In this document: in pieces, positions 1-63,329 of the stretch
Position numbering within the stretch: the first letter of the stretch is position 1
How the letters are laid out: the number at the start of each line of letters is the position of its first letter
IMG/VR virus record: IMGVR_UViG_3300042520_003480
Reading direction: 5' to 3' (one strand)
DNA from: an uncultured virus (IMG/VR IMGVR_UViG_3300042520_003480)
Taxonomy: Duplodnaviria > Heunggongvirae > Uroviricota > Caudoviricetes
DNA: 63,329 bases
Position numbers and translations under genes: made by a program
The notes under the pieces: generated by a model
What the model saw: the letters and a program-made list of their open reading frames with translations, nothing else
What the model was told of the DNA's origin: nothing
Databases searched by the model: none

Positions 1-546
1 ACTATCGTGTTTAATGCCTCTGCACTTTACACAGTTGTGTTGGCTTTCGATTACTACAGCTACGCCTCTGCTGCCAACACACAATCTTTCAATATGATCG
101 TGAATTTGCTTGGTCAGGCTTTCTTGAATATTAGGCCTGCGTGAATAGTAATCAACGATGCGATTAAGCTTACTTAGGCCGATGACCAAATCAGTAGTTT
201 TCTTGCCAGGAATATAAGCAGCATGACACATGCCATGAAAGGTCAAGTTGTGATGAGCGCACATACTGACTACCGGAATGCGCGTCTGACAAATTAGCCC
301 CGTATATCCTTCATCATTAGGGAATGCTGTAACTTCCGGCTCTGGACTATTTGAACCAGAGATTAGGTCATTTACCCACGCCTTAGCTACTCTGCGAGGC
401 GTATTTGCTGAATGGGGATCCGCTGCCCAATCAAATCCCAAAGAGGTTAAGAACTTTCCGTAGTACTCAGCAGCTTGCTCAATCATTTGAGCCTTTTCTT
501 CTGCTGTTCGTGCAATACTGCCGTTAGCTTTTTTAAGTAGTTCCAT
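1..546 (-). CDS. folE: GTP cyclohydrolase I (3' end beyond the window edge)
   Basis: Not in the ORF track; hand-translated from the ATG at 546: MELLKKANG...NTPRRVAKAW...SMCAHHNLTF...VIGLSKLNRIVDYYSRRPNIQESLT...HNCVKCRG. These are FolE Zn-ligand and GLSK motifs. Confidence 0.95.
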   Translation of the reverse strand, partial: MELLKKANGSIARTAEEKAQMIEQAAEYYGKFLTSLGFDWAADPHSANTPRRVAKAWVNDLISGSNSPEPEVTAFPNDEGYTGLICQTRIPVVSMCAHHNLTFHGMCHAAYIPGKKTTDLVIGLSKLNRIVDYYSRRPNIQESLTKQIHDHIERLCVGSRGVAVVIESQHNCVKCRGIKHDS

Positions 547-574
547 ATTTATAGAGATTAATTTTAATACAATT

Positions 575-1531
575 TTACAGATCAGCAAGAAGTTTTTTCA
601 AAGCCTCGTCAGTAGACTCATCCGTTTCATTAACGTCATCTTTTACTGAAGCTTTATTTGATGGTTTATTTGGAGCAGCTTCCACATTCTCAAAGACACT
701 TTCAATTGCTTCCGCTGACTTTTTTGTTGTCGTTGGCTTTTCATTTCGAATTGGGGCATATTCATCATCAGAATTATCTTCAACTGAAGATCCCGTCGTC
801 AAATTAAAAAAGTGCTCGTCTAACAACCGTTGCATTTCTGCTGGAGTCGTTTGCTTGTTCACTGCTTTAAGATCATGTACAGATTCGTAAATCTTCTGTA
901 CATCATTCTCCTCCAAGTCTAAGTCGGAAGGACTTAGAAATTTAGAAGAAGCATACGTAACCATTTGCTTGCCCCCTCGACCTGCTCCTGTTCGGCTTTC
1001 ACACTTAATGCGAAGAGTACTGCCGTTAGCAACATCAAAGACTTTCTCTACTCCAAATTCTTTAACATCGTCTCCCTCGAGAGCTGACTCGATAATCTTT
1101 GCTAGCTCTTTGCCATAGCGAAGGATTTTTACTTTACCTTCATTTTCTGGAGTTTCGGGATCCGAAATAACATACACATTGACCATCCAAGCTTCTTTGC
1201 GAGACAGAACGCGAGCAGACTCTTTTTCAGACTCTGTTCCTGTGCGATATGTTTTGAGATAATAAGCGTCAATAGGGCATGTTTCTCCAAAAGTAGTTGG
1301 ACAAAGAGCTGTCACATATTTGCCTGTAGCATTGGAATTCCAGCCGTGGTTATAGTAATGGAAAATGGTCTCCTTTGGTGAATTTGGATTTGGTACCAAG
1401 CGAACTTGGTATGTATTTCCAGCAGAAAATTTCATAATTTCCTTATATAAACCGTTTCCGCCTCCTTCCTTTTTGTCAGAGGAAAGTGATTGTTTGATTG
1501 CTTCGAACATTGATTTGGTGTTGATACTCAT
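575..1531 (-). CDS. T4 gp32-like single-stranded DNA-binding protein
   Basis: VRLVP, CPTTFGETCPID, NVYVISDPETPENEGKVKILRYGK and an acidic tail ending KKLLADL. Confidence 0.9.
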   Translation of the reverse strand: MSINTKSMFEAIKQSLSSDKKEGGGNGLYKEIMKFSAGNTYQVRLVPNPNSPKETIFHYYNHGWNSNATGKYVTALCPTTFGETCPIDAYYLKTYRTGTESEKESARVLSRKEAWMVNVYVISDPETPENEGKVKILRYGKELAKIIESALEGDDVKEFGVEKVFDVANGSTLRIKCESRTGAGRGGKQMVTYASSKFLSPSDLDLEENDVQKIYESVHDLKAVNKQTTPAEMQRLLDEHFFNLTTGSSVEDNSDDEYAPIRNEKPTTTKKSAEAIESVFENVEAAPNKPSNKASVKDDVNETDESTDEALKKLLADL

Positions 1532-1542
1532 AATTTCGTTTT

Positions 1543-2229
1543 TTATAATAGATTATTTTTTAATTGTGTCAACTGTTTTTCTACAAAATTAGAAAGAACA
1601 GGTAATGCTTTTTTAATGTAGGACTTGAGATTTGTTGAGTTGTTGTAGTTTATATACAATTGTTGAAATCGCTCTACAAACTCTCCAACAAAAATTTTTC
1701 GGACATCCTCGGCTAGGCTCTGAGCAGATGAAAATACATTGGTGAATTCCATAACACTGTAGATGTTTATTTTATTTTGTTTGTAGTGTTGCATCCAAGT
1801 GAATAAGTCAGATGTTCTGTGATACGGATATTGATAAAATTGGATGTTGTTTTCTATGCAGAAATTTGCAATAAATTTTAAAGAATCTTTAACACTTTCT
1901 ACTTGTGAATCTGGGTCCTGTAAAAACATTTGTTTTTTGTACATGGTGTATGATTTGATAGCTCTCATAGTAGAGAAATAATCTAACCCAAAATACTCAA
2001 CATCCGGATAAAGCTTATAAGGAGCTCTAAAAAACAAATCAGGATCTATTTCTGGGTGCTTTTTAAAAAGAGTCGAAATGCGCTTAAGAAATTTTTGCTT
2101 ATCTGTTTCGACAATATTGCTGAAGTCTTTTTTTACTTTAAACGGCTTGCTTTTTTCACTTCTTGATACCGCTAAGTGTTTGTTGTAAAGGTGCTTTTCT
2201 AAATCTGTTATTTGATTTTGACTTTCCAT
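1543..2229 (-). CDS. hypothetical protein, possibly a gp59-like helicase loader
   Basis: 228-aa helical protein directly upstream of gp32, the position of gene 59 in T4; no diagnostic motif seen. Confidence 0.35.
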   Translation of the reverse strand: MESQNQITDLEKHLYNKHLAVSRSEKSKPFKVKKDFSNIVETDKQKFLKRISTLFKKHPEIDPDLFFRAPYKLYPDVEYFGLDYFSTMRAIKSYTMYKKQMFLQDPDSQVESVKDSLKFIANFCIENNIQFYQYPYHRTSDLFTWMQHYKQNKINIYSVMEFTNVFSSAQSLAEDVRKIFVGEFVERFQQLYINYNNSTNLKSYIKKALPVLSNFVEKQLTQLKNNLL

Positions 2230-2527
2230 TTAGTTTTCGAATTAACGATTTTGTAATTTTTGACTTTACAAGACTTGGATGCAAATACAACAAAGAAAGT
2301 ATTGCTTCTTTAAAATTTTCTGAAGCTGTAATCTCTGTAAAGAATTTTTGATATTCTGGCTTTTCTAAAAGCAAAGAAAATAAAGTAGTTGTGTTTATTT
2401 TTTTGCCTTCAATCATAGAAAAGAACGAACCCGCTTTTGCCAATCCTTCATAAAATTCTTTAGAATGAATGTGGTCTAAAGGAGTTGCATTGGATGTCTC
2501 CAAATCAGTAAAAACGGATTCAAGCAT
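2156..2527 (-). CDS. hypothetical protein
   Basis: ORF in the operon; overlaps the next gene by 74 nt. Confidence 0.6.
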   Translation of the reverse strand: MLESVFTDLETSNATPLDHIHSKEFYEGLAKAGSFFSMIEGKKINTTTLFSLLLEKPEYQKFFTEITASENFKEAILSLLYLHPSLVKSKITKSLIRKLNGKSKSNNRFRKAPLQQTLSGIKK

Positions 2528-2545
2528 TATGACTGTATTTAACTT

Positions 2546-3433
2546 TTAATTTATTGGTTTCAACATTTTAGTGAACTCAATAAATTCTTCTGTTAAATTA
2601 CCGCCTGCTGCTGCTTCGTGTCCTCCACCTGATGCAATTCTTTGAACAAACTTGGACACATCTACTTGTGTGTTGTTAATGTTACGGCGAACAGCAATTC
2701 GTTTTTGTTCAATTAACACGGCTATTGCAACATCAACGTTATGAAATGTTAATAGCCAATCACAACACTCTTGCACAAACTTGGAACAAAAGACTGCTCC
2801 AACCTTTACGTTTTTTTGACCGTCAAATTCGACTTCTCCAAAAAACGGATTTAACGTTTCAATATACTCTTTACGATGTTTTTTGTAAAGAGTAATTGTG
2901 TTTTGTTTGAATTTATCAAAGGGTCTGAATCCTTCAAAATAATCATCAACAAAAGAATTAAATTTATCTGACATTGAGTGATACACGACGTTTAGTCCTT
3001 CTGACAAGGGTGTAGATTTGGTATTAGAATCCCAATCATCAGCTAAAGCAATAAGTGTTTTTTGGTTTGCACTAATTGTTTTATTCAATGGTTTAAAAAG
3101 AGTGTCGTATATTAATTTTGCACAACTTGTTTCATTGTATATTCTCGCAATTGCGTATTTAAATTGATATAAATTTGTTTTATGGTGATCTAAAATAACT
3201 GTTGATTTTTGATCAATTTTTTCTCCAATTTTGGAAACGTCTAAATCCAAGAAATATAATTTATCCCATTTTTTTCCTGATGACACGAGTTTGTCGTAAT
3301 CTTGTTCTAGTTTCATTGGAGTGGTCCCCAAGACGTCTAACTTTTTTCCATACAGCCAACAGAGAACTAGATAACTAACTACTCCATCAAGATCTGTATG
3401 AGTAATAACTTGTATTTTTTGATTATTCATCAC
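2546..3433 (-). CDS. DHH/DHHA1 phosphoesterase (RecJ/NrnA-like)
   Basis: HTDLDG, FLDLD, LDHHK and GGGHEAAAG motifs. Confidence 0.9.
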   Translation of the reverse strand: MMNNQKIQVITHTDLDGVVSYLVLCWLYGKKLDVLGTTPMKLEQDYDKLVSSGKKWDKLYFLDLDVSKIGEKIDQKSTVILDHHKTNLYQFKYAIARIYNETSCAKLIYDTLFKPLNKTISANQKTLIALADDWDSNTKSTPLSEGLNVVYHSMSDKFNSFVDDYFEGFRPFDKFKQNTITLYKKHRKEYIETLNPFFGEVEFDGQKNVKVGAVFCSKFVQECCDWLLTFHNVDVAIAVLIEQKRIAVRRNINNTQVDVSKFVQRIASGGGHEAAAGGNLTEEFIEFTKMLKPIN

Positions 3434-4784
3434 TGATTAGGTTATTTAGTGCTCTGTCTGCATTTTTTATATTGTCTTCTGTAGAATTTCCGTCTGCCTC
3501 AAAATAATCGGAATTTGTTTCTTTAAGCGTGAGAGTATTATAATTGCACTTAAAGGCAGCTGAGCCGAAGTTTGGGCCAAACCGATTTTTCTGCATACCC
3601 ATGTTAATAATTCCGAGCTCTCTATCTTCTTCCTCTTGCCACAAAGAGCAAATTACATCGCATGTTGCTGCTAGACCAATTGATTCTGAAATGCCTTCCA
3701 TACCTGGAGATGCTGTATTGAAACTCCCTCTGTTTAATTGAGTGGCAGAAACAATTGGAATATTGTATTTAAAAGCCAACGCTCTCAAATGCTCTGATAT
3801 CTCTTTTACTGATTCGTATGAATTAAGATTTTTAGCAATAGGATGTATAAGATTGATATAATCAATAACAACTATATCAGGAGTAAACCCTTTGTGCTTT
3901 AATTTTGTAATAAATGAATCTATGTGTCTTACTGTAATTGTTTTGGGGGGGTATTCTTTTACAACCAATTTACTGTTAATGTTTCTTTTTATGTGCTTTA
4001 ACTGCTCTTTGAGTTCGTCAGTATATAATTTGAGATCACCATGTGGAATTTGAGTCAATTGCGTACTAATTCTTTTAGAGTACATAAACTCTGACATTTC
4101 AAGAGAAATTAACAAAACGTTTTTATCTGCTAGCAACATATTAGTTGAAATGTTGCCTAATACTATTGATTTACCTACATTAACTTGCCCAGCAAATACA
4201 GTGAGAGTTTTTGGAAACAAACCACCCTCAGTTTTTTCGTCAAAGAACTTCCATCCTGTTGGAATTGGATTGTATACAGCAATTAAATCCTTAACGTGTT
4301 TGTCTATATCTTCAAAGTACCAGTGACCTAAGTTTTCCTTTAAGGTAATGTTATATGCCTTCTCAAAATCAACTAGCACTTCCTCAATGGAGAAGGATTG
4401 ATCTGAAAATTTCTCAGCAACGTTTAGAATTGTTTTGTATACAAAGCGCTCTTTTAAAAATTTTTCGGTATTCTGAATTAACTCTTCTTTATTAAAAGGA
4501 CCTTCTATTTGAGATAATTTTGGTTTAACTTCAGCTAAAGCTTTTTTGTCCTCTTCAGACGTCAATCTTGCTTTGATTTCCGTTACTGATGGTACGGTTC
4601 CTCTTTCCGCAAAAAATTTGCTTATGCCTTCAACAACTTTACCAATATTTTTGTCTGCAAAAAAAGAAGAATCAATATAACCAATAATCGAACTTAAATA
4701 TTCTTGATCCGTAAGAGCATTAAACAGAAGTATATTTTCAAAGTAATCTAAGTCTAATTTAGAGGGTGGTTTTGGTTTTGTCAT
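3423..4784 (-). CDS. gp41-like DnaB replicative helicase
   Basis: AGQVNVGKS Walker A, ISLEMSE, VVIDYI, SATQLNR and KNRFG. Confidence 0.95.
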   Translation of the reverse strand: MTKPKPPSKLDLDYFENILLFNALTDQEYLSSIIGYIDSSFFADKNIGKVVEGISKFFAERGTVPSVTEIKARLTSEEDKKALAEVKPKLSQIEGPFNKEELIQNTEKFLKERFVYKTILNVAEKFSDQSFSIEEVLVDFEKAYNITLKENLGHWYFEDIDKHVKDLIAVYNPIPTGWKFFDEKTEGGLFPKTLTVFAGQVNVGKSIVLGNISTNMLLADKNVLLISLEMSEFMYSKRISTQLTQIPHGDLKLYTDELKEQLKHIKRNINSKLVVKEYPPKTITVRHIDSFITKLKHKGFTPDIVVIDYINLIHPIAKNLNSYESVKEISEHLRALAFKYNIPIVSATQLNRGSFNTASPGMEGISESIGLAATCDVICSLWQEEEDRELGIINMGMQKNRFGPNFGSAAFKCNYNTLTLKETNSDYFEADGNSTEDNIKNADRALNNLISDE

Positions 4785-5860
4785 TCGGAGTGATCTTCAC
4801 CCAAATCTGTATCTTGATCAACGGTTCCGTACCGAAGCTCTTCTTGCAATTTTTGCTCGAGCACCGGACAAATTTTTTCCCAAAACATGGGATCTTTTTC
4901 TACGTTTTTACGATATCCAATACTATCTCCTTGAAATTGATATGTTTTACCTGTTTGTTCAATTACACCAAGAGCTAGAGCCAAGTCAAACAACCCCGTG
5001 TTTTTATCCAGTCCAGTTTTAAAATTAAGATACAACTCTGTCTTTAAAAAGGGAGGAACAACACGGTTTTTAACCGTCATTGCGCTCATTGTTACTCCTG
5101 AAACATTGTTTGAAATTGCTATTGAACTTTCATCAGGATTTTCACTTACTTTTTCATTCCTTGTTGAAAGTTGAACTAAAACCGACGCCAAATAAATTGG
5201 TCCTTTACCGCCAGCTTGATTTTTAATCAAACTTGGGAACATCTCCATGCCCTCATAGATGTGGTTTGAAAAAAGAATTGGAACCCCAGCCTTGGCTGCT
5301 TTATATGTAATTGATCTCATCATGCTTTTCGTTGCTTTTGCACGTTGGCCCACGTCAGCAGCATCTTTGCCTTTGCGAGCATCTTCAATTTCTTTTGAGG
5401 AAGCTAGATTACCAAGTGAGTCAATTGAAATAATAAACTTTAAACTTGGATCATTTGTTGCAATTACGTTGTCGAGGAACGTACTAATTTGATTTCTACA
5501 TTCTTCAATCGTTTCTACAGGATAGTATTTTGTTTTCTTGAGATCCATTCCTACATTTTTTGCGCTTTGTTTGTCGACAGCTACTTCTGAATCCCAAATT
5601 ACGGCAATATATCCTTTTTTTTGAGCGTTAGCTAAAACCTTGTTGATAATTAAAGTTTTACCTGCACCAGAAGGGCCAGCAAAACCAGTAATACGGCCTA
5701 CTGGAATACCTTTGTATAGGGAACCTGAAATAATAGCGTTTAAGGCTTTAGAGCCCGTATCAATCCAATCAGAAGGAGTAGAAATAGAACTCTCATCCAA
5801 CATTCCTCCGTCTGGATTCATTTTATCTACATCTCCAAATATGTTTTTTAAGTTATTCAT
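4781..5860 (-). CDS. uvsX: RecA-like recombinase UvsX
   Basis: IDTGSKALN, GPSGAGKT, WDSE, IDSLGNL and GGKGPIY. Confidence 0.93.
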   Translation of the reverse strand: MNNLKNIFGDVDKMNPDGGMLDESSISTPSDWIDTGSKALNAIISGSLYKGIPVGRITGFAGPSGAGKTLIINKVLANAQKKGYIAVIWDSEVAVDKQSAKNVGMDLKKTKYYPVETIEECRNQISTFLDNVIATNDPSLKFIISIDSLGNLASSKEIEDARKGKDAADVGQRAKATKSMMRSITYKAAKAGVPILFSNHIYEGMEMFPSLIKNQAGGKGPIYLASVLVQLSTRNEKVSENPDESSIAISNNVSGVTMSAMTVKNRVVPPFLKTELYLNFKTGLDKNTGLFDLALALGVIEQTGKTYQFQGDSIGYRKNVEKDPMFWEKICPVLEQKLQEELRYGTVDQDTDLGEDHSE

Positions 5861-5898
5861 GCGTTAGAAGCATCCTAGAGAAATAATATTTTTCAACC

Positions 5899-5930
5899 AA
5901 AAAAAAGGAGAGCGTTTAGCTCTCCTTTTT
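5899..5930. terminator. rho-independent terminator, probably bidirectional
   Basis: AAAAAAAA-GGAGAGC-GTTTA-GCTCTCC-TTTTT: a hairpin with a U-tract on both strands. Confidence 0.85.
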
Positions 5931-5953
5931 GCAGTTGACTCTTGTTTTAATTT

Positions 5954-6316
5954 TTACTCCTCATCAAACAACTTTACAACCTTAGGCTCTTCTTGTGAAG
6001 CAGGAGCTTGTGGTGGCTGGAACATATGTTCGTATTGAGATACGAATTGTTCAGCAAACGGAATGTCTTCTGACATCGTAATGTTGTTTTTTTTGAAATT
6101 CCAAACAGTGGTCTGAGACTTGTCTGCTTGAAATTCTCTAAAAAACAAAGGAAGAATTTGCAGTTGTAGTTGGTTAGTTTGAGTGTTTGGTTGAACGTGA
6201 ACCAATGCAGGGTTCCGAACAGATAGGATGTCCTTGTCCTCAGTGGCTACTTTTCCAATGATGGTTCTTCCAATGTTATCAAGGAAGACTGTTATTTTGT
6301 CTGATGTGTTACTCAT
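5954..6316 (-). CDS. hypothetical protein
   Basis: Clean ORF with a TAAATA late-type element upstream, followed by the terminator. Confidence 0.75.
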   Translation of the reverse strand: MSNTSDKITVFLDNIGRTIIGKVATEDKDILSVRNPALVHVQPNTQTNQLQLQILPLFFREFQADKSQTTVWNFKKNNITMSEDIPFAEQFVSQYEHMFQPPQAPASQEEPKVVKLFDEE

Positions 6317-6342
6317 AGTTTTATTTCTTTAAATAAATTAAC

Positions 6343-6591
6343 TCAATTTTTGTTTAAGTCAACCAACTGACTAATGTATTGAAGTACTTTTTCTCCTTTT
6401 TGACTAAGAAGAATTCTTTCGTCGGAAGCAATAAACACGATATCATATAGCTCTAATAGATATAAAAAATCCTCAAGTGTTTGGTTTTCTAAAAATTCTT
6501 GAAAATAAGAATCTTCATCTGCAATGCTCCTGAGCGTGTAGTACAAATCCTCATAAGTTAAAGTTTGGAAAATTTGCTCTGCAGTATACAT
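6343..6591 (-). CDS. hypothetical acidic protein
   Basis: Likely start MYTAEQ just after the polymerase stop. Confidence 0.6.
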   Translation of the reverse strand: MYTAEQIFQTLTYEDLYYTLRSIADEDSYFQEFLENQTLEDFLYLLELYDIVFIASDERILLSQKGEKVLQYISQLVDLNKN

Positions 6592-6601
6592 AATAAAGTA
6601 T

Positions 6602-9151
6602 TTACATACCAAACATATCAAAAAGATCGGTTTGTATCTCTTTTCCAATTTCAGGTAAACACCAGCCAATTGCATCATAAAGACGCTCTGTCGGTTGAGT
6701 GACTAGTTTTGTGAACATTTTGTCCCAATCAATCTTAATGCCAAATTCTTCCGGAAGAGTTGTTGTGTATGTTATTGCATCCAAGCCGTATTTGTTTTTA
6801 GCGCAATATAATTTTTTGACCTTTTGTCCAGCTTGAATTAACTCAAATTTATCGTCAAGTTTGCACTCTTTGATTAAAATGTTGTATGCAATAGCTCCTT
6901 TAACATGAGACGGAGTTCCTTTTTTATATTTGTAAAGAGATGCACCTTCTGAGTATTTTTCCAAATTATTAATAGAGGTCCTTGCCGCAATGTCATTTGG
7001 ATCTAGCGTCAAAAAATCTAAATATCCTTGTCTGTATACTTCATTGGTTTGTTTTAAATTTTGAGTTAACAGAGCTGTTTTGATAATATCTTCAATGAAT
7101 TTTTTAACTTTCTTAGGAGTTGTAGAACGAACTAGCTCAATTCCTGTGTACTTAAATTTATCTACGGCCACCCCTTCTTCATCCAGTACGTGAAGAATGT
7201 ATCTTTTCTTTTGAAGAAAAATGCCAACATCTGAAATAACTTCACGTTTAAACACGTAACGAGGGTCAATAGAAAACAATTCAGCCTTAGCCCAATTCAA
7301 TATTTCTGAATTGACATACTCATCAAGCTTGTCGACGAGCTTGTGAACAGCCTCGCTAATTTTTCCGTTATTTACCAATTGAATGTTCTCTTTGCTTAAT
7401 ATTGAGTCGATTGAAACGTAAACGGAGTCTGTATCTCCGTATTTTGTAATTGACTCTGTTAAGCCATAGTTATTCCTTACGTATTCATCTAAAATATTTC
7501 CACCTGCTCTTGCCACGTTTTGTCCGGTTATAGTAATTGACATTGCGTTATCAATGTCCATTAAAGAAGAGTGTTTATTCGCAAACGTTCCGTAAATTGA
7601 ATTAAGCAAAATCTTTAATGTATACTGCAACGTGTCGTAGTAAGTCATTTTTAACAAAGAATCCTTGTCCTTGCGCTTGGTTCTTTTAAGTTCGCTCAAC
7701 TGAGTTTTAGTAGCAACACGCTCTTTGTAAATTTGATCAATAAGATTTGGAATAACTCCCTTTGTTTTTTGCGTGTAAATTACGCCAGCTTTAGATAAAG
7801 AAACTTGCTCCTTTATTAAGAATTGTTTAAATTTCTCGGTTGTTAATTTGTGTAACTTTCCGTTCATTAGCCGAAGAGTTACTTCAGGGGTTACGCCATA
7901 CTCTCCGTCAACAATTTTTCCTAACTTTGTTTCAGGCGAAATGTTCAAAGTAATAATTGTGTTTGGATATAGTGAATTAACGTCAAAACTGACAATTGCT
8001 TTTTGTATTCCTTTTTCTGGATCTCTTACAAGCCCTCCTTCGTATGACTCTCTTTCTTGCTTATTAGGAAATGTGGGTATAACGTATCCTTGCTTTGATG
8101 CTTGTATTGCAACAGCTCCTGTAACAATTGCAATTTTGCCAAGAGCTGATTCAAAATTAGTACAACCTTTATATGAAAGCATGCGAGCAATTTCGAGAAA
8201 TTTAAGTTTTTCTTCTAACTTTACTAAAAGATGAACGTCTTGTATGTTGTAGTCAACAAACAAATTCCAATCTGTTTGAGCTAGTTCTCCCAAACTAACA
8301 GCGTTGTGGGATATTTTGCCTTCCCCTAACTCAAGTTCGGAGATGTAGTTTAGACTAAACGATTCTCTTTCTCCAGGAGAAAAATTCTTGTAAAGATCCA
8401 TGTAGTCAATCAAGGAAATTCCTCCAATGGACCAAATGGTTACTTCTTTACCCATATCAGTAAATACTTTCCTGTTTCTAATGACATTAACAGGCGAAAG
8501 TTGGTTGATAAAATCTTCTCCAAATATCTTTTTGAATCTGTTAATGATGTAAGGAAAGTCAAAGCCACTACTGTTCCAACCTGATGCAATATCAGGATAA
8601 TCACTTTTCCAAAAATCTACAAACTGCAAAATGAGATCTTGTTCATCTTTGCATCTGTGATATATGCAATTAGGCAGTGTTGGAGTATATTGCTTTTGCA
8701 ATCCCCAAGTATGAGTACTTTTGGTAAGAGTATCATACACTGTTATTAGATTAATTGGTACTGCTGCTCTTTCAGGAGTAGGAAAAGCAGAATCAACCGT
8801 CGTATCAACTTCGATATCTAATAGAAAAACCTTAAGTGGAAATTTAGAAAAATTTAAATCGCTATTGCTGTCCTTATACATTTCAATAAGGAATTGCTGT
8901 TCAGGACTTAGGTTGTGAAACAACCTATTATTTGCTGTATTTTCTACAAACTTCCTACGATCAATACTATTTCTAAAAGTTTTTTTCGTTAGGGCAGTTT
9001 TAAAAATTGATACAGCGTCCTCAGCTCCTTCTTTCTCTAAAAATAGATACGGTCGAAAAGGAATTTCGGTATCAATGCGTTCTCCATCTTCTGTCCAAGT
9101 TCTGAGAAACACTGACTCATTAAACGGGTTATAATTAGCTGATCTGTACAT
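6602..9151 (-). CDS. family B DNA polymerase (gp43-like)
   Basis: Exonuclease motifs DIEV, GWNSSGFD, YNIQD; polymerase motifs SFDVNSLYP, KILLNSIYG, YGDTDS and KKRY. Confidence 0.98.
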   Translation of the reverse strand: MYRSANYNPFNESVFLRTWTEDGERIDTEIPFRPYLFLEKEGAEDAVSIFKTALTKKTFRNSIDRRKFVENTANNRLFHNLSPEQQFLIEMYKDSNSDLNFSKFPLKVFLLDIEVDTTVDSAFPTPERAAVPINLITVYDTLTKSTHTWGLQKQYTPTLPNCIYHRCKDEQDLILQFVDFWKSDYPDIASGWNSSGFDFPYIINRFKKIFGEDFINQLSPVNVIRNRKVFTDMGKEVTIWSIGGISLIDYMDLYKNFSPGERESFSLNYISELELGEGKISHNAVSLGELAQTDWNLFVDYNIQDVHLLVKLEEKLKFLEIARMLSYKGCTNFESALGKIAIVTGAVAIQASKQGYVIPTFPNKQERESYEGGLVRDPEKGIQKAIVSFDVNSLYPNTIITLNISPETKLGKIVDGEYGVTPEVTLRLMNGKLHKLTTEKFKQFLIKEQVSLSKAGVIYTQKTKGVIPNLIDQIYKERVATKTQLSELKRTKRKDKDSLLKMTYYDTLQYTLKILLNSIYGTFANKHSSLMDIDNAMSITITGQNVARAGGNILDEYVRNNYGLTESITKYGDTDSVYVSIDSILSKENIQLVNNGKISEAVHKLVDKLDEYVNSEILNWAKAELFSIDPRYVFKREVISDVGIFLQKKRYILHVLDEEGVAVDKFKYTGIELVRSTTPKKVKKFIEDIIKTALLTQNLKQTNEVYRQGYLDFLTLDPNDIAARTSINNLEKYSEGASLYKYKKGTPSHVKGAIAYNILIKECKLDDKFELIQAGQKVKKLYCAKNKYGLDAITYTTTLPEEFGIKIDWDKMFTKLVTQPTERLYDAIGWCLPEIGKEIQTDLFDMFGM

Positions 9152-9189
9152 GCAGCTATTTTACTTTAGCAAAAACGCTCGATCAACAA

Positions 9190-10410
9190 TTATTTCAAAT
9201 ACTTTCTGGATGGATCTCCAAAAGAAGTAAAATACGCTTCATAGTGTTTCAACAAATTCTGTTCATCATCCAACCAGAAATTATCTGCATGTGCTCGAGA
9301 TTTTTTACAAAAGTCTGCATATACGGTCTGATTCTTTAGGGCCATTTTAATACAATCAATGAATTCATCTCCTGTTTTATATTTGATTAAAGCGTCTTTG
9401 TATGTAACCATGTCCGGACAGACACAAGGGAGACCTAACGCTCCAGCTTCAATTAACTTAATGTTGCTCTTGCAACGGTTAAAGTTATTATCTTGCAAAC
9501 ACGCAAATGTCAATTGAGCTCCTGAATTAGCCATGACTTCTGGAAACTTAGTTAATTCGACCCAAGGAAAAAATTTCATTTGTCCATTGTCAATGTACGG
9601 CTTGAGCGGCAACGGATAAGAGCCATAAAAGTGCCAATTAATTTCTGTTTTTGTTTTTATGATATGCTGGATAACTGGAGCAAAGTCGTCTTGTTGGTTT
9701 ACGCGATTAACAACGTCAACGTGTGTGCCTGACGCAAAAATGGCCACAATTGGCTTTTTTTTGTTCTTCTCGTAATTTTTTAAAAGGTTTCCTAGATTAT
9801 AATATCTATCAAACCACCACTTCATGAGATAGTTTGGAATAAAGCTTACGTTTTTATTACCACTTTTTTCGATCATGTAGTCTCTAAAATATTCACTCGT
9901 AACAATAATCTCATCCATTGTTAGCAAAATTTGCTTAATTGAATCTTGGATTTCTTTTGATGTAAAAGCATCTCTGTTGCGATTATAAAGAGGGATGTCT
10001 TCAGCGAAAACAACATCATCTACTTCATAAATAAGCTTTGTTTTATTTTTTGCACTAAGTTGTTTTAGCATGTTTATAAACATCAATTGCTGAGGAGTAG
10101 CTTGACGCTGAAACTTAATTGCTTTGACGTTAGTATAGAAACGCTCATCAAACACCATTGAAGTTGATTCCAAAATGACGGCTTTTTGGGTTAAGTTTAA
10201 CAAGAGGTTTGGAGCAATGCACCGATAATATCCGCAACCTCCATAGTCAGCCAAATAATTTACTGCTCTATTTAAACCTTCTCCTGGAATCTGTGGAGGA
10301 GCAAGTTGATTGTTGGGTTGATGAGCAATGAACGTATTAGTAGGAATGCCTAAAGGAAGACCTAGAGGAGCTCCAGGCAAATTTTGTAGTCCAATTTGAA
10401 CGGGTGTCAT
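9190..10410 (-). CDS. glycosyltransferase (GT-B/GT4-like)
   Basis: GCGYYR, YEVDDVVF and FNRCKSNIKLIEAGALGLP motifs typical of phage glycosyltransferases. Confidence 0.8.
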   Translation of the reverse strand: MTPVQIGLQNLPGAPLGLPLGIPTNTFIAHQPNNQLAPPQIPGEGLNRAVNYLADYGGCGYYRCIAPNLLLNLTQKAVILESTSMVFDERFYTNVKAIKFQRQATPQQLMFINMLKQLSAKNKTKLIYEVDDVVFAEDIPLYNRNRDAFTSKEIQDSIKQILLTMDEIIVTSEYFRDYMIEKSGNKNVSFIPNYLMKWWFDRYYNLGNLLKNYEKNKKKPIVAIFASGTHVDVVNRVNQQDDFAPVIQHIIKTKTEINWHFYGSYPLPLKPYIDNGQMKFFPWVELTKFPEVMANSGAQLTFACLQDNNFNRCKSNIKLIEAGALGLPCVCPDMVTYKDALIKYKTGDEFIDCIKMALKNQTVYADFCKKSRAHADNFWLDDEQNLLKHYEAYFTSFGDPSRKYLK

Positions 10411-10452
10411 AAATTTTAATTAAAAGAAAACTTAAAATAGTCTATATGATTT

Positions 10453-11409
10453 TTAAAAAGTTAGATCATTTGTTGGAGGATTTAAACCTTGAGTAGCATG
10501 AGAGTGAAGCAAGCGTTTTTTAAAGTTAATTCCTGCATAAACTTCGTAATCTCTATGGGTTCTTATGTCTCCTAGTCCATACGGTCCTAAATCAATATTA
10601 TTGTCCTCTTCTTGTAAGAGATGACGTAATCTCTGTTTACTCTTGAGGTCCATTTCCCACCAAGTTTCATCAACAACTTTTTGTTGTTTGTTTGTATCAT
10701 TAAAATCTGTCCAATGTTTGGTTCTCCCCTCTCTTGTATATTCGTGCCATACCACCAATTTATGGGGATGGAACAAATCATATCCTAAAGTATACGAGCG
10801 AATACTTAAACTAATCTCATCTCCTGCAAAATAAAGATTTGGATCGTATTTGTACTCCTCGCAATGAATTCCTAACGTAAAGAAAAAATGACCGCTAACA
10901 AATCTAGCAGGAATGGGTTTAGTTAACTGTTGCCAATTTTCAATTCGGTGTGGATAGAACAATATAGTTCCTGACTCTGTAAATTTATTTGGAACCATTT
11001 TAAAAGGATCATCGTTTAACAGTCTATTTTCTTTTGGAGAATACATTCCAGCATAAGAAGTAATAATTGGTTTTTTTGACTCCACCATAGACATCATAGC
11101 AATGAGCTCCTCGTCCCAGTTTTGAGCAAAACGGTGATGGCTGTCCAATTGAAGAGTGTATTCTTCTCCTTTCCATAATTTTTGTATTTGACTACGTGCC
11201 CAACATAGTCCTTTACTTTGTTTCCATGGAATTTCAATAATCCGAAAGTTTTCTAAGTGTTTAAACTCGTCTAGGTTTTCGTCTTCTCCTCTTTGCCAAC
11301 AAATACCAAAAGTTAAATTTTCAGGATACTTAGATTTAGAAATACAGTCTTTAATAGTTGGAATTAATTCTGGATCTCTGTAGGATGCGATTTGTACAAA
11401 TATTTTCAT
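10453..11409 (-). CDS. GT60-like N-acetylglucosaminyltransferase
   Basis: IFVQIASYRDPEL, GLCWAR, LQLDSHHRF and FAGDEISLSIRSYTLGYD. Confidence 0.85.
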   Translation of the reverse strand: MKIFVQIASYRDPELIPTIKDCISKSKYPENLTFGICWQRGEDENLDEFKHLENFRIIEIPWKQSKGLCWARSQIQKLWKGEEYTLQLDSHHRFAQNWDEELIAMMSMVESKKPIITSYAGMYSPKENRLLNDDPFKMVPNKFTESGTILFYPHRIENWQQLTKPIPARFVSGHFFFTLGIHCEEYKYDPNLYFAGDEISLSIRSYTLGYDLFHPHKLVVWHEYTREGRTKHWTDFNDTNKQQKVVDETWWEMDLKSKQRLRHLLQEEDNNIDLGPYGLGDIRTHRDYEVYAGINFKKRLLHSHATQGLNPPTNDLTF

Positions 11410-11411
11410 AG

Positions 11412-13208
11412 TTAAATTACTGTTGAAACTCCGTTTCTCTTTACAACATGAATTGTATGTTCAGCTTTTGTTGTTACTTCTGGTCCTCTGTGTGTAATTA
11501 TATAACAAGATTCGTTATTTTCGTTAAAACGTTCACGTAAAATTCTTAATGTCAAAATTACACCTCTATCGTCTAAAGAAGAGTCTAGGAGTTCGTCATA
11601 AAACACTGTACTAAAGTTGACATCTCCTTGTAATCTTCTTATATCCGCAAACGCAAACAAGCAAGCTAAGTCAATACGCTTACGCTCTCCTCCAGAAAAG
11701 TTAAAGTATGATTTGGGATTGGAACTTTCATCAATAATTTCTTCGTCAAAAAACTCATTAAATCTACAAAGACAATTTGCTTCCAATTTATCAAGATAGT
11801 AAGCTAACCTGGAATTAAGAACCTTTAGGATTTTTTTAACAATAAATGACTTTATTCCTTCTTCTGAAATTACAAATTTAACAGATTCGAGTACATTTAA
11901 ATCATTGTTAAGTTTGTCTACATTTTGCTTACACTCTTCTACTTGGGTTTTAAGATTTAAAATTTTACCTTTGAGATCATTGTTTTGTTCTTTGTCTGCA
12001 ATTTTAATCTCTTCATCCACTTCTTTTAAATTGGATGTCAAATGATTGATGCTGAGCTCGTGTGTTTTGTTGTTGTTTACTGTTTGATTTATCTGTTCAA
12101 CGTTATCTACGCATATCTTTTTTGCACTTTTGTTACTAGAAATTTCTTTTTCTACTTTTTCAAGAGCTGCGTTTATTTTGATCTCTGCTTCAACAAACTT
12201 GTCTATATCCAATTTATGTGATGCAATTAGTTTTGATACATGTTCTACGTGTTCTTCAGAATATTCTCTTGAACATGTTGGACATTGGTTCTTATTTGTT
12301 TGCAGCTGATTTATTTGTTTGTTTAAAGAATTGGTTTCAGCTTTAATCACATTAATTTTGCTTAACAAATTTGATTTTTGTTCATCTAGCTTGTCAAGTT
12401 GTTCTTCAAAAGAGTTAATTTGCTGTTTATTTTTATCTAGCTCTGATGTCAATGTTGTCTTGTTTATTTTAGCTTTAATTTTTTCTATGTCTAAAGTAAG
12501 CGCCGTTTTCTTGTCGTTTAGTTTGTTAATTCGTTCAACTTTTATGTTTTCGTAATTGTCAAATTGAGATTGGTTGAACGTTAATTCGTTTTCTGTCTGT
12601 TCAAACTTAGAATAAGCAATTTCGTAATCTTTCTTAGCAATACTGTGATCATCTCTGGCCTTAAGCACCATTTGTGTAAAAACTTCCAATCCCAAAACGC
12701 TTTCAATAAATTTTCTTTTATCGGTTTTAGGTAAAGCCATGAACGGCAATGCGTTATTGGCTGACATGATAACTGAATTTTGAAATACCGTAGCTGGAGT
12801 ATGAATTAACTCTTGGATTAATGCATTGGTTTTGGCGAGAGTCGAACGAGTTATATCTTGGCCATTCTTGATCAAAATACATTTTGTTGGATTGAGCATC
12901 CGAACAATTTTGTAAGTGTCTGTAGTGTTGTTTGAGACAATATCAAATTCCAAAGAGGTCTCACAGCGCTTTTTGGTTAAACTGTTTTGAATGTGGTCTT
13001 TGGAAATTTCCCGCAATGTTGTTCCATACAAGGAATAGTAGAGAAGTTCCGTAATACTTGATTTGCCAGCACCATTTTTAGAATCTTCTTTATCATAGTT
13101 AGTTCCAACAATTGCATTAACTCCTGGTCTTAAATCTACTCGAGCTAGCGTATCTCCAAATGAAAGAAAGTTTTTTCCTTCTAGGATTTTAAAAGTAATA
13201 AACCGCAT
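11412..13208 (-). CDS. gp46-like Rad50/SbcC recombination ATPase
   Basis: KNFLSFG, NGAGKSS, CPTC Zn hook, FSGGERKRIDL, YDELLDSSLD and ITH. Confidence 0.95.
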   Translation of the reverse strand: MRFITFKILEGKNFLSFGDTLARVDLRPGVNAIVGTNYDKEDSKNGAGKSSITELLYYSLYGTTLREISKDHIQNSLTKKRCETSLEFDIVSNNTTDTYKIVRMLNPTKCILIKNGQDITRSTLAKTNALIQELIHTPATVFQNSVIMSANNALPFMALPKTDKRKFIESVLGLEVFTQMVLKARDDHSIAKKDYEIAYSKFEQTENELTFNQSQFDNYENIKVERINKLNDKKTALTLDIEKIKAKINKTTLTSELDKNKQQINSFEEQLDKLDEQKSNLLSKINVIKAETNSLNKQINQLQTNKNQCPTCSREYSEEHVEHVSKLIASHKLDIDKFVEAEIKINAALEKVEKEISSNKSAKKICVDNVEQINQTVNNNKTHELSINHLTSNLKEVDEEIKIADKEQNNDLKGKILNLKTQVEECKQNVDKLNNDLNVLESVKFVISEEGIKSFIVKKILKVLNSRLAYYLDKLEANCLCRFNEFFDEEIIDESSNPKSYFNFSGGERKRIDLACLFAFADIRRLQGDVNFSTVFYDELLDSSLDDRGVILTLRILRERFNENNESCYIITHRGPEVTTKAEHTIHVVKRNGVSTVI

Positions 13209-13240
13209 GAGACGTTATATTAAACAAGTAAAGCTAAATT

Positions 13241-13825
13241 TCAACAGTTTTTTCCTATTACGGTCAACCCGTTGTTATTGTGAAATCTTTCTAATAGCTG
13301 CCACTGAGCATTGTCTTGTAAAAATTCTTGTATGGCTAGCCAAATACCTTTTTGGTCTCCAACCCATTCTGATCCTAAAAATTCATAAGACGTTTCATCT
13401 TTGTCAGCAAACGTGGTTGTGTCATGAAAAATAATATATTTGTTTACCTTGGATGAGTGTAATTTAAGTTCGTTCTTTAGCTGTTTGTAGGCGTGCCAAG
13501 TATCTATAAAAAGTAAATCAGTTTGCTCAATCTCAATATCTAGTACGTTTGCTTGCGTAAATAAAAAATTTACATCATTTAATTTAGCTGTGTCATATAC
13601 ATCTTGTATGTCAACTCCCCAAGTTGAGGGATTTTGCATATCATAACTTTTGAGTTTTTTTGGAAAAGTGCTTAGAAAAGCCCAAGTTGATACAACCCAA
13701 CGAACTCCCATCTCTGTAATATGCGAGCATTGTTTTCCGTATTTTATCAATGTAGGTATGTGCTCATTAATGTCAGATGGTGTTTTAGAAATATTATCAA
13801 TTAATATTGCTAGATCTTTGCTCAT
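13241..13825 (-). CDS. class I SAM-dependent methyltransferase (Methyltransf_24-like)
   Basis: TEMGVR, DLLFIDTWHAY and IIFHD. Confidence 0.8.
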   Translation of the reverse strand: MSKDLAILIDNISKTPSDINEHIPTLIKYGKQCSHITEMGVRWVVSTWAFLSTFPKKLKSYDMQNPSTWGVDIQDVYDTAKLNDVNFLFTQANVLDIEIEQTDLLFIDTWHAYKQLKNELKLHSSKVNKYIIFHDTTTFADKDETSYEFLGSEWVGDQKGIWLAIQEFLQDNAQWQLLERFHNNNGLTVIGKNC

Positions 13826-14514
13826 ATTTTGTTGTTTATTTGTTCCCAGTTAATTGTTGGAGAAGACAAGCCTTCTATACAGTGTGTGCTTAAACCCGGA
13901 ATTGGGGTTAAAACAAATCTTTTTCTTTTTTCAGTAAGATCTAAAAAGGTGCCGTGGTCTCCTACCGCTGTAGACCAAACGTCATAATCTTCATCAAAAA
14001 TCTTTCTGTTACTTAAAAAGCTACCGCATGTGCTTGGAGTAGTTCTCCAGTGATGAGTTTTTGTTGTAAGAATTTTTGAACGCAAGCTTGAGTACATTGG
14101 ATAGAAATACTTGTCATTATGATCATACAGCGAAACATAACACAGATTTGAAAATGCTTTGTATAACTCAAGGACCTTTTCAATCCAACCTTCTACGTGC
14201 AAGTAATCGTTTTCTAACAAGTAAATCAAATCTGTTGATTCCATTTTTGTGTCCTTTATGTGATCCAATAGTGCTCTATAAGAGAGCAAACTTGAATTAT
14301 AATTTGTTTGCAATAGTTTAAACTTGTCTTTGTAGTTATTGCTAAAGTCCCGAATGACATCTTCACCATCGAGAGCGAGTGTAAGTTTAACATCGTTATA
14401 ATTTTCTATTGTTTTTAAAAGATTCTTAAAACAACTTTCGTAATTAAACCAACTTGGACGGTTTGGAGAAATTTTGTTGGTTACGGCATGTCTGTAGTAG
14501 ATATAAATTGACAT
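13822..14514 (-). CDS. putative GT-A glycosyltransferase
   Basis: IYLLENDYLH (DxD-like), VSLYDH and PIPGLSTH; lies in the GT island. Confidence 0.65.
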   Translation of the reverse strand: MSIYIYYRHAVTNKISPNRPSWFNYESCFKNLLKTIENYNDVKLTLALDGEDVIRDFSNNYKDKFKLLQTNYNSSLLSYRALLDHIKDTKMESTDLIYLLENDYLHVEGWIEKVLELYKAFSNLCYVSLYDHNDKYFYPMYSSLRSKILTTKTHHWRTTPSTCGSFLSNRKIFDEDYDVWSTAVGDHGTFLDLTEKRKRFVLTPIPGLSTHCIEGLSSPTINWEQINNKI

Positions 14515-14525
14515 AAAATAGAATG

Positions 14526-15671
14526 TTAATCACAAACCACCATTATGCTTGAACATAAATCTGGATATTGTTGACCTAGCTCGTAACATCCGTCCAAATA
14601 CTCTTTGTTGATGATATCTGTCTCGAGAAGCTTGTCCCATTGAAAATTTGCTAGCGCTTTAAAAAAGATACCGGTCTTGAAGATTGTTTTGAGATTGCTT
14701 GATTTTGTATCTCTTTCTAGAGTATCTAAACTGTATGTTATGCGGTGACCGTGTTCCTTCTCTGAAGGAGTGATTGAACAATTGTGAGAAATAAGACCCA
14801 TTTTGACTGCAATTTGTCGTGAGGCAGCATTTGCATTAGGACAAACAATAAAAATTCTTCCTTTATCTGATAACCATGTAGTTTTAATTTTGGACAGCAA
14901 ACTAATTGGATTGTCTATGTGTTCAAGTACATGTGTTAAAATAACGTTGTCGTATTTAGTAGGCAACATGACCTCCTCAAATGTGCAATTAAAATATTTA
15001 ATATTATCTGCAGGCAAACGCTCTTGAGCTTGCGCTAAAGCTTCACATGATGCTTCTACACACGTTATGTCATCGAAGTGAGGCAATAGTCTTTCGGTAA
15101 AATTTCCTCTAAAACTTCCCAATTCGAGACAATTACCTTTAATAAAATGCGGTTCGAAAGCTTTTAACATATAATAATGCATTACATCAAAATCAAAAGA
15201 ATAAGCATATTTGTGATCCGCTGTATCTTTAAATTCTTGATCGTAATTGCGCTTTGTTAATTTTAATGTCATGATAATTCTATCTTTTTTTTGTTGGTCA
15301 AATTCGAAGCCGTGTTTTTTGTAAAGGTTAATGGCTTTTTTATTTTTATCAAATACTTCTAAACTAATATCAAAGCATTTTTTCTCTTGAAAAAACAAAA
15401 TACATTCTTTTAGTAAAGATGAGGCGACACCTTTATTGCAAGAAAGAGGAACAACACTTAAGTTAGTAATCCACCCAGAATTTTTTTCTGAATTATAATA
15501 CGCTGCAACTAAACCTGTAATTTTTGCATCATTGTGTCTGTAAAATAAAGCGGACTGTTCAAAAAGTTTTTTTGAATATTCAGGAATGTTTACATAGCTA
15601 CTCAAATGAGGTACAAATGTTTCCGAAACTGACTCTAAATGGCTTTGTATTTGTTCTAATGACGGATTCAT
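14526..15671 (-). CDS. GNAT acetyltransferase fused to a class I SAM methyltransferase
   Basis: N-terminal WITNLSV...KGVASSLL...NKKAINLYKKHGF; C-terminal LELGSFRG, HVLEHI and VCPN. Confidence 0.85.
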   Translation of the reverse strand: MNPSLEQIQSHLESVSETFVPHLSSYVNIPEYSKKLFEQSALFYRHNDAKITGLVAAYYNSEKNSGWITNLSVVPLSCNKGVASSLLKECILFFQEKKCFDISLEVFDKNKKAINLYKKHGFEFDQQKKDRIIMTLKLTKRNYDQEFKDTADHKYAYSFDFDVMHYYMLKAFEPHFIKGNCLELGSFRGNFTERLLPHFDDITCVEASCEALAQAQERLPADNIKYFNCTFEEVMLPTKYDNVILTHVLEHIDNPISLLSKIKTTWLSDKGRIFIVCPNANAASRQIAVKMGLISHNCSITPSEKEHGHRITYSLDTLERDTKSSNLKTIFKTGIFFKALANFQWDKLLETDIINKEYLDGCYELGQQYPDLCSSIMVVCD

Positions 15672-16630
15672 TCTATTAACTTAGCTAATCCAAAACCGTA
15701 TTTACCAAAATCGTTGCCGTTGTAAATCATATAGTAATTTTCTTCAATATTAAAAACGTGAGGATAATGATGCATCGTGCTATCCCAACCCTCTCGAGAG
15801 TATGTTATTCCTGCCTCTTCGTCTTTTCTTTTCCAGCTCAATAAATCTGTTGAGGTGGCATAACCAATTTTGTATCCCCTACCAGGTACTGTACGAAAAT
15901 CTAAACCTTGTCTGTAAACAAAATACATATGATATATTCCGTCTTTGAAAAAAACGTCAGGTCCTGCTTGGCATTCATTTTCATCCAAAATGTCTGGAAT
16001 AATATTGTGGTTAAAACGCTTCCAATTAAACCCGTCCTCGGATATTGCCATGCGGTTTTTATAAATTATTTCAGGTTTATTGTTGTGTGTTATCCACTTT
16101 GTTCCTGCTAAATAAAACATATAAAAGAGGTTGTTGAACTTTCTGACCTTTGGCCCACTCAAAACAAATGGTTCGTTTATATCCGAAGAAAGAATGGGTC
16201 CTGGTCCAATTCTGTGAAATGTTTCTCCGTTGTCCTCGCTTAAAGCTAGACCAATTGCGGTATTGAAAGGGACAGATTGACATCTATACCAACCCGCATA
16301 ATAGAAAAATATTTTGTCTTTGTGTTTTATGTGACAAGAAGGATATACAGCAAACTCGTCGAAGGTACCTAGCTCCCCTAGTTGTAGTATTGGCTTATCG
16401 TGAACCCTGACAACCTCAGTTAAATTTGTTTTATTTAGCTCCAAAAATGTAGTATAAGATTTAGCAAACCCACTTTCATCATTTTCGGGTCTGCAAGAAA
16501 AATACACTCTGACTACATCATCTAAAACTAAAGCGTGAGTACTTTGAGAATGAGTCTTCATCCATGGTCTATCAATACCATCATTCCAAGTAGTTGGATT
16601 AAAAATATGTCCTAGCTTTTCCCATTTCAT
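15668..16630 (-). CDS. beta-propeller glycoside hydrolase-like protein (GH32/43/130-type fold)
   Basis: Asp-box-like repeats SEDNGETF, SEDGFNW and STDLLSW. Confidence 0.7.
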   Translation of the reverse strand: MKWEKLGHIFNPTTWNDGIDRPWMKTHSQSTHALVLDDVVRVYFSCRPENDESGFAKSYTTFLELNKTNLTEVVRVHDKPILQLGELGTFDEFAVYPSCHIKHKDKIFFYYAGWYRCQSVPFNTAIGLALSEDNGETFHRIGPGPILSSDINEPFVLSGPKVRKFNNLFYMFYLAGTKWITHNNKPEIIYKNRMAISEDGFNWKRFNHNIIPDILDENECQAGPDVFFKDGIYHMYFVYRQGLDFRTVPGRGYKIGYATSTDLLSWKRKDEEAGITYSREGWDSTMHHYPHVFNIEENYYMIYNGNDFGKYGFGLAKLIE

Positions 16631-16646
16631 GTATTTTTTAATGTAT

Positions 16647-17201
16647 TTAAATTTGAACCATCCAACAATGACAGCCCCAAGGATCTTGTAAATTATTTTT
16701 TCCTAGGGCATCATTAACAGCCTTAACTACATCGGGCCAACCAAAGGAATAATCATGGCCAGCTAAAAATCCTCCTTTTTTAATTTTGGGAAGCCATGCT
16801 TTTATATCAGCAACGACATCTTCATATTTGTGGCTTCCATCTATAAAAACAAAATCCAAAGAGTTTTCTTTGTAAGTTTTAACTGCATCCAATGAACCAA
16901 TATCATACAAAGTATAATGTCCTTCTAATGGCTTCATGTTTTGTATAAATTCGTTTTTTAAATCTGCGTGAGATATTTTATATTGAGGTTGTTCATCTCC
17001 AACTGCTATAAATGGATCAACGCAATCAAATTTAATGTTTTTTTCTGAGTTAATTATTTCCACTCCCATATATGCAGTAGAAGTTCCTTTCCATGTTCCC
17101 ACTTCAACAAAGTGAGCTACTTGTGGAGCCTCTTTTACCACATAAGAATATAGTTGAGGAAAAGTAAACCAACCTTGAATGTTTTGATAAAAATGTTTCA
17201 C
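16647..17201 (-). CDS. class I SAM-dependent methyltransferase
   Basis: VEVGTWKG, DFVFIDGSH and KKGGFLAGHDY. Confidence 0.85.
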   Translation of the reverse strand: MKHFYQNIQGWFTFPQLYSYVVKEAPQVAHFVEVGTWKGTSTAYMGVEIINSEKNIKFDCVDPFIAVGDEQPQYKISHADLKNEFIQNMKPLEGHYTLYDIGSLDAVKTYKENSLDFVFIDGSHKYEDVVADIKAWLPKIKKGGFLAGHDYSFGWPDVVKAVNDALGKNNLQDPWGCHCWMVQI

Positions 17202-17229
17202 AAATGTAATTAAAGTGTTCTTGCTAAAC

Positions 17230-17937
17230 CTACAACAAAGTATATTCGTTTAAGTATTGCTGTATTTGCTGTTTTGAATTAAACATTAAAACATCTATAA
17301 TCGAGAGCCAAGGAACGAATTTGTTATTAGATTGCTTGTATGTTATGGGATTTGATTTTATAAAATTAAGTTCAATATTGTTTTGAATAAATGTTTTTTT
17401 GTCGTACAACGAAGTTCCTCCTATAGCGTTTATATAATGGGTGGCAGTTCTGGCTTTACATAAAGCTAATACTTTATCTTGAGACTTTAAATTGTGATTT
17501 ATATCTACAGCAGAAGATATTACTACGTTTGTCTTAATATCTAAATGATTGTTTATGAGAGTAAGACTGTTCAATATAAAATTAAATAAATTTGAATGAT
17601 CAGCCCAATTTAAGCACTGAGAGACTAAAGGAAAAGCATCATAAAAATATGGAGCTTTGTTATAAGAAGCCTCAATTAAGTTTGTTAATTTTTTTCGGTC
17701 TTCCTTCCAGGATTCGGCTAATTTTCTGTCAACAACATTCAAATAATCTGAGTCTTTCTTAATAGGCAAAGTAAAAAGACGGTCACGTTCGTTTGTTAAA
17801 ATGCGGTTTCTGTTTATCCAGCCTTTTTTGGTATATTGTATGTTGTCATATACAATAAATTCGTCAACTGAATGTATTAACTGAAAGTATCCAATATACG
17901 GCATAAAGTACGGTTGCATTATGGCTAACTTTTTCAT
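17230..17937 (-). CDS. WbqC-like protein
   Basis: MQPYFMPYIGYFQLI, YDNIQY, WINRNRI and LSIIDVLM; ATGA overlap with the upstream gene. Confidence 0.88.
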   Translation of the reverse strand: MKKLAIMQPYFMPYIGYFQLIHSVDEFIVYDNIQYTKKGWINRNRILTNERDRLFTLPIKKDSDYLNVVDRKLAESWKEDRKKLTNLIEASYNKAPYFYDAFPLVSQCLNWADHSNLFNFILNSLTLINNHLDIKTNVVISSAVDINHNLKSQDKVLALCKARTATHYINAIGGTSLYDKKTFIQNNIELNFIKSNPITYKQSNNKFVPWLSIIDVLMFNSKQQIQQYLNEYTLL

Positions 17938-18719
17938 AAATTGTGTTTTATCATAAGTTCCTTTATTGCTTGAGGAATTTTTGTTGTGTATGGATAAAAC
18001 CATGTGTTCAGCCAAGTGGTTACTTCTGCTTCTGAATAAAAAGAATGTTGTTTGTGATTTTTTTTGTATTTAAATGTGTTTTCTTTAGCGTTGGTTATAG
18101 TGGTTTTTTTGCAAATTTCTCTCAAATGAATTAAAAAAATAAATTCATTTTTTATTTGAGTGGGCCGAATAAAAGCTTCTGAAGCATGTCTTCCGACGTT
18201 TGTTGGGTAGTTAAATTTCTTAAACACACAAACTTTATTATAAAAGGCATGAGAAGAATTGTAAGATTCTTCAGACCAAAAGCCAAAACTTCTTTGGTTT
18301 ATCAGCGGTTTGCTTAAGCAATATGGTTCCTCATTGTTATGTTGTACCATTTCAAATCCTTTGGCTGCTAAAACGTTTTCATTAAGAGTTAAAAATTTGT
18401 TAAAATCATTAACCAAAAGCAACTCATCCGGATCAGTATATATTACGGTATCATATCCCAGGTCGGTATACATTGTGTTGAAAATTTCTTTAAAAAATTT
18501 TAAATTGTCAATATTGTAAATATTTCCGTACTTTTGAACTTCTATTATGTGTATCTTGTGTGACTGAGCATCGGGTTTAGAGATCCGCTCAACAATTGCG
18601 TCATTTTTGCCGTCTAAAAAAATTACTATGTCGAAATTGTAATTTAGGCAATTTTTAATCCACAATTCAAAAAAAATATTGTGTCTATCAAATCTACTTG
18701 AAATACAAACCTTGCCCAT
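17934..18719 (-). CDS. putative GT-A glycosyltransferase
   Basis: IYTDPDELL DxD motif and GRH; lies in the GT island. Confidence 0.6.
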   Translation of the reverse strand: MGKVCISSRFDRHNIFFELWIKNCLNYNFDIVIFLDGKNDAIVERISKPDAQSHKIHIIEVQKYGNIYNIDNLKFFKEIFNTMYTDLGYDTVIYTDPDELLLVNDFNKFLTLNENVLAAKGFEMVQHNNEEPYCLSKPLINQRSFGFWSEESYNSSHAFYNKVCVFKKFNYPTNVGRHASEAFIRPTQIKNEFIFLIHLREICKKTTITNAKENTFKYKKNHKQHSFYSEAEVTTWLNTWFYPYTTKIPQAIKELMIKHNL

Positions 18720-18721
18720 TT

Positions 18722-19354
18722 TTATACGTTCTTTGTATAAACTGGAAATTTAGATAAATCTGGGTAAGGCATTTGTACGTCTTCGTTGTGCTTTGCTGTC
18801 TCTCCTTGATAAAATTGATTCATTAACAATAAGCCTCTAGCGGCTAGTTCTGGCATCATGTAAAAATTCCATCCAATCATATCAAAGTGATCGTCATGAT
18901 ATGAACATTCTCTTCTGCCACTGTATCTAGCTCTCTTAAACCACAAATAAGCGTCGTGATCGTCAGTTAAAATTGCTCCCCCTTTACTCAATTTTAAGTG
19001 CTTGTAAGGACCCGTAAAGGATATACACATGTGCGTGTTAGGCATGTACATATTACAAGTAAAGCGCAGAGCTGAATCCCAAACTTTAGTTGGTTTTAGT
19101 TGATATGCTCCGGTTATTGTTTTTTCTTTAACTGGAAAAAATTTTACTTTACCTCCAGCGTGAATAATTTCGCAAGGAACTGAGGGGTATGTTCTTGAGG
19201 GAATAGTAATTTCTTGTCCTGCAATTTTTTCATAGTACAGTGCTAAAAACAGCGCGTTTGAAGCGTTATCAACCGTTACTACATAGGGAGCTTTGGTGTA
19301 ATTAGATAGGGCTGTTTCGAAGTCTTCGGTTATTTTATAAATTCCATTTGCCAT
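18722..19354 (-). CDS. short DegT/DnrJ/EryC1/StrS PLP-dependent aminotransferase
   Basis: VDNASNALFLAL, WDSA and SFTGPYKHLKLSKGGAI. Confidence 0.8.
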   Translation of the reverse strand: MANGIYKITEDFETALSNYTKAPYVVTVDNASNALFLALYYEKIAGQEITIPSRTYPSVPCEIIHAGGKVKFFPVKEKTITGAYQLKPTKVWDSALRFTCNMYMPNTHMCISFTGPYKHLKLSKGGAILTDDHDAYLWFKRARYSGRRECSYHDDHFDMIGWNFYMMPELAARGLLLMNQFYQGETAKHNEDVQMPYPDLSKFPVYTKNV

Positions 19355-19372
19355 AATATTGGTTTATGATTA

Positions 19373-20110
19373 CTATATCATTAAAGCATTTTTCACTGAA
19401 GTCAACTCTTCGTTATAATTTTCTAATAAATTAAACAATAATGACTTTTCTGGTAGTTGCTTATATCCATGCACTCCAAAATAAGATTCCATGTTTACGT
19501 GCTTCCAATTAAGATCCAGTGGTCTTTCTATAGCAAATCTACAAGCTAAAGAAACCGGAGCAAATTTTATGCCTTTGTTTTTAAGGATTTCTCTGTTAGT
19601 TAAACAAATAAAATTATCTTCTGGAATATTAGGATTAACATAATCTAATTCTGAACATAAATTAAGAAGTTTTTTACTTCTTAATGAAAAGCCACCATTG
19701 CCTACAATAATTGGTACTTTGGATAAATCGCTTATGTGAGTATTGAGTGATTCACTTAAGGCTCTTTGAGACAAAAGAATATCCCAAGGAGCACCGATAT
19801 AATCATATTTTAAAAATTCATCCGTCCACATAAGAGGATTTGTTACAAATCCATCTGGTTGAACTATTAGACAAAAATTTGTATCAATATATTCATGTAG
19901 TTGCTTGACACAAAACTTACTGTACTCCGCTAAAGAAACTATTTTGTTAATTATTTTGCAATTAATAAAATCATGATTAACGAACTCGTCTGTAATTAAC
20001 AAGTGTTTAGCAAATTTAATATGCTTTGAACTTCTTTCTATAGCTTTAATGCTATTAATTGGATCTCTGGTATTTACGGATACAATAGTTACATCAGAAA
20101 GGTTGATCAT
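19373..20110 (-). CDS. DUF5672-like putative glycosyltransferase
   Basis: VQPDG, YDYIGAPW, VGNGGFSLRS and PED. Confidence 0.75.
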   Translation of the reverse strand: MINLSDVTIVSVNTRDPINSIKAIERSSKHIKFAKHLLITDEFVNHDFINCKIINKIVSLAEYSKFCVKQLHEYIDTNFCLIVQPDGFVTNPLMWTDEFLKYDYIGAPWDILLSQRALSESLNTHISDLSKVPIIVGNGGFSLRSKKLLNLCSELDYVNPNIPEDNFICLTNREILKNKGIKFAPVSLACRFAIERPLDLNWKHVNMESYFGVHGYKQLPEKSLLFNLLENYNEELTSVKNALMI

Positions 20111-20772
20111 ATTAAATGAGAACAAATATAACGATACCCTACAATTCCCCCATCGTATCTTTTTTCGTTTTTGTTAAAAATTCTATTAACGTTATGAAAC
20201 GTCTTGTATAATAAGTCTTCTTCTGTATTATTTCTAACATCAATAATTAGAGTTCCTTTCTCGTCGATGTGAGTTTTAATATAATCTAAATATTGTAAAA
20301 TCGAATAGTGCCAGCCACAAGACAATAAAGATAAAATCAAATCAAATTTAACGTTTTTTTCAAAAAGGGTTTCACCGTCAACAATATTAAAATTTTTAAC
20401 GTTATTCGATCTTAAAAATTCTTCTAAAAGAGTTAAATTATTATAATAATAATATGTTTTATTAAACCCGTTATATTTGCGATTACTTTCAATCGTGTCT
20501 GTCTTATCTTGCAAAAACAGTTTAGCTGTTGGAAATTTGTGATGAAAATAAACGTCAATAGTTCCTAACCCACATCCAATGTCTAATATGTTGTTTATAT
20601 TTTCTTTTGGCAAAAAGGATTCTAACATCTGGAAGTCTCTATCGGTCATTTTGTTAATTGCCGCAAGCACTTCCTCATTGTTACTGTGTTGATTTAACAA
20701 ATATTCTGTCTTTAGCCGCGTTCTTTGCAATAGCAAATATTCTAAATAATTTGTATTAAAAAATGTTATCAT
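20107..20772 (-). CDS. class I SAM-dependent methyltransferase
   Basis: ILDIGCGLG and FDLILS. Confidence 0.8.
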   Translation of the reverse strand: MITFFNTNYLEYLLLQRTRLKTEYLLNQHSNNEEVLAAINKMTDRDFQMLESFLPKENINNILDIGCGLGTIDVYFHHKFPTAKLFLQDKTDTIESNRKYNGFNKTYYYYNNLTLLEEFLRSNNVKNFNIVDGETLFEKNVKFDLILSLLSCGWHYSILQYLDYIKTHIDEKGTLIIDVRNNTEEDLLYKTFHNVNRIFNKNEKRYDGGIVGYRYICSHLI

Positions 20773-20783
20773 ATAAATAAGCC

Positions 20784-21521
20784 CTAAATGTAGTTCATAT
20801 TTCTTTTTCCTTCAAACACAGTGGTAGGAAAATGTCTTTCCACTTCTTGTACTATAGGCACATTTCCCAAACCAATGGCTACAGCTAAAGCAAATGTAGA
20901 ATTTGCTACAAACGCTTTGCATCCAGCAATAACTCTGGCTAACTCCAGTGCATCTTGTACGGGATGATACGGAATCTGAATGCCTACTGTATATTCAAAA
21001 ATTTCGTGCTCTTTTGGAAGACCTACAAAGATTGCTTTGTCCCGAAACTCGAATTTACGAGCCTGAAACCAAGGAAAGTTTGATTGGCTTCTAGGCGTTC
21101 TGCAGACTATTGTTTTTTTGTTCAATTTGATTGGTTCGTCTACAGTTAACCACTCTTTATTTGAGTCCCACACAGAAAGATTAAATGCTTCTAAGTGTAG
21201 GTCTAGTAAATTTTTTGTCTTACTTCTAGAACTTGGATCTGCAAATTTGTATCTAAAGTTATTTAAATTGTAATCAATTTGTTGGTTTTTGTAAATTTTG
21301 ACTGCTTTAACATAAGGTTGAGTCTCGATTAGTGGTTTGATAAAATCAAAGCTCTTCTGATTAAAGTTGGTTTTTTTGTCAACACATTGAGCTTGAATAA
21401 TGGGTTCGTCTTCTCCTCCTGTAATATCTAGATATAGAGTTCCACCACCTAATTGTTTAATAGTTGGTAGGGAGTAAATAATATCTCCCAAATCTCCGGA
21501 ATGTTTAAATGTTTTATTCAT
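20784..21521 (-). CDS. GT9-like glycosyltransferase
   Basis: HSGDLGDIIYSLP and LARVIAGCKAFVANST. Confidence 0.65.
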   Translation of the reverse strand: MNKTFKHSGDLGDIIYSLPTIKQLGGGTLYLDITGGEDEPIIQAQCVDKKTNFNQKSFDFIKPLIETQPYVKAVKIYKNQQIDYNLNNFRYKFADPSSRSKTKNLLDLHLEAFNLSVWDSNKEWLTVDEPIKLNKKTIVCRTPRSQSNFPWFQARKFEFRDKAIFVGLPKEHEIFEYTVGIQIPYHPVQDALELARVIAGCKAFVANSTFALAVAIGLGNVPIVQEVERHFPTTVFEGKRNMNYI

Positions 21522-22569
21522 TTGAAGTTTGGCATATTTTATACAATTCTAAACATTTATCAAGCACTTCTTTTTTAGTAGCTCGTGTTTCTACATGTTC
21601 CACAAATTCGTGAAAAGCCGTTTCAATATCAATTGAAAGTTTTTTAACATCTTTTGTATCAACTTGTGCTGTATCAAGAATATCGAACTCTGTTCTAAAC
21701 TGCAATGGATTGTATTGAGTTAGTTTTGAAATTAATAGATCCAATGTTAGAGTATCAACTTTTGTGTCAACATACATGCTTACAATATTACCTTTAATAA
21801 TATCACAAACTTTTTCGTATTTCTTTTGAACAAGCTCTGAAATTTTGAGTCTATAGTGTTTTGGAGTTAATTCGTTTTGTATAAATTCTACATCAAACGT
21901 ATCAAAGTCTATAATAGAAACTCCTTTTGGTTGACCTCTATCACTAAAATCCATTTCATATGGACTGCCAAGATACATGATATACTTTCCGTCTTCATAT
22001 TTTCTTTGCTCTCTATAATGGAAATGTCCACTTACAACGGCTGAAGCTTTTTCAAGCAATTCTTTTGGCATGCCTCCATGTTCACATACTTTTGTTGGAT
22101 TCATTTTAAAATTAGTAATTTCCATGTGACCAACTAACATGTCTACTTTCTCTAACTCTTTTATTTGAGTGTGCCAAGGACAAAACGTTACTTTTTTTTC
22201 TCCGATATAAATTGTAGTAGGCTTTGTGAAAACTGTAATGTTGTTTCTTTCTAGAATCTCCATTGAGTTTACTTCAACCGTAGAAGAAAGAAATGCATCA
22301 TGATTTCCTGGAATCATGTAAATTTGATAGTCTGACAATTTATCAAAAAACCTTTTGGCTACATGCAGTGTGCTCACGCCTATTTCGTGTCTATTGTGAA
22401 AAATATCTCCAGCGAAAATTATAGTATCTAGCTTGTGTTCTTTCATTACTTGGTCAATCCAAGTTCCCACTGTCAAGCATGTATTATGCCAAGTTTGTGA
22501 ATCTTGATGGACTCCCAAATGGAGATCAGCAAAAAATAAAACTTTATTATTTTTTGGATTAACCTTCAA
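21514..22569 (-). CDS. gp47-like Mre11/SbcD nuclease
   Basis: ADLHLG, AGDIF, PGNHD, GH and SGHFH; likely TTG start overlapping the gp55 stop. Confidence 0.92.
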   Translation of the reverse strand: MKVNPKNNKVLFFADLHLGVHQDSQTWHNTCLTVGTWIDQVMKEHKLDTIIFAGDIFHNRHEIGVSTLHVAKRFFDKLSDYQIYMIPGNHDAFLSSTVEVNSMEILERNNITVFTKPTTIYIGEKKVTFCPWHTQIKELEKVDMLVGHMEITNFKMNPTKVCEHGGMPKELLEKASAVVSGHFHYREQRKYEDGKYIMYLGSPYEMDFSDRGQPKGVSIIDFDTFDVEFIQNELTPKHYRLKISELVQKKYEKVCDIIKGNIVSMYVDTKVDTLTLDLLISKLTQYNPLQFRTEFDILDTAQVDTKDVKKLSIDIETAFHEFVEHVETRATKKEVLDKCLELYKICQTSNE

Positions 22570-23044
22570 AGTGTCCGCTTTCTGTATAATCTCCAGACAT
22601 TGGGTTGTGAGTGTTCTTTTTAAATGGAATTTGTCCACTGCACATATGATCCTCATACATTTCTTCTTGATAGCGCTTGAGTGTCTCGAAGTCTTTTTTA
22701 GACTTTTTAATGCAATTCTGAAAAGCATGATAAGCAACTTTAGTAAAGTATGAAAAAGGATTAAATCCCTCGTTGCATTTAAACCTCTTTCTTCTTAAGG
22801 CAGTCATCATCTTGACGATTGCGTCTCCTTGCATTTCGGTTTTGAAGCTGTATGAATAAAAATTACGAGCCTGTCCAAGCCGCACAGCTATCATTTGTAT
22901 CATTGCTGCTAAGTCTTCTGAAAGATGATCAGTATCATAGTAATTAACTATTAACTTTTCCATGGCAATTGGATCGATGTAAACGTCTTTTAATTCTTCT
23001 TTAGTACGTCTAACTCTTTTTTTAACAGCTGGTTCTTGACTCAT
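22559..23044 (-). CDS. gp55-like late-transcription sigma factor
   Basis: NFYSYSFKTEMQGDA and FNPFSYFTKVAYHAF; sits upstream of gp47 as in T4. Confidence 0.88.
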   Translation of the reverse strand: MSQEPAVKKRVRRTKEELKDVYIDPIAMEKLIVNYYDTDHLSEDLAAMIQMIAVRLGQARNFYSYSFKTEMQGDAIVKMMTALRRKRFKCNEGFNPFSYFTKVAYHAFQNCIKKSKKDFETLKRYQEEMYEDHMCSGQIPFKKNTHNPMSGDYTESGHFEG

Positions 23045-23071
23045 ATGTTTAATCACTATATAGTATGTTTT

Positions 23072-24511
23072 TTACTTTTCAACTAATTCTGTTATAGTTA
23101 AAGGAATATTTTCAGTTTCGTATAATCTCTTTCTTTCCTCAAAGTGTTTGTATCCATAAGTCAAACAAACATCAGCAATATCAAAAATTGTAGCAATTTG
23201 TTTAGTGTGATGCAGACGCAAACTTCTACCAATTGACTGGATGATTTTAATACGAGCCTTTCCTATAGCTGCAAATACGATGTTGTGCAAATTTTTAATT
23301 GAAATACCGGTAGAAAATATCTTAGAAATAGCAATACAAACTACTCCAGAAGTTTCTTCCATTAATGATCGCATTTTTTCCCGCTCTTCTACTTCTACAG
23401 AGCCTTGTATAAAATATATCTGTTTGTCTGTTTTGCTTTTTAAAAATTCAAGCAAATGTTCTCCATGAACAATTCTATCAACAAGTATTAAAGTGTTTGT
23501 ATCTAGCTTATTGATTAATTTTGCTATTACTTCATTTCTGTATTCATTTGTATGCAGCCAGGTCGTTTCTTCTTCGTACCCAGCTGTTGGCTCAGACATC
23601 GAGGGCCTCGTAAAGTTTGGAATATCTTTGTAATTCATTTCCAAACCAACTACTCTTACTTTAGAAATAAATTTGTCTTGTCTCAATTCAATTGACTTTT
23701 TGTGATAGATCACTGAGCCAAATATTCGATTAATTGACCAAACGTCAAATTTATTTTCAGGCAAAGATCCAGTAAATCCAAATATATGGTTACACTTTAA
23801 GGCTTTTACTAATTTAGAAATCTTCTCAGCTGTTGCTAATTTATGGCACTCGTCAACAATTACTGTTTGAAATCTCTCAAGAACTTCTTTGTCTTGTTTT
23901 TCAGATAGTAGAATTTGATTATTTGCAACAACAATTTTAGTTGGCGAAAACTCATAGCTTCCAGTCCATTTGGAAATTAAATTTTCTGGAATGCCGTAAT
24001 CCAAAAAGTCTTGAAATGTCTGTTGGACAAGTTGAATATCAGGCACCAAAATAAGCACATTATTATCTTTTTCGTCTACAGCTGTTTTAGCAATTAACGC
24101 AATGGTAAGTGTTTTCCCAGCTGATGTAGGAAGAACAACTACCCCCTTTCCTTTCTGTAATGCTTCAGTCGCTGATTCTAATTGATAATCTCTAGGAGTT
24201 AAATTGAGTTCGTTTGGTTTATTAGAAATTGATTTGACCTCAATTATTTGAGAAAGCTTTTGAGAAATTTTTAATTGTAACGAAGGAAATTTAAGTTTTG
24301 TTTCACTGCAAATTTCATCAAAAAACGGAAGATCGAAATACCCTTTATTTGTTATTGCATACTTTCTCACTGGCATATTTCTACCTAGCCTTCTCCTGAG
24401 AAATACCATTGCCTTATCTTCAACTGAAAAATGTTCTCTAATTTGTTCGAGATATTCAGAAGAAATTTTAGGCTTCCGGGCAACCGTATCGTAATCGAAT
24501 AATACCTCCAT
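23072..24511 (-). CDS. uvsW: UvsW SF2 helicase
   Basis: PRDYQ, PTSAGKT, DECH, FTGS and QSIGRSLR. Confidence 0.93.
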   Translation of the reverse strand: MEVLFDYDTVARKPKISSEYLEQIREHFSVEDKAMVFLRRRLGRNMPVRKYAITNKGYFDLPFFDEICSETKLKFPSLQLKISQKLSQIIEVKSISNKPNELNLTPRDYQLESATEALQKGKGVVVLPTSAGKTLTIALIAKTAVDEKDNNVLILVPDIQLVQQTFQDFLDYGIPENLISKWTGSYEFSPTKIVVANNQILLSEKQDKEVLERFQTVIVDECHKLATAEKISKLVKALKCNHIFGFTGSLPENKFDVWSINRIFGSVIYHKKSIELRQDKFISKVRVVGLEMNYKDIPNFTRPSMSEPTAGYEEETTWLHTNEYRNEVIAKLINKLDTNTLILVDRIVHGEHLLEFLKSKTDKQIYFIQGSVEVEEREKMRSLMEETSGVVCIAISKIFSTGISIKNLHNIVFAAIGKARIKIIQSIGRSLRLHHTKQIATIFDIADVCLTYGYKHFEERKRLYETENIPLTITELVEK

Positions 24512-24921
24512 TACGTTGTTTCTAACGTTATTATCTTAGTAAGATTATTCATACCATACTGAGCGTCCCTAAAGTTGGATTCGACTTTAGTGAGGTATTC
24601 TATTAAGAATTCATTATTGCTAATCTCTTCATCAATTTTTTGCATAACTTCGTGCTTGGATATTGATTCAATTATAGTCTTGGGATTCAATCCAATCGGA
24701 GATTCCAACTCTATTCTCTCTCTTAGAGTTTTTGTGGCCTTCTCTCTTGTCTTTTTTAGTTTCATTATTTGTTGTTTATGAAACATTAATCGCCCAACCC
24801 AATAGTGACGAACAGAAGCAAGAGACATTTGAACGTCTTTTAAATTTAGCTCATCGAACTTAAGAAATTCTTCTATCTTTTGATGATATTCTTGAAATAA
24901 ATTAATGCTAGTTTCTGACAC
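24511..24921 (-). CDS. uvsY: UvsY-like recombination mediator
   Basis: 136-aa helical protein directly upstream of uvsW; call rests on size and synteny. Confidence 0.65.
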   Translation of the reverse strand: MSETSINLFQEYHQKIEEFLKFDELNLKDVQMSLASVRHYWVGRLMFHKQQIMKLKKTREKATKTLRERIELESPIGLNPKTIIESISKHEVMQKIDEEISNNEFLIEYLTKVESNFRDAQYGMNNLTKIITLETT

Positions 24922-24963
24922 AAACTAATTTATACCACCAAAAAATAAAAACTCTACTAGCTC

Positions 24964-26070
24964 TTATTGAGTTAATTGATCAAACATTTTTTTAGAAGCA
25001 CCGTAATCTTTGCCTAGTAACTTAGCTGTAGTTCCGATAACGTTTCGATCTACTCCTTGAACTTTCTGTAATTCTTGCCGTACCTGGTTTATGATAGCAT
25101 TAATTGTTGAATTTCCTTCTGCTGAATAAGCGTCTACTGTCTCGAGCGCCTTAACTCCTCCAGTCGCGTCAATTTTATCTTTTAATACTGATAATATTTT
25201 TTTAGAATTGACGCCTCCGCTGCCACCTTCAGCATTAAACACTTTATTTATTATTCTTAGTATAGCATGTCCTTCTTTTGTCTCCATAGAGAAGGGTTTG
25301 CCGGTTATTATTTCAAAAGCTTTCATTGTAGTTGGATTTTCTATAGCTATAGATGAACCATAAATAGCAGAATCTCCACGCATTAGCGGTGAAATTTGAT
25401 TAAATGCTTCCTTTCCAATAAGACCGAGTATTTTGCCTATTACCCCTACTAATACAGATTTGCCAAATGCTTCTAGTGGTTTTTCTCCTTTTAATAGACC
25501 TATAGTTCCACGAATTAAGCAGGCAGCAACAAATATAGCTAAAGTGGAAGCTCCAGCAAATGACATAGCTGTAGTCAGCGCTACGGACAATAAAGACATT
25601 TTAATTGGATTATTTTGAACTAGCGTTTGAGCTTCTTTTATTATTCCGTTAATGTAGGAAGCAGCTTTAGGATCCAATCGCTCAATAAAACTATTGAATT
25701 TATTAATTGATGCTTGATATACTCTTTCGTCAATTTCCTTCAAACCGGTCTTTTCATATCCGTATCTTTTAACAAAATCCCCTATAGGTTTTGTAATACT
25801 TGTGTATATATCTCCTACTGCCTTTAAGGGCTTAACAGCAGCATTGCCTATGTCGGAAAATATCCCTTCTTCTAGCTTTTCTGGTGAAGTTTGTTGTCCC
25901 AACAAATAAGCTTCAACAAACATTAACTTTGCCTCTTCACTATTTAAATTCCAAACAGATTCAGAGAAAAAATCAGATAAACCGGAATTGAGGTATGTGT
26001 GTTCTATTAACTGTTTGTTTAATACTTTAGCGTAACACGCTTCCAATAAAACATGATCGTTAGATTTCAT
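24964..26070 (-). CDS. hypothetical protein with MKxxD..LLE.xY leader and a central hydrophobic hairpin
   Basis: Starts MKSNDHVLLEACY; hydrophobic segment SLLSVALTTAMSFAGASTLAIFVAACLI. Confidence 0.75.
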   Translation of the reverse strand: MKSNDHVLLEACYAKVLNKQLIEHTYLNSGLSDFFSESVWNLNSEEAKLMFVEAYLLGQQTSPEKLEEGIFSDIGNAAVKPLKAVGDIYTSITKPIGDFVKRYGYEKTGLKEIDERVYQASINKFNSFIERLDPKAASYINGIIKEAQTLVQNNPIKMSLLSVALTTAMSFAGASTLAIFVAACLIRGTIGLLKGEKPLEAFGKSVLVGVIGKILGLIGKEAFNQISPLMRGDSAIYGSSIAIENPTTMKAFEIITGKPFSMETKEGHAILRIINKVFNAEGGSGGVNSKKILSVLKDKIDATGGVKALETVDAYSAEGNSTINAIINQVRQELQKVQGVDRNVIGTTAKLLGKDYGASKKMFDQLTQ

Positions 26071-26089
26071 TACTTTAATTATCAATCTT

Positions 26090-26430
26090 GCTTCCTGTTC
26101 CCGCCCCCTTAAGAATATCTTTATAATCCGGCAAATTCAGATCGAAGGAGGGAGGTCCCCCATTGTTAGGGAAAACCTCCAATCTTTAATACTCCGTATA
26201 AAACGAGTCTCAGTCGGGTTAACAAGCTTCAAAAAATCCTTTGATTAATATGCCCCCTCGGTTGTCCTATAAGGGCTGGCTTGAGCGGTCCTAGCAAATG
26301 CTAGACAACGGTCACGCAATTAGCGCACATCGAGAAATGTTTTTAATTTGTGAATCGCTGATTCCTGTTTTTTATCTTCCTACGAAGGCCCACGCAAGCG
26401 CGCTCTGGTTAGTCCTAACAGCGATGGTGT
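26090..26430 (-). ncRNA. candidate structured non-coding RNA or origin primer RNA
   Basis: ORF-free and GC-enriched, with several nested helices, immediately downstream of a TTGACT promoter. Confidence 0.55.
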
Positions 26431-26459
26431 TAATATCTTTTAATTATTGCAAAAGTCAA
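26431..26459 (-). promoter_or_regulatory. sigma70-like promoter (one of a family)
   Basis: TTGACT followed by an AT-rich -10 region. Similar minus-strand TTGAC boxes sit at about 29778, 40572, 42441, 44298, 54978, 55357, 59335, 60332 and 62232, each upstream of a gene or RNA. Confidence 0.6.
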
Positions 26460-26479
26460 CCAAAACATTAAATACTTTT

Positions 26480-26692
26480 ATGGAATTTAAAACTTTGGTC
26501 GAACAAGTCCTTGAAGAAGATGTAGTTGCTGGCGGCTCTGCTTCTGCCTTTGGACCAAACGTATCCAATACATCTACAGTGATGAGCGGAGATAACTATG
26601 CTCCAGGAGATGCACGTACCCCTAAAAGCCTTTACGGCGGAACTATGACTCGCAACGGCATTCGCAAGAAGAAGTCAAAAAAGAAAAAATAA
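26480..26692 (+). CDS. small hypothetical protein with a basic tail
   Basis: MEFKTLVEQVLEED...KKKSKKKK; TAAATA just upstream. Confidence 0.7.
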   Translation: MEFKTLVEQVLEEDVVAGGSASAFGPNVSNTSTVMSGDNYAPGDARTPKSLYGGTMTRNGIRKKKSKKKK

Positions 26693-26693
26693 A

Positions 26694-27113
26694 ATGGAGT
26701 TAGGTCACTGGAGACTAGCTGAAGGTTTAGAATACAACCCAAGCGCTTTTGGTTTTATCTACGAAATATCCAACAATTCTTTATCTAGTCCTAAAAAGTA
26801 TATTGGTAAAAAACAATGTGTGTCGAAAGTAAAACGGAAACCACTAAAAGGCAAAACAAGAAACAGAATTGATCACAAAGAATCGGATTGGAAGACATAT
26901 ACTGGTTCATCAAAAGAGCTGAATGAAGACATCGCTAAGTATGGCAAGGAAAACTTTACTTTCACTATTCTTGAGTGGTGTGGATCAAAATGGGAATTGG
27001 GGTATAAAGAGATTAAGCGTCAAATTGAACAAGACGTTATATTAAGTGAAGGCTTTTACAATGGTATTTTAAATGTGCGCATTGGTAGGCCACCTAAAGA
27101 CTTTAAAAAATGA
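26694..27113 (+). CDS. GIY-YIG-like nuclease domain protein
   Basis: FGFIYEI...KKYIGKK, ESDWKTYTGSS and FYNG. Confidence 0.75.
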   Translation: MELGHWRLAEGLEYNPSAFGFIYEISNNSLSSPKKYIGKKQCVSKVKRKPLKGKTRNRIDHKESDWKTYTGSSKELNEDIAKYGKENFTFTILEWCGSKWELGYKEIKRQIEQDVILSEGFYNGILNVRIGRPPKDFKK

Positions 27114-27529
27114 TTAAAACATTTCCTAAATCTAGAGTATGTGTTATTGACGCTTATCCTTGTTTTGAAAAAGGATTAAAAGCAGCGACGGACTTTGCAA
27201 AAAAGCACAATATATCTCTTAGTAGTTCGGATGGCAAAAAGCTAATACTTGGGTATTGCCTTAGATCAATAGAAACCACATACAAAACAACATCAAGTCC
27301 GTTTCCAAAAGTAATTTGTATGTCAAGCAAATCAATTACAAGAAAAGTTAGCAAGTTTATTGAAAACCACTTTGAAGGAATGATGAGTTATTTTCCAGCT
27401 CCTTATTGTGGCAAGTTTGATTTAAACTCTCCTGATTTAGAGAGTGCCGCAGAAAATAGCTTGAAGCAAAAAAAATCACAAAGACAATTTGAGCGATTTG
27501 CTTCTAAATTAAAGATTAAATTAAATTAA
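27110..27529 (+). CDS. hypothetical protein
   Basis: ATGA-coupled ORF. Confidence 0.7.
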   Translation: MIKTFPKSRVCVIDAYPCFEKGLKAATDFAKKHNISLSSSDGKKLILGYCLRSIETTYKTTSSPFPKVICMSSKSITRKVSKFIENHFEGMMSYFPAPYCGKFDLNSPDLESAAENSLKQKKSQRQFERFASKLKIKLN

Positions 27530-28197
27530 AACGGTTGCTTTTCCCCGTCCAAAACAACCTTTGAAGCATCAATTAGAGATCCATCTTCCTCTCCAAAGAA
27601 GTTACCGCTGTCTTTAATATACAATTTCATTTGAGGAATGCGCATATCTGGAGGCCCCTCTAAACGAATAACTGCAGGGCAATCTTCTGAAGGAAAAAAT
27701 GCACCAGTTCCTTTTTCATAAGAAGACACAATTGAGTCAAAAATGTTGTCAATCTCTTCTCTAAATACTTCATCTGTTTCTCTACCTTCTCTGGGGGTAA
27801 TTGGTATTTCTTTACGCAAAGGAACATAGAATACAACGTCCAAATGTTTTAAAGAAAGTGCAGCAATATCTTTACAAGTTAGCACAAATTCTGGGGTAAA
27901 TCCATTAGTGCCTTTAGCATGGTGCCAAAGCGTATACACCATATTATCAACTGTACATCTATCAAAAATGATATGTTTGTCGTCAGATGTACTAGCCAAC
28001 TGTAATTCATCAACTAACGCATTAAGGATGGCTTTTTGAGATTCTTTGTCCCCATCCTTATTGAGCTTAATGTTTTTATCCTTAATAATGTCTCTGTATG
28101 TTTTTTCAGGCCGTTTGTACATAGGCCATTGCTTAAGAAATTCTTCAATTAACGTAGTTTTACCTACACAGTGTGCACCAATTAACGCAATTCGCAT
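27526..28197 (-). CDS. P-loop kinase (AAA_28/nucleotide kinase-like)
   Basis: IALIGAHCVGKTT and IFDRCTVD. Confidence 0.75.
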   Translation of the reverse strand: MRIALIGAHCVGKTTLIEEFLKQWPMYKRPEKTYRDIIKDKNIKLNKDGDKESQKAILNALVDELQLASTSDDKHIIFDRCTVDNMVYTLWHHAKGTNGFTPEFVLTCKDIAALSLKHLDVVFYVPLRKEIPITPREGRETDEVFREEIDNIFDSIVSSYEKGTGAFFPSEDCPAVIRLEGPPDMRIPQMKLYIKDSGNFFGEEDGSLIDASKVVLDGEKQPF

Positions 28198-28227
28198 GAA
28201 ATTTATTTAGAGACAGTTTGAAATTAA

Positions 28228-28992
28228 TCAAACCCTTAATGCCAAATCCCAAACCAAAAGATGCAATCTTGGACTAAAGTTGACGTGCATAGCCTTAGCG
28301 TATTCTGCTACAGCTTGAGCTCTCTCTATATGCTCTTGACGAGATCCACAGCAAGGCATAAACCATACACGCTGTAAAGGAACGTTAATTCCTTCTTCAT
28401 CCTCAATATATTTTTTCCAAATTTCTTCAATGTCTCGATCTGAAGTAATTACAAATTTAAAGCCAGAATTGTGATCAACGTGCCACCTAAGAACATCTGG
28501 TTTGTATGTCTTTTCTTCTGGATCTCCATTTGTTGTGAGTTTTGGAGATGTCGTAAAGCTTGCACAAAACTCTTCCACCCACCGTTCGTCTGGCTTAAGC
28601 GTAGCATTTGTTTCAAAGTCAATACGAGGATTAAATCCATAACGCTCAACAAAAGCCTCCATAAACTTAAGAAGCTGCTTTTCTTGAATAAGAGGTTCTC
28701 CTCCAGTTAGTTTAAAGATTGCTCTGTTACGAAGATGTTCAATGTAATTGTTTTTTTCCATTACATCAAAAATTTCTTTAAATGTCATTTTGTTTTTAAT
28801 TGACCAAGAAACAAATGAGTCACAGCCATTTGGAGAATTTGGAGAAGCAAACCCCTTGCATGTCAAATTGCACATTGACATCCTCATAAACACTGAGGGT
28901 TGACCTACATATTCTCCTTCACCTTCTACTGTATAAAATATCTTATCATCTGATAAGAACAACGTTTCTTTTTCTACATCAATATTATTCAT
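28228..28992 (-). CDS. queE: 7-carboxy-7-deazaguanine synthase (radical SAM)
   Basis: IFYTVEGEG, VFMR, CNLTC-x11-CDS, LTGGEPL, FETN, SPK and SPRLH. Confidence 0.92.
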   Translation of the reverse strand: MNNIDVEKETLFLSDDKIFYTVEGEGEYVGQPSVFMRMSMCNLTCKGFASPNSPNGCDSFVSWSIKNKMTFKEIFDVMEKNNYIEHLRNRAIFKLTGGEPLIQEKQLLKFMEAFVERYGFNPRIDFETNATLKPDERWVEEFCASFTTSPKLTTNGDPEEKTYKPDVLRWHVDHNSGFKFVITSDRDIEEIWKKYIEDEEGINVPLQRVWFMPCCGSRQEHIERAQAVAEYAKAMHVNFSPRLHLLVWDLALRV

Positions 28993-28997
28993 AATTT

Positions 28998-29465
28998 TTA
29001 TTCTGTGTAAATTGCACTATTTTTATCATGCTCCCAGACTTCTACTTTAGAAACCCAACAGCGTCTATTTGTAATTTCTTGTATGTATTGGCTTGCTGTT
29101 TTAAAACACCACTCAGCAACTTTCTCGATACCTACTCCATCCATCACGCGAAGGTCACACCCTCCTTGTTTATGGAGTTCCTCAAACAAGGGAAGTAACG
29201 GGTCAGCTTTATCAATTGTTAAAGTGTGATCAAATTGATGTTGAAGTATTAGTTTAAGGCTACCAAGCCCTCCAAAATCAACAGCCCAATTTTTATCATC
29301 CAAATGGTTACACTCAAACCAAAACTTTGCTTGAAGCTTGTAGCCATGCACAAAACTACATCTTTTAGAATTGATTCCTGCTCCTGGTCTATCAAAAGCA
29401 GCATTTGGTTGACGGAAAGCACAAGACCCAAGCTCAATTATTTTAGTAGATGTATATTTTTTCAT
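28998..29465 (-). CDS. queD: 6-carboxy-5,6,7,8-tetrahydropterin synthase
   Basis: CSFVHGY, VDFGGL, FDH and VEVWEHDKNSA; adjacent to queE. Confidence 0.9.
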   Translation of the reverse strand: MKKYTSTKIIELGSCAFRQPNAAFDRPGAGINSKRCSFVHGYKLQAKFWFECNHLDDKNWAVDFGGLGSLKLILQHQFDHTLTIDKADPLLPLFEELHKQGGCDLRVMDGVGIEKVAEWCFKTASQYIQEITNRRCWVSKVEVWEHDKNSAIYTE

Positions 29466-29466
29466 A

Positions 29467-29748
29467 TTAAACTTCTTCAAATGTTACTACTTCTAAATTA
29501 TTTTTGAACTCTTCAAACAAAGTATTTGACGTAACATCTTCATAATTTTCTTCCTTCAAAAATTGAACATTGTTGAGTTTGATATCTGGTTTGAGTTCTT
29601 TTAGTTGCTTAGCCAATTTAAAAAGTTCAGCTTGATACTCTTCATTGGTATTAGATGTTACGTTGACTGAACAAGAAAACAATAAAGCAGAAATTAACGT
29701 TGAGAGGTCTTTTTCTGATACGGAGACATTTAATGAGTTTTTAGACAT
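29467..29748 (-). CDS. hypothetical protein
   Basis: ORF in the operon, with a TTGAC promoter upstream. Confidence 0.65.
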   Translation of the reverse strand: MSKNSLNVSVSEKDLSTLISALLFSCSVNVTSNTNEEYQAELFKLAKQLKELKPDIKLNNVQFLKEENYEDVTSNTLFEEFKNNLEVVTFEEV

Positions 29749-29778
29749 GAGAGAAGATTACGATACTTCTCTGTTTTG

Positions 29779-30399
29779 TCAAGCTTTGATTAACTTTTTT
29801 ACGTCATCCAACGAAAGCCCTACTTGTTGAGCTTCATCTAGCACTTTGTATAATTCGTTTAGCACATCGTCTACCTTTGATTGGTATTCTAATATTTTTT
29901 TATACTTTTGGATGTCCCCTTCCAATAAAACAGAATCATCTTCTAAGTTTTTGGTTGCTTCCATTAACTCTACTTTTGACCCTAAGTATCGTTTAAGCTT
30001 TAATATAGTCCTGACCATTGGCCCGAAGCTTTGTTTCTCTTGCTCTGTAACAGGACGCTTAATCTTATTTCCAACGTCATCAATTATACCTAGTTTATGA
30101 CATTCAAACTCAGTATAATTCTTTTTAAGCTCCGTTAGAAAAACGCTATTATCTAAAAAACTTTGTATAGAATCTTTCAACATATCATTAAAAACTCCTC
30201 CGTGAATGTGCAGGTCGCTTGTTGGATTTAATTTGCATCCTTTTCCGTAGCTAGGTGATCCACAGTAAGAGCACTTTGTAGAATCATCTGGATGAAAATG
30301 GCAACCATGCGGACCAAAACGACAACCTTTACCGTAACTTATTGATCCACAATAGGTACAGCGACTTTGTTGAGTTTTACGGCTGTTTGTTGGCTGCAT
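29779..30399 (-). CDS. hypothetical protein with a duplicated Cys/His zinc-binding repeat
   Basis: CTYCGSISYGKGC...HFH and CSYCGSPSYGKGC...HIH. Confidence 0.7.
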   Translation of the reverse strand: MQPTNSRKTQQSRCTYCGSISYGKGCRFGPHGCHFHPDDSTKCSYCGSPSYGKGCKLNPTSDLHIHGGVFNDMLKDSIQSFLDNSVFLTELKKNYTEFECHKLGIIDDVGNKIKRPVTEQEKQSFGPMVRTILKLKRYLGSKVELMEATKNLEDDSVLLEGDIQKYKKILEYQSKVDDVLNELYKVLDEAQQVGLSLDDVKKLIKA

Positions 30400-30679
30400 T
30401 TTGTTGTTGCGCCGCTAACAGTTGCTGTAAAGCTAAAATTGCTTTTTGGTGTTCTTGGTTGTTTGCAGCGTGTTTTGTTAGAGTCTCAAATGCCTTTAAT
30501 AATTCTGGATCTTGTTGTTGATTAGAATTTGGAGCAACATTTTGTTGTTGGTTATTAGTAGTTGGCTGAGCAGGCTGATTGGGACTTGGGGTTGTAACAA
30601 GTTTTGGAGCAGTTGGAGTTGGTGGCATGTTTTCTCCAAGATATGAAGCACAGAGTTCATCAAATGTTTGTTTGTTCAT
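30377..30679 (-). CDS. hypothetical Q/P-rich protein
   Basis: Low-complexity ORF with TAAATA upstream. Confidence 0.65.
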   Translation of the reverse strand: MNKQTFDELCASYLGENMPPTPTAPKLVTTPSPNQPAQPTTNNQQQNVAPNSNQQQDPELLKAFETLTKHAANNQEHQKAILALQQLLAAQQQNAANKQP

Positions 30680-30735
30680 AATCTTTATTTATCTATCTCA
30701 GTGAAAATTGTCTCTTTTATTTGATAATTAAGTTA

Positions 30736-32049
30736 ATGATTAATTTTGAAAATGTGGTTAGACGTTCGTTGTTTGAAATGACAACCGACGAGACCGCAGA
30801 GCCATCAACAGAGTCGTCAGTCGATTCAATCAACAACAGTGTGGCCTTTCTTTCTGATAAACCGTTAACTGAGTTTAATCAAGCTTATACAAAGTTTTAC
30901 AAAACAGCTTTAGATAAAAGTTCTTTTGGAACGTTGCTTGCTGTTATTTCTAAGTCAGCAAACCAAACAAATTACGTGCAAAGTGATTTTGAAAAATACG
31001 TTCAATTTTTTCCTTATGTAGACTTTGTCACAGAAGTTATTCAAACGGCAATTGGTCAAGACAAGCCCTTTTTAAATAAATTCAATCCAACTGAACACGG
31101 AACTGCAGCGATACAGGCAACAAAGAATTATATCAAGTATTTTCAAGAAAAAGCTGTAGTTGGTGGTTGGGAGCTCGAGTATCCTTGTAAAACAGCTCGT
31201 TCTTTAATTTTACAATCAGATCTAAGAAAGAAACAATACGGCCAAGTGGTTGGTTCCTTAGCTTTACAAAATTATTACAACAAATCAATACAGGTTACAA
31301 TTTTTTCTTTATTAAACGCTAGAAAAAAAGCAAGAGACCCTCAAAATATTACTCCAAACGCAAGCAATTACATACAGCAAATTTTACTAACTCCAGAAAA
31401 ATTTGCTGGAGGCAATATAAAAGTTCCTCAAGAATTTTCGAGGATATACGAACAGACAAGCGTTCAACAACTTATGAAGATTGGAGTTGCTATTAAAAAT
31501 TTCTACAACTTTGAGAAGTCAAATAAACAACGTGCACTAGATCAACAAAACGAAGGACGTAAAATTATAACATCAATTGAAGATTTCTTTTCTAACTCAT
31601 CAGTTACTAACGATACGTTTAAATGGGAGGCAGACGGACAAAGTCAATTGGATTTAGCTGGTTTGACATTTAATGGATTGTTACAGTTGATAGAGGACAC
31701 TCAAGCTGAGTTCTCATTTGATACCCCAAGCACTCAAGCTGAATTTCCTTTTAGTAGCGATAAATCTCTAGCAAAACCAACAACAACAATACCAAAGGAA
31801 TGGGATAACAAATTAAAACCCAATACTCCTCAAGCAAACACCAAACCCCTAGATGGACCAACTGGAGGGGGCTATAATATTAAAAACATTAAGTCGATGA
31901 CAAACGTCGATTCTGCTATAGAGTTATATAAAGAGTTAGAAAATTTTGCAAATTACATAAAAGAAGTAGAAGCAAAAAAAGGTCCGGATATAGCTGGAGC
32001 TCTAAAGGGAGCAACCAGAGCAGTAAAAGGTCTTAGCTTGGGAGTTTAA
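30736..32049 (+). CDS. hypothetical protein, possibly virion-associated
   Basis: Long ORF with the leader MINFENVVRRSLFE. Confidence 0.75.
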   Translation: MINFENVVRRSLFEMTTDETAEPSTESSVDSINNSVAFLSDKPLTEFNQAYTKFYKTALDKSSFGTLLAVISKSANQTNYVQSDFEKYVQFFPYVDFVTEVIQTAIGQDKPFLNKFNPTEHGTAAIQATKNYIKYFQEKAVVGGWELEYPCKTARSLILQSDLRKKQYGQVVGSLALQNYYNKSIQVTIFSLLNARKKARDPQNITPNASNYIQQILLTPEKFAGGNIKVPQEFSRIYEQTSVQQLMKIGVAIKNFYNFEKSNKQRALDQQNEGRKIITSIEDFFSNSSVTNDTFKWEADGQSQLDLAGLTFNGLLQLIEDTQAEFSFDTPSTQAEFPFSSDKSLAKPTTTIPKEWDNKLKPNTPQANTKPLDGPTGGGYNIKNIKSMTNVDSAIELYKELENFANYIKEVEAKKGPDIAGALKGATRAVKGLSLGV

Positions 32050-33037
32050 GCAGCTTTTGTTTAATAAGAGCTTCGTTTCCCTTTGCTGAATTCTTCACGA
32101 GAAATTTCCACGAGATTTCGTCAAGCTCTAGACTACAACAAATTTCATTAAAATCTTTGAACTTAGCAAATTCTTTTGGCCATATAAAAATTTTCTTTCC
32201 TTCTTTTATATACTTCTCGATCTTTTTTGATGTTTGTTTGTTGTTCTTGTCATTATCAAAAACGTATATTTGCTCAAAATTAATTAGATTGTTTAATTGT
32301 TGTAGTTGTTTTTCTGTAGGAGCTAACGACGCCATTGCAACACCGTTTTTAACAAACATTGAGTCAATTGGTCCTTCGAACACAAATACGTAAGGTATGT
32401 CGCTAACTACATTGTTGATTCCAAAGAGTTCTTTTTCTCCAAATTTAGTCAAATATTTAGGAAATTGGTTTTGAGTCAAGGCTCGTGTTTGATAACAGAC
32501 TACTTTACCATTATCGTCATAGAAAGGTATTACCAACCGATTTTTATGAACCTTATCCTCTAATGATACAAAAAAGCGTTTGCATTTATTGATAGCAGTA
32601 AACAAGCGTCTATTTTGACAATAATCTAAAGCTAACTTAACGAATTTATTATCCTTGTAAAATTCTATCTGAGTTGGGTCCAACAAATCTACGCTGCCTT
32701 CAGGAAGATCTGGTATGACTAAATCCTTAATAACAGGAGTTGATTTAATGTACTTTATTACTTCTCCTGACTTTTCGTTGTTCTTTTTTATAATCTCTGG
32801 AACAGTGAAAGAAGTAACTTCTTTTATCCATTCAAAGGGTCTCCATGATTTGGAGCAATTGTGACAATAAAAGTATTGCTTGGATGGAAAATAAAACAAT
32901 CTTCTTGAACGTCCAGCAGACTTTCCTTCTTTGCACACAGGACATTCCGCATTAAAAACGTTTTGATACTTCTTATGTATAGGTCGTTTACAATAAGAAA
33001 AAAACGTTTCTATCAAAAACTCTTGATTAAGCTCCAC
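32033..33037 (-). CDS. gp61-like DNA primase
   Basis: CPVC...CHNC Zn finger, RLVIPF, FEGPIDSMF TOPRIM, FDND and KDFNE. Confidence 0.93.
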   Translation of the reverse strand: MELNQEFLIETFFSYCKRPIHKKYQNVFNAECPVCKEGKSAGRSRRLFYFPSKQYFYCHNCSKSWRPFEWIKEVTSFTVPEIIKKNNEKSGEVIKYIKSTPVIKDLVIPDLPEGSVDLLDPTQIEFYKDNKFVKLALDYCQNRRLFTAINKCKRFFVSLEDKVHKNRLVIPFYDDNGKVVCYQTRALTQNQFPKYLTKFGEKELFGINNVVSDIPYVFVFEGPIDSMFVKNGVAMASLAPTEKQLQQLNNLINFEQIYVFDNDKNNKQTSKKIEKYIKEGKKIFIWPKEFAKFKDFNEICCSLELDEISWKFLVKNSAKGNEALIKQKLLKLPS

Positions 33038-33074
33038 GTATTTATTATACAGGAGCAGATAAAATAATCAAAAA

Positions 33075-33479
33075 TTATTTTTTAGCAGCGTGAATAATGA
33101 AGTTTTTAAGCTTCTCAGAAACCGAACGAAGAGTCTTAGCTGCATCTACAATGTCAGCACTTGTTCTGGAATAGATTCCTTCAAAGGGAGTCTCAATTTT
33201 ATCAAGTCTCGAAACTAAAGAATTTAATGAAGAACCATCAGTGCTGTTAAGTTTATTAGCAAAATCTTCGATTTGAGTAATATAATCAGTAAGACTGGTC
33301 GATGTTTGAGATACAGTATCAACTGGAGCGCTAGGTTCTTCTCCTCCCTCACCATCGGTTGCTAAGTCAGTAGGAGGAAGAGGCATTGGCTCGACATCAT
33401 CAAAATCAGCTGGATCAGCTACTTCGCTGTTGTCTTGTTCATTGATAAATACTCTGTTGTAAAGTTCGTCGAAGTTCAT
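33075..33479 (-). CDS. hypothetical acidic protein (head core-like)
   Basis: MNFDELYNRVFINE leader followed by an acidic linker. Confidence 0.65.
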   Translation of the reverse strand: MNFDELYNRVFINEQDNSEVADPADFDDVEPMPLPPTDLATDGEGGEEPSAPVDTVSQTSTSLTDYITQIEDFANKLNSTDGSSLNSLVSRLDKIETPFEGIYSRTSADIVDAAKTLRSVSEKLKNFIIHAAKK

Positions 33480-33500
33480 AATTATTTGATATTTATATTT

Positions 33501-33863
33501 ATGCTATTAGAACAAATTTTCTACAGCACTTTTTGGGTGTCAGCTTTCTCGATCGTGTGGTTTTGCACGGATTGGTTTATTCATTACACTCAATTATTGG
33601 GTATTATGGAAAAAGCTAGAACTGCTTATACATTATTTATTAGCAATAATCCAGACAAATACTTTCCTGATTTTTTATTTGAGTTATCCAAATTTACAGA
33701 CAACAGATTTATTAAATTCATTTGCAAGATGCTAAGCTGTCCGTTTTGCTTAATGGTTTGGTTATCCTTATTGTCCTCTACATTTTATGGTAATGCTATT
33801 ATAGCAGCCCCAGTATACGTGTTATCTTTGTTTATTGTCCTGAAAATAAAGCAGATGTTTTGA
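33501..33863 (+). CDS. membrane protein with a CPFC motif (DUF1360-like)
   Basis: Hydrophobic segments and LSCPFCLMVW. Confidence 0.6.
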   Translation: MLLEQIFYSTFWVSAFSIVWFCTDWFIHYTQLLGIMEKARTAYTLFISNNPDKYFPDFLFELSKFTDNRFIKFICKMLSCPFCLMVWLSLLSSTFYGNAIIAAPVYVLSLFIVLKIKQMF

Positions 33864-34626
33864 ACCGTTCAAACATTAATTTAATTTTAGGTTGTATGTC
33901 AGGCAATTCTACAACTTTATAATCTTCGTTATTGATGTTTAACCAAACAAGTTTTAATTTATCTATTTTAAGATTGGTATACTTTTCTACAAAGTATTTG
34001 TACGTATTAAGCTGTATGGCGTATTCATTTACCTCTCCTTCTGACATGTCATCAAAAGGATAAAACAAATTTCCGTACGGACTTTTGCTTTCCATTTTTT
34101 TGTTAGTCTTAAAATCTAAAATTTCTAGCTGTTCGCTGTTTGAATTATAGCACAGCAAGTCAGACATACCGCATATCCGAGTGTCCTCAATATCTCCTAA
34201 GACAATTTCGTTTTTAACACAAAGCAGGTGCTTGTGGTCATTATAAAAATTTTGAAAATACCCCACAAGCGTTGGAAGAGTGCTGCTTATTTTCTTCTTT
34301 TCGTCAAACCCCAAACCATCAAAACTTCCTTCAAATTCCACTCTCTTGTTGCAGTAGTAATTTTCTATATATTTGTGCAGCATTGAACCCAATGTAGTAG
34401 AATATAGGTTATTGAGTTCCCAATCAGCAAGTACTACGTCTATTGTGGTTTTATTTCTTTTAGCAACTCGGGCTGCTGCAGATTTCTTATCGAATTCTTT
34501 TTTAAATTTTTTAAGCAACCTCGTAACAGACGGACTGTTTGAGGGCTCTCCGTCAATTAGATATGAATGGCTTTTTTCAACAAAGGTAATCCTGTTAAAA
34601 ACGGAAAGTTCTTTAAACAAATTCAT
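33832..34626 (-). CDS. PD-(D/E)xK exonuclease (RecB/Cas4-like fold)
   Basis: PSVT, GSMLHKYIE, GMSDL, ILDFKT and QLNTY. Confidence 0.85.
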   Translation of the reverse strand: MNLFKELSVFNRITFVEKSHSYLIDGEPSNSPSVTRLLKKFKKEFDKKSAAARVAKRNKTTIDVVLADWELNNLYSTTLGSMLHKYIENYYCNKRVEFEGSFDGLGFDEKKKISSTLPTLVGYFQNFYNDHKHLLCVKNEIVLGDIEDTRICGMSDLLCYNSNSEQLEILDFKTNKKMESKSPYGNLFYPFDDMSEGEVNEYAIQLNTYKYFVEKYTNLKIDKLKLVWLNINNEDYKVVELPDIQPKIKLMFERFKTSALFSGQ

Positions 34627-34841
34627 TCAATTAACGACGCGTTTTGAATTTTAAAAAGTCCAAGATTTCTTCCTTCTTCTCTTAATACTCCTGTCATTTT
34701 TTTGTCCTCCCAAACCCATTTAACCATGTCTCCATCTTCATAATCAATGGAAAGGCTAGATGCAATGTTGTCTGTGTAGTTTTCGGAGTCAAAATAAAAA
34801 CTATCTCCGTCTTTGTATACGTATGCTGATATGTTTGTCAT
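34623..34841 (-). CDS. hypothetical protein
   Basis: Translationally coupled ORF. Confidence 0.6.
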   Translation of the reverse strand: MTNISAYVYKDGDSFYFDSENYTDNIASSLSIDYEDGDMVKWVWEDKKMTGVLREEGRNLGLFKIQNASLIE

Positions 34842-35275
34842 TATTGTTTACTGATAAAATTTTTTATAATATTTGCTTTTTGGGATTTAGGGTAAGAATA
34901 TTTATATTTTCCCCAATTTTTTGTGTTTACGTATTTATACCAAAGTTCGTTTCCGATGCAGTCTACTCCATTTTCTATTTTAAAAATATCATTAACCGTC
35001 ATGCAAGGTACGGAACAATAATGATAATTTTTCCATTTATTTCGCTTCACCGCAAAGTGATGCCCCATTTCATGAAAAAACGTATGAAGCATTTCTATTT
35101 TTGTTTGTTTTAAATCAATATATAGGCTTTTGGTAATAGCGTTGTACGTTCCTTTAACTCGCTTTGCTCTGTCTGCAAATGTAATTTTTTCAACTCCCAT
35201 TTTTATTGCAAAAGTTCGTATTAAAGACCTGAGGTCTTTTTTTGTTATACGAGGAGTTACAAAAATTTTATCCAT
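34841..35275 (-). CDS. HExxH metallopeptidase-like protein (ImmA/IrrE-like)
   Basis: TFFHEMGHH with a downstream Glu. Confidence 0.65.
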   Translation of the reverse strand: MDKIFVTPRITKKDLRSLIRTFAIKMGVEKITFADRAKRVKGTYNAITKSLYIDLKQTKIEMLHTFFHEMGHHFAVKRNKWKNYHYCSVPCMTVNDIFKIENGVDCIGNELWYKYVNTKNWGKYKYSYPKSQKANIIKNFISKQ

Positions 35276-35276
35276 A

Positions 35277-35498
35277 CTAATTTTCTACGAAACACGTTCC
35301 ATACAACAACGAGCTGTTTGAACTATGATCTCTTAGCATCCATTGAACACCAAATTGACGAAATTCCACAATTTGTTGATCTACGTTTCGCTCAACAAGA
35401 AGAACATTACAATCTCGATGTACAACCTCTGCTGCTTCATCCGACATTTTCATGCCTTTAAAGTAATACCGAATAACCCCTTTTACGCCTTTTTGCAT
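35277..35498 (-). CDS. hypothetical protein
   Basis: ORF in the operon. Confidence 0.55.
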   Translation of the reverse strand: MQKGVKGVIRYYFKGMKMSDEAAEVVHRDCNVLLVERNVDQQIVEFRQFGVQWMLRDHSSNSSLLYGTCFVEN

Positions 35499-35503
35499 TT
35501 TTG

Positions 35504-36352
35504 TTAAGCAGAGATTTTTCCTTTTTGACTATCTTTAATTAACAAATCCATAAGAGCTTTATTAAGACCGTGAGAATCAAACTTAAGAGTCGTGTCCGCT
35601 CCCTTCCAAAGAAGTTGATTTACTCGCACAGTATCAGAGTGACCTCGAATTGGACGAGAAAACCCCTCTACTCCCTTCATTAAATTTTCCTGAACTCGGT
35701 TGAACACTTGCCATGTATCATTTCCACTATCTTCATCTCGCCGAGGAGCAAGAAGAAGTTTGGTTGTATGTTCGATGTCTCGGAAACGTTTTGGCATAGC
35801 AGGACGGTAAAGGAAGCGTCCTTTAATTGCATATTCTGCAAACGAGAGTTGCTCTTCTTCATCAAGTTGACGAGACTTAAATTCCTCAATTTTGTTCTCA
35901 ATGATAGGAAACCGATTAGAAATAGCGGAAACTTGTTCCATAATTTGATCAAGTCGGTTGTCAGAAAAGCGATGTCTAGTACGAATTGTTTCTGCAGGGC
36001 CGCTAGCAACAATCAAACCGTTTGAGCAAAGAGTCCGAAACCATCCAATAGCAAACAGCAACCGCTTGGTCAAATTGTGCGAATTAAACATTTCAATCCG
36101 AGGAATCCCCTCTATTGAAAGATCATCAACTTTATCAAGATAGTTTTTATGAACCAGTGTAACTCGATGAGGAGCATATACATTCCTTCCCTGGGAGGTA
36201 GCTCCAGTAATAACCCAATCATCTTGCATTACTCGCTCGAGGATTTCTCGAGAAGAAACAAACTGATAACTATCTGACGCCTTATTAGAAGGTCCGGTTG
36301 CTCCAATTGCAGGAACGAGGTCAATTGCTTGGTCTAGTGTTAGAGTATTCAT
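35504..36352 (-). CDS. DUF932/DUF945-family protein
   Basis: SDSYQFV, NSHN, FRTLCSNGL and WQVFNRVQENL. Confidence 0.8.
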   Translation of the reverse strand: MNTLTLDQAIDLVPAIGATGPSNKASDSYQFVSSREILERVMQDDWVITGATSQGRNVYAPHRVTLVHKNYLDKVDDLSIEGIPRIEMFNSHNLTKRLLFAIGWFRTLCSNGLIVASGPAETIRTRHRFSDNRLDQIMEQVSAISNRFPIIENKIEEFKSRQLDEEEQLSFAEYAIKGRFLYRPAMPKRFRDIEHTTKLLLAPRRDEDSGNDTWQVFNRVQENLMKGVEGFSRPIRGHSDTVRVNQLLWKGADTTLKFDSHGLNKALMDLLIKDSQKGKISA

Positions 36353-36428
36353 ATGTTTTATTGTTACAAGAATGACCTTACTATAGTTTAAAGGACAAGG
36401 CAACAAAAAAACTTTAAACGACCAATGC

Positions 36429-37049
36429 TTATGATATGACAGACTCTACGAGCTTTGCTTCAGCCTCTCTTCGATCGATTAAACCATCTAAGTTTTTACC
36501 AACCCAAATTCTTTTCATTTTTCGAAATTCTAAAGCTATGTTTTTGTAATTTTTTTTGGGAACAAGCGCCTTAATGTTTCTCATTTCCAATCTTCTGTCT
36601 CCAACTAAACTCGTTCCTCTATTAAACACTAAAGACACGATTGCGCCATAAGCATCTGGATGCAACTTGTCTAATCCTGGAAATGTTTTTTCTGCAAGAG
36701 CTGTGAACTTTGGCCAAGTGAGTGTTTCAAAAATAGTTACAGCTTTATTCCATTCAACTGCAATTCCGGAACCTCTTAAAACTTTGGTGTATTCTTTTCC
36801 TTTTTCTCCTGTTTTTCCTGAAGCTTCTTGAACTAATTTTAATTGATCTTTAGATAAAAACGAAAAAATCTCTGCTAATTCATTTTTTGTATAATAGGCA
36901 CAATCTACTCCAATGGCTATTGTTGGACCCGAAGCTCCACCTGGCCACGTAAATTTAGACAAAAATTTATCATAGTATTCCTTGCCTCCGCCAACCTCGT
37001 ATCGCAATAACAATTCAAGAGTATTTGGAGACGGCTTAGAGAAGCTCAT
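36429..37049 (-). CDS. endolysin (lysozyme/pesticin-like muramidase)
   Basis: YEVGGG..YY, WPGGASGPTIAIGVD, SLVFNRG and GLIDRREAEA. Confidence 0.8.
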   Translation of the reverse strand: MSFSKPSPNTLELLLRYEVGGGKEYYDKFLSKFTWPGGASGPTIAIGVDCAYYTKNELAEIFSFLSKDQLKLVQEASGKTGEKGKEYTKVLRGSGIAVEWNKAVTIFETLTWPKFTALAEKTFPGLDKLHPDAYGAIVSLVFNRGTSLVGDRRLEMRNIKALVPKKNYKNIALEFRKMKRIWVGKNLDGLIDRREAEAKLVESVIS

Positions 37050-37458
37050 AATCATCCTCCTTTACGTTTGTTTGTATATAGGTCACTTCATTAATTGTCT
37101 CAGTAACTCCTTCCAAGGCTGCTCTAGAACTGCTTCCATATTTTAAATCCACAACAGCCTGCGCTCCCACATAAGAAGCAATAATAATAGCTAAAATCTC
37201 AATTGTTTTTGAAAAAATTGTCACAAACCCACTAACATATTCAGGAGATGTTGGAATAAAAAACATAATACCAACACTAGCAAAATAAAAAAAAGCGAGA
37301 ATGAGAACAGACGTAAAAACAATATAAAATTTACTAGAAGACATATGATTAATTGCTCTCATTCTTTCAATGTCTTCCAAAGGAGTATTTGGAGGGGACT
37401 TGTCGCTTCTTAAAAACGATGCTGCTGTAAGAGCAATGGCTTTTAACTGGTCCAACAT
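37036..37458 (-). CDS. holin-like protein with two transmembrane segments
   Basis: Two hydrophobic helices; overlaps the endolysin start. Confidence 0.6.
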   Translation of the reverse strand: MLDQLKAIALTAASFLRSDKSPPNTPLEDIERMRAINHMSSSKFYIVFTSVLILAFFYFASVGIMFFIPTSPEYVSGFVTIFSKTIEILAIIIASYVGAQAVVDLKYGSSSRAALEGVTETINEVTYIQTNVKEDDYELL

Positions 37459-37459
37459 A

Positions 37460-37567
37460 TCAGAAAAGACTCCTTACTATAAATCCAACAACAAAACCAA
37501 ATACAAAAATAAATCTTGCAGGATGTTCAAATTGCCATTTTTTTAATTTGTCTATAAATGTTTTCAT
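37460..37567 (-). CDS. small single-TM protein in the lysis cassette
   Basis: Hand-translated: MKTFIDKLKKWQFEHPARFIFVFGFVVGFIVRSLF. Confidence 0.55.
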   Translation of the reverse strand: MKTFIDKLKKWQFEHPARFIFVFGFVVGFIVRSLF

Positions 37568-37570
37568 AAA

Positions 37571-38176
37571 TTATAATATCCCTTTAATTCTCAAATAAGT
37601 TGCTCCACCCATTAGTAATAACAAAACTACAATAAGAACGTTTCTTTGCAAAATAGCTAAGTCTTTTTCCACTAATTTTTTTTGCATTATGTTTAAATCT
37701 TTTATCATTTTATCTCCGTACTCCAATTGACGGATTAGTTCTTCATCAACTATTTTTTTTGTTTCTATTAATTTTGCATTATCCTTTTCAATTTGAGAGA
37801 AGGTTTCTTTATCTTTCAATAACTGTTCATACTCCTGAGAGCTCACAACAACGATTGTATCATTCTTGTATTTTTCTGGAATAATGACAACTCTTTGTCT
37901 ATTAACAACCGTTGGAGAGCGTTTGCTGCTACTTGTAACTACGTCAATTGTTTTTTTGTAAATTGGTTGTATATCAATTCTGTTTTTTGGGGGTTTAACA
38001 ATTCTGCTAGCTTCAGCAACATATTTGTCTGCTAAATCTATTCTAGCTGTCTCAATTGAGTCCTTTGTAGCATAAACAGAACGCGACAATGCTTCTGACT
38101 GCTTTTCTGTATACACGGTGCAAGACGTTAACAGTAAAATAAAAAAACAGAAAAAAACAAACATATTTGGCATCAT
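37571..38176 (-). CDS. lipoprotein with a C-terminal TM helix, candidate unimolecular spanin
   Basis: Lipobox LLTSC, a coiled coil and C-terminal VLIVVLLLLMGGATYL; upstream of holin and endolysin. Confidence 0.65.
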   Translation of the reverse strand: MMPNMFVFFCFFILLLTSCTVYTEKQSEALSRSVYATKDSIETARIDLADKYVAEASRIVKPPKNRIDIQPIYKKTIDVVTSSSKRSPTVVNRQRVVIIPEKYKNDTIVVVSSQEYEQLLKDKETFSQIEKDNAKLIETKKIVDEELIRQLEYGDKMIKDLNIMQKKLVEKDLAILQRNVLIVVLLLLMGGATYLRIKGIL

Positions 38177-38230
38177 CTTTCTCATGATGATACTTAGCAA
38201 ATATGTTTGTTTTTTTATTGAGAGAAGTTA

Positions 38231-38431
38231 TTAAACGAAGTGTATTTCGTCTAACTTATCATTAAAGCTTACATAATCCTGTATGTATTTTTTGTGTTTG
38301 GTTGTTAGTATCTCCAACGCTTCCGCTTCTGTCAGCATGTGATAACGATACCTTTCAATAACCTCTGTTATTGATCCCCCTATCTCTTCTAAAGGAGGAT
38401 GTTTGAGTAAAAATAAAGCAGCTTGTGTCAT
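38231..38431 (-). CDS. hypothetical protein
   Basis: Likely start MTQAALF. Confidence 0.55.
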   Translation of the reverse strand: MTQAALFLLKHPPLEEIGGSITEVIERYRYHMLTEAEALEILTTKHKKYIQDYVSFNDKLDEIHFV

Positions 38432-38432
38432 A

Positions 38433-38633
38433 TCAAGCAAATGTAGTTTCAGGCAAAATAAAATAACCCATTTGCTCCAAAGCAATAATTTCCGGATCTT
38501 CACTCTCTTTAACATTAAAAGAAAAAGCAAAATTTGGATCACAAATGCTTCGAATTTGATATTTGTATCCAGTAGTTTCTTGTGCATTTTTTTCCATTTC
38601 TGGAAACAATGTTAGTTGTTCTTCGTTATTCAT
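38433..38633 (-). CDS. small hypothetical protein with a QLTLF motif
   Basis: Likely start MNNEEQLTLFPE. Confidence 0.55.
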   Translation of the reverse strand: MNNEEQLTLFPEMEKNAQETTGYKYQIRSICDPNFAFSFNVKESEDPEIIALEQMGYFILPETTFA

Positions 38634-38753
38634 TATTATTATTATTGTTTTTTTTTTTGTTTGTGTTGAGCTTTGACTGTTTTTATATTTTAAATCAGCT
38701 GAGTGGACATTACAACATATTTTTTCCATGTTTTAAATAAATAAATAAATAAT

Positions 38754-39125
38754 ATGGCAACAGTTATTATCACAAATCAACCTTCTTCTGTTTCAGCAGT
38801 TCCGGGACAAAATACAACCTTTTCTGTAACCCCCTCTGCTGACTTTTCTCCAGTAACATACACTTATCAATGGGAAGTTAATGGAGCCAACATTTCTGGA
38901 GCAACGAGCAACTCGTACTTCATTGATCCTCAATTAACTGATAACGGCAAGCGATATTCTGTTTCCCTTTCAGCTCTTTCAGCAGGTGTTGTTCAATCTA
39001 CGGTTTCTTCCGTTTCAGCGACATTAACTGTAGTAGCCAATGTTGGTCCTTATGCTTTTTGGGAGTTATATCCTGAGAGCGGTGAAGAGCGTCACACAAG
39101 ACTCCGTCATTTAGGATACGTTTAA
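38754..39125 (+). CDS. Ig-like (I-set) domain protein, candidate capsid decoration protein
   Basis: ITNQPSS, FSV, TYQW, DNGKRYSV and SATLTV; TAAATA repeats upstream. Confidence 0.8.
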   Translation: MATVIITNQPSSVSAVPGQNTTFSVTPSADFSPVTYTYQWEVNGANISGATSNSYFIDPQLTDNGKRYSVSLSALSAGVVQSTVSSVSATLTVVANVGPYAFWELYPESGEERHTRLRHLGYV

Positions 39126-39131
39126 AATTAG

Positions 39132-39205
39132 CGTGCTTGGCTGGGTTCGAACCAGCGACCAATAGCTTAGAAGGCTATTGCTCTATCCAGCTGAGCTACA
39201 AGCAC
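39132..39205 (-). tRNA. tRNA-Arg(UCU)
   Basis: Cloverleaf with anticodon loop CT-TCT-AA; CCA not encoded. Confidence 0.95.
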
Positions 39206-39208
39206 GAA

Positions 39209-39283
39209 TGGCTGACAAGGTAGGATTTGAACCTACGACCAATCGGTTAACAGCCGACCGCTCTACCGCTGAGCTACTTGTCA
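39209..39283 (-). tRNA. tRNA-Asn(GUU)
   Basis: Cloverleaf with CT-GTT-AA; CCA encoded. Confidence 0.95.
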
Positions 39284-39289
39284 AAAAAT

Positions 39290-39364
39290 TGGAGCCGGCA
39301 CTCGGATTCGAACCGAGGACCGACGCATTACAAATGCGTTGCTCTACCACTGAGCTATGCCGGC
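39290..39364 (-). tRNA. tRNA-Thr(UGU)
   Basis: Cloverleaf with TT-TGT-AA and CCA. Confidence 0.95.
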
Positions 39365-39369
39365 TAAAG

Positions 39370-39445
39370 TGGTAGCGACGCTGGGACTCGAACCCAGTTT
39401 GTGTGCTTATGAGACACACCAGACCACCTGGCCTAGCCCATCGCA
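39370..39445 (-). tRNA. tRNA with CAU anticodon (Met/Ile2), atypical
   Basis: CT-CAT-AA, a normal T-arm and CCA; U1:U72 mismatch and a non-standard D-arm. Confidence 0.8.
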
Positions 39446-39457
39446 ATATGAAATTAT

Positions 39458-39604
39458 TTATGCCCATCCAATAAAATTACTATCTGTTTTTTTGTTGGAT
39501 TGGTCAACAGCTTTTTTCTTTTCTTCTTCTTTTTTCTTTTGCTGTTCTTTCTTAAAGTGATCTTTGAAAGGCATGTATGCAGAGGTTGTTTTTTCTACTT
39601 TCAT
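39458..39604 (-). CDS. small Lys/Glu-rich hypothetical protein
   Basis: Hand-translated MKVEKTTSAY...NFIGWA, between tRNAs. Confidence 0.45.
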   Translation of the reverse strand: MKVEKTTSAYMPFKDHFKKEQQKKKEEEKKKAVDQSNKKTDSNFIGWA

Positions 39605-39620
39605 TTAATGAAATTAATTA

Positions 39621-39695
39621 TGGCATCTCCAAGGGGATTTGAACCCCTACTCCCACCGTGAAAGGGTAGTGTGCTAACCATTACACTATGGAGAC
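39621..39695 (-). tRNA. tRNA-Glu(UUC)
   Basis: Cloverleaf with CT-TTC-AC and CCA. Confidence 0.93.
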
Positions 39696-39698
39696 AGA

Positions 39699-39775
39699 TG
39701 GTAGACCTGGTTGGATTCGAACCAACGACCCGCGCGTTATCAACACGCTGCTCTAACCAACTGAGCTACAAGTCT
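39699..39775 (-). tRNA. tRNA-Ile(GAU)
   Basis: Cloverleaf with TT-GAT-AA and CCA. Confidence 0.95.
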
Positions 39776-39787
39776 GTAATTGCTTAT

Positions 39788-39964
39788 TTATGGAAGTTCT
39801 ATAACAGCTTCTTCTGGATTTAAGATATCTTTGATTTCATCTTGAATCCGTCTAATTTCAACATTATATGCTTTTACAAACGCTTTCTTGCGCTTCTTAA
39901 TGTCTTCTAGCTCTTGGCAGAGTTGAAATACTTTTGCTTCTGTTGTGTTTGTGGTTTGTGTCAT
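39788..39964 (-). CDS. small coiled-coil hypothetical protein
   Basis: Hand-translated MTQTTNTTEAKVFQLCQELEDIKKRKK...VIELP. Confidence 0.55.
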   Translation of the reverse strand: MTQTTNTTEAKVFQLCQELEDIKKRKKAFVKAYNVEIRRIQDEIKDILNPEEAVIELP

Positions 39965-39979
39965 ATTTGTATTATTAAA

Positions 39980-40065
39980 TGGTGGGCAGAACTGGATTCG
40001 AACCAGTGAAGGCGTAAGCCAGCGGATTTACAGTCCGCCCCGTTTGGCCACTTCGGTATCTACCC
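39980..40065 (-). tRNA. tRNA-Tyr(GUA)
   Basis: CT-GTA-AA, long variable arm and CCA. Confidence 0.95.
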
Positions 40066-40073
40066 ATTAAAAT

Positions 40074-40159
40074 TGGTACTCGAGGTGGGACTCGAACCCA
40101 CACGGTATTACTACCAACGGATTTTAAGTCCGTTGCGGCTGCCATTACGCCACTCGAGC
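40074..40159 (-). tRNA. tRNA-Leu(UAA)
   Basis: CT-TAA-AA, long variable arm and CCA. Confidence 0.95.
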
Positions 40160-40162
40160 ATT

Positions 40163-40236
40163 TCGGAATAGAAGGATTTGAACCTTCGGCCTTCTGGTCC
40201 CAAACCAGACGCTCTACCAAGCTAAGCTATATTCCG
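40163..40236 (-). tRNA. tRNA-Pro(UGG)
   Basis: TT-TGG-GA; acceptor stem CGGAATA/TATTCCG. Confidence 0.95.
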
Positions 40237-40247
40237 GTTTAGTCATT

Positions 40248-40541
40248 TCAAAAATTATTCAAGTATTCTGGATGAGCTTGAAACAAGCTACTAAGGGCTC
40301 TTCCAAGAGCAATGCTGTTTCCAGTTTTTTTGCTAAAATTATCTTCGACAGAGCAAACAGCTTTTCCAATAATGTGGTGTTGTTTATCTGGAGTAGAGAC
40401 TTCGATCGTCGTCGATCCCCCACGAGCTGAGTTTTCAAAATACTGCTCTCCTCCAAATTTTTTTATACTTACTTGGTATCGGTTATGCATTACTCGTACT
40501 TTATAACCTTTCTGTCGAAGTTGCTTAATAGTGAATTGCAT
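40248..40541 (-). CDS. hypothetical phage protein
   Basis: Clean ORF with a TTGACT..TATTAT promoter upstream. Confidence 0.7.
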   Translation of the reverse strand: MQFTIKQLRQKGYKVRVMHNRYQVSIKKFGGEQYFENSARGGSTTIEVSTPDKQHHIIGKAVCSVEDNFSKKTGNSIALGRALSSLFQAHPEYLNNF

Positions 40542-40586
40542 GTGTTGTATAATACCTAAAAATAAAATTTAGTCAAACAAAAAATT

Positions 40587-40672
40587 CGGACAGAGTAGGA
40601 TTCGAACCCACGGTACCTTTCGGTACTTCTGATTTCAAGTCAGACGCCTTAGGCCAACTCAGCCATCTGTCC
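40587..40672 (-). tRNA. tRNA-Ser(UGA)
   Basis: CT-TGA-AA, long variable arm and G73. Confidence 0.95.
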
Positions 40673-40680
40673 TTATAGAA

Positions 40681-40770
40681 TGGCGGAACGAGAAGGATTT
40701 GAACCTTCGGAGGTTTTTAGGCCTCGGAGCTTTAGCAAAGCTCTGCCTTAAGCCACTCAGCCATCGTTCC
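40681..40770 (-). tRNA. tRNA-Ser(GCU)
   Basis: TT-GCT-AA, long variable arm and GCCA. Confidence 0.95.
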
Positions 40771-40775
40771 AAAAA

Positions 40776-41229
40776 TGGTGGAGGCGAGGGGAGTTGAACC
40801 CCTGTCTTTATAATTTACATTAAAAGGTCTTCACATGCTTGAGTACATTTAACATTTCAGCTACCCTACGGTAACGGAGACAACAGGTTGTTTGGCTGCA
40901 CTAACCGAGTTTTATGTCTACCTATATGCGTGATTAAAGACCGCATATCACCTATGACTAATTTTACCACACTAGTCACCTCGTGCACGAACCTCTATTG
41001 TTCAAAGTAGATTTAGAGGATCCTCTACTAGGCTCTTAGGCTGCGAGAGCGTAGTCTTCAACGCCAGCGAGGAACTCGTCAGCATTGTTGAAGATATACT
41101 CGGCCTCAGCTAAGAGGTCAGAAGTGTTGTCTTCTGCGTTTAGTTTTTGATCTGCTTTTAACGTGGCCAACAGATCAACCACGGCATGCGCTTTTAATTC
41201 CGACTATAAATCGAAACCAGTACGCCCCC
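40776..41229 (-). ncRNA. ssrA: tmRNA
   Basis: 5' GGGGGCG..GGTTTCGA; 3' GGGGTTCAACTCCCC-TCGCCTCC-ACCA with a G3:U70 pair; tag ORF 41137-41036 ending YALAA*. Confidence 0.95.
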
Positions 41230-41244
41230 AAATTTCAAAGATCG

Positions 41245-41395
41245 TTACCACTGATTTGCATCGCTGGCTCAATGGTCAAGCCTCTGTAATGTTTCTACCT
41301 CTGGTAGAAGTTAAGGTGAGACGTTTACCCGCGACGTCTCAGGACTAAACAACCCTTTATCAGTGGGTCGCGGCTCGTTTTCATGCTTAGCCCTT
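41245..41395 (-). ncRNA. candidate structured RNA between the RNA ligase gene and tmRNA
   Basis: CCACTGAT/ATCAGTGG closing helix, three internal hairpins and a possible pseudoknot. Confidence 0.55.
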
Positions 41396-41405
41396 TTAGT
41401 ATTTA

Positions 41406-42410
41406 TTATGTATCTTTATAATTTCGATTTAATATTTTAAATCCAAACGGACGACGACTATAAGGCGACCGTGGGTATCCCGTTGGTCGAACTACTATGC
41501 CTTCAGCAAAGCTTTTATCTGGAAGTGTTTGTTGATCAGCCAGCTCTTGTAATTTTGAGAGAGCTGTATCATTATCACAACCAACAAATGAACATTCAGC
41601 AATAAAAGGTACAACATTGCACTTCATTTCAACGTTACAAAACCCTTTCATTTCTTGAAAGTTCATATAGCTACCGTCCTGCTTTTTAATTTGGAATACA
41701 AATATCTGAGGTTCGGATAATTTGAGTGTATTACGTTGAATACCGGGTCCGCAAAGCTCTCCTTGAATAACTCCGTTAAATCCGGGTAAGATAGAAAGTT
41801 TTTTTGCAGCATTCCAAAAAGCACTATTGTTTGTATCTTTCTTAGAAAGATTTCGAGAACAAACTTGAGTAATAATTCCATCCTCAACAACAATGGTACA
41901 ACTAGATCCATCCAACTTTTGTGTAATTGTTACTTGATGTTTGATGATTTCCTCTACTAATTTAGGATCAGACAAGCCATTATCTTCATCAGTTTTTGGT
42001 GCCAATTGAGATGGAAAGTCCCCAATGTTTTCTCCAGCAATATTGGCTGGAATTTCCTTTACGTATTTTTGAATGCCTATTAGTTCGGTCAGATCCTCTC
42101 CAACTTCCATGTCAGCAAAACGTGGAGGAAATTCGCTCAAAGGAATAACTAGTCCTGCCGAATGTTCTCCTCTTAGTTTAATCATTTTTAGCCGAATTGG
42201 CTTATCTGGATTGTTTTTGTCAGCCAAGAAATCGGTCCACGGATATCTTGGAATAATTGTGTCGATTGTAATAAAAAGAATCTTGTCCCCTTCTTTGTGT
42301 ACTCCAGATTTAACGATTGTTTGCCATCCTAAGACTTGAGCAATTTCGAGACTGTCAGCATTTGAGTGTGGTTTAATAGATTTGATTACTTCAATCGATG
42401 CTAATTTCAT
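41406..42410 (-). CDS. RNA ligase (DRB0094/Rnl5-type)
   Basis: N-terminal HSNADSLE..V.GWQ domain; motif I TQKLDGSS, QGELCG, EGIVVR and FK. Confidence 0.88.
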   Translation of the reverse strand: MKLASIEVIKSIKPHSNADSLEIAQVLGWQTIVKSGVHKEGDKILFITIDTIIPRYPWTDFLADKNNPDKPIRLKMIKLRGEHSAGLVIPLSEFPPRFADMEVGEDLTELIGIQKYVKEIPANIAGENIGDFPSQLAPKTDEDNGLSDPKLVEEIIKHQVTITQKLDGSSCTIVVEDGIITQVCSRNLSKKDTNNSAFWNAAKKLSILPGFNGVIQGELCGPGIQRNTLKLSEPQIFVFQIKKQDGSYMNFQEMKGFCNVEMKCNVVPFIAECSFVGCDNDTALSKLQELADQQTLPDKSFAEGIVVRPTGYPRSPYSRRPFGFKILNRNYKDT

Positions 42411-42450
42411 ACAATTACTTTCTAATAATAAAAGTGGACAGTCAACTTGT

Positions 42451-42666
42451 TTATCGTTTAGTGACTTTAACTACAGGAACTCCATGGAGAGTCAACAACA
42501 AGACCCAGCACGCTACCCAGTTCCAAAATGTGTAAGCAATAGTAAAACCAAATAACGTATTCAATGCCCATATTGTTGCAAACGGTATAGATAAAATTAC
42601 ACAAACAGCAACAGTAAAGAGTACAGTAATAGCTATAATACCAAAAATTAACATTGTAGTTTTCAT
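42451..42666 (-). CDS. small membrane protein
   Basis: Two hydrophobic segments. Confidence 0.65.
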   Translation of the reverse strand: MKTTMLIFGIIAITVLFTVAVCVILSIPFATIWALNTLFGFTIAYTFWNWVACWVLLLTLHGVPVVKVTKR

Positions 42667-42672
42667 ATTTAA

Positions 42673-43137
42673 TTACAGGAACTTGAGGGTTTGACCCACA
42701 GCAATTTTGTTTGGATCTTTGATGTTGTTTAACTTCAACAACTTATCGACATTCAGTTTATATTTTTTGGAAATGCTATAGACGGTGTCTCCTTGTTTAA
42801 CCAAATACGAATTGGTAAGATTGCCAACAACTGGTCGTTGTTGTTCTGGTTGTTTAATTTGAACAGGCAACGTTTGAGGAGAGGTCTGTGGCTCTGGTTG
42901 TTTCTCAAAAATAGATTCATTTTGTTTAGGGACGTCTTGATTTAACTTTCCTGTATTTTCACTAGAAGCATATGTTGTTATTACAGCAGCTAGAGCAATG
43001 TGAGCAAGGGCAACAACGAGAATTGTTTTACCAAAAAATTTTCTTGAGGAGTTTTTTGGTGGCTTTTCTTGTTCGATGTCTCGAAAGAGAGCATCTTCTT
43101 CTGGCGTGACATCGATGTGGTATTTTGTGTTTTTCAT
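42673..43137 (-). CDS. membrane-anchored LysM domain protein
   Basis: A TM helix, then YLVKQGDTVYSISKKY...LNNIKDPNKIAVGQTL. Confidence 0.88.
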   Translation of the reverse strand: MKNTKYHIDVTPEEDALFRDIEQEKPPKNSSRKFFGKTILVVALAHIALAAVITTYASSENTGKLNQDVPKQNESIFEKQPEPQTSPQTLPVQIKQPEQQRPVVGNLTNSYLVKQGDTVYSISKKYKLNVDKLLKLNNIKDPNKIAVGQTLKFL

Positions 43138-43253
43138 ATATCTAAATTTTCAACCAAATATTCATAAATCAACATTAAATATTTTTTGCATAAATATATG
43201 ATTGATCATCAATCAGTTGATAATTTAAAAAAAATCCTTTAAATACAAACACC

Positions 43254-43661
43254 ATGTTTAGCACTTTAAATAAAATATTCGGTTTCAACAAAGCAACAAC
43301 AGAGCCGGAAGAAGTTGTGGTTGAACAGGAAGTAACAAAAGCAAGTAAAGAGAAAGAATTGTTCATAGCTCAAGAAGATTTTGTGGCAATTTTAAAAGAG
43401 CGCATATTCAATGGGTATGGAAGAAGGTTGGAAACAGTTTCTTTTAGCGAAGGATCTACTCAGCATATCTCGTTCACCTATGATTTTTTTCCAGCAAACT
43501 TGTGTTTGGTGTCTGCTGGAACCGTAGAGCTTTTTGGAGAAAAACTAACAACAATCGAAAGTAAATTGTTGCCTCTAACTCTGAGCTCTTTAGATGCAGT
43601 AGAAAAAGAATTTGCATTAAAAGTTGAAAGCATCAAACAAAGACCAAAGAAGAAAAGTTAA
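43254..43661 (+). CDS. hypothetical protein
   Basis: ORF with TAAATA upstream. Confidence 0.7.
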   Translation: MFSTLNKIFGFNKATTEPEEVVVEQEVTKASKEKELFIAQEDFVAILKERIFNGYGRRLETVSFSEGSTQHISFTYDFFPANLCLVSAGTVELFGEKLTTIESKLLPLTLSSLDAVEKEFALKVESIKQRPKKKS

Positions 43662-43957
43662 TAAGCAACCAACTCTGATGGAATTTGGGAAAAGTCCGTT
43701 GGTGTTGTAGTTTGATCAACAAATGCAATTACATCATCGAGAGGCTGTTCGTTTGGTAAATAAAAAGGCCGTTGATAGGTAGGGGAGTGACTATATTGGG
43801 AATATGCATTAGGAGACTTTTTGGAAAACGGACCAGGTAGGGCTACCGCACTTCCGTCTCCACTAATGGTTACAGAAGGACTGTATGTATAGTTTTTTGG
43901 ATAAGTCGTGCAGCCAACAAGGGTTACAGACATCAAAAGGGAAATGTATTTTTTCAT
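43658..43957 (-). CDS. putative lipoprotein
   Basis: Lipobox MKKYISLLMSVTLVGC. Confidence 0.7.
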   Translation of the reverse strand: MKKYISLLMSVTLVGCTTYPKNYTYSPSVTISGDGSAVALPGPFSKKSPNAYSQYSHSPTYQRPFYLPNEQPLDDVIAFVDQTTTPTDFSQIPSELVAY

Positions 43958-43961
43958 ATTA

Positions 43962-44264
43962 TTACCAAGTACGAGGAACGATTACTCGACCACGGGCACC
44001 CCGATCAACAATGATTGGAGCACTACTGTAGTTTAGATACCTTCTGTTACAGGAATATCCAGGATCGTATGTCTTGTAGTATTGAGGTCCAACGTATGTT
44101 ACTTGCCGTTGATGTTGTGCTGGACGATAAGGCATCGTGTTAATGGCATAACCGTAACTTGCTCTTGGAGTATAACCATATCCAGCCGAATAATGACCAT
44201 CAGCAACGCATCCGGTTGTTAGCATTGAAGTAGTGACAACAATTAATGTTATTAGTGTTTTCAT
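43962..44264 (-). CDS. putative Tyr-rich lipoprotein
   Basis: Lipobox MKTLITLIVVTTSMLTTGC. Confidence 0.7.
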   Translation of the reverse strand: MKTLITLIVVTTSMLTTGCVADGHYSAGYGYTPRASYGYAINTMPYRPAQHQRQVTYVGPQYYKTYDPGYSCNRRYLNYSSAPIIVDRGARGRVIVPRTW

Positions 44265-44298
44265 TCTTTAAATATGCTATATTTGATTTGAGGACACG

Positions 44299-44541
44299 TC
44301 AACTTTTTTTATACTTGCTACCGTAAAAAAAGTTGATAGCTCGATTATTTTGGGACCAGTTAAAAAAGTACTCTTTGTGTTTGCTGAACAGAGCATAACA
44401 ACTATCTTCTGATGAATTGTCATTTCTGTAGCTCTTGCATATTAAACGAATATCCGAATGATCAATTTCTTCCAAAGGCAATTCATCCATAAAAATCTTA
44501 TAGATCAATTTTAATTGTTCTAATCCTTCTTTGTTGTTCAT
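44299..44541 (-). CDS. hypothetical protein
   Basis: Likely start MNNKEG. Confidence 0.55.
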   Translation of the reverse strand: MNNKEGLEQLKLIYKIFMDELPLEEIDHSDIRLICKSYRNDNSSEDSCYALFSKHKEYFFNWSQNNRAINFFYGSKYKKS

Positions 44542-44582
44542 GTGTTTGAGCCAGCGTACATTTGACTTCAAACAAATCTACT

Positions 44583-45788
44583 CTAAAAAATACCATCAAG
44601 TTCAGGCAAGTCTTTTCTCAAATCTCTATACTTTCCTTCTTCTTCAAACGCTTTTTTTATTTTATCTTCGAGGTGAGCAAGATTGGTATAACCAAGACCT
44701 AAGTTTATGTTTCCTGTGACTTCAGGAGCTCCTTTAACTCGCTCTGGTTTTGTTAACAACCCACCATATACACTAAAATCTCCAATAATCTTTTTAGGAC
44801 AACCTTCTAAATTTTCTTGTTTGCTTAATGCTGCGACTCCAAACCTTCCAGTCTTAAAAGTAAACGTAAACGGTTTTAAAAAACTAGGATCGTCCAGTTT
44901 ACTCAAATCTACCTCGAAGGGCATTTCCGTAGTATAATGATCTCCTGATACGACTCCGTTATACTTCATGAAATCTTGAATAAATTCGTTTGTAACGGTT
45001 TTTGCGTTCTTATATTTGTCAAAAGTAATGTACGCTCCTCTGTATGACTCCGCATCCATGTACCCTCCAGAGCCAGGCTTTGGCTTGCCTCTTAAACTTT
45101 CTATTAAATACTTGATTGTAAAACCTGCGTGTTCATAATTGTTTGCATCTTTGTCTTTATATGATGTGTACCCATCTCCTTCTAAATGTGAATGCATAAC
45201 ATGATAATATGGTCCTATCAAAATATAATCTTGAAGACGTTTGCTTTTTTTGACGTTCTTTCTAACTAATCTGTGTTCTGGATTAGTTTTTGACTGACCT
45301 AAAATAAAATAAACACTTTCGGTAAAATCATCTTTATTTTTTTCTGCTAACTGCTCATCTATAAGTGGCTGTTCATACCATTCAAAATTAAACGGAGCAG
45401 CTGTAAGATATTGCTTGAGAAGCTTTTCGTTTGCAGGTTGTGTCTGGTAATCAGTCCTAGCTTTCTTTTGAACCCTCATTGCTAGATCCTTTACTTCCGG
45501 TTTTGCATTAACAACACCCTCATATTTTTTTGCTGTCTCTCTGTTATCAAAAGGTCCAGCTAAAATAGTTGCCATGAACGCCTCCTTCTCTCCGTTATCA
45601 AATTCTAGCAAGTACTTTGAGTATGAACCAGGAACCGTTTTATATCCAACTACTTTTCCGGTCATTCCTTGAAATTTATAGGAACGTTTTGGTTGAGGGT
45701 TGTAGTAGCTTAGCTTCTTCGTAACGACTGCATATTCTCCGTTTTGAAAAGGAGCGCGAGTACCAGGCTGGGTGTAATCTTCAAACAT
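44583..45788 (-). CDS. PELxGIF-tagged protein with an N-terminal SH3/KOW-like domain
   Basis: Ends DLPELDGIF; N-terminus resembles 53023..53340. Confidence 0.85.
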   Translation of the reverse strand: MFEDYTQPGTRAPFQNGEYAVVTKKLSYYNPQPKRSYKFQGMTGKVVGYKTVPGSYSKYLLEFDNGEKEAFMATILAGPFDNRETAKKYEGVVNAKPEVKDLAMRVQKKARTDYQTQPANEKLLKQYLTAAPFNFEWYEQPLIDEQLAEKNKDDFTESVYFILGQSKTNPEHRLVRKNVKKSKRLQDYILIGPYYHVMHSHLEGDGYTSYKDKDANNYEHAGFTIKYLIESLRGKPKPGSGGYMDAESYRGAYITFDKYKNAKTVTNEFIQDFMKYNGVVSGDHYTTEMPFEVDLSKLDDPSFLKPFTFTFKTGRFGVAALSKQENLEGCPKKIIGDFSVYGGLLTKPERVKGAPEVTGNINLGLGYTNLAHLEDKIKKAFEEEGKYRDLRKDLPELDGIF

Positions 45789-45801
45789 ATCTTTAATTAT
45801 T

Positions 45802-46167
45802 TTAAAATATTCCTTCTAGTTCCGGAAGCTTTTTAATAAGCTCGTCAAAGTCTGGCTCTAGTGTTATCCGTACGTCCGTTTTGTCAATGTGTTGTTGAAG
45901 TGATGAATTATTAAATGCTTTTTCAATTGTTGTCATTATAAGTTCTTTAAGTTTATCCACATTTGTGTTAAGATCTTCTTCTTTGATATCATAAACAACG
46001 AGAACAGGTCCCTTGTTGGGTGCTTTAATAATTTTATGGCGAAATTTAAATCGTTCTATAAATTTTTGAATAAGAGTCATGCCAAAAATATTTTCTAGCC
46101 AGACTTGGGAGAACTCAGGAGCTTTTACTATTGATGGATAGCTTATTTGTAATTTAAACGTTTTCAT
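45802..46167 (-). CDS. PELxGIF-tagged hypothetical protein
   Basis: Ends KLPELEGIF. Confidence 0.85.
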   Translation of the reverse strand: MKTFKLQISYPSIVKAPEFSQVWLENIFGMTLIQKFIERFKFRHKIIKAPNKGPVLVVYDIKEEDLNTNVDKLKELIMTTIEKAFNNSSLQQHIDKTDVRITLEPDFDELIKKLPELEGIF

Positions 46168-46737
46168 TTAAAATATTCCTTCTAGTTCTGGCAACTTATT
46201 AACCATTTGTTGCATTTTAATTCTTTCTTCTCTCCACTCAAGATAATCCTCTTTAAACAGCGTTCCTTTGCCAACATTTAGCATAACATGCTTAAGTCTG
46301 TTCTTGAGTTGCTCTTGAAGAAAGTTTGAAATTTCATCAGGATAACATTTTTTGTAAACCGTTTTCATATTATTATAATCAAATCCGGAACCCCCAATAA
46401 ACAATTGTCCTTCATCTTCTCTAAGGCCACATTGCATAAAATCGTTCCATACGTGTTTAATAGCTACTGTATATCCAGCATCAAAATCATCAATTATTTT
46501 ATTCTCACGGAAAAACATTACTATACCTCTATTCCATGCAGTAAGCGAATCTGCACGAACTCTCGCAAAAATATTATATTTTTGCATTTTTTTGTCGCTA
46601 ATGTCGTATATAGAAGCGGTACGCAAAACCTTCATCATATTCAAAATGTCTGATTCATTTTTTACAAAAACAGCTTGAATACCATCGGAGATGTCTTTGA
46701 ATAACTTTTCTTCTTCTTTTAAGAATTTAAATTCCAT
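46168..46737 (-). CDS. PELxGIF-tagged hypothetical protein
   Basis: Ends KLPELEGIF. Confidence 0.85.
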   Translation of the reverse strand: MEFKFLKEEEKLFKDISDGIQAVFVKNESDILNMMKVLRTASIYDISDKKMQKYNIFARVRADSLTAWNRGIVMFFRENKIIDDFDAGYTVAIKHVWNDFMQCGLREDEGQLFIGGSGFDYNNMKTVYKKCYPDEISNFLQEQLKNRLKHVMLNVGKGTLFKEDYLEWREERIKMQQMVNKLPELEGIF

Positions 46738-46738
46738 A

Positions 46739-49252
46739 TTAGAATATCCCTTCCAATTCCGGCAAATTCTTTTTTAACTTTCTGAGCTTTTTGCCTTCTC
46801 TGTCAACATAAAGTTTTCCGAAAATTAAACTATTGATTCTATAGTCATAATCTTCTCCTAATTTTGATCCTAGATATCGATCAAGAAAAAACGCAGCTTC
46901 CTTCAATTCTGTCATGTAAGTCTCGTATATCTTTAACGGCACATCACAAAAAACTATACGCAATGGATCGTGAAGAATTTCCCACTCGTATGACAATTTG
47001 TATGATTTTGTATCCCAATTTTCTTCCATCGCGTTTGCAGCAACTCTGTTAAGTTCTGTTGCTATTATTTTTAATATTTCTGGAGAAGTTTTAGTTCCCT
47101 TTGAGTCCGTAGGTTTGACTTCTATTGCAACATCTACATAATTTTTATCATCTGTAGTCTCTTCAGATTCAAAAATCCCTTTGAGTTCTGGAAGCTCATT
47201 TGAAAGAAAATAATGACGAGTTTTCCAAACAAATTCTGGCATGACTGAAATATACTCTCCTGTTATTTTTTCCCGTCTTTTTAAATCTCTTAGACTATCA
47301 TAGTAGTCGTTATAAATGGTTGTTTCCCAGTGATGTCTCCAAGGGCGTAATTCTTTTTGAACGTTTGGGCTTTCTTTTAAAAAGCTTTCGGTCAGATCAA
47401 CCACTAACTCCATTACAATCTTTCCGTTCTCTTCTTCAACTGTCTCTATAGAGGTTTTTTCGAACGCATTTGCTACTGATTTTAAAATTTTATGGAGATC
47501 TTCTTTTTGGCGTGCATAACCTTTATATCTAGTTACTAGCACTGTTTCTGGTTCCTCAGATTCAAAAATCCCTTCTAGCTCAGGTAATTGCTGTTGTAGA
47601 TCATGAAGTCCTTTGTTGATCAATTTCATTTCACAATTCTTGAAAATTTCAGGCAATCTTTTATTTACTACATCCTCCCACTCCATGTCAGGAGCGACTC
47701 TTCTGGCGTCATGCACAAACATTTGTTCTAAAGAACGTTTTAGCATAGTTACTTTACCTGTTTGTGTGTAAAAGTCAGGATTCATCAATTGTATTATTGC
47801 ATGAACCTCCCTGGGACCTTTATCGTACAATGTGTATCTAAAAGTAGTTCTTTTCTTCTCTTCAAGAAACTTCCATAACAGTTCTTTGTTTGTTTTATCT
47901 AAATTTGTAAATTTAGCAATAATGCTATCAGGTTGATTAGTTTTGCTTTCAAAAATTCCTTGAAGCTCAGGAAGATCCTTTAACATCTTATCATAACGAG
48001 AAATCCACTTCGCTGTATAATCAATAGATTCCCTTATCTCAAAGTCCTTTTTAGTACCGTTCCACTGTGTCTGTATTAATCTCGCTAAAGCGTTTTTCTT
48101 TTCTTCACTTAAAGGTTCAGAGGAATTCTCTCTTTCAATAGAAATTGCAAACTTAAATCCTTTGTTGTAACGAATTATCTTACAACTACTAATAGAATCA
48201 GGCATCAGATATCTAGTCAAGTAACTCATTTTAACCTTAAATGACTTTAAAGCTAACCTGACTCTGTCATGATCAGTAGTTCCGTACGTAGGATCGAATG
48301 TTAAAATGAGTTTATCCTTCTCTTGTTTAGACTCAAAAATTCCCTTAAGCTCAGGAAGCTCTCCTGTCATTCTTCTAATTTTTGCCGACTTCTCATCTAT
48401 GTCTATATCTCCTATAGCAAAAAGGTCTAGATAGTATTCCCCTCCATCTAACCATGCATCTAGATTAGCAACAACTCCATATAGTTTGTTTGCATAAGCT
48501 TCAGCAACTTTAGTTGGTACATCGAGAATAACAAACCCATTTGGTTTCAGCTCATATTCGTAGGTATAAATTCCCTTTTCGTCAACATCCCTGCTCATTC
48601 GGTTTTTTGTATATCTTATGAGCTCATAAGCAATAGCATCTATAATTTCGGGAGTGGTTTCATTACCAAATTTATCTTCAGGGTTTACTTCTACTTTTAT
48701 ATCCACTACATCTTTATCTTCTTCAGATTCAAAAATTCCCTTAAGTTCCGGCAACTCTTTTTCCATCTCTTTATACTTGGTCTTTATACCGATCAATTTT
48801 GGACGAAAGAAGCTTACCCAAGAAAGAGTGTTATATTTCTTAGTGTCTTTTCCGGCAGAAAATTGCCTTCCAATGCTATTGCTGATATCATGCATTGAAG
48901 ATCTGAGTCTGCTACTATATGCTCCTAAAATTTCTATAAAGTCCATTTTTAACAACACTGGTTCTGTTAAATCAAGATCATATCCTATAACCGCTAATGT
49001 ATTTTCTCCTAGGTCTTGAGTCTTTAATTTAAAGTCCCAAGTTTTATTTGTCTGTGCTTTGGCTATTTCTTCTGAATGATTTTCTAAAAAATCTTTTAAT
49101 TGGTTTTTTTGCTCTTCGGAGTCTAACTGATACACTAGCCACATTTCTTTTACATCTTCCGCTCTTTTAACGGACTCAATAGGAATTAAATCATAATCTC
49201 CTAATTGTTTGGAAGATTCGTTAACTCTATAAAATTTTTGAAAACTTATCAT
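46739..49252 (-). CDS. six-module PELxGIF polyprotein
   Basis: Five internal LPELxGIFES junctions and a terminal LPELEGIF. Confidence 0.9.
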   Translation of the reverse strand: MISFQKFYRVNESSKQLGDYDLIPIESVKRAEDVKEMWLVYQLDSEEQKNQLKDFLENHSEEIAKAQTNKTWDFKLKTQDLGENTLAVIGYDLDLTEPVLLKMDFIEILGAYSSRLRSSMHDISNSIGRQFSAGKDTKKYNTLSWVSFFRPKLIGIKTKYKEMEKELPELKGIFESEEDKDVVDIKVEVNPEDKFGNETTPEIIDAIAYELIRYTKNRMSRDVDEKGIYTYEYELKPNGFVILDVPTKVAEAYANKLYGVVANLDAWLDGGEYYLDLFAIGDIDIDEKSAKIRRMTGELPELKGIFESKQEKDKLILTFDPTYGTTDHDRVRLALKSFKVKMSYLTRYLMPDSISSCKIIRYNKGFKFAISIERENSSEPLSEEKKNALARLIQTQWNGTKKDFEIRESIDYTAKWISRYDKMLKDLPELQGIFESKTNQPDSIIAKFTNLDKTNKELLWKFLEEKKRTTFRYTLYDKGPREVHAIIQLMNPDFYTQTGKVTMLKRSLEQMFVHDARRVAPDMEWEDVVNKRLPEIFKNCEMKLINKGLHDLQQQLPELEGIFESEEPETVLVTRYKGYARQKEDLHKILKSVANAFEKTSIETVEEENGKIVMELVVDLTESFLKESPNVQKELRPWRHHWETTIYNDYYDSLRDLKRREKITGEYISVMPEFVWKTRHYFLSNELPELKGIFESEETTDDKNYVDVAIEVKPTDSKGTKTSPEILKIIATELNRVAANAMEENWDTKSYKLSYEWEILHDPLRIVFCDVPLKIYETYMTELKEAAFFLDRYLGSKLGEDYDYRINSLIFGKLYVDREGKKLRKLKKNLPELEGIF

Positions 49253-49293
49253 TATCCCTGTTATTTATTTCAAATTTGATATAAATATATCAA

Positions 49294-51057
49294 GTGAGCG
49301 TATACTACAGAAAAATAGATGAAGCAATTTACTCTGCATATCAGTCGAGAATTCTTCTAAAAGAAGAAGCTCAGGGTATTAAGCGCACAGACAAAATGGA
49401 TCCGGAGTTAGAGGCTCAATTCAAACACCGACTTGATATTTGCAAAGCTCACCTTTATAGGGACTTTCCTTGGTACGGAATTTTACTTTCCAAACTTCAC
49501 ACCGTACCCACATATGACATAGACACGATGGCAGTAGATAACTTCGGAAACATCTATATGAATCCAGAGTTTACTATGAAGATGACCCCTGAAGAGACAA
49601 TGGGAGTCTTAGCTCACGAGTGCATGCATATCATGACGCTGAGCTTCTTCAGGCAACATAGTAGAGACATGAAGTTGTGGAATATTGCTACAGACTTCAT
49701 GATGAATTTAGATCTCGTTGAAATGAAAATGTCTCTCCCTGAAGGAGGATGTATTCCTGAAGAAAGAGGAGGCCGTTGGTTTGCTGTTATTCCTAGAGGA
49801 GACGGACAGCCCGATCTAGAGTACGACATAACTGATTTGTCTGCTGAAGAGCTTTATGACAAATTTGAAAAAGATTTAGATAAAGACAAGGAACAACAAA
49901 AACAATCCGGTAAAAAAGATAAGAAACCATTTAAAGTCGGAGACAGAGTTCAATCAAGAAATACTGGAAAGAACGGAACGATTAAAAAAGTTGGCGGATT
50001 GCCACCCAATCAAACTCTTGAAATTGATTGGGATAATGAAGTCACAGAAGCCATCCAAAAGGGCGTTCCCTCTTCTGAGGTAATGCCACTTCTTTCCGGT
50101 GAAGTTGAAATGGATCCCAATGGAGACCAACAAGAAGGAGAAGATTTTGCTCTTGATAAAGATGCTAAAATAAAAATGAAGCCTCAACAAGGAAAGCCGT
50201 CTCCTTCAAAAGGACAAACTTCTGACGTTAAGATAAAAGGAGATTTACAAAAAGTTTTTGATGACCTTGCAGCAAAACGAGAAAAATTTGACAAACACAT
50301 TACTTCGACTGATGCAAAACCAACTCCTTTAGATACAGGAGACCCAGATCTTATGCCAAACCTTGAAGGTGACGCTCACAATCAATTAAAAGATAAGGTT
50401 CAATCAGCAATGACAGCTATTGGTCAAAGAGGATTATCTGCTGGTGGTCCAAGATCATTCCAAAAGAATTTGCAACGTACAAAAACAAATTGGAGAAATC
50501 TTTTAAGAAACTTTTTGTCAGCAATGGAAAGATCTCGTCCAACTTGGTCAAAACCAAAGAAAAGAGCTTTCGCTGCTGGTTATTATGCTCCTGGTTTAAG
50601 AAAAGAGCGCAAGAGTCTCGATGTCGTTGTTGCCATCGACACTAGCGGTTCGATTAGTGATAGGATTATTGGTCTGTTTGTTTCTGAAATTTTTAATATT
50701 TCCAAAGCGTTTCCTAAGGTCCAAATGAAAATTATTCTTTGGCATACTACTGCTTATGCTGACATCGACATAGATACTAAAAAAGTATCTCCAGCACAAG
50801 TTTTAAATATGCTCAATAACCTACCATACGAAGGTGGTGGAACGGAATTAACTTCTGTTAAGGCTTACTTGGACAAAGAATATCCCAATGAAGCATTTGG
50901 AGGTATTATCGTATTCACTGATGGTTATGTAGAAGAGACACCGAGCTTCCCTAAACTTTCAGACCAAAAGAACAAACTGTTTTTATTAACTCCAGATGGA
51001 GATGATAAGACACTAAAAAAATACGGCACTACAGTAAAAATTGATGTTTACCAATAA
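49294..51057 (+). CDS. DUF2201-like metallopeptidase-VWA protein
   Basis: TMAVD, LAHECMH and WNIATD; VWA MIDAS IDTSGS, GGGT and VFTDGY; GTG start. Confidence 0.88.
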   Translation: MSVYYRKIDEAIYSAYQSRILLKEEAQGIKRTDKMDPELEAQFKHRLDICKAHLYRDFPWYGILLSKLHTVPTYDIDTMAVDNFGNIYMNPEFTMKMTPEETMGVLAHECMHIMTLSFFRQHSRDMKLWNIATDFMMNLDLVEMKMSLPEGGCIPEERGGRWFAVIPRGDGQPDLEYDITDLSAEELYDKFEKDLDKDKEQQKQSGKKDKKPFKVGDRVQSRNTGKNGTIKKVGGLPPNQTLEIDWDNEVTEAIQKGVPSSEVMPLLSGEVEMDPNGDQQEGEDFALDKDAKIKMKPQQGKPSPSKGQTSDVKIKGDLQKVFDDLAAKREKFDKHITSTDAKPTPLDTGDPDLMPNLEGDAHNQLKDKVQSAMTAIGQRGLSAGGPRSFQKNLQRTKTNWRNLLRNFLSAMERSRPTWSKPKKRAFAAGYYAPGLRKERKSLDVVVAIDTSGSISDRIIGLFVSEIFNISKAFPKVQMKIILWHTTAYADIDIDTKKVSPAQVLNMLNNLPYEGGGTELTSVKAYLDKEYPNEAFGGIIVFTDGYVEETPSFPKLSDQKNKLFLLTPDGDDKTLKKYGTTVKIDVYQ

Positions 51058-51065
51058 ATAACACT

Positions 51066-52538
51066 ATGGAATTAGAAAGCATTACAGAATCTCCGTTCTT
51101 GAACGCATATAAAAGATTTGTGCTCAAAGAAGCAAAAAAAGAAGCCATTGCTGCAGACATGGAAGCCAAGGCCGCTCCAATGGTTAACAAAATTAACCAA
51201 CCTGAAGCTCCTCAAGCTGAAGACGAAGACGATGAGATGGAATGGGATAGCGGAGCAATTGAGACAGAAGATACCTCTACTCTCAGCAAATACGATTATC
51301 AGCGTTTGCATGATTTTATCTCGCTATCATACAGAACAAAAAGAGCTCTGTTAATTTACGGAGATCCTGGCATTGGCAAGAGTCAAATGGTTCAGCAATT
51401 TACTAGACAAATGGCTGCAAGTAAAGGTAAAGCATATCTTGATTGGGACGAGGCCAATAACAATCAACAATTGGATGCCATCAAGAATCCAGGTAAATAC
51501 TTTTTGTATATAGACGTTAGAGCTGACTCTCTTGATCCAACCGATCTTGCCGGCATTCCAAAACTTCAAAGCAATGAAGAGTTTCTTGAGACCCAAATTC
51601 CTAAATGGCTCTACATAATGGCTCAACCAGAGTCTGATGGTATCTTATTCTTAGATGAATTGAATAACGCAGAGCCACAAATGATTAAAGCTTTGTATAA
51701 AGTTGTGGATAAAAAAGTTGGCAACGTAAAGTTATCAGAAAATTTTGGTATTCTTGCTGCTGGCAATCTTGGAGCTGAATTTGGCGGCAATCCACTTCCT
51801 TGGGCTCTTACAAACAGATTTGAAAGTGGTGTACTTGTTGCTGATGCTGAATCTTGGCTCTCGTACGCTGAAAAAGCTGGAGTTGATAAAAGGATTATTG
51901 CTTTCGTTAAGTCTGAACCAGAAGTCAACTTCAATCCAAAACCACCAGGGGGATTTGGTGGCGGTGACACACATATCACATGGGCTTCCCCAAGAGCAAT
52001 GATGATGCTTTCTGATAAAATTACTCAACTCAGAAAAGCTTATGCAGAGGCAAAAGCCGAAGGTCATCCTATTCAAACCCCTATAATTGCTGCAGTCAAA
52101 CAAAGTGCTGTTGGACTTTGCGGAGAACAATGGGCAAGAAGATTTGACGCATTCATGAGACACTTTAAATCATTTGATTTTGGTGGAATTGTTAAGAGTG
52201 CCGAAAGTGGAGAATTGCAAGCAGAAAAGAGAGACAAACTTCATGCTCTTCTCATGTTTGTCATGGGCAAGCTTAAGCCAGCTCTTAAGCGCTCAGAAGA
52301 ACAAAAAACCATCTCCGAAGATGATAAAGGAGTATTCATCGGTCTTGCTAAAATCACAAACGACTTCAAGCCAGAATGGAAAGTTAATTTGTTTTCCCTT
52401 TTAAAGAAAGACCTTACCGTTGAACAATTACAAATCTTGATGACCTTCTTATTAAGAGGAGATTATGACGCAAAGACTAAAAAGGTCTTCATAGAAGAAG
52501 CTCTTCCTAAAATTAAATCAATAACATCCTACAAATAA
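51066..52538 (+). CDS. MoxR-like AAA+ ATPase
   Basis: GDPGIGKS, DLAGIP, LFLDELN, AAGN, ALTNRF and SPR. Confidence 0.9.
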   Translation: MELESITESPFLNAYKRFVLKEAKKEAIAADMEAKAAPMVNKINQPEAPQAEDEDDEMEWDSGAIETEDTSTLSKYDYQRLHDFISLSYRTKRALLIYGDPGIGKSQMVQQFTRQMAASKGKAYLDWDEANNNQQLDAIKNPGKYFLYIDVRADSLDPTDLAGIPKLQSNEEFLETQIPKWLYIMAQPESDGILFLDELNNAEPQMIKALYKVVDKKVGNVKLSENFGILAAGNLGAEFGGNPLPWALTNRFESGVLVADAESWLSYAEKAGVDKRIIAFVKSEPEVNFNPKPPGGFGGGDTHITWASPRAMMMLSDKITQLRKAYAEAKAEGHPIQTPIIAAVKQSAVGLCGEQWARRFDAFMRHFKSFDFGGIVKSAESGELQAEKRDKLHALLMFVMGKLKPALKRSEEQKTISEDDKGVFIGLAKITNDFKPEWKVNLFSLLKKDLTVEQLQILMTFLLRGDYDAKTKKVFIEEALPKIKSITSYK

Positions 52539-52545
52539 TAAAATT

Positions 52546-53022
52546 ATGAAAGAATATCGACACGCCCGCAACATTGCAGAACAGATTTATTTTTGTGGCA
52601 AGAGAAGGCTGACAACAGAACAAAAAGAGATGCTGAGAAATTCTCCTTTCTCCAATCTTTTGGAGATGGTCGAGAAGCCAAATTTTATCAAACTTGCTGA
52701 AACAGTTGAAAAGCAATTGACTGACGCTAAGCCAGAAAAGCCTAAATCTTCTCCTGATTATTCTCCTAGCAAATCAAGATACCTTACTGGATATCATGCA
52801 GGGGAAATCAAGGAGCTAATTAGTCACATTGAGGATCACTTCAAGCTCGGAGTTCCATACAACTACAACGATCTTCCTGCTGATAAGCTCAAAGAATTCA
52901 TCAATCAATATGCTGAACACAAAATTTTTGATGATCACACAAAAGACTTAGTTCTCAGAGTTAAAGAGCAAGAACACCCAGAAGAGATCATGGGAACTTT
53001 AAGATTGTACGCTAGACATTAA
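52546..53022 (+). CDS. hypothetical protein downstream of the VWA/AAA pair
   Basis: ORF on the same strand, with TAAATA-like AT-rich sequence upstream. Confidence 0.7.
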   Translation: MKEYRHARNIAEQIYFCGKRRLTTEQKEMLRNSPFSNLLEMVEKPNFIKLAETVEKQLTDAKPEKPKSSPDYSPSKSRYLTGYHAGEIKELISHIEDHFKLGVPYNYNDLPADKLKEFINQYAEHKIFDDHTKDLVLRVKEQEHPEEIMGTLRLYARH

Positions 53023-53340
53023 TTAAAAAATTCCTTTTAGTTCGGGAAGTTCTTCCATCATTTTTCTCATCTTTATTTCTTCTTCTGTAGGTCGTCTTAA
53101 AAAGTGAGAATGAAGTCCAAATATGCTTCCATTCGAAAGCTTTACTGCATATTTAGAATAAGCTCCAGCTGCATACTTATAACCTACTATTTCACCAATT
53201 TGATCAATGGCCTGCCTTGATTTAGCAGAGTGATACGAGTCCCACTTTCCTACATCTTCTATTTTTACTTCGTCTCCTATTTGAAACTTGGCTTTAGGTC
53301 CTGGTTGGCCGTAGCCCTTTAATCCAAATAATTCATTCAT
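53023..53340 (-). CDS. PELxGIF-tagged SH3/KOW-like protein
   Basis: KFQIGDEVKI...GEIVGY; ends ELPELKGIF. Confidence 0.85.
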   Translation of the reverse strand: MNELFGLKGYGQPGPKAKFQIGDEVKIEDVGKWDSYHSAKSRQAIDQIGEIVGYKYAAGAYSKYAVKLSNGSIFGLHSHFLRRPTEEEIKMRKMMEELPELKGIF

Positions 53341-53768
53341 ACGTCAAATATTCCTTTTAATTCAGGATGTTCGTCAGTCATATCATCATACGGATCTGTG
53401 ACTATTTTAAATTTTTCTTTCTTAGGTATATCAGAAAGAGAAAAAATTTTAGGAGTCTTTACAACCTCAATAATTCTTCTGTATACTTTGTGCGGATCTT
53501 CCCTCACATGCAAACTTTTTGGAATAATCACGTACACGAGATGCTCATAGTCAACTCTGCGTATTATTTTTACGCCTTCTCTTTTTAATCCTGACTTGCT
53601 AATTGCTTTCAACATTAGCTCTGTGTCATCAGGCATGATTATATAAGCACTATAATAGTTTTCAAGGTCTCTACCAAAAGCTATACCTTGTTCATCAAAA
53701 ATAGAAGGAACTTGACCAACAATCTTGTTGTATGCTTGCTCCAGCAATATTTGATCCTTAGTTTTCAC
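53337..53768 (-). CDS. leader- and PELxGIF-tagged hypothetical protein
   Basis: MKTKDQILLEQAY...EHPELKGIFDV. Confidence 0.85.
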   Translation of the reverse strand: MKTKDQILLEQAYNKIVGQVPSIFDEQGIAFGRDLENYYSAYIIMPDDTELMLKAISKSGLKREGVKIIRRVDYEHLVYVIIPKSLHVREDPHKVYRRIIEVVKTPKIFSLSDIPKKEKFKIVTDPYDDMTDEHPELKGIFDV

Positions 53769-53782
53769 TAAGTTATTTATAT

Positions 53783-54079
53783 TTAAACTGGAATTAATGC
53801 TGGACGAGCAAAATCTTCTTGTGGAGTATAGAAGACATAATAATCGTGACCGGCTTCACTCGGATACCCAAAATTAGCGGCATCCTCTCTTTTAGCTACA
53901 TAAGCTGTCTTAAAGGATTTCCCTTCTTCCATTTTTCTTTTTAAATTAGAACAATCGTTCATATCATCTAAAAACATAATGTCTTCGGTTGGGCCAGAAT
54001 AGTAACTAAAGTCTTGTTCTGGAGATTCATTGATTGCTTTGTATGCTTCTTCTAGCAATTGTTGGTCTTTGGACTTCAT
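53783..54079 (-). CDS. leader-bearing hypothetical protein without the C-terminal tag
   Basis: MKSKDQQLLEEAYKAINES. Confidence 0.8.
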   Translation of the reverse strand: MKSKDQQLLEEAYKAINESPEQDFSYYSGPTEDIMFLDDMNDCSNLKRKMEEGKSFKTAYVAKREDAANFGYPSEAGHDYYVFYTPQEDFARPALIPV

Positions 54080-54088
54080 GTATTTTAT

Positions 54089-54640
54089 TTAATCAAAAAA
54101 GATGCCATTTAACTCAGGGAGCTCTGTTGAGAATCTCTTTTCCATTTCGTACTGCTTTTTTTGTTCTTCTGTAGGAAAATCAATTAGAGATTCGTCAATG
54201 GCATATACTTCTCCGTTTGGTCTTTTAATTCCTTTAAGCGTTTCAATAACATCGCTCGAGTTCCCTTTAAACATTTCGCTACTTTTTATTTGCTGCCTGC
54301 CAACCACTATGCCACACTTTCCTGCAACTTTATTCCATTGTTTTACATACTCAGGTTTTAGTCTAGAAAAATTCAACCAATGACACTCTTCAGATGTCAT
54401 TACATAAGCAACATCCCCAATCTCTATTCGTACTCCGCAGCACTTATTAAATGGTTTATTTGAACCACATATACAAGGGCCTTTGCGTTGTTCTGAATCT
54501 TTTTCTAGTTTTTCCCATCCAGGATCTGGAGCAACTGGCTTATTCTCTTCTCCTTCCTCGAGGTGAATAAGATGATTATTCTTGCAATAAACCATTCCCA
54601 TATACAATTCCTCAAGTAACTTTTGATCTGTTGATTTCAC
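54089..54640 (-). CDS. leader- and PELxGIF-tagged protein with a SEC-C motif
   Basis: MKSTDQKLLEELY; PCICGSNKPFNKCCG; ends ELPELNGIFFD. Confidence 0.85.
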   Translation of the reverse strand: MKSTDQKLLEELYMGMVYCKNNHLIHLEEGEENKPVAPDPGWEKLEKDSEQRKGPCICGSNKPFNKCCGVRIEIGDVAYVMTSEECHWLNFSRLKPEYVKQWNKVAGKCGIVVGRQQIKSSEMFKGNSSDVIETLKGIKRPNGEVYAIDESLIDFPTEEQKKQYEMEKRFSTELPELNGIFFD

Positions 54641-54657
54641 TCATTATACTTAATATT

Positions 54658-54948
54658 TCAAACAGCTGTCATTACTTTTTTAGAATTAACTATTTTCTTC
54701 ATCCATTCTGTATTCTGATAACTAAGATTGACCCCAGATGATTTGGATACCGGATGGCTATCAACGATGTCACTCAGAGCTTGGCTCAATTCATTTAATT
54801 GTTCTAATGGTTTTTTTCTGTGATCAATCTCTTGATCAATAATGGCTGACCCAGCTTTGTATTCAGCTAGCAAAACATCGACTATGTGATTGAGTTCTTG
54901 TATCTTAACTTTAGTATCGTCTACTAGATCATGTATTGTGTTAAACAT
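54658..54948 (-). CDS. hypothetical helical protein
   Basis: ORF with a TTGACT promoter upstream. Confidence 0.65.
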   Translation of the reverse strand: MFNTIHDLVDDTKVKIQELNHIVDVLLAEYKAGSAIIDQEIDHRKKPLEQLNELSQALSDIVDSHPVSKSSGVNLSYQNTEWMKKIVNSKKVMTAV

Positions 54949-54990
54949 AAATTAATGCTCTATGTATTTTAATTTAAGTCAACAAATTAT

Positions 54991-55322
54991 TGGCTGAGGC
55001 CGCATTGGCTACCGGGTCTTTATCCCGTTGGACGCTGGCTGTTCATTTAACTCTGCCTACTCGAGACCAAATAGTATTCAGCCGGGGTACCTCGGCATTA
55101 TTGAAGCCCACAGGTGATCGTTTCTGTCGCTTGCTTTCTCAGCCGCCGACTGTATGGAAGAAGGGGGCCAAAGGTTCCGAACCCTCTCGAAAGGCCTGTC
55201 CTTCACGCATTCGAGTGCTCCGTAGTGTACTACCACTCTCCATAAAAATTATCAAATAACAAGTTCCGATTTTGTGTTGTGAATTTTTATTCACCGTTGG
55301 CTCATCGGGAACCAACTCTCAT
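54991..55322. ncRNA. candidate structured non-coding RNA(s), three domains
   Basis: GC-rich island with closing helices GGCTGAG/CTCAGCC and TATGGA/TCCATA plus a pseudoknot-like third domain. Confidence 0.6.
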
Positions 55323-55364
55323 AAACTTTATTTATTTTCGTTTAAAAATTACAAAAGTCAACTG

Positions 55365-55760
55365 CTAAAGATCGCTTGATAAATCTTCGTGAAAATAAGC
55401 GTTGGTTACGGGAGTGTCATCGTGTCTCCATTTCATCCATGCTTCAGCAATAGATTTTGGATCATTCCACCACGCTCTTAGAGGTATTGATTTCCACTCA
55501 CTATCCCAAACCCATAGGCGATTCTTTCCTGGAGGATACAGGTAGGCACACGTAGAGTGTCCCCATTTTTCTGTATTAATTGAAAGAACTCTTGCTTGGA
55601 TATCTTCTTCTCTCAAGCCTTGCGCTACAGCAATCGCTTCAGGCAAACATGCTTTTCTATAGGAGCCGACCCAACTAGGAACTCCGGTGGGTGGTTTACT
55701 TGTGCAGCCAATTAAAAAGAGCGCTAAAAGGCATCTACAAAATGTGTTAATAAATTTCAT
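55365..55760 (-). CDS. lipoprotein with a transglutaminase/papain-like Cys-His-Asp arrangement
   Basis: Lipobox LIGC; ACLPEA, WGHSTC and VWDS. Confidence 0.6.
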   Translation of the reverse strand: MKFINTFCRCLLALFLIGCTSKPPTGVPSWVGSYRKACLPEAIAVAQGLREEDIQARVLSINTEKWGHSTCAYLYPPGKNRLWVWDSEWKSIPLRAWWNDPKSIAEAWMKWRHDDTPVTNAYFHEDLSSDL

Positions 55761-55826
55761 TGTTCTTATTTATATCAAGAATCATAAATATTTTTTCAAA
55801 GTATCTAACAAAAGATAAATACTTTT

Positions 55827-56366
55827 GTGAACAAAGACCAAAGACTCCTAGAAGAAGCTTATAGAAGTATCTATGAGTCAAAATTTTATACAGATCCAAG
55901 GTTGACTAAACGAGAGCAAGAGTTTGTCAACAAAGTCGTAGACGAAATAGTGGACAACAATTATACGATAAAATACACCGATGCTCCAACTGCTCGAGTT
56001 GATGAGCAAGAAAGAAACACTGCTTTAGCTACCATTAAAAAGATAATTGAATACATGTTTAAAGATTTTCCAGGCATACATATTCCGCTTATTCGAGCTG
56101 CTCACCAAACACTAGCAGCTTGGCATTCTACATTCACAGAAATGATAAAAGCAAAACTTGTTCCAGAAGACAAGAAGGATAGAGAAGAAATCAAAGACAC
56201 GCTCAAAAATCATATAGCAACTTATATAGCAAAGTTTTTTGAAGACGCTGGCAAACCAGGAGGTTTTCTAATTAAAAACACTGCTGAATACCTCAAACAC
56301 AGAGAAGAGGAAATTAAATATGGTCCGATGCGCGATGAGCTGCCTGAACTAAAAGGAATATTCTAA
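55827..56366 (+). CDS. leader- and PELxGIF-tagged hypothetical protein
   Basis: MNKDQRLLEEAYRSIYES...ELPELKGIF. Confidence 0.85.
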   Translation: MNKDQRLLEEAYRSIYESKFYTDPRLTKREQEFVNKVVDEIVDNNYTIKYTDAPTARVDEQERNTALATIKKIIEYMFKDFPGIHIPLIRAAHQTLAAWHSTFTEMIKAKLVPEDKKDREEIKDTLKNHIATYIAKFFEDAGKPGGFLIKNTAEYLKHREEEIKYGPMRDELPELKGIF

Positions 56367-56845
56367 TGAAGGCATTTGAACAATTAGTACTAGAAGCAAT
56401 GGAAGAAGAGTTCACAATAATTCTTTGGTGTTCATGGTTTCATTTGTTGAATGACGAGTACAAAAAAGAAATCCTATCTATGTTTAAATGGTTTGGTCGC
56501 AAGCATCCTCAAGGGATAGCTCACCAATTCCATCTAAGAGATTGGCAGAATCCAATGTATAAACAAGTACAAGTTGATTACGAGGAAGATGAAAACGGAC
56601 CAAAGATAACTTTAACAAACATACGTTGTAACAGATATCAAGCAGGAAGCTTATTAGATGAAATACGTCTCAAAGCGTTTGGTGAGTATCTTCATCGTAA
56701 CAAAATAATGAAATACTTAAAAGACACAGTAAAAATACCAATTGAAGGAACTCGGCTTTTTAGAGATCCAACAATAGACGGAAAGGCTATTGGTAAGTAT
56801 GACGATATGGTAAAAGACCTTCCAGAGCTAGAAGGAGTATTTTAA
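56366..56845 (+). CDS. PELxGVF-tagged protein, paralog 1
   Basis: MKAFEQLVLEA...DLPELEGVF; TAATG coupling. Confidence 0.85.
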   Translation: MKAFEQLVLEAMEEEFTIILWCSWFHLLNDEYKKEILSMFKWFGRKHPQGIAHQFHLRDWQNPMYKQVQVDYEEDENGPKITLTNIRCNRYQAGSLLDEIRLKAFGEYLHRNKIMKYLKDTVKIPIEGTRLFRDPTIDGKAIGKYDDMVKDLPELEGVF

Positions 56846-57321
56846 TGAAAGCGTTTGAACAATTAGTACTGGAAGCAATGGAAGAAGAGTTCACAATAAT
56901 TCTTTGGTGTTCATGGTTTCATTTGTTAAATGAGAAATACAAAAAGGAAATCTTAGATATGTTTAGATGGCATAGTAGGAGGCATCCAGATGGAATAGCT
57001 TTTCAGTTTCATCTAAGAGATTGGCAGAATCCGATGTATAAACAAGTGCAGGTTGATTATGAAGAAGACGAAAACGGACCAAAAATGACTTTAACAAACA
57101 TACACTGCACAAGATATCAAGCTGGAAGCTTATTAGATGAAATACGTCTTAATACGTTTAAACTCAAAGGGAGAGACAACACACTAAAGTATCTGAGAGA
57201 TACAGTAAAAATACCAATTGAAGGAACTCGGTATTTTAGAGATCCAACAATAGACGGAAAAGTTTTCGGTAAGTATGACGATATGGTAAAAGACCTTCCA
57301 GAGTTAGAAGGAGTATTTTAA
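56845..57321 (+). CDS. PELxGVF-tagged protein, paralog 2
   Basis: Near-identical tandem copy of the preceding gene. Confidence 0.85.
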   Translation: MKAFEQLVLEAMEEEFTIILWCSWFHLLNEKYKKEILDMFRWHSRRHPDGIAFQFHLRDWQNPMYKQVQVDYEEDENGPKMTLTNIHCTRYQAGSLLDEIRLNTFKLKGRDNTLKYLRDTVKIPIEGTRYFRDPTIDGKVFGKYDDMVKDLPELEGVF

Positions 57322-57683
57322 TGAAAACAAATGACCAACAACTGTTAGAAGAAGCGTATAATGCTGTCGTAACAGAAGGAGTTTTGCCTTCTAAGGCTTT
57401 TAGATCAAAACCTTTACATCAAAAGAAAGTGCTTTATCGTTTATTTGCGAAACCAGACAAGAAGATGGGAGGCAAGTATTTCTGGGGAGAAAAATTATCT
57501 TGGGCTGGAGAATTTGAGAGTGTCGAAGAGGCGTTAGTTTACTTAAAAAACTTGTACGTGTATAGCGAAGATATGGAGTACGTAATAAAAGAAGTTATAA
57601 TTGAGTACTCAGAGAAGACAGTTGAACAAAGTGGACTCCGGCAAATGAGAGATGATCTTCCGGAACTTAAAGGTATTTTTTAA
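57321..57683 (+). CDS. leader- and PELxGIF-tagged hypothetical protein
   Basis: MKTNDQQLLEEAY...DLPELKGIF. Confidence 0.85.
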   Translation: MKTNDQQLLEEAYNAVVTEGVLPSKAFRSKPLHQKKVLYRLFAKPDKKMGGKYFWGEKLSWAGEFESVEEALVYLKNLYVYSEDMEYVIKEVIIEYSEKTVEQSGLRQMRDDLPELKGIF

Positions 57684-58276
57684 TGAAGACAAAGGACCAA
57701 CAACTCCTAGAACTTTTATATGAACAAGTAGTTGAAGGTTCTAAAGATTTGCTTCCAGAAGAAAAAAAGTTTTCAGAGGCAGCTGCTAAGATTATTTCCA
57801 AACAAATCTTCACAGCAGTAGAAGGAAGAATTCACAACAATGGAAAGTTAGACTTTGAATACCTAGGGGATCTAATTGATACTCATTTTGACAAGGCTTT
57901 AGATATTTTTAGTCCTGATTACGATTATTTTGTAAGAAGAGTTGTTAGAGTACATTTAGCACACGATTTGTTTAATCGACTCGTTTTTGTCAAAACGATA
58001 GACGGCAAAGTCAATGTATGCTTCCGACCTGCAAAATTTGTTACAACAGATCAATATAATGAAGACAGATTGTTTATTCCTATTGAAAATAAGCAAGAAG
58101 TGGAAGAACAGTTAAGAAAAACAATAGAAGATGTTATTCTGGAGCGTTATGATTACTTCTTAAAGTATCCTCGTTCATCAACGTCAAATGAAACAAAGTG
58201 GGTTGCGTGGAGAAAAGAAAAGCTCAAATATAAAGCTCTCACTAACGAACATCCCGAACTCGAAGGAATATTTTAA
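57683..58276 (+). CDS. leader- and PELxGIF-tagged hypothetical protein
   Basis: MKTKDQQLLELLY...EHPELEGIF. Confidence 0.85.
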   Translation: MKTKDQQLLELLYEQVVEGSKDLLPEEKKFSEAAAKIISKQIFTAVEGRIHNNGKLDFEYLGDLIDTHFDKALDIFSPDYDYFVRRVVRVHLAHDLFNRLVFVKTIDGKVNVCFRPAKFVTTDQYNEDRLFIPIENKQEVEEQLRKTIEDVILERYDYFLKYPRSSTSNETKWVAWRKEKLKYKALTNEHPELEGIF

Positions 58277-58692
58277 AAAACACCCTCTAACTCAGGTAGT
58301 TCTTTTTTCAATTTACTAAACTTTTCAAACTCCTCGATTGTTTTAGAATCAGCTGTAGAATTAAAATCTATCTGTCCCATCCAATATACGTCTTCTTTAT
58401 CTTTTGGTGAAAGTCCAAATGTTGTATATCCTTTCATCTTAGTTGCACGAGCTCTGGTGTTACCATCCTTAACAGAAACAAAAAAATCTCCTTCGTCCTC
58501 AATATCCCAAACCCAACCCACAGAAAGATCTAAATCCTTTAGAAAGGTATTAGCAAACCTTTTTTCAAATTCTTGATCATCGCAATAATCTCTTATTTGC
58601 TGGAGTTCTTCTTCTGTTGCTCTACGCAAAATCTTTGCTGAACTTACTTGATTATAAGCTTCTTCTAGCAACTGTTGGTCTTTAGTCTTCAC
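58273..58692 (-). CDS. leader- and PELxGVF-tagged hypothetical protein
   Basis: MKTKDQQLLEEAY...ELPELEGVF; convergent with the previous gene. Confidence 0.85.
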   Translation of the reverse strand: MKTKDQQLLEEAYNQVSSAKILRRATEEELQQIRDYCDDQEFEKRFANTFLKDLDLSVGWVWDIEDEGDFFVSVKDGNTRARATKMKGYTTFGLSPKDKEDVYWMGQIDFNSTADSKTIEEFEKFSKLKKELPELEGVF

Positions 58693-58719
58693 ACTAGATT
58701 ATTTATTCAACTTATTTTA

Positions 58720-59304
58720 TTACTTGCGAGCTCGTTTGGTCTTCCGTTCATCTTCATAAACAAACTCACTTCCGTTGTGCGAGATATGTTTAGGGAGAGT
58801 TTTGCAAGCGCTTCTGCAAATTTTATAATGATGGCAGCCATCACAATGCCGATCGTTATCTAGATAGATGTCTGGCCTAAGACACTTCGTCTCTGATTCT
58901 ACTGCTGCACTATATGGAGGAGGCACTATGAACTCACCCATACGAGGAATGTTAAAGCGACCATGCTCTTTCTCTACCAGATCCTTGACCTTATTCTTCT
59001 TTGTGCGCTTAACTTTTTGTGGAAGAGTTTTGATCCGCTGTTCCTTCAATGCTCCTCGGCACTTATAGTTTCGAAGAAGGTTTTCCGCTGAACCAAACTC
59101 TTTGATCTTCTTAACCATCCACGGCCCAATACAAGTAGTGAGCTTACCACTAATCGTACAAGGAATCTTTGATCCAGGAAAGCTCTTAAACTTCTTATAG
59201 TGATCAACAAAGATCTTAATCTGCTCTTCAGATAGAGGCTGAGCCTTAATCTTGAATCGTTTTCCTTTTGCTGCTTTCTTTTGCTTTGGTGGTGTTTTAA
59301 TCAT
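58720..59304 (-). CDS. basic Cys-containing hypothetical protein
   Basis: Lys-rich, with CDGCHHYKICRSAC; TTGACT..TATAAT promoter upstream. Confidence 0.7.
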   Translation of the reverse strand: MIKTPPKQKKAAKGKRFKIKAQPLSEEQIKIFVDHYKKFKSFPGSKIPCTISGKLTTCIGPWMVKKIKEFGSAENLLRNYKCRGALKEQRIKTLPQKVKRTKKNKVKDLVEKEHGRFNIPRMGEFIVPPPYSAAVESETKCLRPDIYLDNDRHCDGCHHYKICRSACKTLPKHISHNGSEFVYEDERKTKRARK

Positions 59305-59703
59305 GAATTAATATTATAACCAATCGTTGGACAAGTCAAGCTCCATTGTCCCTATTTATTTGACCGTTTGGTTAGGGTTTAATTGAAAATACCGTGTTGT
59401 GCTCAACTTGCTTCTGCCTGCAGGTACGCTCATTAGGATAAGGTCCGTGAGATGTAGTGCGGTCCTTGTCCCAAAAGATCCAACAACCAATCCCAATCTG
59501 TTCAACAAGGTCCTCGTCTTCGTGTTGTGTGTCGTTCATTATTAAAGATTAGTCTCAATACCAAATGCTAGAAGGATTGCTTTAATAATTGTCAGAGTAA
59601 GTCCTATCATACATGCTCCGAATAGAATCCAAACAAGAGCCATCCAAGCCATTATTGCATCAACTACTTTATCATCGTGTGTGTGTTTCATGTGGTATAA
59701 TTC

Positions 59704-59910
59704 TTACTTTTTATATACATAAGAATGGTTAATTCCTAACTCATTCATATCTACTATTTTTAGCGTTCCGTTGATCTGATAGCACTCATTAAAATTCTTC
59801 AGGTTGTCTTGGAGCATTGGTATTCTTTCTTGAGCTTCTTGAATGCTGTCAAAGTCTCCCATTACATCCATCCATCCAAATATTGTCTTTGATTGAATCT
59901 TGTATGCCAT
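59704..59910 (-). CDS. hypothetical protein
   Basis: Short ORF in a minus-strand cluster. Confidence 0.6.
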   Translation of the reverse strand: MAYKIQSKTIFGWMDVMGDFDSIQEAQERIPMLQDNLKNFNECYQINGTLKIVDMNELGINHSYVYKK

Positions 59911-59916
59911 AATCTA

Positions 59917-60300
59917 TTAGCTCTTAATCATTTCGAATGGGACTAGAGTTACCCTTAAATCCTTAACTACCTCCACTCCTGTGAAGCAGACATTACTAAC
60001 TACTCCCTCGTGCTCCATTCCCTCCTCGTCTGTCCACTTAATAGACTTGTTGATTGAATACTTCAGAGTCTCTGGGTTATTGGTCAATGTTATTTGCGAT
60101 TCGCGAATACCGAATGGATCATTAGCCTCTGTACGAAACCTTTGCCAAGTCTTACTAATGGTATCTTCAAGTGCATCAAGCTGGTTTGCGATTGTTGCAG
60201 CCTCGGGATGCTTGTCGCTGTACGCTACGTTCTTAGCAGCTACCAGTGCATCAAATGCTTGCTCAAGATGCTCCATCAGTTTGTACTCTGAGTCCGTCAT
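59917..60300 (-). CDS. hypothetical protein
   Basis: Likely start MTDSEY, with a TTGACC promoter upstream. Confidence 0.65.
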   Translation of the reverse strand: MTDSEYKLMEHLEQAFDALVAAKNVAYSDKHPEAATIANQLDALEDTISKTWQRFRTEANDPFGIRESQITLTNNPETLKYSINKSIKWTDEEGMEHEGVVSNVCFTGVEVVKDLRVTLVPFEMIKS

Positions 60301-60342
60301 GTTGTTTATATTCCAATGAGGACTTAGACAGGTCAACAAATA

Positions 60343-61680
60343 CTATACGTTTTGTTTTTTGCGATACTGGTAATAGAACATTAACCCCATAAGAAGTAAA
60401 CCCGTAACATATACTCCTGGTTCTGGCACAGGACACACTTCATTAGTTACACCAAAGTCTCTTATAAAGCTGTCTCCTATCAATGTGTTTCCAGCATCAC
60501 TATAAAATTGTATGCGAGGAAGACTTTCATTTACATATGTTGATCCATTAAAATATAAATGATCATTATAGAGGGAGTAGTTATATATCTTTAAGTTATA
60601 ACTTTCTAGAGTTGCATAAAGTATAGCAAACTCTAAATGAATATCTCCTCCGGACATATCAATAATGGAATCAGCTGATAGAGTTAAAGCTCCCACGCTT
60701 TCATTTCTATCTCCTTCGAACTTTATTGTGCCACCATTCAATGTAATGTCTGTACTATCTCCTATGGAATTATCGACACCTATCAAAAGAGATCCTCCGG
60801 TATTAACTACAATGGCTTCTGCTTGTCCTAAAGCCCCTGCACTTGCTACCTTGAGTGTTCCTCCATTAATTGTTGTTGTTCCAGAATAGCTATTGTTACC
60901 AGATAAGGTAAGCGTACTAGCGGCATTCTTGGTCATGTTGCCTGTACCTCTGATCGTACCGGACAGTGTCTGGTTATTAGTTCCGGAATAGATAAAGGTG
61001 CTATTGTTAGTAAGGTTGGCTGAATAAGCCCCGCTACCAAGTCGTCCGTTAGCTCCAATTTCCAATGTACCGCCAGTTATAGTAGTGGCTCCTGTGTACA
61101 ATGTGTTGCCTCCTAGAACTAATGTACCCGTGCCTGATTTATTAATACCGCCCGCTCCTTGTATCCTTACACCAAAAGTAGTTACATCATCTCCAGCTCC
61201 CATAGTGAGTGTACCACTCCCGTTGTGAATAACATCCAGAGTGCTAGTAAGATTTATATTAGCTCTTTTACCTGAATCAGATAAGGCTTTATCTATGGTC
61301 TTGCTTCCTGTGGACCCAGCCTCTATAATCAATGATGCATTGCCAGCGTTCGAACTAAATGTCAGATGCCGGGCGTTTGAAGCAGTAGAAGTAGCTCCAG
61401 ACAATACAAGCCTCGTCGCTGCATCATTAGCATCATTAAACGTTAATGATCTAACAGTATATGTACCACCCGTTGCAATCACTATGGCTGACACATTCGT
61501 TGTGCCTCCAATGATAACATCCGTGGTCGTAGATCCAGTACCCGGAGCACTGCTTGCACTCCAGCTGGAAACCGTATTCCAACTACTACCACCTCCCCCT
61601 GTCCAAGTGTGAGTAGCAGCCGACAATGACCCCATGGTCAATATGATCCCCATTAATATAAACTTCGCATACTGTTTCAT
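60343..61680 (-). CDS. autotransporter-associated beta-strand repeat protein with a PEP-CTERM sorting signal
   Basis: Signal peptide; repeats INKSGTGTLVLGGNTLYTGATTITGGTL and MTKNAASTLTLSGNNSYSGTTTINGGTL; C-terminal VPEP + TM + RKK. Confidence 0.92.
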   Translation of the reverse strand: MKQYAKFILMGIILTMGSLSAATHTWTGGGGSSWNTVSSWSASSAPGTGSTTTDVIIGGTTNVSAIVIATGGTYTVRSLTFNDANDAATRLVLSGATSTASNARHLTFSSNAGNASLIIEAGSTGSKTIDKALSDSGKRANINLTSTLDVIHNGSGTLTMGAGDDVTTFGVRIQGAGGINKSGTGTLVLGGNTLYTGATTITGGTLEIGANGRLGSGAYSANLTNNSTFIYSGTNNQTLSGTIRGTGNMTKNAASTLTLSGNNSYSGTTTINGGTLKVASAGALGQAEAIVVNTGGSLLIGVDNSIGDSTDITLNGGTIKFEGDRNESVGALTLSADSIIDMSGGDIHLEFAILYATLESYNLKIYNYSLYNDHLYFNGSTYVNESLPRIQFYSDAGNTLIGDSFIRDFGVTNEVCPVPEPGVYVTGLLLMGLMFYYQYRKKQNV

Positions 61681-62014
61681 AGGATCAAACTACCCCGAAG
61701 GATGGGTTGGTCTTATGTAATAGTAGCTAGGATATATCCCTAGCTTTAATTATCAATTGTGCGAACTTTTTATCAACTACTCCGAACCTCTCGCGCGCCT
61801 GTCACTTAGTTGATTTGCCTATCTTTATAATCTTTTTGTTCTTTAAAGGATATACTGAGCTTTTAAACTTTGGTACTGTATCAGTCCCACAATTGCGAAT
61901 GATTCGCAAGTAAGCTTCTGGGGGGAGACAGGTAGTGTAGCTAACATCTGATGGAGAGTTGTATCCGTTCATACAATTACTCTACCTTCTTTTTAGAATA
62001 GATCAATAAGAAAT

Positions 62015-62118
62015 TGGAAGAAGTGGTTGGATTCGAACCAACGGCTTGCTTTTACCCCACAGCGTTAAGGTCCTTCACCGTGAGTGGGTTGCTGCTCTAC
62101 CAACTGAGCTACACTTCT
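62015..62118 (-). ncRNA. tRNA-like RNA with an enlarged anticodon region
   Basis: Perfect acceptor, D and T arms with CCA, but 51 nt between the D and T stems and no canonical anticodon loop. Confidence 0.75.
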
Positions 62119-62123
62119 TGTTT

Positions 62124-62196
62124 CTGCAATGGAGGGACTTTAACCCTCAACCTCCCGCCTACAAAGCAGGACTCTAGTCATTTGAGCTACATCGCA
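62124..62196 (-). tRNA. degenerate tRNA (UGU anticodon, Thr-like) or pseudo-tRNA
   Basis: All four stems pair, but the T-loop is TTAAAGT and the D-loop lacks GG. Confidence 0.55.
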
Positions 62197-62254
62197 TACT
62201 GCTAAAGACTATCCTATGATCTGACAGATAGGTCAACTAGAATAAGTTTATTTA

Positions 62255-62623
62255 TTAAATATACCCCAAGAGTCTGAGTCTGCGGAATCTATCTTCCCCA
62301 CATTCATCTCCATGAGCATGCATATCAAAACTTGGATCGCATGTTGACTCTAGAGCAACCACCATTGGGGAAGGCCAGACTGCCTCCCAAGGTTGCACGG
62401 AAACATCACAAGGATCACTTTGATCAACAGTTGGCCCATAAGAAGAATATAGGGTCCATCTAGTTTCATTATGGTCAAGATATATAGCTCCACCCTCTCC
62501 ACCAACGGTTGGAAAAAACCATCTATTAACAATATCCCCGTCCGGTGTGTATGTCCCAGCTGAAGCAAGACCTGCCTCAGGCCCACTAGGAATAGTTGGA
62601 GAGTTAGATACAACAATGTTCAT
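62255..62623 (-). CDS. hypothetical protein with a C-terminal RLRxLGY motif
   Basis: Ends ECGEDRFRRLRLLGYI; TAAATA upstream. Confidence 0.75.
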   Translation of the reverse strand: MNIVVSNSPTIPSGPEAGLASAGTYTPDGDIVNRWFFPTVGGEGGAIYLDHNETRWTLYSSYGPTVDQSDPCDVSVQPWEAVWPSPMVVALESTCDPSFDMHAHGDECGEDRFRRLRLLGYI

Positions 62624-62627
62624 ATGT

Positions 62628-63083
62628 TTATTTATTGTAAGTCACGTCAAATATATTTTTCTTTACGACGCCATAGTCTCCAGGACCATGCTTGACAATA
62701 TAGTCTTCTCCGGCTTTGTATTCCAAGTCCGCTCCCCAAGAAGTCTTAACAACCCCATTTGAATCAGCGAGCTTAGCAGTCTTCATAATCTTCTTTGGGC
62801 TGCACTTCCCTTCTCCAAGATCATCCTTCAGTTCCCGGAACTTCTCTGCTGGCATTGAATACTTCTCACCTTTCGGGCCCGTCAATATATAGAAGCCAGC
62901 TTTGTATTGCTGAGAGCCTTCTAGCGTTTGAAGTGTCCCATCTTCTGAAGCAATCTCATATTGCTCTACTGCTGGCTTCTTATAAGTCTCAAAAGCTCCC
63001 TCCTGAAACCACTCATCTGTAATTTGTTCAATTAACACTCTAGAATAAGCTTCTTCTAAGAGTGTCTGGTCGTTGGACTTCAT
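62628..63083 (-). CDS. PGDYG-like protein with the MKxxDQxLLEEAY leader
   Basis: MKSNDQTLLEEAY; TLEG...GPKGEKY and HGPGDYGVVK. Confidence 0.75.
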   Translation of the reverse strand: MKSNDQTLLEEAYSRVLIEQITDEWFQEGAFETYKKPAVEQYEIASEDGTLQTLEGSQQYKAGFYILTGPKGEKYSMPAEKFRELKDDLGEGKCSPKKIMKTAKLADSNGVVKTSWGADLEYKAGEDYIVKHGPGDYGVVKKNIFDVTYNK

Positions 63084-63329
63084 GAGTTTATTTATCAATA
63101 TTGCCACATATACTATCTAGACAACTGCAGACTGCTTCCCTCAATGGAGCTCCAACAACTACCGTTAAGCTTTGTCTGGACTGCTCTTCAATGTGCTTGA
63201 GGACCTCTGCAGCCTTTGCTAGGTCTTGTTTAAGCAACTCACACTGCATTATTGTTTCCATGCGCCGAGCAATGGCCTCGTCACGTTCTGTGCAAACGCC
63301 AAGATATGCGTCGACTCTTTCTGAGTCCG

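What the first reader, a model, noticed from the sequence alone, without database searches (positions are those of the whole stretch)
44583..58692. Thirteen mostly unrelated proteins share a C-terminal PELxGIF tag and flank an AAA+/VWA pair: candidate tag-directed cargo system
Seen: 13 genes on both strands end in (L/H)PELxG(I/V)F. Their lower coordinates are 44583, 45802, 46168, 46739, 53023, 53337, 54089, 55827, 56366, 56845, 57321, 57683 and 58273. The tag is followed by a stop, or by two extra residues in two cases, and is usually preceded by a short helix such as YDDMVKD or MRKMMEE. The protein bodies are mostly unrelated. Synonymous codons differ between copies, so the peptide rather than the DNA is conserved. 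No other ORF in the window carries the tag, and the cluster is centred on a MoxR-like ATPase and a VWA-peptidase. Known: MoxR/VWA pairs act as chaperones with client adaptors. Inference: the tag is a docking or sorting signal for a variable set of cargo or effector proteins, recognised by the AAA+/VWA machine, a virion structure or one host target. I do not recognise this motif from any described system.
Basis: partly seen in the sequence, partly recalled or inferred. Interest (0 to 1): 0.93.

Follow-up and report, generated by a model that had tools for sequence, protein, structure and literature searches.

The report
Shared tail peptide on phage proteins
A T4-like phage gives many unrelated small proteins the same eight-residue tail, sometimes strung together as polyproteins, which looks like an undescribed address label for sorting a changeable set of cargo proteins.

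Summary
The window holds 18 copies of (L/H)PELxG(I/V)F, not 13. Thirteen end ORFs, and five lie inside the 837-aa ORF 46739-49252, which is a six-unit polyprotein. Shuffled sequence gives a mean of 0.015 copies.

The tail occurs in a small clade of uncultured T4-superfamily phages, on at least 29 unrelated families with no Pfam match. One family can be a separate gene in one phage and a polyprotein unit in another. Internal tails are followed by Glu in 27 of 27 and 48 of 51 cases.

The tail varies by genome, not by protein family. An ortholog in another phage carries a different tail, shared with its neighbours. In two folded families the tail is flexible.

Many tagged proteins also carry an N-terminal leader, MK(S/T)xDQxLLEEAY, that resembles T4's capsid-targeting sequence. 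The gene arrays sit behind late-promoter-like ATAAATA boxes.

Best reading: a trans-read sorting tail for late-made cargo, probably for the virion. The link to the MoxR/VWA-peptidase pair rests on adjacency in this window only.

The parts
44583..45788 (-). Tagged ORF, 401 aa, ends LPELDGIF. N-terminal SH3/KOW-like barrel, then a repeat-rich body.
   Evidence: AF2 mean pLDDT 74, last residues below 50. Only the first ~70 aa match known folds, PetP/eS4 barrels.
45802..46167 (-). Tagged ORF, 121 aa, ends LPELEGIF.
   Evidence: Orthologs in L010, L057, L058 and L074.
46168..46737 (-). Tagged ORF, 189 aa, ends LPELEGIF. The same family is a polyprotein unit in other phages.
   Evidence: Clusters with L062 unit 6 of 8, L088 unit 2 of 2 and L108 unit 1 of 3.
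46739..49252 (-). Polyprotein, 837 aa, six units each ending in the tail. Units lie at 48731-49252, 48335-48730, 47951-48334, 47564-47950, 47171-47563 and 46742-47170. The five internal tails are each followed by ES and a short polar stretch.
   Evidence: Units 2 and 6 are related (35%); the rest are unrelated. Units 2 and 6 are homologous to stand-alone genes L010:8069-8473 and L074:1110-1514.
49262..49287 (.). Back-to-back ATAAATA boxes in the 41-bp gap between the polyprotein gene (- strand) and the peptidase-VWA gene (+ strand).
49294..51057 (+). Zinc peptidase (HExxH) fused by a long polar linker to a VWA domain with a full MIDAS.
   Evidence: Pfam DUF2201_N 5e-26, DUF2201, VWA. H108, E109, H112, D449, S451, S453, T517 and D543 are invariant in 30 homologs. 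The VWA part resembles integrin I domains, E 4e-6.
51066..52538 (+). MoxR-like AAA+ ATPase with Walker A GDPGIGKS and Walker B LFLDE.
   Evidence: Pfam AAA_5, AAA_3 and bpMoxR, weak; sequence. 67% identical homolog next to the peptidase-VWA in G004.
52546..53022 (+). Third gene of the ATPase/VWA operon, 158 aa, no known family.
   Evidence: Homolog in the same position in G004, 39% identity.
53023..53340 (-). Tagged ORF, 105 aa, ends LPELKGIF. Small barrel domain related to the start of 44583.
53337..53768 (-). Tagged ORF, 143 aa, with the N-leader. Ends HPELKGIF plus DV. ATAAATA box 5 nt upstream.
53783..54079 (-). ORF with the N-leader only, 98 aa, no tail. Conserved in the distant complete genome G010.
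54089..54640 (-). Tagged ORF, 183 aa, with the N-leader. Ends LPELNGIF plus FD.
55365..55760 (-). Lipoprotein-like ORF, 131 aa, untagged. 77% identical copies sit beside tail arrays in L084 and G004/M0159. ATAAATA box upstream.
55827..56366 (+). Tagged ORF, 179 aa, with the N-leader. First gene of a five-gene array. ATAAATA box 5 nt upstream.
56366..56845 (+). Tagged ORF, 159 aa, ends LPELEGVF. Starts MKAFEQLVLEA.
56845..57321 (+). Tagged ORF, 158 aa, an 82% paralog of the previous ORF.
57321..57683 (+). Tagged ORF, 120 aa, N-leader plus tail.
57683..58276 (+). Tagged ORF, 197 aa, N-leader plus HPELEGIF. This family was folded.
   Evidence: AF2 pLDDT 84, pTM 0.81. The leader helix 4-14 and the last ~10 residues have low confidence. 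No PDB fold match.
58273..58692 (-). Tagged ORF, 139 aa, N-leader plus LPELEGVF. ATAAATA box 7 nt upstream.

Best explanation
The cluster is a fast-changing late-gene locus of a T4-superfamily phage. It encodes 18 protein modules (13 ORFs) from mostly unrelated families. All share a flexible C-terminal peptide of about 16 residues ending ...(L/H)PELxG(I/V)F, and many also share an N-terminal leader, MK(S/T)xDQxLLEEAY.

The tail is a short linear docking signal read in trans by one common partner that co-evolves with it. That is why every module in a genome carries that genome's version of the tail.

Modules are made as separate genes or as polyproteins in which each tail is followed by Glu. 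I infer that the polyproteins are cut at these junctions. The likely protease is either the Glu-directed T4-type prohead protease, because the junction IFE fits its (L/I)xE rule as I recall it, or the neighbouring VWA-fused zinc peptidase.

The most likely purpose is to bring a variable set of cargo proteins into the assembling virion for delivery to the next host. This is the logic of T4's internal proteins, with a new C-terminal label.

Shown: the motif, its spread, the polyprotein/stand-alone exchange, the Glu rule, concerted variation, tail flexibility and the late-type boxes. Inferred: the common reader, the cleavage and the virion destination.
For: (1) 18 tails against 0.015 expected. 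Selection acts on the peptide, since codons differ.

(2) At least 29 families among 94 units from about 20 phage contigs share nothing else. None of the 59 relatives scanned and none of the 13 window ORFs has a Pfam family above cut-off.

(3) The same family occurs as a stand-alone gene in one phage and as an internal polyprotein unit in another.

(4) Internal tails are followed by Glu in 27 of 27 cases. In the library-wide profile search it is 48 of 51, and the other 3 have Glu one residue later. Terminal tails end at the stop, or 1-3 residues before it.

(5) Concerted change by genome. The residue before LPEL is K in 23 of 23 tails in M1931, R in 6 of 6 in L058 and R in 4 of 4 in L088. Tail identity is 0.60 for the same contig and different family, 0.55 for the same family and different contig, and 0.50 for neither. 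In G005 the ortholog of a tailed 509-aa protein (E 7e-50) ends instead in ...DMSALDGF, a tail type shared by 7 other G005 ORFs.

(6) AF2 leaves the tail and the N-leader at low confidence, off the folded body, in two families.

(7) Late-type control. 16 of 33 ATAAATA boxes lie within 40 nt upstream of a start, against about 1 expected. These include all four tail arrays, the peptidase-VWA gene and the ATPase gene. In the complete relative G010, 35 genes carry the box against 1.7 expected. The named ones are tail sheath, sheath stabiliser, head maturation protease, tail fibre, a virion protein and endonuclease VII. Of 31 random box-less genes, eight fall in the PHROG DNA, RNA and nucleotide metabolism class (DNA polymerase, SSB, primase, both RNR subunits, SbcD, an exonuclease and an HNH endonuclease).

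(8) T4 precedent. Diverse ejected internal proteins share only a short capsid-targeting sequence (PMC3012670, PMC9026906, passages read). T4 IPIII and IPII start MKTYQEFIAE, compared with MKTKDQQLLEE and MKAFEQLVLEA here. T4's ip genes sit beside lysozyme and tRNA genes, as this cluster does. T4-family prohead proteases cut after Glu (PMC5694885, passages), and relatives encode one.
Against: No head gene, prohead protease or virion protein list is available for any tail-bearing phage. The window and its relatives are fragments.

The tailed proteins are not basic, as the internal proteins of T4 and related phages are described (PMC9026906 passages); the median pI of the units is 6.6.

The N-leader often lacks a hydrophobic residue three places before its Glu (QLE, KLE, ALE). 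It is therefore not a clean site for the T4-type protease rule as I recall it.

The N-leader is far more widespread than the tail: 79 proteins in 74 IMG/VR loci. Two complete genomes have only two leader genes each and no tail, so leader and tail need not serve the same route.

The Glu after internal tails could instead mimic a free carboxylate, without any cleavage.

The ATAAATA box lies only 5-10 nt from start codons. That is unusual for a promoter, and its role has not been measured.
Confidence: 0.45

Rival explanations
1. The MoxR ATPase and the VWA-fused zinc peptidase are the reader and processor of the tail. The VWA MIDAS metal binds the invariant Glu or the terminal carboxylate. The peptidase trims extra residues and cuts polyproteins at the junction. 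The ATPase remodels or loads the clients. This can coexist with a virion destination.
For: The pair sits in the middle of the arrays. It shares a 41-bp divergent control region and the same box with the polyprotein gene.

The peptidase HExxH and the MIDAS residues are invariant in 30 homologs. The VWA part resembles integrin I domains, which bind an acidic ligand residue (established knowledge, recalled).

Iyer et al. 2021 described this pair in T4-like jumbo phages and proposed virion assembly with peptidolytic processing (PMC7824862, passage read).

G004 has both the pair and the tails. In the complete genome G011, leader-like genes flank the peptidase-VWA genes.
Against: In G004/M0159 the pair lies at 4.5-8.2 kb and the tails at 122-126 kb of a contig of at least 157 kb. 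No pair lies within 35 kb of the ~30 tails of M1931.

80 other loci with this peptidase-VWA family (1.1 Mb) hold no tail. G011 has the peptidase but no tail.

The pair therefore works without this tail in most phages.
Confidence: 0.25
2. The tail docks the proteins onto one host protein: a hub, a protease ring or a replication factor. The locus is then a set of host-directed effectors that share a host-binding handle.
For: Short hydrophobic-acidic tails ending in Phe with a free carboxylate are classic hub-docking tips (recalled, for example the tip of bacterial SSB). The G005 variant tail is strongly acidic and ends in Phe. The bodies are diverse orphans, as expected of effectors.
Against: Late-type boxes argue against early host takeover.

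The tail differs between related phages. A conserved host hub would hold it constant, unless the hosts differ.

A scan of 185,579 species genomes found no credible host protein with the tail. It returned 98 loci, none convincing.
Confidence: 0.12
3. The tail is a degradation or turnover signal, read by a host or phage AAA+ protease.
For: C-terminal non-polar tails often act as degrons (established knowledge, recalled). The phage carries its own tmRNA. A relative encodes a Lon-like protease.
Against: A degron kept on every unit of a polyprotein and on at least 29 families would destroy a large part of late protein output. The conserved upstream helix and the Pro-Glu-Leu core are more elaborate than known degrons.
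Confidence: 0.08
4. The motif has no function as a peptide. It is either a structural element of one hidden homologous fold or a DNA cassette that promotes gene shuffling.
For: Gene arrays join tail and next start codon tightly (GIF-stop-ATG), and modules do move between genes and polyproteins. In another phage (L167), about 26 small paralogs share an ...FLExL end as part of one fold.
Against: Synonymous codons vary freely. The bodies fall into at least 29 BLAST-unrelated families. Two folded families have different architectures with the tail off the body.
Confidence: 0.05

Closest known systems
T4 capsid-targeting sequence (CTS) on internal proteins IPI, IPII, IPIII and Alt
   Same: It is a T4-superfamily phage. 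A hypervariable set of unrelated small proteins shares only a short terminal peptide. The locus lies beside lysozyme and tRNA genes. The genes look late. The N-leader here (MKT..., Glu at position 10) resembles MKTYQEFIAE (PMC3012670 and PMC9026906 passages).
   Different: The finding's label is C-terminal, longer (about 16 aa) and different in sequence. It is repeated inside polyproteins and varies in concert between genomes. The proteins are not basic. Packaging and cleavage are untested.
MoxR AAA+ / vWA-metallopeptidase pair of T4-like ('group 2.2') jumbo phages (Iyer et al. 2021, PMC7824862)
   Same: The same two-gene architecture is present here. That paper proposed virion assembly with peptidolytic processing of structural proteins.
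   Different: No client or recognition signal was described for that pair. Here a candidate client set lies beside it, but the adjacency is not conserved.
Propeptide-bearing ejection and inner-body proteins of phiKZ/SPN3US giant phages
   Same: Many head-internal proteins are processed after Glu by a T4-related prohead protease. The protease's own C-terminal region is thought to target it into the prohead (PMC5694885 passages).
   Different: Those propeptides are long, N-terminal and not one shared octapeptide. No polyproteins made of unrelated modules are described there.
Encapsulin cargo-loading peptides and microcompartment encapsulation peptides (recalled, not tested)
   Same: A short terminal peptide, helix plus a few fixed residues, joined by a flexible linker to unrelated cargo, docks it to the inside of a protein shell. 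Encapsulin shells have the phage-capsid fold.
   Different: The sequences differ. No dedicated shell gene lies in the cluster. Here the shell would be the phage's own capsid.
Polyubiquitin-type precursors (recalled)
   Same: Tandem units each end in the same C-terminal motif, and some genes carry one or two extra capping residues after it.
   Different: The units here are unrelated folds. There is no Gly-Gly end, and no conjugation enzymes were seen.

Membership tests
T4 CTS / internal-protein system | The phage belongs to the T4 superfamily and has an S77 prohead protease. | tested here: inconclusive
   The window has gp32, DnaB-like helicase, UvsX, PolB, gp46/47-like, UvsW-like, primase and segE. 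DNA polymerase is 31-33% identical to pelagi- and cyanomyophages. No protease was found in the window or in G001-G004. It is present in 4 of 5 leader-bearing relatives.
T4 CTS / internal-protein system | A short N-terminal propeptide is shared by otherwise unrelated proteins. | tested here: met
   The N-leader is on 11 window ORFs under a relaxed pattern. It is on 79 distinct proteins in 74 IMG/VR loci, and in 76 of them it starts at residue 4-5.
T4 CTS / internal-protein system | The signal is N-terminal. | tested here: not met
   The PELxGIF label is the last 8 residues, or lies 1-3 residues before the end.
T4 CTS / internal-protein system | The signal is removed by the prohead protease after Glu, and the proteins are packaged in the head. 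| not testable with these tools
   Only sequence hints exist: the junction IFE and the invariant Glu after internal tails.
MoxR-vWA(-peptidase) chaperone pair | A MoxR-type AAA+ gene lies next to a VWA gene with an intact MIDAS, here fused to an HExxH peptidase. | tested here: met
MoxR-vWA(-peptidase) chaperone pair | The tailed proteins are its clients. | not testable with these tools
   There is adjacency and a shared box in this window only. Adjacency is absent in G004 and M1931. No tail occurs in 80 other loci with the pair's peptidase-VWA.
Encapsulin / microcompartment cargo peptides | A dedicated shell gene lies beside the cargo genes. | tested here: not met
   No encapsulin, BMC or capsid family was found among 88 window ORFs.
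Sortase LPXTG / PEP-CTERM sorting signals | The motif is followed by a membrane-spanning stretch and a basic end. | tested here: not met
   The tail ends the protein. A true PEP-CTERM protein lies nearby at 60343-61680 for contrast.
Polyubiquitin-like precursor | The tandem units are homologous to one another. | tested here: not met
   Only units 2 and 6 of the six are related. The units of other polyproteins fall into different clusters.

The most novel reading that the evidence does not exclude
The tail is a phage-encoded address code. Its Glu or free carboxylate is read by the MIDAS site of the VWA-peptidase. With the MoxR ATPase, the peptidase cuts polyprotein precursors at tail-Glu junctions and loads a swappable set of effectors into virions. 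This would be an ATP-driven, tag-directed cargo processing and loading machine. Its code drifts between phage lineages (the PELxGIF type against the DxDLEDF type), so each phage packs only its own cargo.
Probability: 0.15. Interest if true: 0.92.

Novelty: new variant of a known kind. Interest (0 to 1): 0.8.

Why it matters
If the tail is a sorting label, it defines a second, C-terminal route for directing arbitrary proteins to one destination in T4-like phages. It would sit beside the classic N-terminal capsid-targeting sequence.

It would mark dozens of orphan families in uncultured phages as one functional class, probably delivered cargo such as anti-defence proteins.

It would give the widespread but unexplained phage MoxR/VWA-peptidase pair a testable client set.

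It would also show phage polyproteins built from unrelated modules, which is rare in tailed phages.

A portable 16-residue label with lineage-specific versions could serve as a tool for loading chosen proteins into phage particles.

Tried and rejected
**Complex prediction.** I ran the peptidase-VWA (30-row alignment A4) with a 45-aa tail segment (alignment A2). It gave no verdict, score 0.00. It counts neither for nor against binding.

The rest of the 125-kb source contig, and the contigs of the close peptidase-VWA homologs P0032-P0040, could therefore not be examined.

**Searches that found no relatives or failed.**
- Related loci of the ATPase in IMG/VR: none.
- tblastn of a tailed protein (57683) and of the PGDYG protein against 50,697 phage records: no hit, and one unrelated Aerococcus phage hit. 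No cultured relative carries the tail.

**Head genes.** No Gp23 or S77 protease was found in G001-G004. No Gp23 or DUF2201 was found in G005-G009. All of these are fragments.

**Chance matches dropped.**
- In the IMG/VR pattern scans, most single matches were chance: FPELxGIF in short frames.
- L076, L090, L142 and L144 were dropped before the counts.
- In the scan of species genomes, 98 loci gave no credible tail. Four hits in one Verrucomicrobiia MAG are a DNA repeat that reads FPEFxGIF, not ORF ends.

**Exact TATAAATA.** It is not enriched as such: 8 matches against 5.9 expected. The signal appears only for ATAAATA placed just upstream of starts.

**Weak similarity.** A barrel-like stretch in the peptidase linker resembles the start of 53023 with E 0.057 over 17 aa. 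I rejected this as insufficient.

**Protein Atlas and fold searches.** They gave no function for 44583 or the 57683 family.

**RNA search.** Rfam and folding of the GC-rich 416-nt gap at 54949-55364 found no family, z = -0.95.

**Sortase or PEP-CTERM reading.** Rejected, because the tail ends the protein.

Full report
**What the window is.** The 63-kb window belongs to a T4-superfamily phage. It encodes gp32-like SSB, a DnaB-like helicase, UvsX, a family-B DNA polymerase, Rad50/Mre11-like proteins, a UvsW-like helicase, primase, a SegE-type endonuclease, RNA ligase and a lysozyme. It also carries ten clustered tRNAs and a tmRNA at 39.1-41.2 kb, plus one further tRNA at 62.1 kb. Its DNA polymerase is only 31-33% identical to the nearest cultured phages, which are pelagi- and cyanomyophages. 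The window's own assembly is not held. Search tables list the window's own proteins on a 125,329-base contig.

- A six-frame search for PE[LIVM].G[IV]F gives 18 matches, all within 44586-58296. Shuffles give a mean of 0.015.
- Five more lie inside ORF 46739-49252. This 837-aa protein is made of six units (174, 132, 128, 129, 131 and 143 aa), each ending in the tail. Every internal tail is followed by ES and a short polar stretch.
- Codons for the conserved residues differ from copy to copy.
- Conservation reaches about 16 residues back: [KR][YF]xx[LM]xx[KDE][LH]PELxG[IV]F.
- With tails removed, only three pairs of bodies are related by BLASTP. None of the 13 has a Pfam family above cut-off.

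**A second shared motif.** Many of the same proteins begin M(K)(S/T)xDQxLLEEAY. Under a relaxed pattern, 8 of 11 leader-bearing ORFs also carry the tail, and 5 tailed ORFs lack the leader (Fisher p = 1.6e-6).

The leader is much more widespread than the tail. A pattern scan of IMG/VR found 74 loci and 79 distinct proteins. In 76 of them the motif begins at residue 4-5. Some contigs carry many leader genes, for example 11 in G005. Two complete genomes, G010 and G011, have two each.

**Where else the tail occurs.**
- IMG/VR pattern scans found true tails on three contigs only: G002, G003 and G004.
It found many more, from freshwater and marine samples.
- One 39.7-kb contig (merged as M1931) holds about 30 tails, including polyproteins of 1224 aa with 8 tails, 661 aa and 570 aa.
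- A profile of 98 tails, searched against 1.84 billion representative proteins, found 57 proteins at E <= 0.001. Nearly all have the tail at the very end or repeated up to six times.
- A word-indexed search found 27 proteins, none with a Pfam domain or an informative name.
- No cultured phage matched a tailed protein.
- No credible tail was found in 185,579 species genomes.

**Unrelated bodies, movable modules.** 94 units cluster into 29 families. Five window ORFs were left out of this count, because identical copies in locus L099 were skipped. None of 59 tailed relatives has a Pfam family above cut-off.

Several families occur both as stand-alone genes and as internal polyprotein units. Window 46168-46737 matches unit 6 of 8 of the 1224-aa polyprotein. 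Window polyprotein units 2 and 6 match 135-aa stand-alone genes in G004 and L074.

**The Glu rule.**
- Internal tails are followed by Glu in 27 of 27 cases in the fetched loci.
- In the library-wide hits the figure is 48 of 51, and the other three have Glu one residue later. The two sets overlap in part.
- Terminal tails stop directly in 66 and 35 cases, or carry 1-3 extra residues in 6 and 11 cases. The extras are D, S, E, L, DV, FD, NS and SDL.

**The tail changes by genome, not by family.**
- The residue before LPEL is K in 23 of 23 M1931 tails, R in 6 of 6 L058 tails and R in 4 of 4 L088 tails. It is mixed in the window.
- LPEI replaces LPEL in three different families of G004 and L074.
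- At eight variable tail positions, identity is 0.60 for the same contig and different family, 0.55 for the same family and different contig, and 0.50 for neither.
- In G005, a 505-aa ortholog (E 7e-50) of a PELxGIF-tailed 509-aa protein ends in ...EKEFDMSALDGF. Seven other G005 ORFs, from about five families in all, end in the same acidic, Phe-terminated type (...KDFDIDLEDF...DISALEGF).

Concerted change across unrelated proteins points to one shared reader in each phage-host system.

**Structure.** The 197-aa family (10 sequences) folds with pLDDT 84 and pTM 0.81. The leader helix (residues 4-14), the linker after it and the last ~10 residues have low confidence. Foldseek finds no PDB match.

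The 401-aa family folds less well, with pLDDT 74. A long helix precedes the tail, and the last residues fall below 50. Only its first ~70 residues match known small barrels. In both models the tail is a free appendage.

**Timing signal.** ATAAATA lies 5-10 nt upstream of many start codons. 16 of 33 occurrences in the window are within 40 nt upstream of a start, against about 1 expected. They precede all four tail arrays, the peptidase-VWA gene, the ATPase gene and the lipoprotein gene.

In G002 the box precedes baseplate and tail-fibre genes but not the clamp loader or RNR genes.

In the complete genome G010, 35 genes have the box against 1.7 expected.
- Of the 29 boxed genes of at least 100 aa, those with a named PHROG are tail sheath, sheath stabiliser, head maturation protease, tail fibre, a virion protein and endonuclease VII.
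- Of 31 random box-less genes, eight fall in the PHROG DNA, RNA and nucleotide metabolism class: DNA polymerase, SSB, primase, both RNR subunits, SbcD, an exonuclease and an HNH endonuclease. One is a small tail protein.

This matches the T4 late promoter (TATAAATA, recalled). The box is oddly close to the start codons.

**The ATPase/VWA pair.** The peptidase-VWA protein has invariant HExxH and MIDAS residues. Its VWA domain resembles integrin I domains. The ATPase has Walker A and B motifs. Iyer et al. 2021 described this pair in T4-like jumbo phages and proposed virion assembly with peptidolytic processing (PMC7824862, passage read). A 2026 study found a phage MoxR ATPase needed against one defence system (PMC13716836, passage read).

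In this window the pair is central and shares a 41-bp divergent control region with the polyprotein gene. The wider picture is against a fixed link:
- In G004 the pair is far from the tails.
- M1931 has none within 35 kb.
- 80 other loci with this family have no tail.
- G011 has the peptidase but no tail.

**Comparison with T4.** T4's internal proteins are diverse ejected anti-defence proteins that share only a 10-19-residue N-terminal capsid-targeting sequence, which the prohead protease removes. Alt is processed at both ends (PMC3012670 and PMC9026906, passages read). T4-family proteases cut after Glu (PMC5694885, passages read).

IPIII and IPII begin MKTYQEFIAE, and IPI begins MKTFKEF. The leaders here begin MKTKDQQLLEE, MKAFEQLVLEA and MKTFK. 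T4's ip genes lie beside the lysozyme and tRNA genes. Here the order is lysozyme, tRNAs, RNA ligase, then the cluster.

**Reading.** I take the tail to be a trans-read sorting peptide on late-made cargo modules, most likely for the virion. Polyproteins are probably cut at the tail-Glu junction. The prohead machinery and the VWA-peptidase/MoxR pair are the two candidates, and they are not exclusive.

**Not in print, as far as searched.** Full-text searches for the tail and leader strings returned only two unrelated papers.

Noticed in passing
window 53337-63107 (N-termini of 53337, 53783, 54089, 55827, 57321, 57683, 58273, 62628); IMG/VR loci L247-L320: The N-terminal leader MK(S/T)xDQxLLEEAY heads 79 distinct, mostly unrelated proteins in 74 IMG/VR loci. 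It nearly always starts at residue 4-5. It is expanded in some phages (11 genes in G005) and present as two genes in each of two complete 217-226-kb genomes.
   Followed up: partly
window 49262-49287, 51054-51060, 53774-53780, 55767-55773, 55815-55821, 58700-58706 and others: An ATAAATA box lies 5-10 nt upstream of start codons (16 of 33 occurrences). It marks virion genes in the relatives G002 and G010. This looks like a T4-type late promoter placed so close to the start that the transcripts would be almost leaderless.
   Followed up: partly
G005 (loci L321-L324), about 40.4-52.6 kb of that contig: A related phage uses a different acidic, Phe-terminated tail (...KDFDIDLEDF, ...DISALEGF, ...DMSALDGF) on 8 ORFs. 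One is an ortholog of a PELxGIF-tailed protein. Most also carry the N-leader.
   Followed up: partly
L167 (IMG/VR contig of 155 kb), whole 21-kb locus: About 26 small paralogous ORFs (70-110 aa, barrel-like starts) ending in ...FLExL flank that phage's ATPase and peptidase-VWA genes. This is a paralog family, not unrelated bodies.
   Followed up: no
window 55365-55760 (-): A lipoprotein-like 131-aa ORF is 77% identical in L084 and G004/M0159 and always lies beside tail arrays. It is far better conserved than its tagged neighbours.
   Followed up: no
window 54949-55364: A GC-rich 416-nt gap without a convincing ORF. It is absent from the matching place in L084, has no Rfam family, and its folding energy is not unusual (z = -0.95).
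   Followed up: partly
window 60343-61680 (-): The phage encodes a protein with PATR repeats and a weak PEP-CTERM-like end (Pfam hit below cut-off), with a homolog in M0159. It hints at a host with an exosortase system.
   Followed up: no
window 38754-39125 (+) and 62255-62623 (-); G005 7368-8819: Ig-like or repeat proteins preceded by the ATAAATA box share yet another C-terminal ending (…RLRHLGYV, …RLRLLGYI, …RLRLLGHF).
   Followed up: no
window 39131-41229: Ten tRNA genes and a phage-borne tmRNA (tag ending ...EDYALAA) lie between the lysozyme and RNA ligase genes.
   Followed up: no
window 9190-22737: A long run of glycosyltransferase, methyltransferase, aminotransferase and acetyltransferase genes lies between the replication genes.
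   Followed up: no

Follow-up and report, generated by a model that had tools for sequence, protein, structure and literature searches.

The window analysed here, a 63,329-base stretch of DNA from an uncultured virus, carries on its minus strand an ATG-started ORF of 837 aa (46739-49252), which consists of six modules with the peptide LPELxGIF at the end of each (Table 1). A scan of all six frames of the 63,329 bases with the pattern P[ED][LIMV]xG[ILMV][FYW] gave 18 matches, all lying between 44,586 and 58,296 and none in the rest of the window; five are internal to the 837-aa ORF, one is its C-terminus, and 12 are at the C-termini of other ORFs, at most two residues from the end. Glu-Ser directly follows all five internal tags. 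The ORF call and the scan thus bear out an earlier note on this DNA, which had described an 837-aa ORF of six modules with GIF-E/S junctions. The tag described in that note was present at all six module ends but had been stated too short, as it really extends over about 16-17 residues, K-[YFWL]-x-x-[LM]-x-x-K-L-P-E-L-x-G-I-F. The junction Glu of the ORF is encoded by GAA four times and by GAG once, while the 13 terminal tags of the window are followed by TAA (10), TAG (1) or two extra residues and a stop (2). Synonymous codons were found in the tags for Leu (CTT, TTG, CTA, CTC), Pro (all four CCN) and Glu (GAA, GAG), so that the repeat is maintained as a peptide.

Table 1 Coordinates of the tagged ORFs, modules, junctions and neighbouring features in the window
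Feature	Position	Strand	Basis or remark
Six-module, polyprotein-like ORF	46739..49252	-	stop codon included; reproduced in independent runs
ATAAATA motif, candidate late promoter core	49262..49268	-	starts 16 nt upstream of the ORF's ATG
N-terminal leader MISFQKFYRVNE/S	49217..49252	-	M-x-x-F-x-K-x-Y...(I/L/V)-x-E-(G/S/N) type
Module 1, 174 aa, alpha/beta domain	48731..49252	-	family comparison, AlphaFold
Module 2, 132 aa, module 6 paralogue	48335..48730	-	family comparison, AlphaFold
Module 3, 128 aa	47951..48334	-	family of 8 members, all fused
Module 4, 129 aa	47564..47950	-	one weak relative only
Module 5, 131 aa	47171..47563	-	no relative found
Module 6, 143 aa, alpha/beta domain, compact except for the flexible N-linker and tag end	46742..47170	-	AlphaFold
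Junction 1, LPELKGIF-ES	48725..48754	-	pattern scan (PELxGIF 48731-48751); residues 171-179 (KGIFESEED) pLDDT <50
Junction 2, LPELKGIF-ES	48329..48358	-	pattern scan (PELxGIF 48335-48355)
Junction 3, LPELQGIF-ES	47945..47974	-	pattern scan (PELxGIF 47951-47971)
Junction 4, LPELEGIF-ES	47558..47587	-	pattern scan (PELxGIF 47564-47584); also in independent runs
Junction 5, LPELKGIF-ES	47165..47194	-	pattern scan (PELxGIF 47171-47191); also in independent runs
Terminal tag LPELEGIF, then TAA	46742..46765	-	pattern scan (PELxGIF 46742-46762)
Free-standing tagged gene, 401 aa	44583..45788	-	N-domain in family of 53023-53340
Free-standing tagged gene, 121 aa	45802..46167	-	orthologue in G003, 65% identical
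Free-standing tagged gene, 189 aa	46168..46737	-	family fused as module in 5 other proteins
VWA/DUF2201_N metallopeptidase	49294-51057	+	DUF2201_N match, E = 5e-26
MoxR-like AAA ATPase	51066-52538	+	domain match
Free-standing tagged gene, 105 aa	53023..53340	-	54-60% identical to internal polyprotein modules, L039 and L048
ORF with N-motif, C-tag + DV	53337..53768	-	pattern scan
ORF with N-motif, C-tag + FD	54089..54640	-	pattern scan
Five-gene tagged operon (179, 159, 158, 120, 197 aa)	55827..58276	+	stop/start overlap TAATG; three with N-motif
ORF with N-motif and C-tag, 139 aa	58273..58692	-	pattern scan

A repeated tag could mislead assemblers, and GAA is one base from TAA; the ORF might thus be a chimaera formed across the repeated tag DNA, or a decaying fusion produced by neutral read-through of stops. 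This is contradicted by the contigs of a run from another study (X4, 2016), which showed zero differences over 46600-47278, 47315-47592 and 47690-49350, stretches that take in all five junctions; therefore the fusion is no assembly artefact. Independent lake metagenomes carry the same fusion, and in two variant strains (X6 and X9), which have many differences nearby, none of the differences listed falls on a junction Glu codon. In an RNA run (X18), short contigs were found on parts of the ORF, two of them without differences at 48927-49220, although such contigs cannot prove transcription.

In an unbiased search with a profile, the tag came up in only 51 of 1.84 billion cluster representatives; of these, 22, from many assemblies, are multi-tag. 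The profile used for this census stops at Phe and is therefore blind to the residue after the tag. Of the 60 internal tags in the 51 representatives, 58 have Glu as the next residue and none has Asp; in the two exceptions, G-E-S and N-E-S, the E-S is displaced by one residue. The position two residues before Glu is occupied by I (79), V (10), L (9) or M (8; n = 106), and the residue after the junction Glu is looser (Ser in 46 of 73). The junctions accordingly follow, at the level of sequence, the gp21-type site rule of (I/L)-x-E, with cutting after Glu and no acceptance of Asp (PMC9026906, PMC5694885). Loss of the junctions in homologs, which the earlier note had named as an outcome that would speak against its proposal, was not what we observed, in a set unselected on the residue concerned. 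With Glu-Ser conserved, no Met at the junctions and the modules predicted to fold, we consider the probability that the fusions are artefactual or decaying to be practically negligible.

The same note had pointed out that the GAR codon at the junctions is one base from the stop codons of the free genes. An origin of the junctions simply by such a change of a stop codon was not supported: the Met of a following gene is present at no junction, Phe is followed by the conserved Glu-Ser and a polar linker, and the endpoints of insertions and deletions within the tag suggest recombination instead. At the natural ends, a stop directly follows the tag in 33 of 46 terminal cases, and the ends that run beyond Phe include GIFD (four times), GIFE, GIFS, GIFSDL, GIFDV and GIFFD. 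The occurrence of GIFD, GIFS, GIFE and GIFSDL indicates that Phe need not carry a free carboxylate. Regular-expression scans for the tag gave mostly chance matches at single-match loci (6 of 7, most of 123, and 8 of 10 on checking), and full-text literature searches with motif strings returned nothing relevant.

Some known peptide signals were considered and rejected. A sorting signal of the LPXTG type comprises LPXTG, a hydrophobic segment and a basic tail; the tag reads LPELxG-I-F, is mostly followed by a stop and has no hydrophobic segment, so that it is not a sortase signal. Nor does the polymerase suggest a clamp-binding peptide, since its C-terminus, DLFDMFGM, is unlike the tag. A conserved upstream C-terminal peptide followed by one invariant first downstream residue is a layout reminiscent of co-translational separation by 2A/StopGo peptides, and the fact that the same tag precedes genuine stop codons in free genes could be taken to point to recoding at the GAR codon after the tag. 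However, the 2A consensus is D(V/I)ExNPG followed by Pro, and no junction contains NPG-P or a similar motif, having GIF-E-S instead; a 2A/StopGo-like mechanism is not known in bacteria. Moreover, free genes, in which nothing has to be separated, retain the tag at their ends, so that it must serve another function. Separation during translation is therefore very improbable.

The modules were examined by family comparison and AlphaFold. Modules 2 and 6, earlier claimed to be paralogous, are indeed 35% identical over 126 aa (E = 1e-16). Module 6 modelled alone reached a pLDDT of 78.5 and a pTM of 0.73; for modules 1 and 2 together the pTM was 0.46 and the pLDDT at the junction was below 50. The models point to separate domains, as had been anticipated in the earlier note, with a flexible junction between them, and the tag itself is predicted to form a helix followed by an exposed LPELxGIF. 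The single ORF thus holds several independently folding units, as viral polyproteins do. The model of module 6 had no Foldseek match in PDB or BFVD at E <= 0.001, and its best VIA score (Z 7.1), to ferredoxin-like folds of a generic kind, did not rise above the background stated for the tool. No Pfam match (E <= 0.001) was obtained for the 837-aa ORF and the other tagged ORFs of the window, none above the curated cut-off for 42 further tagged proteins (Pfam, E <= 0.01), and no PHROG match (E <= 0.001) for the window's tagged ORFs. By tblastn the 837-aa ORF and a 139-aa tagged ORF matched nothing in deposited phages even at E <= 10, and the 837-aa ORF had no confirmed relative in viral contigs. 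A search for shorter relatives with the whole ORF gave three matches, all multi-module or cut, and among proteins of 78-251 aa (42 candidates only) no stand-alone homologue of module 6 was seen.

Homologous modules occur as separate genes in some phages and fused in others, which answers the search for free homologues proposed earlier: family 1 has nine free and four fused members, and family 4 two free (one of them 5'-cut) and five fused. Module order is shuffled among relatives, the largest concatenation (P0007) comprising eight modules. Insertions and deletions of one whole module begin and end within the repeated tag, and the tags thus look like the sites of recombination. We conclude that the six modules are cassettes from a pool that is kept free or fused in a small clade of freshwater T4-like phages.

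These data also bear on the possibility that the protein is never cleaved and acts as beads on a string, the tags docking one common partner of the phage or host and the 837-aa protein being multivalent. The motif would then work either internally or C-terminally, with the following Glu replacing the carboxylate of the chain end. The predicted exposure and flexibility of tag end and junction would suit such docking, as would the acidic residue after Phe at several natural ends (GIFD, GIFE, GIFDV, GIFFD) and the recurrence of another acidic, Phe-ending C-terminus, DKDFDIDLEDF, on proteins of other phages that carry the N-motif described below. But a need for a carboxylate would admit Asp at the junctions, where it is absent even though accepted at true ends, and both exceptional junctions retain E-S one residue on. 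In addition, physical linkage is not a requirement, since these modules also work when encoded by separate genes. Docking without cleavage is thus unlikely in our estimation.

Besides the C-tag, a second conserved peptide was found in the region. The N-motif MKxKDQxLLEEAY opens 6 of the 13 C-tagged ORFs of the window; it resembles in sequence the T4 capsid-targeting peptide, CTS (MKTYQEFIAE; bioRxiv 10.1101/2021.01.19.427310), and the N-terminus of T4 gp22, MLKEQLIAEAQKI. On about 55 viral contigs it also starts 76 distinct ORFs whose bodies are unrelated. Of the 71 complete ORFs with the N-motif taken from viral contigs, only one has the C-tag, which makes the two peptides separable and is a point against the prohead proposal given below. 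Leaders ending in (I/L/V)-x-E-(G/S/N) start 15 of 30 multi-tag proteins. The 837-aa ORF has no N-motif and its leader is only loosely CTS-like, which counts against a role in the prohead.

The first genes of the tagged operons are preceded, at a distance of 12-16 nt, by the motif ATAAATA, a candidate late promoter core by comparison with the late-promoter consensus. In G006, a complete genome with a polymerase 80% identical to that of the window, it precedes the protease (-21), a scaffold-like gene (-18) and neighbouring genes. Its presence before a primase-like ORF counts against this reading, and TATAAATA was not enriched window-wide (8 found, 5.9 expected).

G006 encodes a prohead protease, a scaffold-like ORF and Gp23, and Peptidase_S77 is encoded in four of five large N-motif records, G006 included. 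Judging from these relatives, the phage of the window would also have a prohead protease. Peptidase_S77 was not found in G001-G004, nor Gp23 in G002-G004, all of them incomplete records (the tag-bearing G002-G004 are 26-58% complete); G001, the record closest to the window, has no tag and is a fragment of 16 kb. Among relatives, an N-motif ORF starts directly after the prohead-protease gene in 5 of 39 loci by a strict criterion (8 with a looser motif), and a MLKDQKLIAEAY ORF lies just upstream of the protease in 3 of 38; these flanking positions are those of T4 genes 22 and 67/68. On the other hand, the C-tag was at no ORF end in 47 protease loci (538 kb), which counts against a link to the head. 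Residues 21-25 of T4 gp22 read S-I-F-E-S, and the N-terminal region of T4 gp23 contains LPE and IFE. CTS residues 8 and 10 are required for processing by T4 gp21, and processing is blocked when position 10 is Asp (PMC9026906); in T4 Alt the cuts fall at ITE-6 and LTE-619 (PMC5694885), so that it has propeptides at both ends. Together, the CTS-like motif, the late-gene-type motif, the gp21-type protease of a relative and the SIFES of T4 gp22 are circumstantial evidence for a head-maturation context.

Starting from the observed architecture, conservation, cassette behaviour and phage context and from the predicted flexibility of the junction, we infer loading into the prohead, the responsible protease and the cleavage itself as follows. 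The tagged proteins would be accessory proteins that are expressed late and, like Alt and the internal proteins of T4, enter the prohead, and the prohead protease (gp21 / Peptidase_S77 type) would cut the junctions after the invariant Glu, I-F-E/S, separating the modules; a second cut may be possible at L-P-E/L, and the tag-coding DNA would double as a joint for cassette recombination. We give late expression, prohead loading and cutting after Glu by a T4 gp21-type protease a little less than an even chance. Of the interpretation in the earlier note, the independence of the modules and the conservation of the junction Glu are supported, as is, circumstantially, the head-maturation context, and the junction is predicted to be flexible; the origin from one-base-mutated stops is not supported. 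Two further points count against the prohead proposal. (I/L)-x-E is enriched in module bodies rather than depleted (272 observed against 213 expected, z = +4), as is (I/L)-x-D, and a cut after Glu would make fused modules one residue longer than the free genes, which end at Phe.

If the cut fell between Phe and Glu, the C-terminus of fused modules would equal that of free genes; such a cut might be made by the VWA/DUF2201_N metallopeptidase encoded next to the ORF, which with the MoxR-like ATPase would recognise the tag and cut the junctions independently of the head. The earlier note had chosen a prohead protease without considering this neighbour, which stays a live alternative. The metallopeptidase carries HExxH (AHECMH) besides its DUF2201_N match, and the pair (49294-52538) sits between the two tag clusters and itself has the same ATAAATA upstream. 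Tags and pair occur together in the window and in G003 (pair 55-62% identical) and are both absent from the close, complete G006; however, the latter could result from the exchange of a single variable island, and in the incomplete contig of G003 the two are far apart, the pair lying at 4.4-8.2 kb, as against 121.5-124.5 kb for the tags. No homologue of the pair was seen in the other tag-bearing pieces (L039/L072, L048, L073, L075, L016, G002 and G004, all fragments), whereas a remote homologue is present in G005, which lacks the tag, and relatives of the peptidase are present in 430 deposited phage records, in which the two tagged ORFs searched were unmatched. Complex prediction of the metallopeptidase with modules 1 and 2 gave no verdict (score 0.00). 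Cleavage by this pair appears decidedly improbable.

A more far-reaching form of the prohead proposal holds that the C-tag acts as a transferable C-terminal equivalent of the T4 CTS, its DNA serving as the recombination joint, so that effector cassettes are shuffled between polyproteins and single genes, loaded into the prohead, cut by the prohead protease at L-P-E/ and I-F-E/ and injected with the DNA as a customised set. We put this forward as a somewhat unlikely possibility. If the prohead proposal is true, T4-like phages are able to deliver their accessory proteins in the form of a polyprotein that is delimited by tags and cleaved within the head, a combination of gene organisation and cargo loading unreported in the available text of the T4 and giant-phage head literature. 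There would also be a C-terminal loading or processing signal, a second beside the N-terminal CTS, which has already been used for packaging foreign proteins into T4 (PMC9026906). The cassette behaviour offers a possible route to fast diversification of injected proteins, and the similarity of the N-motif to the T4 CTS and scaffold N-terminus makes entry of internal proteins by scaffold mimicry testable. The modules, being without known fold or function, form a pool of candidate host-takeover or anti-defence proteins.

Among known systems, the internal proteins of T4 (IPI, IPII and IPIII), which have an N-terminal CTS and are processed by gp21, are likewise hypervariable accessory proteins with a common short terminal peptide containing (I/L)-x-E and are encoded in variable islands; Peptidase_S77 is present in this phage lineage too, and the N-motif of the window resembles the CTS and gp22 N-terminus. 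The tag differs in its C-terminal position, in its length of about 16 residues and in its sequence, which is unrelated to that of the CTS, and the proteins here can be concatenated up to eight modules, which is not reported for T4 in the head-processing literature as available to us. In the giant phages phiKZ, 201phi2-1 and SPN3US, too, head proteins are cut behind the Glu of a short motif, propeptides contain several such sites, and internal or ejection proteins are numerous, but their motif is (S/A/G)-x-E (PMC9026906, PMC5694885). The word 'polyprotein' is absent from PMC9026906 and PMC5694885, and a repeated delimiting tag is not described in the available text of either. T4 Alt is cut by gp21 at both ends (PMC5694885), and six ORFs of the window bear conserved peptides at both termini. 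However, the C-propeptide of Alt has 63 residues and is not a shared tag, and Pfam scans found no Alt-like domain in any tagged protein.

Polyproteins of RNA viruses and retroviruses combine several functional units in one ORF with conserved junctions for a viral protease. The 837-aa ORF likewise has several units and a conserved junction that, from its sequence, would suit a viral protease, but what it joins are accessory cassettes that can be interchanged and are also found as genes of their own, and not a fixed essential set. Encapsulin cargo proteins, which are otherwise unrelated, share a short conserved C-terminal targeting peptide. There is no encapsulin in the window and the shell here would be a T4-type prohead, but by analogy the C-tag may act in the same way as a shell-loading signal.

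A six-frame scan of the window found 18 copies of the PELxGIF core, all within 44.6-58.3 kb: five internal to a six-module ORF of 837 aa, one at its end, and 12 at, or at most two residues from, the ends of other ORFs. The full tag (C-tag) has about 16-17 residues, K-[YFWL]-x-x-[LM]-x-x-K-LPELxGIF, and since its codons vary synonymously in the window, the peptide is the conserved entity. Glu-Ser directly follows all five internal tags, whereas the window's terminal tags run into TAA (10), TAG (1), or two residues and a stop (2). Across all five junctions, contigs from an independent run of 2016 (X4) match the window exactly; in two runs with variant strains (X6 and X9) there are many nearby differences, with the junction Glu codons unchanged among the differences listed (79 more exist). 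The scan, the X4 contigs and the multi-tag relatives confirm and extend the earlier note's description of a polyprotein-like ORF with tagged modules and GIF-ES junctions.

Coordinates of features in the window and in G003, an incomplete tag-bearing relative
Feature	Sequence	Position	Strand
837-aa polyprotein ORF	window	46739-49252	-
189-aa free module gene	window	46168-46737	
105-aa free module gene	window	53023-53340	
VWA/MoxR pair	window	49294-52538	
N-motif ORF	window	53337-53768	-
N-motif ORF	window	53783-54079	-
N-motif ORF	window	54089-54640	-
N-motif ORF	window	55827-56366	+
N-motif ORF	window	57321-57683	+
N-motif ORF	window	57683-58276	+
N-motif ORF	window	58273-58692	-
N-motif ORF	window	62628-63083	-
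DnaB-like helicase (453 aa)	window	3423-4784	
DNA polymerase	window	6602-9151	-
Sugar/methyl-transfer block	window	10453-21521	-
Sugar/methyl-transfer block	window	28228-29480	-
~122-aa paralogue (ends RLRHLGYV)	window	38754-39125	+
~122-aa paralogue (ends RLRLLGYI)	window	62255-62623	-
10 tRNA genes	window	39131-40770	
tmRNA	window	40776-41229	-
445-aa PATR ORF	window	60343-61680	-
DNA polymerase	G003	32968-35520	-
GroEL, GroES-sized ORF, Hsp70/DnaK, ClpB/ClpA-type AAA+	G003	L155:1545-5434, L158:6853-9381	
DnaB-like helicase	G003	L155:9821-11278	-

A word-indexed protein search recovered 13 multi-module relatives, 570-1215 aa long, whose junctions are the same. For an exhaustive HMMER search of 1.84 billion proteins (E <= 0.001), the profile was built from the terminal 40 residues of 63 modules; it ends at Phe and so cannot select on the residue that follows. 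The tag was found in only 51 cluster representatives, 22 of which carry at least two copies. The tag system is genuine, yet restricted to a narrow clade. Glu follows 58 of the 60 internal tags, the other two reading G-E-S and N-E-S, and Asp directly follows none (0/60), so that conservation of the junction Glu in homologues was borne out in a set unselected for that residue. Glu was also present at 72 of 73 junctions in a separate set, biased by its search pattern, and at 7/7 locus-derived junctions beyond the reach of pattern selection; the residue after it is much freer (Ser in 46/73). Of the 46 terminal tags in the HMMER set, 33 end at Phe and the others continue into a short stub (D, S, E, NS, SDL, TETNI or ESEYSSLFEKYLS).

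The polyprotein modules behave as cassettes. Splitting at tags and clustering of 108 modules gave recurrent families. The free 105-aa gene shows 60% and 54% identity to internal polyprotein modules on two other contigs, a homologue stands as a separate gene in two more, and its family has nine free and four fused members; that of the free 189-aa gene is fused in five other proteins. Window modules 2 and 6 belong to a family that is fused in all seven members, leaving uncounted a G003 homologue truncated by the contig end. Module order varies from protein to protein. P0015 and P0016 (417 aa) correspond to P0008 and P0005 (584 aa) less exactly one module, with deletion endpoints inside the tag repeat, and about 471 bases are added in an X9 contig, with a terminal-tag joint at both borders. 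Module 6, folded with four homologues, was predicted as a compact alpha/beta domain (mean pLDDT 78.5, pTM 0.73), its N-terminal ESEETTD and last six tag residues being below pLDDT 50. Modules 1 and 2 were predicted as two domains (pLDDT 69.7, pTM 0.46), and junction residues 171-179 (KGIFESEED) form one of the internal segments below pLDDT 50. For the module 6 fold, Foldseek (E <= 0.001) gave no match in PDB or BFVD, and VIA no fold match either (best Z 7.1, generic ferredoxin-like folds); no tagged protein matched Pfam or PHROGs. Free and fused homologues, shuffled order, one-module gain and loss and separate predicted domains bear out the module independence supposed in the earlier note, which is observed, as are the polyprotein's architecture and conservation; that note's interpretation is thereby supported in part.

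The window belongs to a very divergent T4-like myovirus, and its genes encode gp32-like, DnaB-like, RecA/UvsX-like, family-B polymerase, Rad50/Mre11-like, UvsW-like and primase-like proteins. The polymerase shares only 31-33% identity with the GenBank pelagimyophage and cyanomyophage enzymes, and the runs containing window sequence are labelled lake or freshwater metagenome. The polymerase C-termini of the window (TDLFDMFGM) and G003 (TDLFELFGDN), both unlike the C-tag, resemble T4-type clamp-binding tails. A phage-borne tmRNA (Rfam RF00023, 121 bits; ARAGORN tag peptide ending YALAA) adjoins the tRNA cluster. A block encoding GlcNAc transferase, WbqC, DegT-like, several methyltransferases and DUF5672, accompanied by PTPS-like and 4Fe-4S/radical-SAM-type ORFs, may form a DNA or surface modification pathway. 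The 445-aa ORF has a hydrophobic C-terminus and carries passenger-associated-transport repeats (PATR, E = 8e-15). G003 encodes a GroEL (adjoined by a 98-aa ORF of GroES size), an Hsp70/DnaK and a ClpB/ClpA-type AAA+ protein besides its MoxR/VWA pair, and its DnaB-like helicase has Hint/intein-type matches that the window's orthologue lacks.

The tagged genes are accessory. No C-tag occurs in the complete relative G006 (polymerase 80% identical to the window's), where, between conserved flanks, small unrelated ORFs take the place of the two tag islands and of the VWA/MoxR block. This pair, a VWA/DUF2201_N metallopeptidase and a MoxR-like ATPase placed between the window's tag clusters, is a less likely candidate for a tag-linked protease: in the window and in G003 it is found together with tags, and in G006 both are missing. 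Pair and tags are not adjacent in G003, the pair is unseen in all other tag-bearing pieces (all fragments), and one island swap could explain the joint absence in G006. Of 82 window ORFs, 12 have ATAAATA, the putative late-promoter core, at 8-23 nt upstream; seven of them are in 46.7-58.7 kb (four tagged-operon heads, VWA, MoxR and one untagged ORF), and one outside is primase-like. In G006 the motif precedes the protease (-21), a scaffold-like gene (-18), neighbouring genes and one N-motif gene, and in G003 an ORF adjoining the sheath gene. It also precedes each ~122-aa paralogue, of which G006 has a homologue.

The best available reading, well motivated and unproven, is that the tag junctions are cut by the prohead protease. 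An enzyme of T4 gp21 type would cut I-F-E|S after Glu, and the junction favours this reading because it fits the gp21 rule. A leader ending (I/L/V)-x-E-(G/S/N) starts 15 of 30 multi-tag proteins, and G006 encodes a protease, a scaffold-like ORF and Gp23. The placing of ATAAATA, the N-motif with its setting in relatives, and the matching strings in T4 substrates also speak for it. Against it, (I/L)-x-E is enriched rather than depleted inside modules, and a cut after Glu leaves the tag's own function unexplained, since the free genes stop at Phe. Among 47 protease loci, none of the head-cluster ORFs carries the C-tag at its end. The tag motif strings had no match in the literature searched, and the term 'polyprotein' is absent from the text of two head-maturation papers (PMC9026906, PMC5694885).

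A separate N-terminal motif (N-motif), MKxKDQxLLEEAYxxV, heads eight window ORFs, and MKxKDQxLLEEAY begins 6 of the 13 C-tagged ones. On about 55 IMG/VR viral contigs it begins 76 distinct ORFs (median 145 aa) whose bodies are unrelated, and 4/5 large N-motif records encode Peptidase_S77. It can also be internal, since in the tandem two-unit P0030 (844 aa) a C-tag junction is followed by a further copy (LPELEGIFENKTRRLNVSDQKLLEEKY). N-motif proteins of other phages have other recurrent C-termini, DKDFDIDLEDF and KSGKKITSDKVKAKKK (loci L181, L183, L222 and L223, one 66.5-kb viral contig; L167, L171, L176, L185 and L200), and C-terminal tags may differ by clade.

One N-terminal motif on unrelated bodies is the pattern given for T4 internal proteins in the review literature (PMC3012670), and the N-motif resembles both the T4 CTS MKTYQEFIAE (bioRxiv 10.1101/2021.01.19.427310) and the gp22 N-terminus, MLKEQLIAEAQKI. 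In relatives, an N-motif ORF directly follows the prohead-protease gene in 5/39 loci by a strict test (8 with a looser motif) and a MLKDQKLIAEAY ORF lies just upstream in 3/38; the T4 order at the matching position is 20-67-68-21-22-23. In T4, CTS residues 8 and 10 govern processing, which Asp at position 10 blocks (PMC9026906), and Alt is cleaved at ITE-6 and LTE-619 (PMC5694885). Both LPE and IFE, strings of the tag and its junction, occur in the N-terminal region of the gp21 substrate gp23, and residues 21-25 of another, gp22, read S-I-F-E-S, which includes the I-F-E-S of the tag junctions.

Follow-up and report, generated by a model that had tools for sequence, protein, structure and literature searches.

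A putatively late-transcribed MoxR/peptidase-vWA module with clade-specific N-terminal extensions in uncultured T4-like phages

Pairs of a MoxR ATPase and a peptidase-vWA protein are common in large phages, and their role has merely been guessed at (virion assembly, processing). In the window analysed here, which is the whole 63,329-nt stretch of an uncultured Caudoviricetes virus (IMG/VR record IMGVR_UViG_3300042520_003480), such a pair lies among genes for tagged and leader-bearing proteins. Both open reading frames, and the sequence strings that an initial annotation of this DNA had quoted from them, were found where that annotation had placed them. The genes and their catalytic features are as follows.

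49294..51057, plus strand: HExxH metallopeptidase-vWA protein, 587 aa, GTG start (DUF2201_N plus DUF2201/VWA; PHROG 1314)
49615..49629, plus strand: HECMH zinc-binding motif, residues 108-112 (H108, E109 and H112 invariant in 26 sequences)
50620..50964, plus strand: vWA domain with complete MIDAS (DTSGS 449-453, T517, D543; all MIDAS residues invariant)
51066..52538, plus strand: MoxR-type AAA+ ATPase, 490 aa, ATG start (AAA_5; PHROG 1297)
52546..53022, plus strand: third module gene, 158 aa, kept after MoxR in relatives and without a TAAATA of its own

The vWA-peptidase protein matched Pfam DUF2201_N (E 5.3e-26), DUF2201 (E 5e-8) and VWA (E 1.9e-6) as well as PHROG 1314 (E 2.9e-70), and the C-terminal domain of its structural model gave 149 matches to solved vWA/I domains at E<=0.001. 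The MoxR protein matched AAA_5 (E 3.2e-6) and PHROG 1297 (E 2.1e-49), with GDPGIGKS (Walker A) at residue 99, LFLDE (Walker B) at 194 and AAGN at 231 being invariant or nearly so. Judged by these motifs, the catalytic cores of both proteins (HExxH, complete MIDAS, Walker A, Walker B) are intact. The genes at 49294-51057 and 51066-52538, separated by 8 nt, are by sequence a pair already known from phages, that of MoxR and peptidase-vWA (Iyer et al. 2021), both members of which occurred together in 122 of the 161 phage loci that we examined. Best matches in cultured phages were just 22-31% identical to the pair proteins and none covered 80% of either query (0/430 and 0/571 records), leaving the clade without a cultured relative. 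We conclude that the vWA-peptidase, MoxR and 158-aa genes form what is predicted to be a late-transcribed three-gene module, confined to a clade of uncultured T4-like phages, and that this module is a rearranged, longer form of the widespread pair.

The closest published description is that of group 2.2 jumbo phages, where a MoxR AAA+ ATPase accompanies an N-terminal-metallopeptidase-vWA protein and section 3.4.5 of the paper gives a role as a proposal only (Iyer et al. 2021, PMC7824862). The present pair resembles it, as described there, in both domain architectures, the adjacency of the genes, the phage setting and the intact catalytic motifs. It differs in its reversed order (vWA, then MoxR), its conserved third gene, the extensions of ~36 and ~80 residues on the two proteins, an SH3-like insert in the closest subclade, and its tagged gene neighbours. 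It also recalls the ternary systems centred on MoxR and vWA, as these are outlined by Kaur et al. 2020 (PMC7159879), in combining MoxR with a vWA protein that bears an effector-type peptidase domain, and in having a third protein that is conserved. However, those systems belong to cellular defence, whereas ours is a phage late module, and the bpMoxR model scored the MoxR protein at 19.8 bits, below its 27-bit cut-off. The third protein matched none of the four ternary components described (VMAP, iSTAND, FtsH, beta-propeller); at 158 aa, it had no match in Pfam, PHROG or PADLOC and nothing usable in Atlas.

The insert that marks the closest subclade had been described as a KOW/SH3-like segment similar in style to segments of the tagged proteins encoded at 44583, 53023 and 54089.

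49915..50187, plus strand: inserted SH3-like (Tudor/KOW/CAP-Gly-like) beta-barrel, residues ~208-298, closest subclade only

The first half of this description agrees with the modelled fold. The insert, found in 10 of 26 aligned vWA homologues, was modelled as a beta-barrel (pLDDT 81.9) whose best fold matches were CAP-Gly, Tudor, KOW, chromo and HspQ barrels (best E 7.6e-3, none at 1e-3), with a TM-score by target of 0.74 and an rmsd of 2.3 against Tudor 5dma; it is predicted to fold as an SH3-like barrel. No Pfam KOW or SH3 match was obtained, and a PDB sequence search gave nothing useful. The second half fared poorly: likeness to the three tagged-protein segments was weak by blastp (E 0.19, 0.002 and 1.2, respectively) and by hhalign (probability 0.8% over 10 columns).

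When in infection the module is made was addressed through the short motif upstream of its genes.

46739..49252, minus strand: polyprotein with six LPELxGIF tag copies, divergent from the pair; all five internal junctions are GIF-ES
49262..49267, minus strand: TAAATA, late-promoter-like, 9 nt 5' of the polyprotein ATG, inside the 41-nt divergent gap
49280..49287, plus strand: TATAAATA, late-promoter-like, 6 nt 5' of the vWA-peptidase GTG; same-place motif in 5/7 clade loci, also in the complete relative G007
51053..51060, plus strand: AATAAATA, late-promoter-like, overlapping the vWA stop codon, 5 nt 5' of the MoxR ATG; TAAATA is 51055-51060

As the initial annotation had it, TAAATA stands just 5' of both starts (6 nt for vWA, 5 nt for MoxR) and the pair diverges from the polyprotein across a 41-nt gap, with one TAAATA facing each way. 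Across the window, TAAATA ending 4-10 nt before a start was found at 16 of 77 genes, where 0.34 would be expected and none of 2000 shuffles gave more than 6, the modal spacing being 5-6 nt; as an 8-mer, TATAAATA was not enriched over the whole window (8 found, 5.9 expected). The position is conserved, lying 5-12 nt before the MoxR start in 7/7 clade loci and before the vWA start in 5/7. In G007 the motif precedes 68 of 315 ORFs (1.8 expected); 58 of these ORFs are of at least 100 aa, 18 of the 58 have a PHROG match, and virion or assembly proteins make up 12 of the 18. In that genome the TAAATA geometry is shared by the genes for portal, prohead protease, tail tube, baseplate and fibre, while for the major head protein gene the motif was not found in the 40 upstream bases. 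The window also encodes a gp55-type late sigma factor. These observations agree with the late-type promoters that had been proposed, and motif geometry, its conservation and the sigma factor together assign the vWA-peptidase and MoxR genes, by prediction, to the late class.

Both proteins begin with a segment that their generic homologues lack.

49294..49395, plus strand: residues 1-34 of the vWA protein, an N-terminal extension particular to the clade; predicted helix 4-24 (low confidence), end L-K-E
51066..51290, plus strand: clade-specific N-terminal extension of MoxR, leader-family helix ~9-23 with the end L-K-E-A, then an acidic linker

The extensions, about 36 residues in vWA and about 75-80 in MoxR, are conserved in aligned clade homologues and shift the catalytic motifs accordingly: the median residue of HExxH is 108 in clade proteins (19/19) versus 72 in generic ones (71/74), and that of Walker A is 106 (56/56) versus 24 (60/61). 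They are thus real and clade-specific, as first supposed. Whether they echo the leader of the neighbouring tagged proteins, also claimed initially, has a divided answer. Residues 1-28 of 48 homologues from the MoxR clade were made into a profile, which was run against the N-termini of 339 window ORFs; below MoxR, the nine best matches were all leader ORFs (E 1.5e-4 to 0.18, six of them at E<=0.01), and the following match had an E of 1.4. Reversed N-termini (n=339) gave no match at E<=0.2, and shuffled ones (n=1695) none at E<=0.01 and one at E<=0.2. The same profile also retrieved leader ORFs in the relatives G004, G005, G006 and G007. At the level of the family, then, the MoxR extension and the leaders are placed by sequence in one N-terminal peptide family. 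For the window sequences compared directly with the window leader, the likeness was not significant: a profile of seven window leaders gave the vWA protein just 1.6 bits (E=9), and the MoxR protein was absent among the matches listed, down to E 27. Nor was it borne out for vWA as a family, since the profile of vWA-clade N-termini found no window leader ORF (best match besides vWA itself E 0.45); the MoxR profile matched the vWA N-termini of three relatives weakly (E 0.0035, 0.06 and 0.072). The leader-like helix of MoxR begins at about residue 9, without the initial M-K-x-K-D-Q of the leaders.

Such likeness could arise by chance or composition, from A-rich, Lys/Glu-rich starts in an AT-rich phage with seemingly near-leaderless mRNAs and with no common signal. 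In this genome of 31-41% G+C, a promoter-like motif sits 5-6 nt ahead of the start codons and could constrain the first codons, and both window N-termini fail the window leader profile. We nevertheless regard this explanation as very unlikely: composition-matched shuffled N-termini gave 0/1695 at E<=0.01, and the hydrophobic and Tyr positions of the MoxR extension are conserved at the protein level across homologues 30-68% identical.

The precedent for a shared N-terminal peptide on late proteins is the T4 capsid targeting sequence (CTS), carried by IPI-III and Alt and removed by the prohead protease gp21 (Mullaney and Black 1996, cited in PMC8442874 and PMC5694885). The peptide, of ~10 residues, is cleaved away a single time, and foreign proteins are packaged when fused to it (PMC8442874); T4-type prohead proteases cut after Glu (P1), the Alt sites being ITE and LTE (PMC5694885). 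Here too, unrelated late proteins seem to share a short N-terminal peptide ending in hydrophobic-x-Glu, and the clade has a gp21-type protease, its gene being found in G007 only (PF03420, E 5.6e-30). An aromatic residue, 2-7 residues and then hydrophobic-x-E occur within the first 32 residues of 49/56 clade MoxR and 15/19 clade vWA proteins versus 3/61 and 12/74 of the generic ones, and L-K-E, present in both window proteins, is a candidate cleavage site. Hydrophobic-x-Glu is nonetheless short and common, [LIV]-x-E standing at residues 9-30 in 29/61 generic MoxR proteins and 34/93 window ORFs. Unlike the CTS, the leader family has ~18-22 residues, it does not start from residue 2 in MoxR and vWA, and its targeting and cleavage are putative. 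To our knowledge, no AAA+ ATPase is packaged in the T4 virion. Head genes are absent from the window, G004, G005 and G006, so that the phage's own prohead protease and its specificity were not seen. Leader-bearing genes also occur among replication genes (at 33075, beside the primase gene, and at 51987 and 55697 in G006), and the leader therefore need not signify head cargo.

Our preferred reading, which we hold tentatively, is that the module is late and that the leader-family extension of MoxR works as a T4-like capsid address, taking into the prohead the ATPase and, with less certainty, the peptidase-vWA protein. The leader would bind the prohead core as the T4 CTS does, and a gp21-type protease would then clip it after the hydrophobic-x-Glu site, the ATPase (less surely its partner) having entered along with the proteins that bear leaders and tags. 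Once inside, and in line with how MoxR-vWA pairs work in general, the MIDAS of the vWA domain would keep hold of a client's extended acidic peptide, the MoxR ATPase would remodel the client so held, and the fused peptidase could trim it. Packaging of the pair and its action on tagged cargo, both suggested in the initial annotation, are things that we infer. A virus-encoded MoxR-vWA pair is also present in the archaeal virus ATV (Acidianus two-tailed virus), where the ATPase, p618, is a major virion component that is stimulated by its vWA partner p892 and acts on virion proteins (PMC4124505). The ATV pair differs in that it is not known to include a peptidase fusion or any system of leaders or tags, and the role shown for it is in extracellular tail growth.

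Somewhat unlikely, though a serious contender, is a late chaperone-protease that stays in the cytoplasm, folding, assembling or trimming virion or tagged proteins without being packaged itself. Its N-terminal helices and acidic linkers would be elements specific to the family that serve oligomerisation, regulation or the binding of partners, resembling leaders as one short amphipathic helix resembles another. Virion assembly and peptidolytic processing are what Iyer et al. 2021 proposed for the pair (PMC7824862), and MoxR-vWA pairs in general, as reviewed in PMC7159879, remodel clients in the cell. Late expression suits an assembly role equally with a cargo role, the generic pair does without extensions in the 430 and 571 cultured-phage records, and the vWA extension is not significantly like the leader. 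Such a cytoplasmic role leaves unexplained, however, why the MoxR profile retrieves leader ORFs while its reversed and shuffled controls yield none at E<=0.01, and why hydrophobic-x-Glu closes nearly all of the extensions.

The tagged genes bear on what the machine might act on.

53023..53340, minus strand: tagged protein, 105 aa, that probably has a small barrel domain; members of its family adjoin the module in L082, L083 and G007

Next to the module in the window, and likewise in L082, L083, G007 and L120, stand tagged genes, and the tag comes in a different version in each; its sequence has diverged between relatives, and acidic residues occur in all versions. Tagged genes exist in each closer relative of sufficient sequence (G006, L082, L083 and G007), so that close homologues of the pair were not seen in a phage devoid of them among these four, while distant homologues are common. 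It is unlikely, in our estimate, that client recognition by the vWA MIDAS or the ATPase goes instead through the leaders and/or C-terminal tags, the tags being unrelated to the capsid and MoxR's own leader-like helix being a built-in pseudo-substrate or docking element. The vWA MIDAS binds extended peptides and MoxR releases the client, in the account of PMC7159879, in which peptide capture by the MIDAS of ternary systems is itself a proposal (Kaur et al. 2020); here the MIDAS is complete and invariant, and tagged genes flank the pair in the five loci despite their differing tags, all of which contain acidic residues. Yet 19 of the 20 tagged genes of G007 are distant from the module, module and tagged cluster are at opposite contig ends in G006 (in G006/L081 the 16 kb around the module are free of tagged genes), and common synteny may be mere inheritance.

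Joining such recognition to our preferred capsid address gives a bolder version, which we consider distinctly unlikely: a receptor and processing machine for the clade-wide C-terminal tags, itself sent into the prohead by T4-like leaders. Acidic C-terminal tags, LPELxGIF-ended here and different in relatives, would be captured by the MIDAS on dozens of small proteins; the MoxR ring would then remodel these proteins, with the Zn-peptidase trimming them. If true, an ATP-driven machine for remodelling proteins would be packaged, and possibly injected, by a tailed phage along with the machine's clients. The HExxH peptidase, once put forward as an alternative candidate for cutting the polyprotein, is not needed for that step, because the GIF-ES junctions give I-F-E, the kind of site that T4-type prohead proteases cut.

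For the widespread phage pair, this clade offers three handles: late-class expression, as predicted; a leader-family peptide on the ATPase; and arrays of tagged proteins repeatedly beside the pair, with the tag varying by phage. A leader that acts as a capsid address would make this the first tailed phage for which packaging of an AAA+ chaperone-protease is predicted, and if the tags are vWA ligands, clients would be named for a widespread, uncharacterised phage machine.

The peptidase-vWA and MoxR genes of the window are followed on the same strand by a third gene encoding 158 aa (52546-53022), and these three genes together are referred to here as the module. Its two recognizable enzymes are encoded as follows:

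49294-51057, plus strand: peptidase-vWA ORF, GTG start, 587 aa, matching DUF2201_N (putative metallopeptidase) at 5.3e-26
51066-52538, plus strand: MoxR ATPase ORF, 490 aa, matching AAA_5 and PHROG 1297 (2.1e-49)

The first product also matched DUF2201 (5e-8), VWA (1.9e-6) and PHROG 1314 (2.9e-70), and the C-terminal domain of its AlphaFold model (pLDDT 80.9) gave 149 matches at E<=0.001 to solved vWA/I domains. The motifs of the peptidase-vWA protein (HECMH at 108-112; MIDAS residues DTSGS at 449-453, T517 and D543) and of the MoxR protein (Walker A at 99, Walker B at 194) show little or no variation among homologues. Group 2.2 jumbo phages are already known to encode such a pair, in which a metallopeptidase-vWA protein is the co-chaperone of a MoxR ATPase (Iyer et al. 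2021, PMC7824862 section 3.4.5). A function of DUF2201 in phages was not found in the literature on DUF2201 and phage, and the main text of the rV5 proteome paper does not contain the words ATPase, MoxR, von Willebrand or metallopeptidase. A reading of the pair as a defence system was dropped, as PADLOC gave no defence-family match above noise.

Both genes occurred together in 122 of the 161 loci examined. Among these loci, the usual order of the generic phage pair is MoxR (~365 aa) followed by vWA (~425 aa), whereas this order is reversed in a clade of uncultured T4-like phages, where vWA, MoxR and a protein of ~150-170 aa follow one another (the window and its relatives L081/G006, L082, L083, L001, L002 and G007). 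The third protein had no family match, and a Protein Atlas search gave no usable match for it. As the initial annotation had proposed, both enzymes carry N-terminal extensions relative to the generic forms: the HExxH motif lies at median residue 108 (19/19 clade proteins) versus 72 (71/74 generic), and Walker A at median residue 106 (56/56 clade proteins) versus 24 (60/61 generic). Because the extensions are conserved in sequence within the clade, the upstream starts of both genes are real; the first Met of the vWA protein in relatives aligns two residues past the GTG of the window. In L096 (8063-12469) and L125 (9106-12933), generic MoxR/peptidase-vWA pairs are flanked by arrays of 65-104-aa proteins with the common C-terminal ending F-x-L-[RK]-W-x, possibly paralogues of one family or carriers of a further tag.

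The 63-kb window is a portion of a T4-like phage genome. PHROG profiles identified a gp32-type SSB, a DnaB-like helicase, UvsX, a gp43-type polymerase, SbcCD-type nucleases, a gp55-type late sigma factor, a primase and an RNA ligase, and the window carries 11 tRNA genes plus one tmRNA. An Rfam tRNA match of 101 nt (62018-62118, minus strand), uncalled by ARAGORN and adjoining tRNA-Thr at 62124-62196, could be a tRNA interrupted by an insertion or an intron. At 26694-30399 the replication genes are interspersed with homing-endonuclease-like, thymidylate-kinase-like, QueE-like and QueD-like genes, the last two of the 7-deazaguanine pathway. No cultured phage was near the window by DNA, and the best protein matches to cultured phages were 22-31% identical. 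The nearest record (G001) is 16 kb long and lacks the module genes. Searching IMG/VR with the vWA protein alone did not find close relatives, and relatives were obtained through an alignment query and a scan for the tag pattern. Head genes were sought in records G002-G006 and none was found, nor was the subclade's protease seen there.

The position of promoter-like motifs points to a late class for the module. The motif TATAAATA is present at 49280-49287, 6 nt upstream of the vWA GTG, and TAAATA at 51055-51060 overlaps the vWA stop codon, 5 nt upstream of the MoxR ATG, which bears out the earlier claim that TAAATA stands just upstream of both starts. Across the window the TATAAATA 8-mer is not enriched (8 found versus 5.9 expected), its position being the striking feature: TAAATA ends 4-10 nt before the start of 16/77 window genes, versus 0.34 expected from its overall frequency, with a modal gap of 5-6 nt, and 2000 shuffles of the upstream 30 nt gave a mean of 1.7 and a maximum of 6. 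Within the clade, TAAATA is kept before the MoxR start in 7/7 loci and before the vWA start in 5/7 (absent in L081 and L001), and it precedes the third gene in 0/6. In the 218.4-kb record G007, rated 100% complete, the motif precedes 68 of 315 ORFs (1.8 expected); 58 of these encode at least 100 aa, and 18 of the 58 had a PHROG match at E<=1e-5. Twelve of the 18 are virion or assembly genes (portal, head maturation protease, head-tail adaptor, tail tube, baseplate parts and fibres), and the remaining six are MoxR, vWA, PhoH, a phosphoesterase and two proteins of unknown function; the motif was not found in the 40 bases upstream of the G007 major head protein gene. Since the window encodes a gp55-type factor and TATAAATA is the T4 late consensus (PMC3606486), assignment of the module genes to the late class is well supported at the sequence level. 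Upstream of most window genes, the start codon lies either 5-10 nt past TAAATA or ~7-8 nt past early promoters resembling TTGAC-N17-TATAAT, and Shine-Dalgarno sequences are rare. Because starts follow promoter motifs so closely and Shine-Dalgarno sequences are rare, many window mRNAs may be leaderless or nearly so, and several would then start with GTG.

Several window proteins share an N-terminal leader. At least seven genes begin M-K-x-K-D-Q-x-L-L-E-E-A-Y, with three further ORFs matching by profile, and two tandem paralogues (56366-56845 and 56845-57321, both plus strand) share the ten-residue start M-K-A-F-E-Q-L-V-L-E. In length and pattern the start of these paralogues closely resembles the T4 capsid targeting sequence (CTS) as quoted in PMC8442874. 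The CTS, ~10 residues at the N-terminus, brings proteins onto the prohead core and is afterwards removed (PMC8442874, PMC5694885). The gene at 33075-33479 (minus strand), adjoining the primase gene, encodes an acidic protein of 134 aa with a leader-type start; it has TATAAATA 10 nt upstream and homologues in the same place in G006, G005 and G007. Two mechanically called ORFs (62628-63107 and 24964-26085, both minus strand) have the leader motif at an internal Met, and translation probably begins downstream of the GTG and TTG listed for them.

The initial annotation had read the extensions of both enzymes as echoes of this leader, and only part of that reading stood. A profile of the seven leaders scored the window vWA protein at 1.6 bits (E=9), and window MoxR was not among the matches listed, which reached down to E 27, so that a literal echo is not significant. 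In the reverse comparison, a profile was built from the N-terminal 28 residues of 48 MoxR-clade homologues, excluding the window protein and its 91% twin; searched against 339 window ORF N-termini, it ranked MoxR first and then nine successive leader ORFs (E 1.5e-4 to 0.18), with the following match only at E 1.4. Reversed sequences gave no match at E<=0.2, and 1695 shuffled sequences (five per N-terminus) gave none at E<=0.01 and one at E<=0.2. The profile retrieves leader ORFs because many homologous MoxR N-termini read L-L-x-A-Y-x-x-V-x-x-x-E-A. The vWA extension is a conserved helix similar in style to the leaders; a vWA-clade N-terminus profile found no leader ORF in the window (best non-self match E 0.45), and the MoxR profile gave only weak matches among vWA N-termini (L082 at E 0.0035, L085 at 0.06, L083 at 0.072). 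Plain chance would fit the seven-leader result and, set beside the nine ranked leader ORFs and their controls, is a less likely source of the leader likeness. The extension ends in hydrophobic-x-Glu in 49/56 clade MoxR proteins versus 3/61 generic ones and in 15/19 clade vWA proteins versus 12/74 generic ones, this being a short motif whose plainer form [LIV]-x-E occurs in 29/61 generic MoxR proteins and 34/93 window ORFs.

The vWA protein also contains an insert at residues ~208-298, present only in the ten closest homologues among 26 aligned. Folded alone with nine sequences, it is predicted to form a beta-barrel (pLDDT 81.9), with best fold matches to CAP-Gly, the PcrA/UvrD Tudor domain (TM 0.74 by target, rmsd 2.3), HspQ, Spt5/NusG KOW and chromodomains (best E 7.6e-3, none reaching 1e-3). 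Because of these matches of the predicted barrel, the earlier label "KOW/SH3-like" is reasonable at the fold level. The accompanying claim, that the insert resembles segments of the tagged proteins at 44583, 53023 and 54089, was not established: blastp gave E 0.002 for 53023, 0.19 for 44583 and 1.2 for 54089, and with an hhalign probability of 0.8% we do not claim homology to the 53023/44583 barrel family. Neither the insert profile nor 53023 gave a useful match in sequence searches of the PDB. The 44583 and 53023 proteins are homologous to each other (blastp 3e-12), and their relatives adjoin the module in L083, L082 and G007.

The tag [LH]-P-E-L-x-G-[IV]-F is carried by 13 window genes within 44.5-58.7 kb (44583-58692), at the exact C-terminal end in 10 of the 13 when the sixth copy of the polyprotein (46739-49252, minus strand) is counted, and with two extra residues in two genes. 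The polyprotein contains six tag copies, and all five internal junctions read GIF-ES. It is transcribed divergently from the vWA gene across a 41-nt gap, as described initially, with one TAAATA facing each way. Because an I-F-E site stands at every junction, the prohead protease could cut the polyprotein, and the HExxH domain, though it may take part, would not be needed for cutting. C-terminal tags occur clade-wide on many small, mostly unrelated proteins, many of which bear the N-terminal leader as well, and the version differs between phages. L082 (5713-9970) has six or seven genes ending D-W-G-G-I-I-D-E-L directly divergent from the vWA gene, and the tagged genes of L083 are arranged likewise; G007 (L188-L198) has 20 genes ending F-G-G-L-L-D-V-L, one directly 3' of the module and 19 elsewhere; and in L120 six ORFs ending L-L-D-V-L-I flank the vWA gene on both sides. 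No tagged gene was found within the 16 kb around the module in L081/G006; in G006 the P-E-[LI]-x-G-I-F genes, at least five in number, stand at the opposite end of the contig. G006 (L172-L178) and L081 are independent assemblies of a nearly identical phage with the same starting base, the G006 contig end falls within a tagged polyprotein-like ORF, and repeated tag genes may have broken both assemblies. The DNA polymerase (6602-9151, minus strand) ends in a clamp-binding-type acidic-Leu-x-x-hydrophobic-Phe peptide that is similar to the six final residues of the tag, so the tag may itself bind the sliding clamp.

In MoxR systems, an extended peptide is bound at the MIDAS site of the vWA protein, and the client that the MoxR ring releases is in a changed state (PMC7159879). 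Client addressing, in which tags or leaders would be the vWA ligands, could draw on this mechanism directly and is a less likely reading of the module. The main rival is the role proposed for the jumbo-phage pair, virion assembly and processing (Iyer et al. 2021, PMC7824862), carried out in the cytoplasm by a module that is not packaged; we regard this as somewhat less likely than delivery to the prohead. The virion of Acidianus two-tailed virus (ATV) contains a MoxR ATPase (PMC4124505). Because of the MIDAS/MoxR mechanism, the T4 CTS, the habit of T4-type proteases of cleaving after Glu (PMC5694885) and the MoxR in the ATV virion, we tentatively favour, at somewhat less than even confidence, delivery to the prohead: in these phages the module would be a late chaperone-protease that reaches the prohead, along with the tagged proteins, by means of leader-type peptides.
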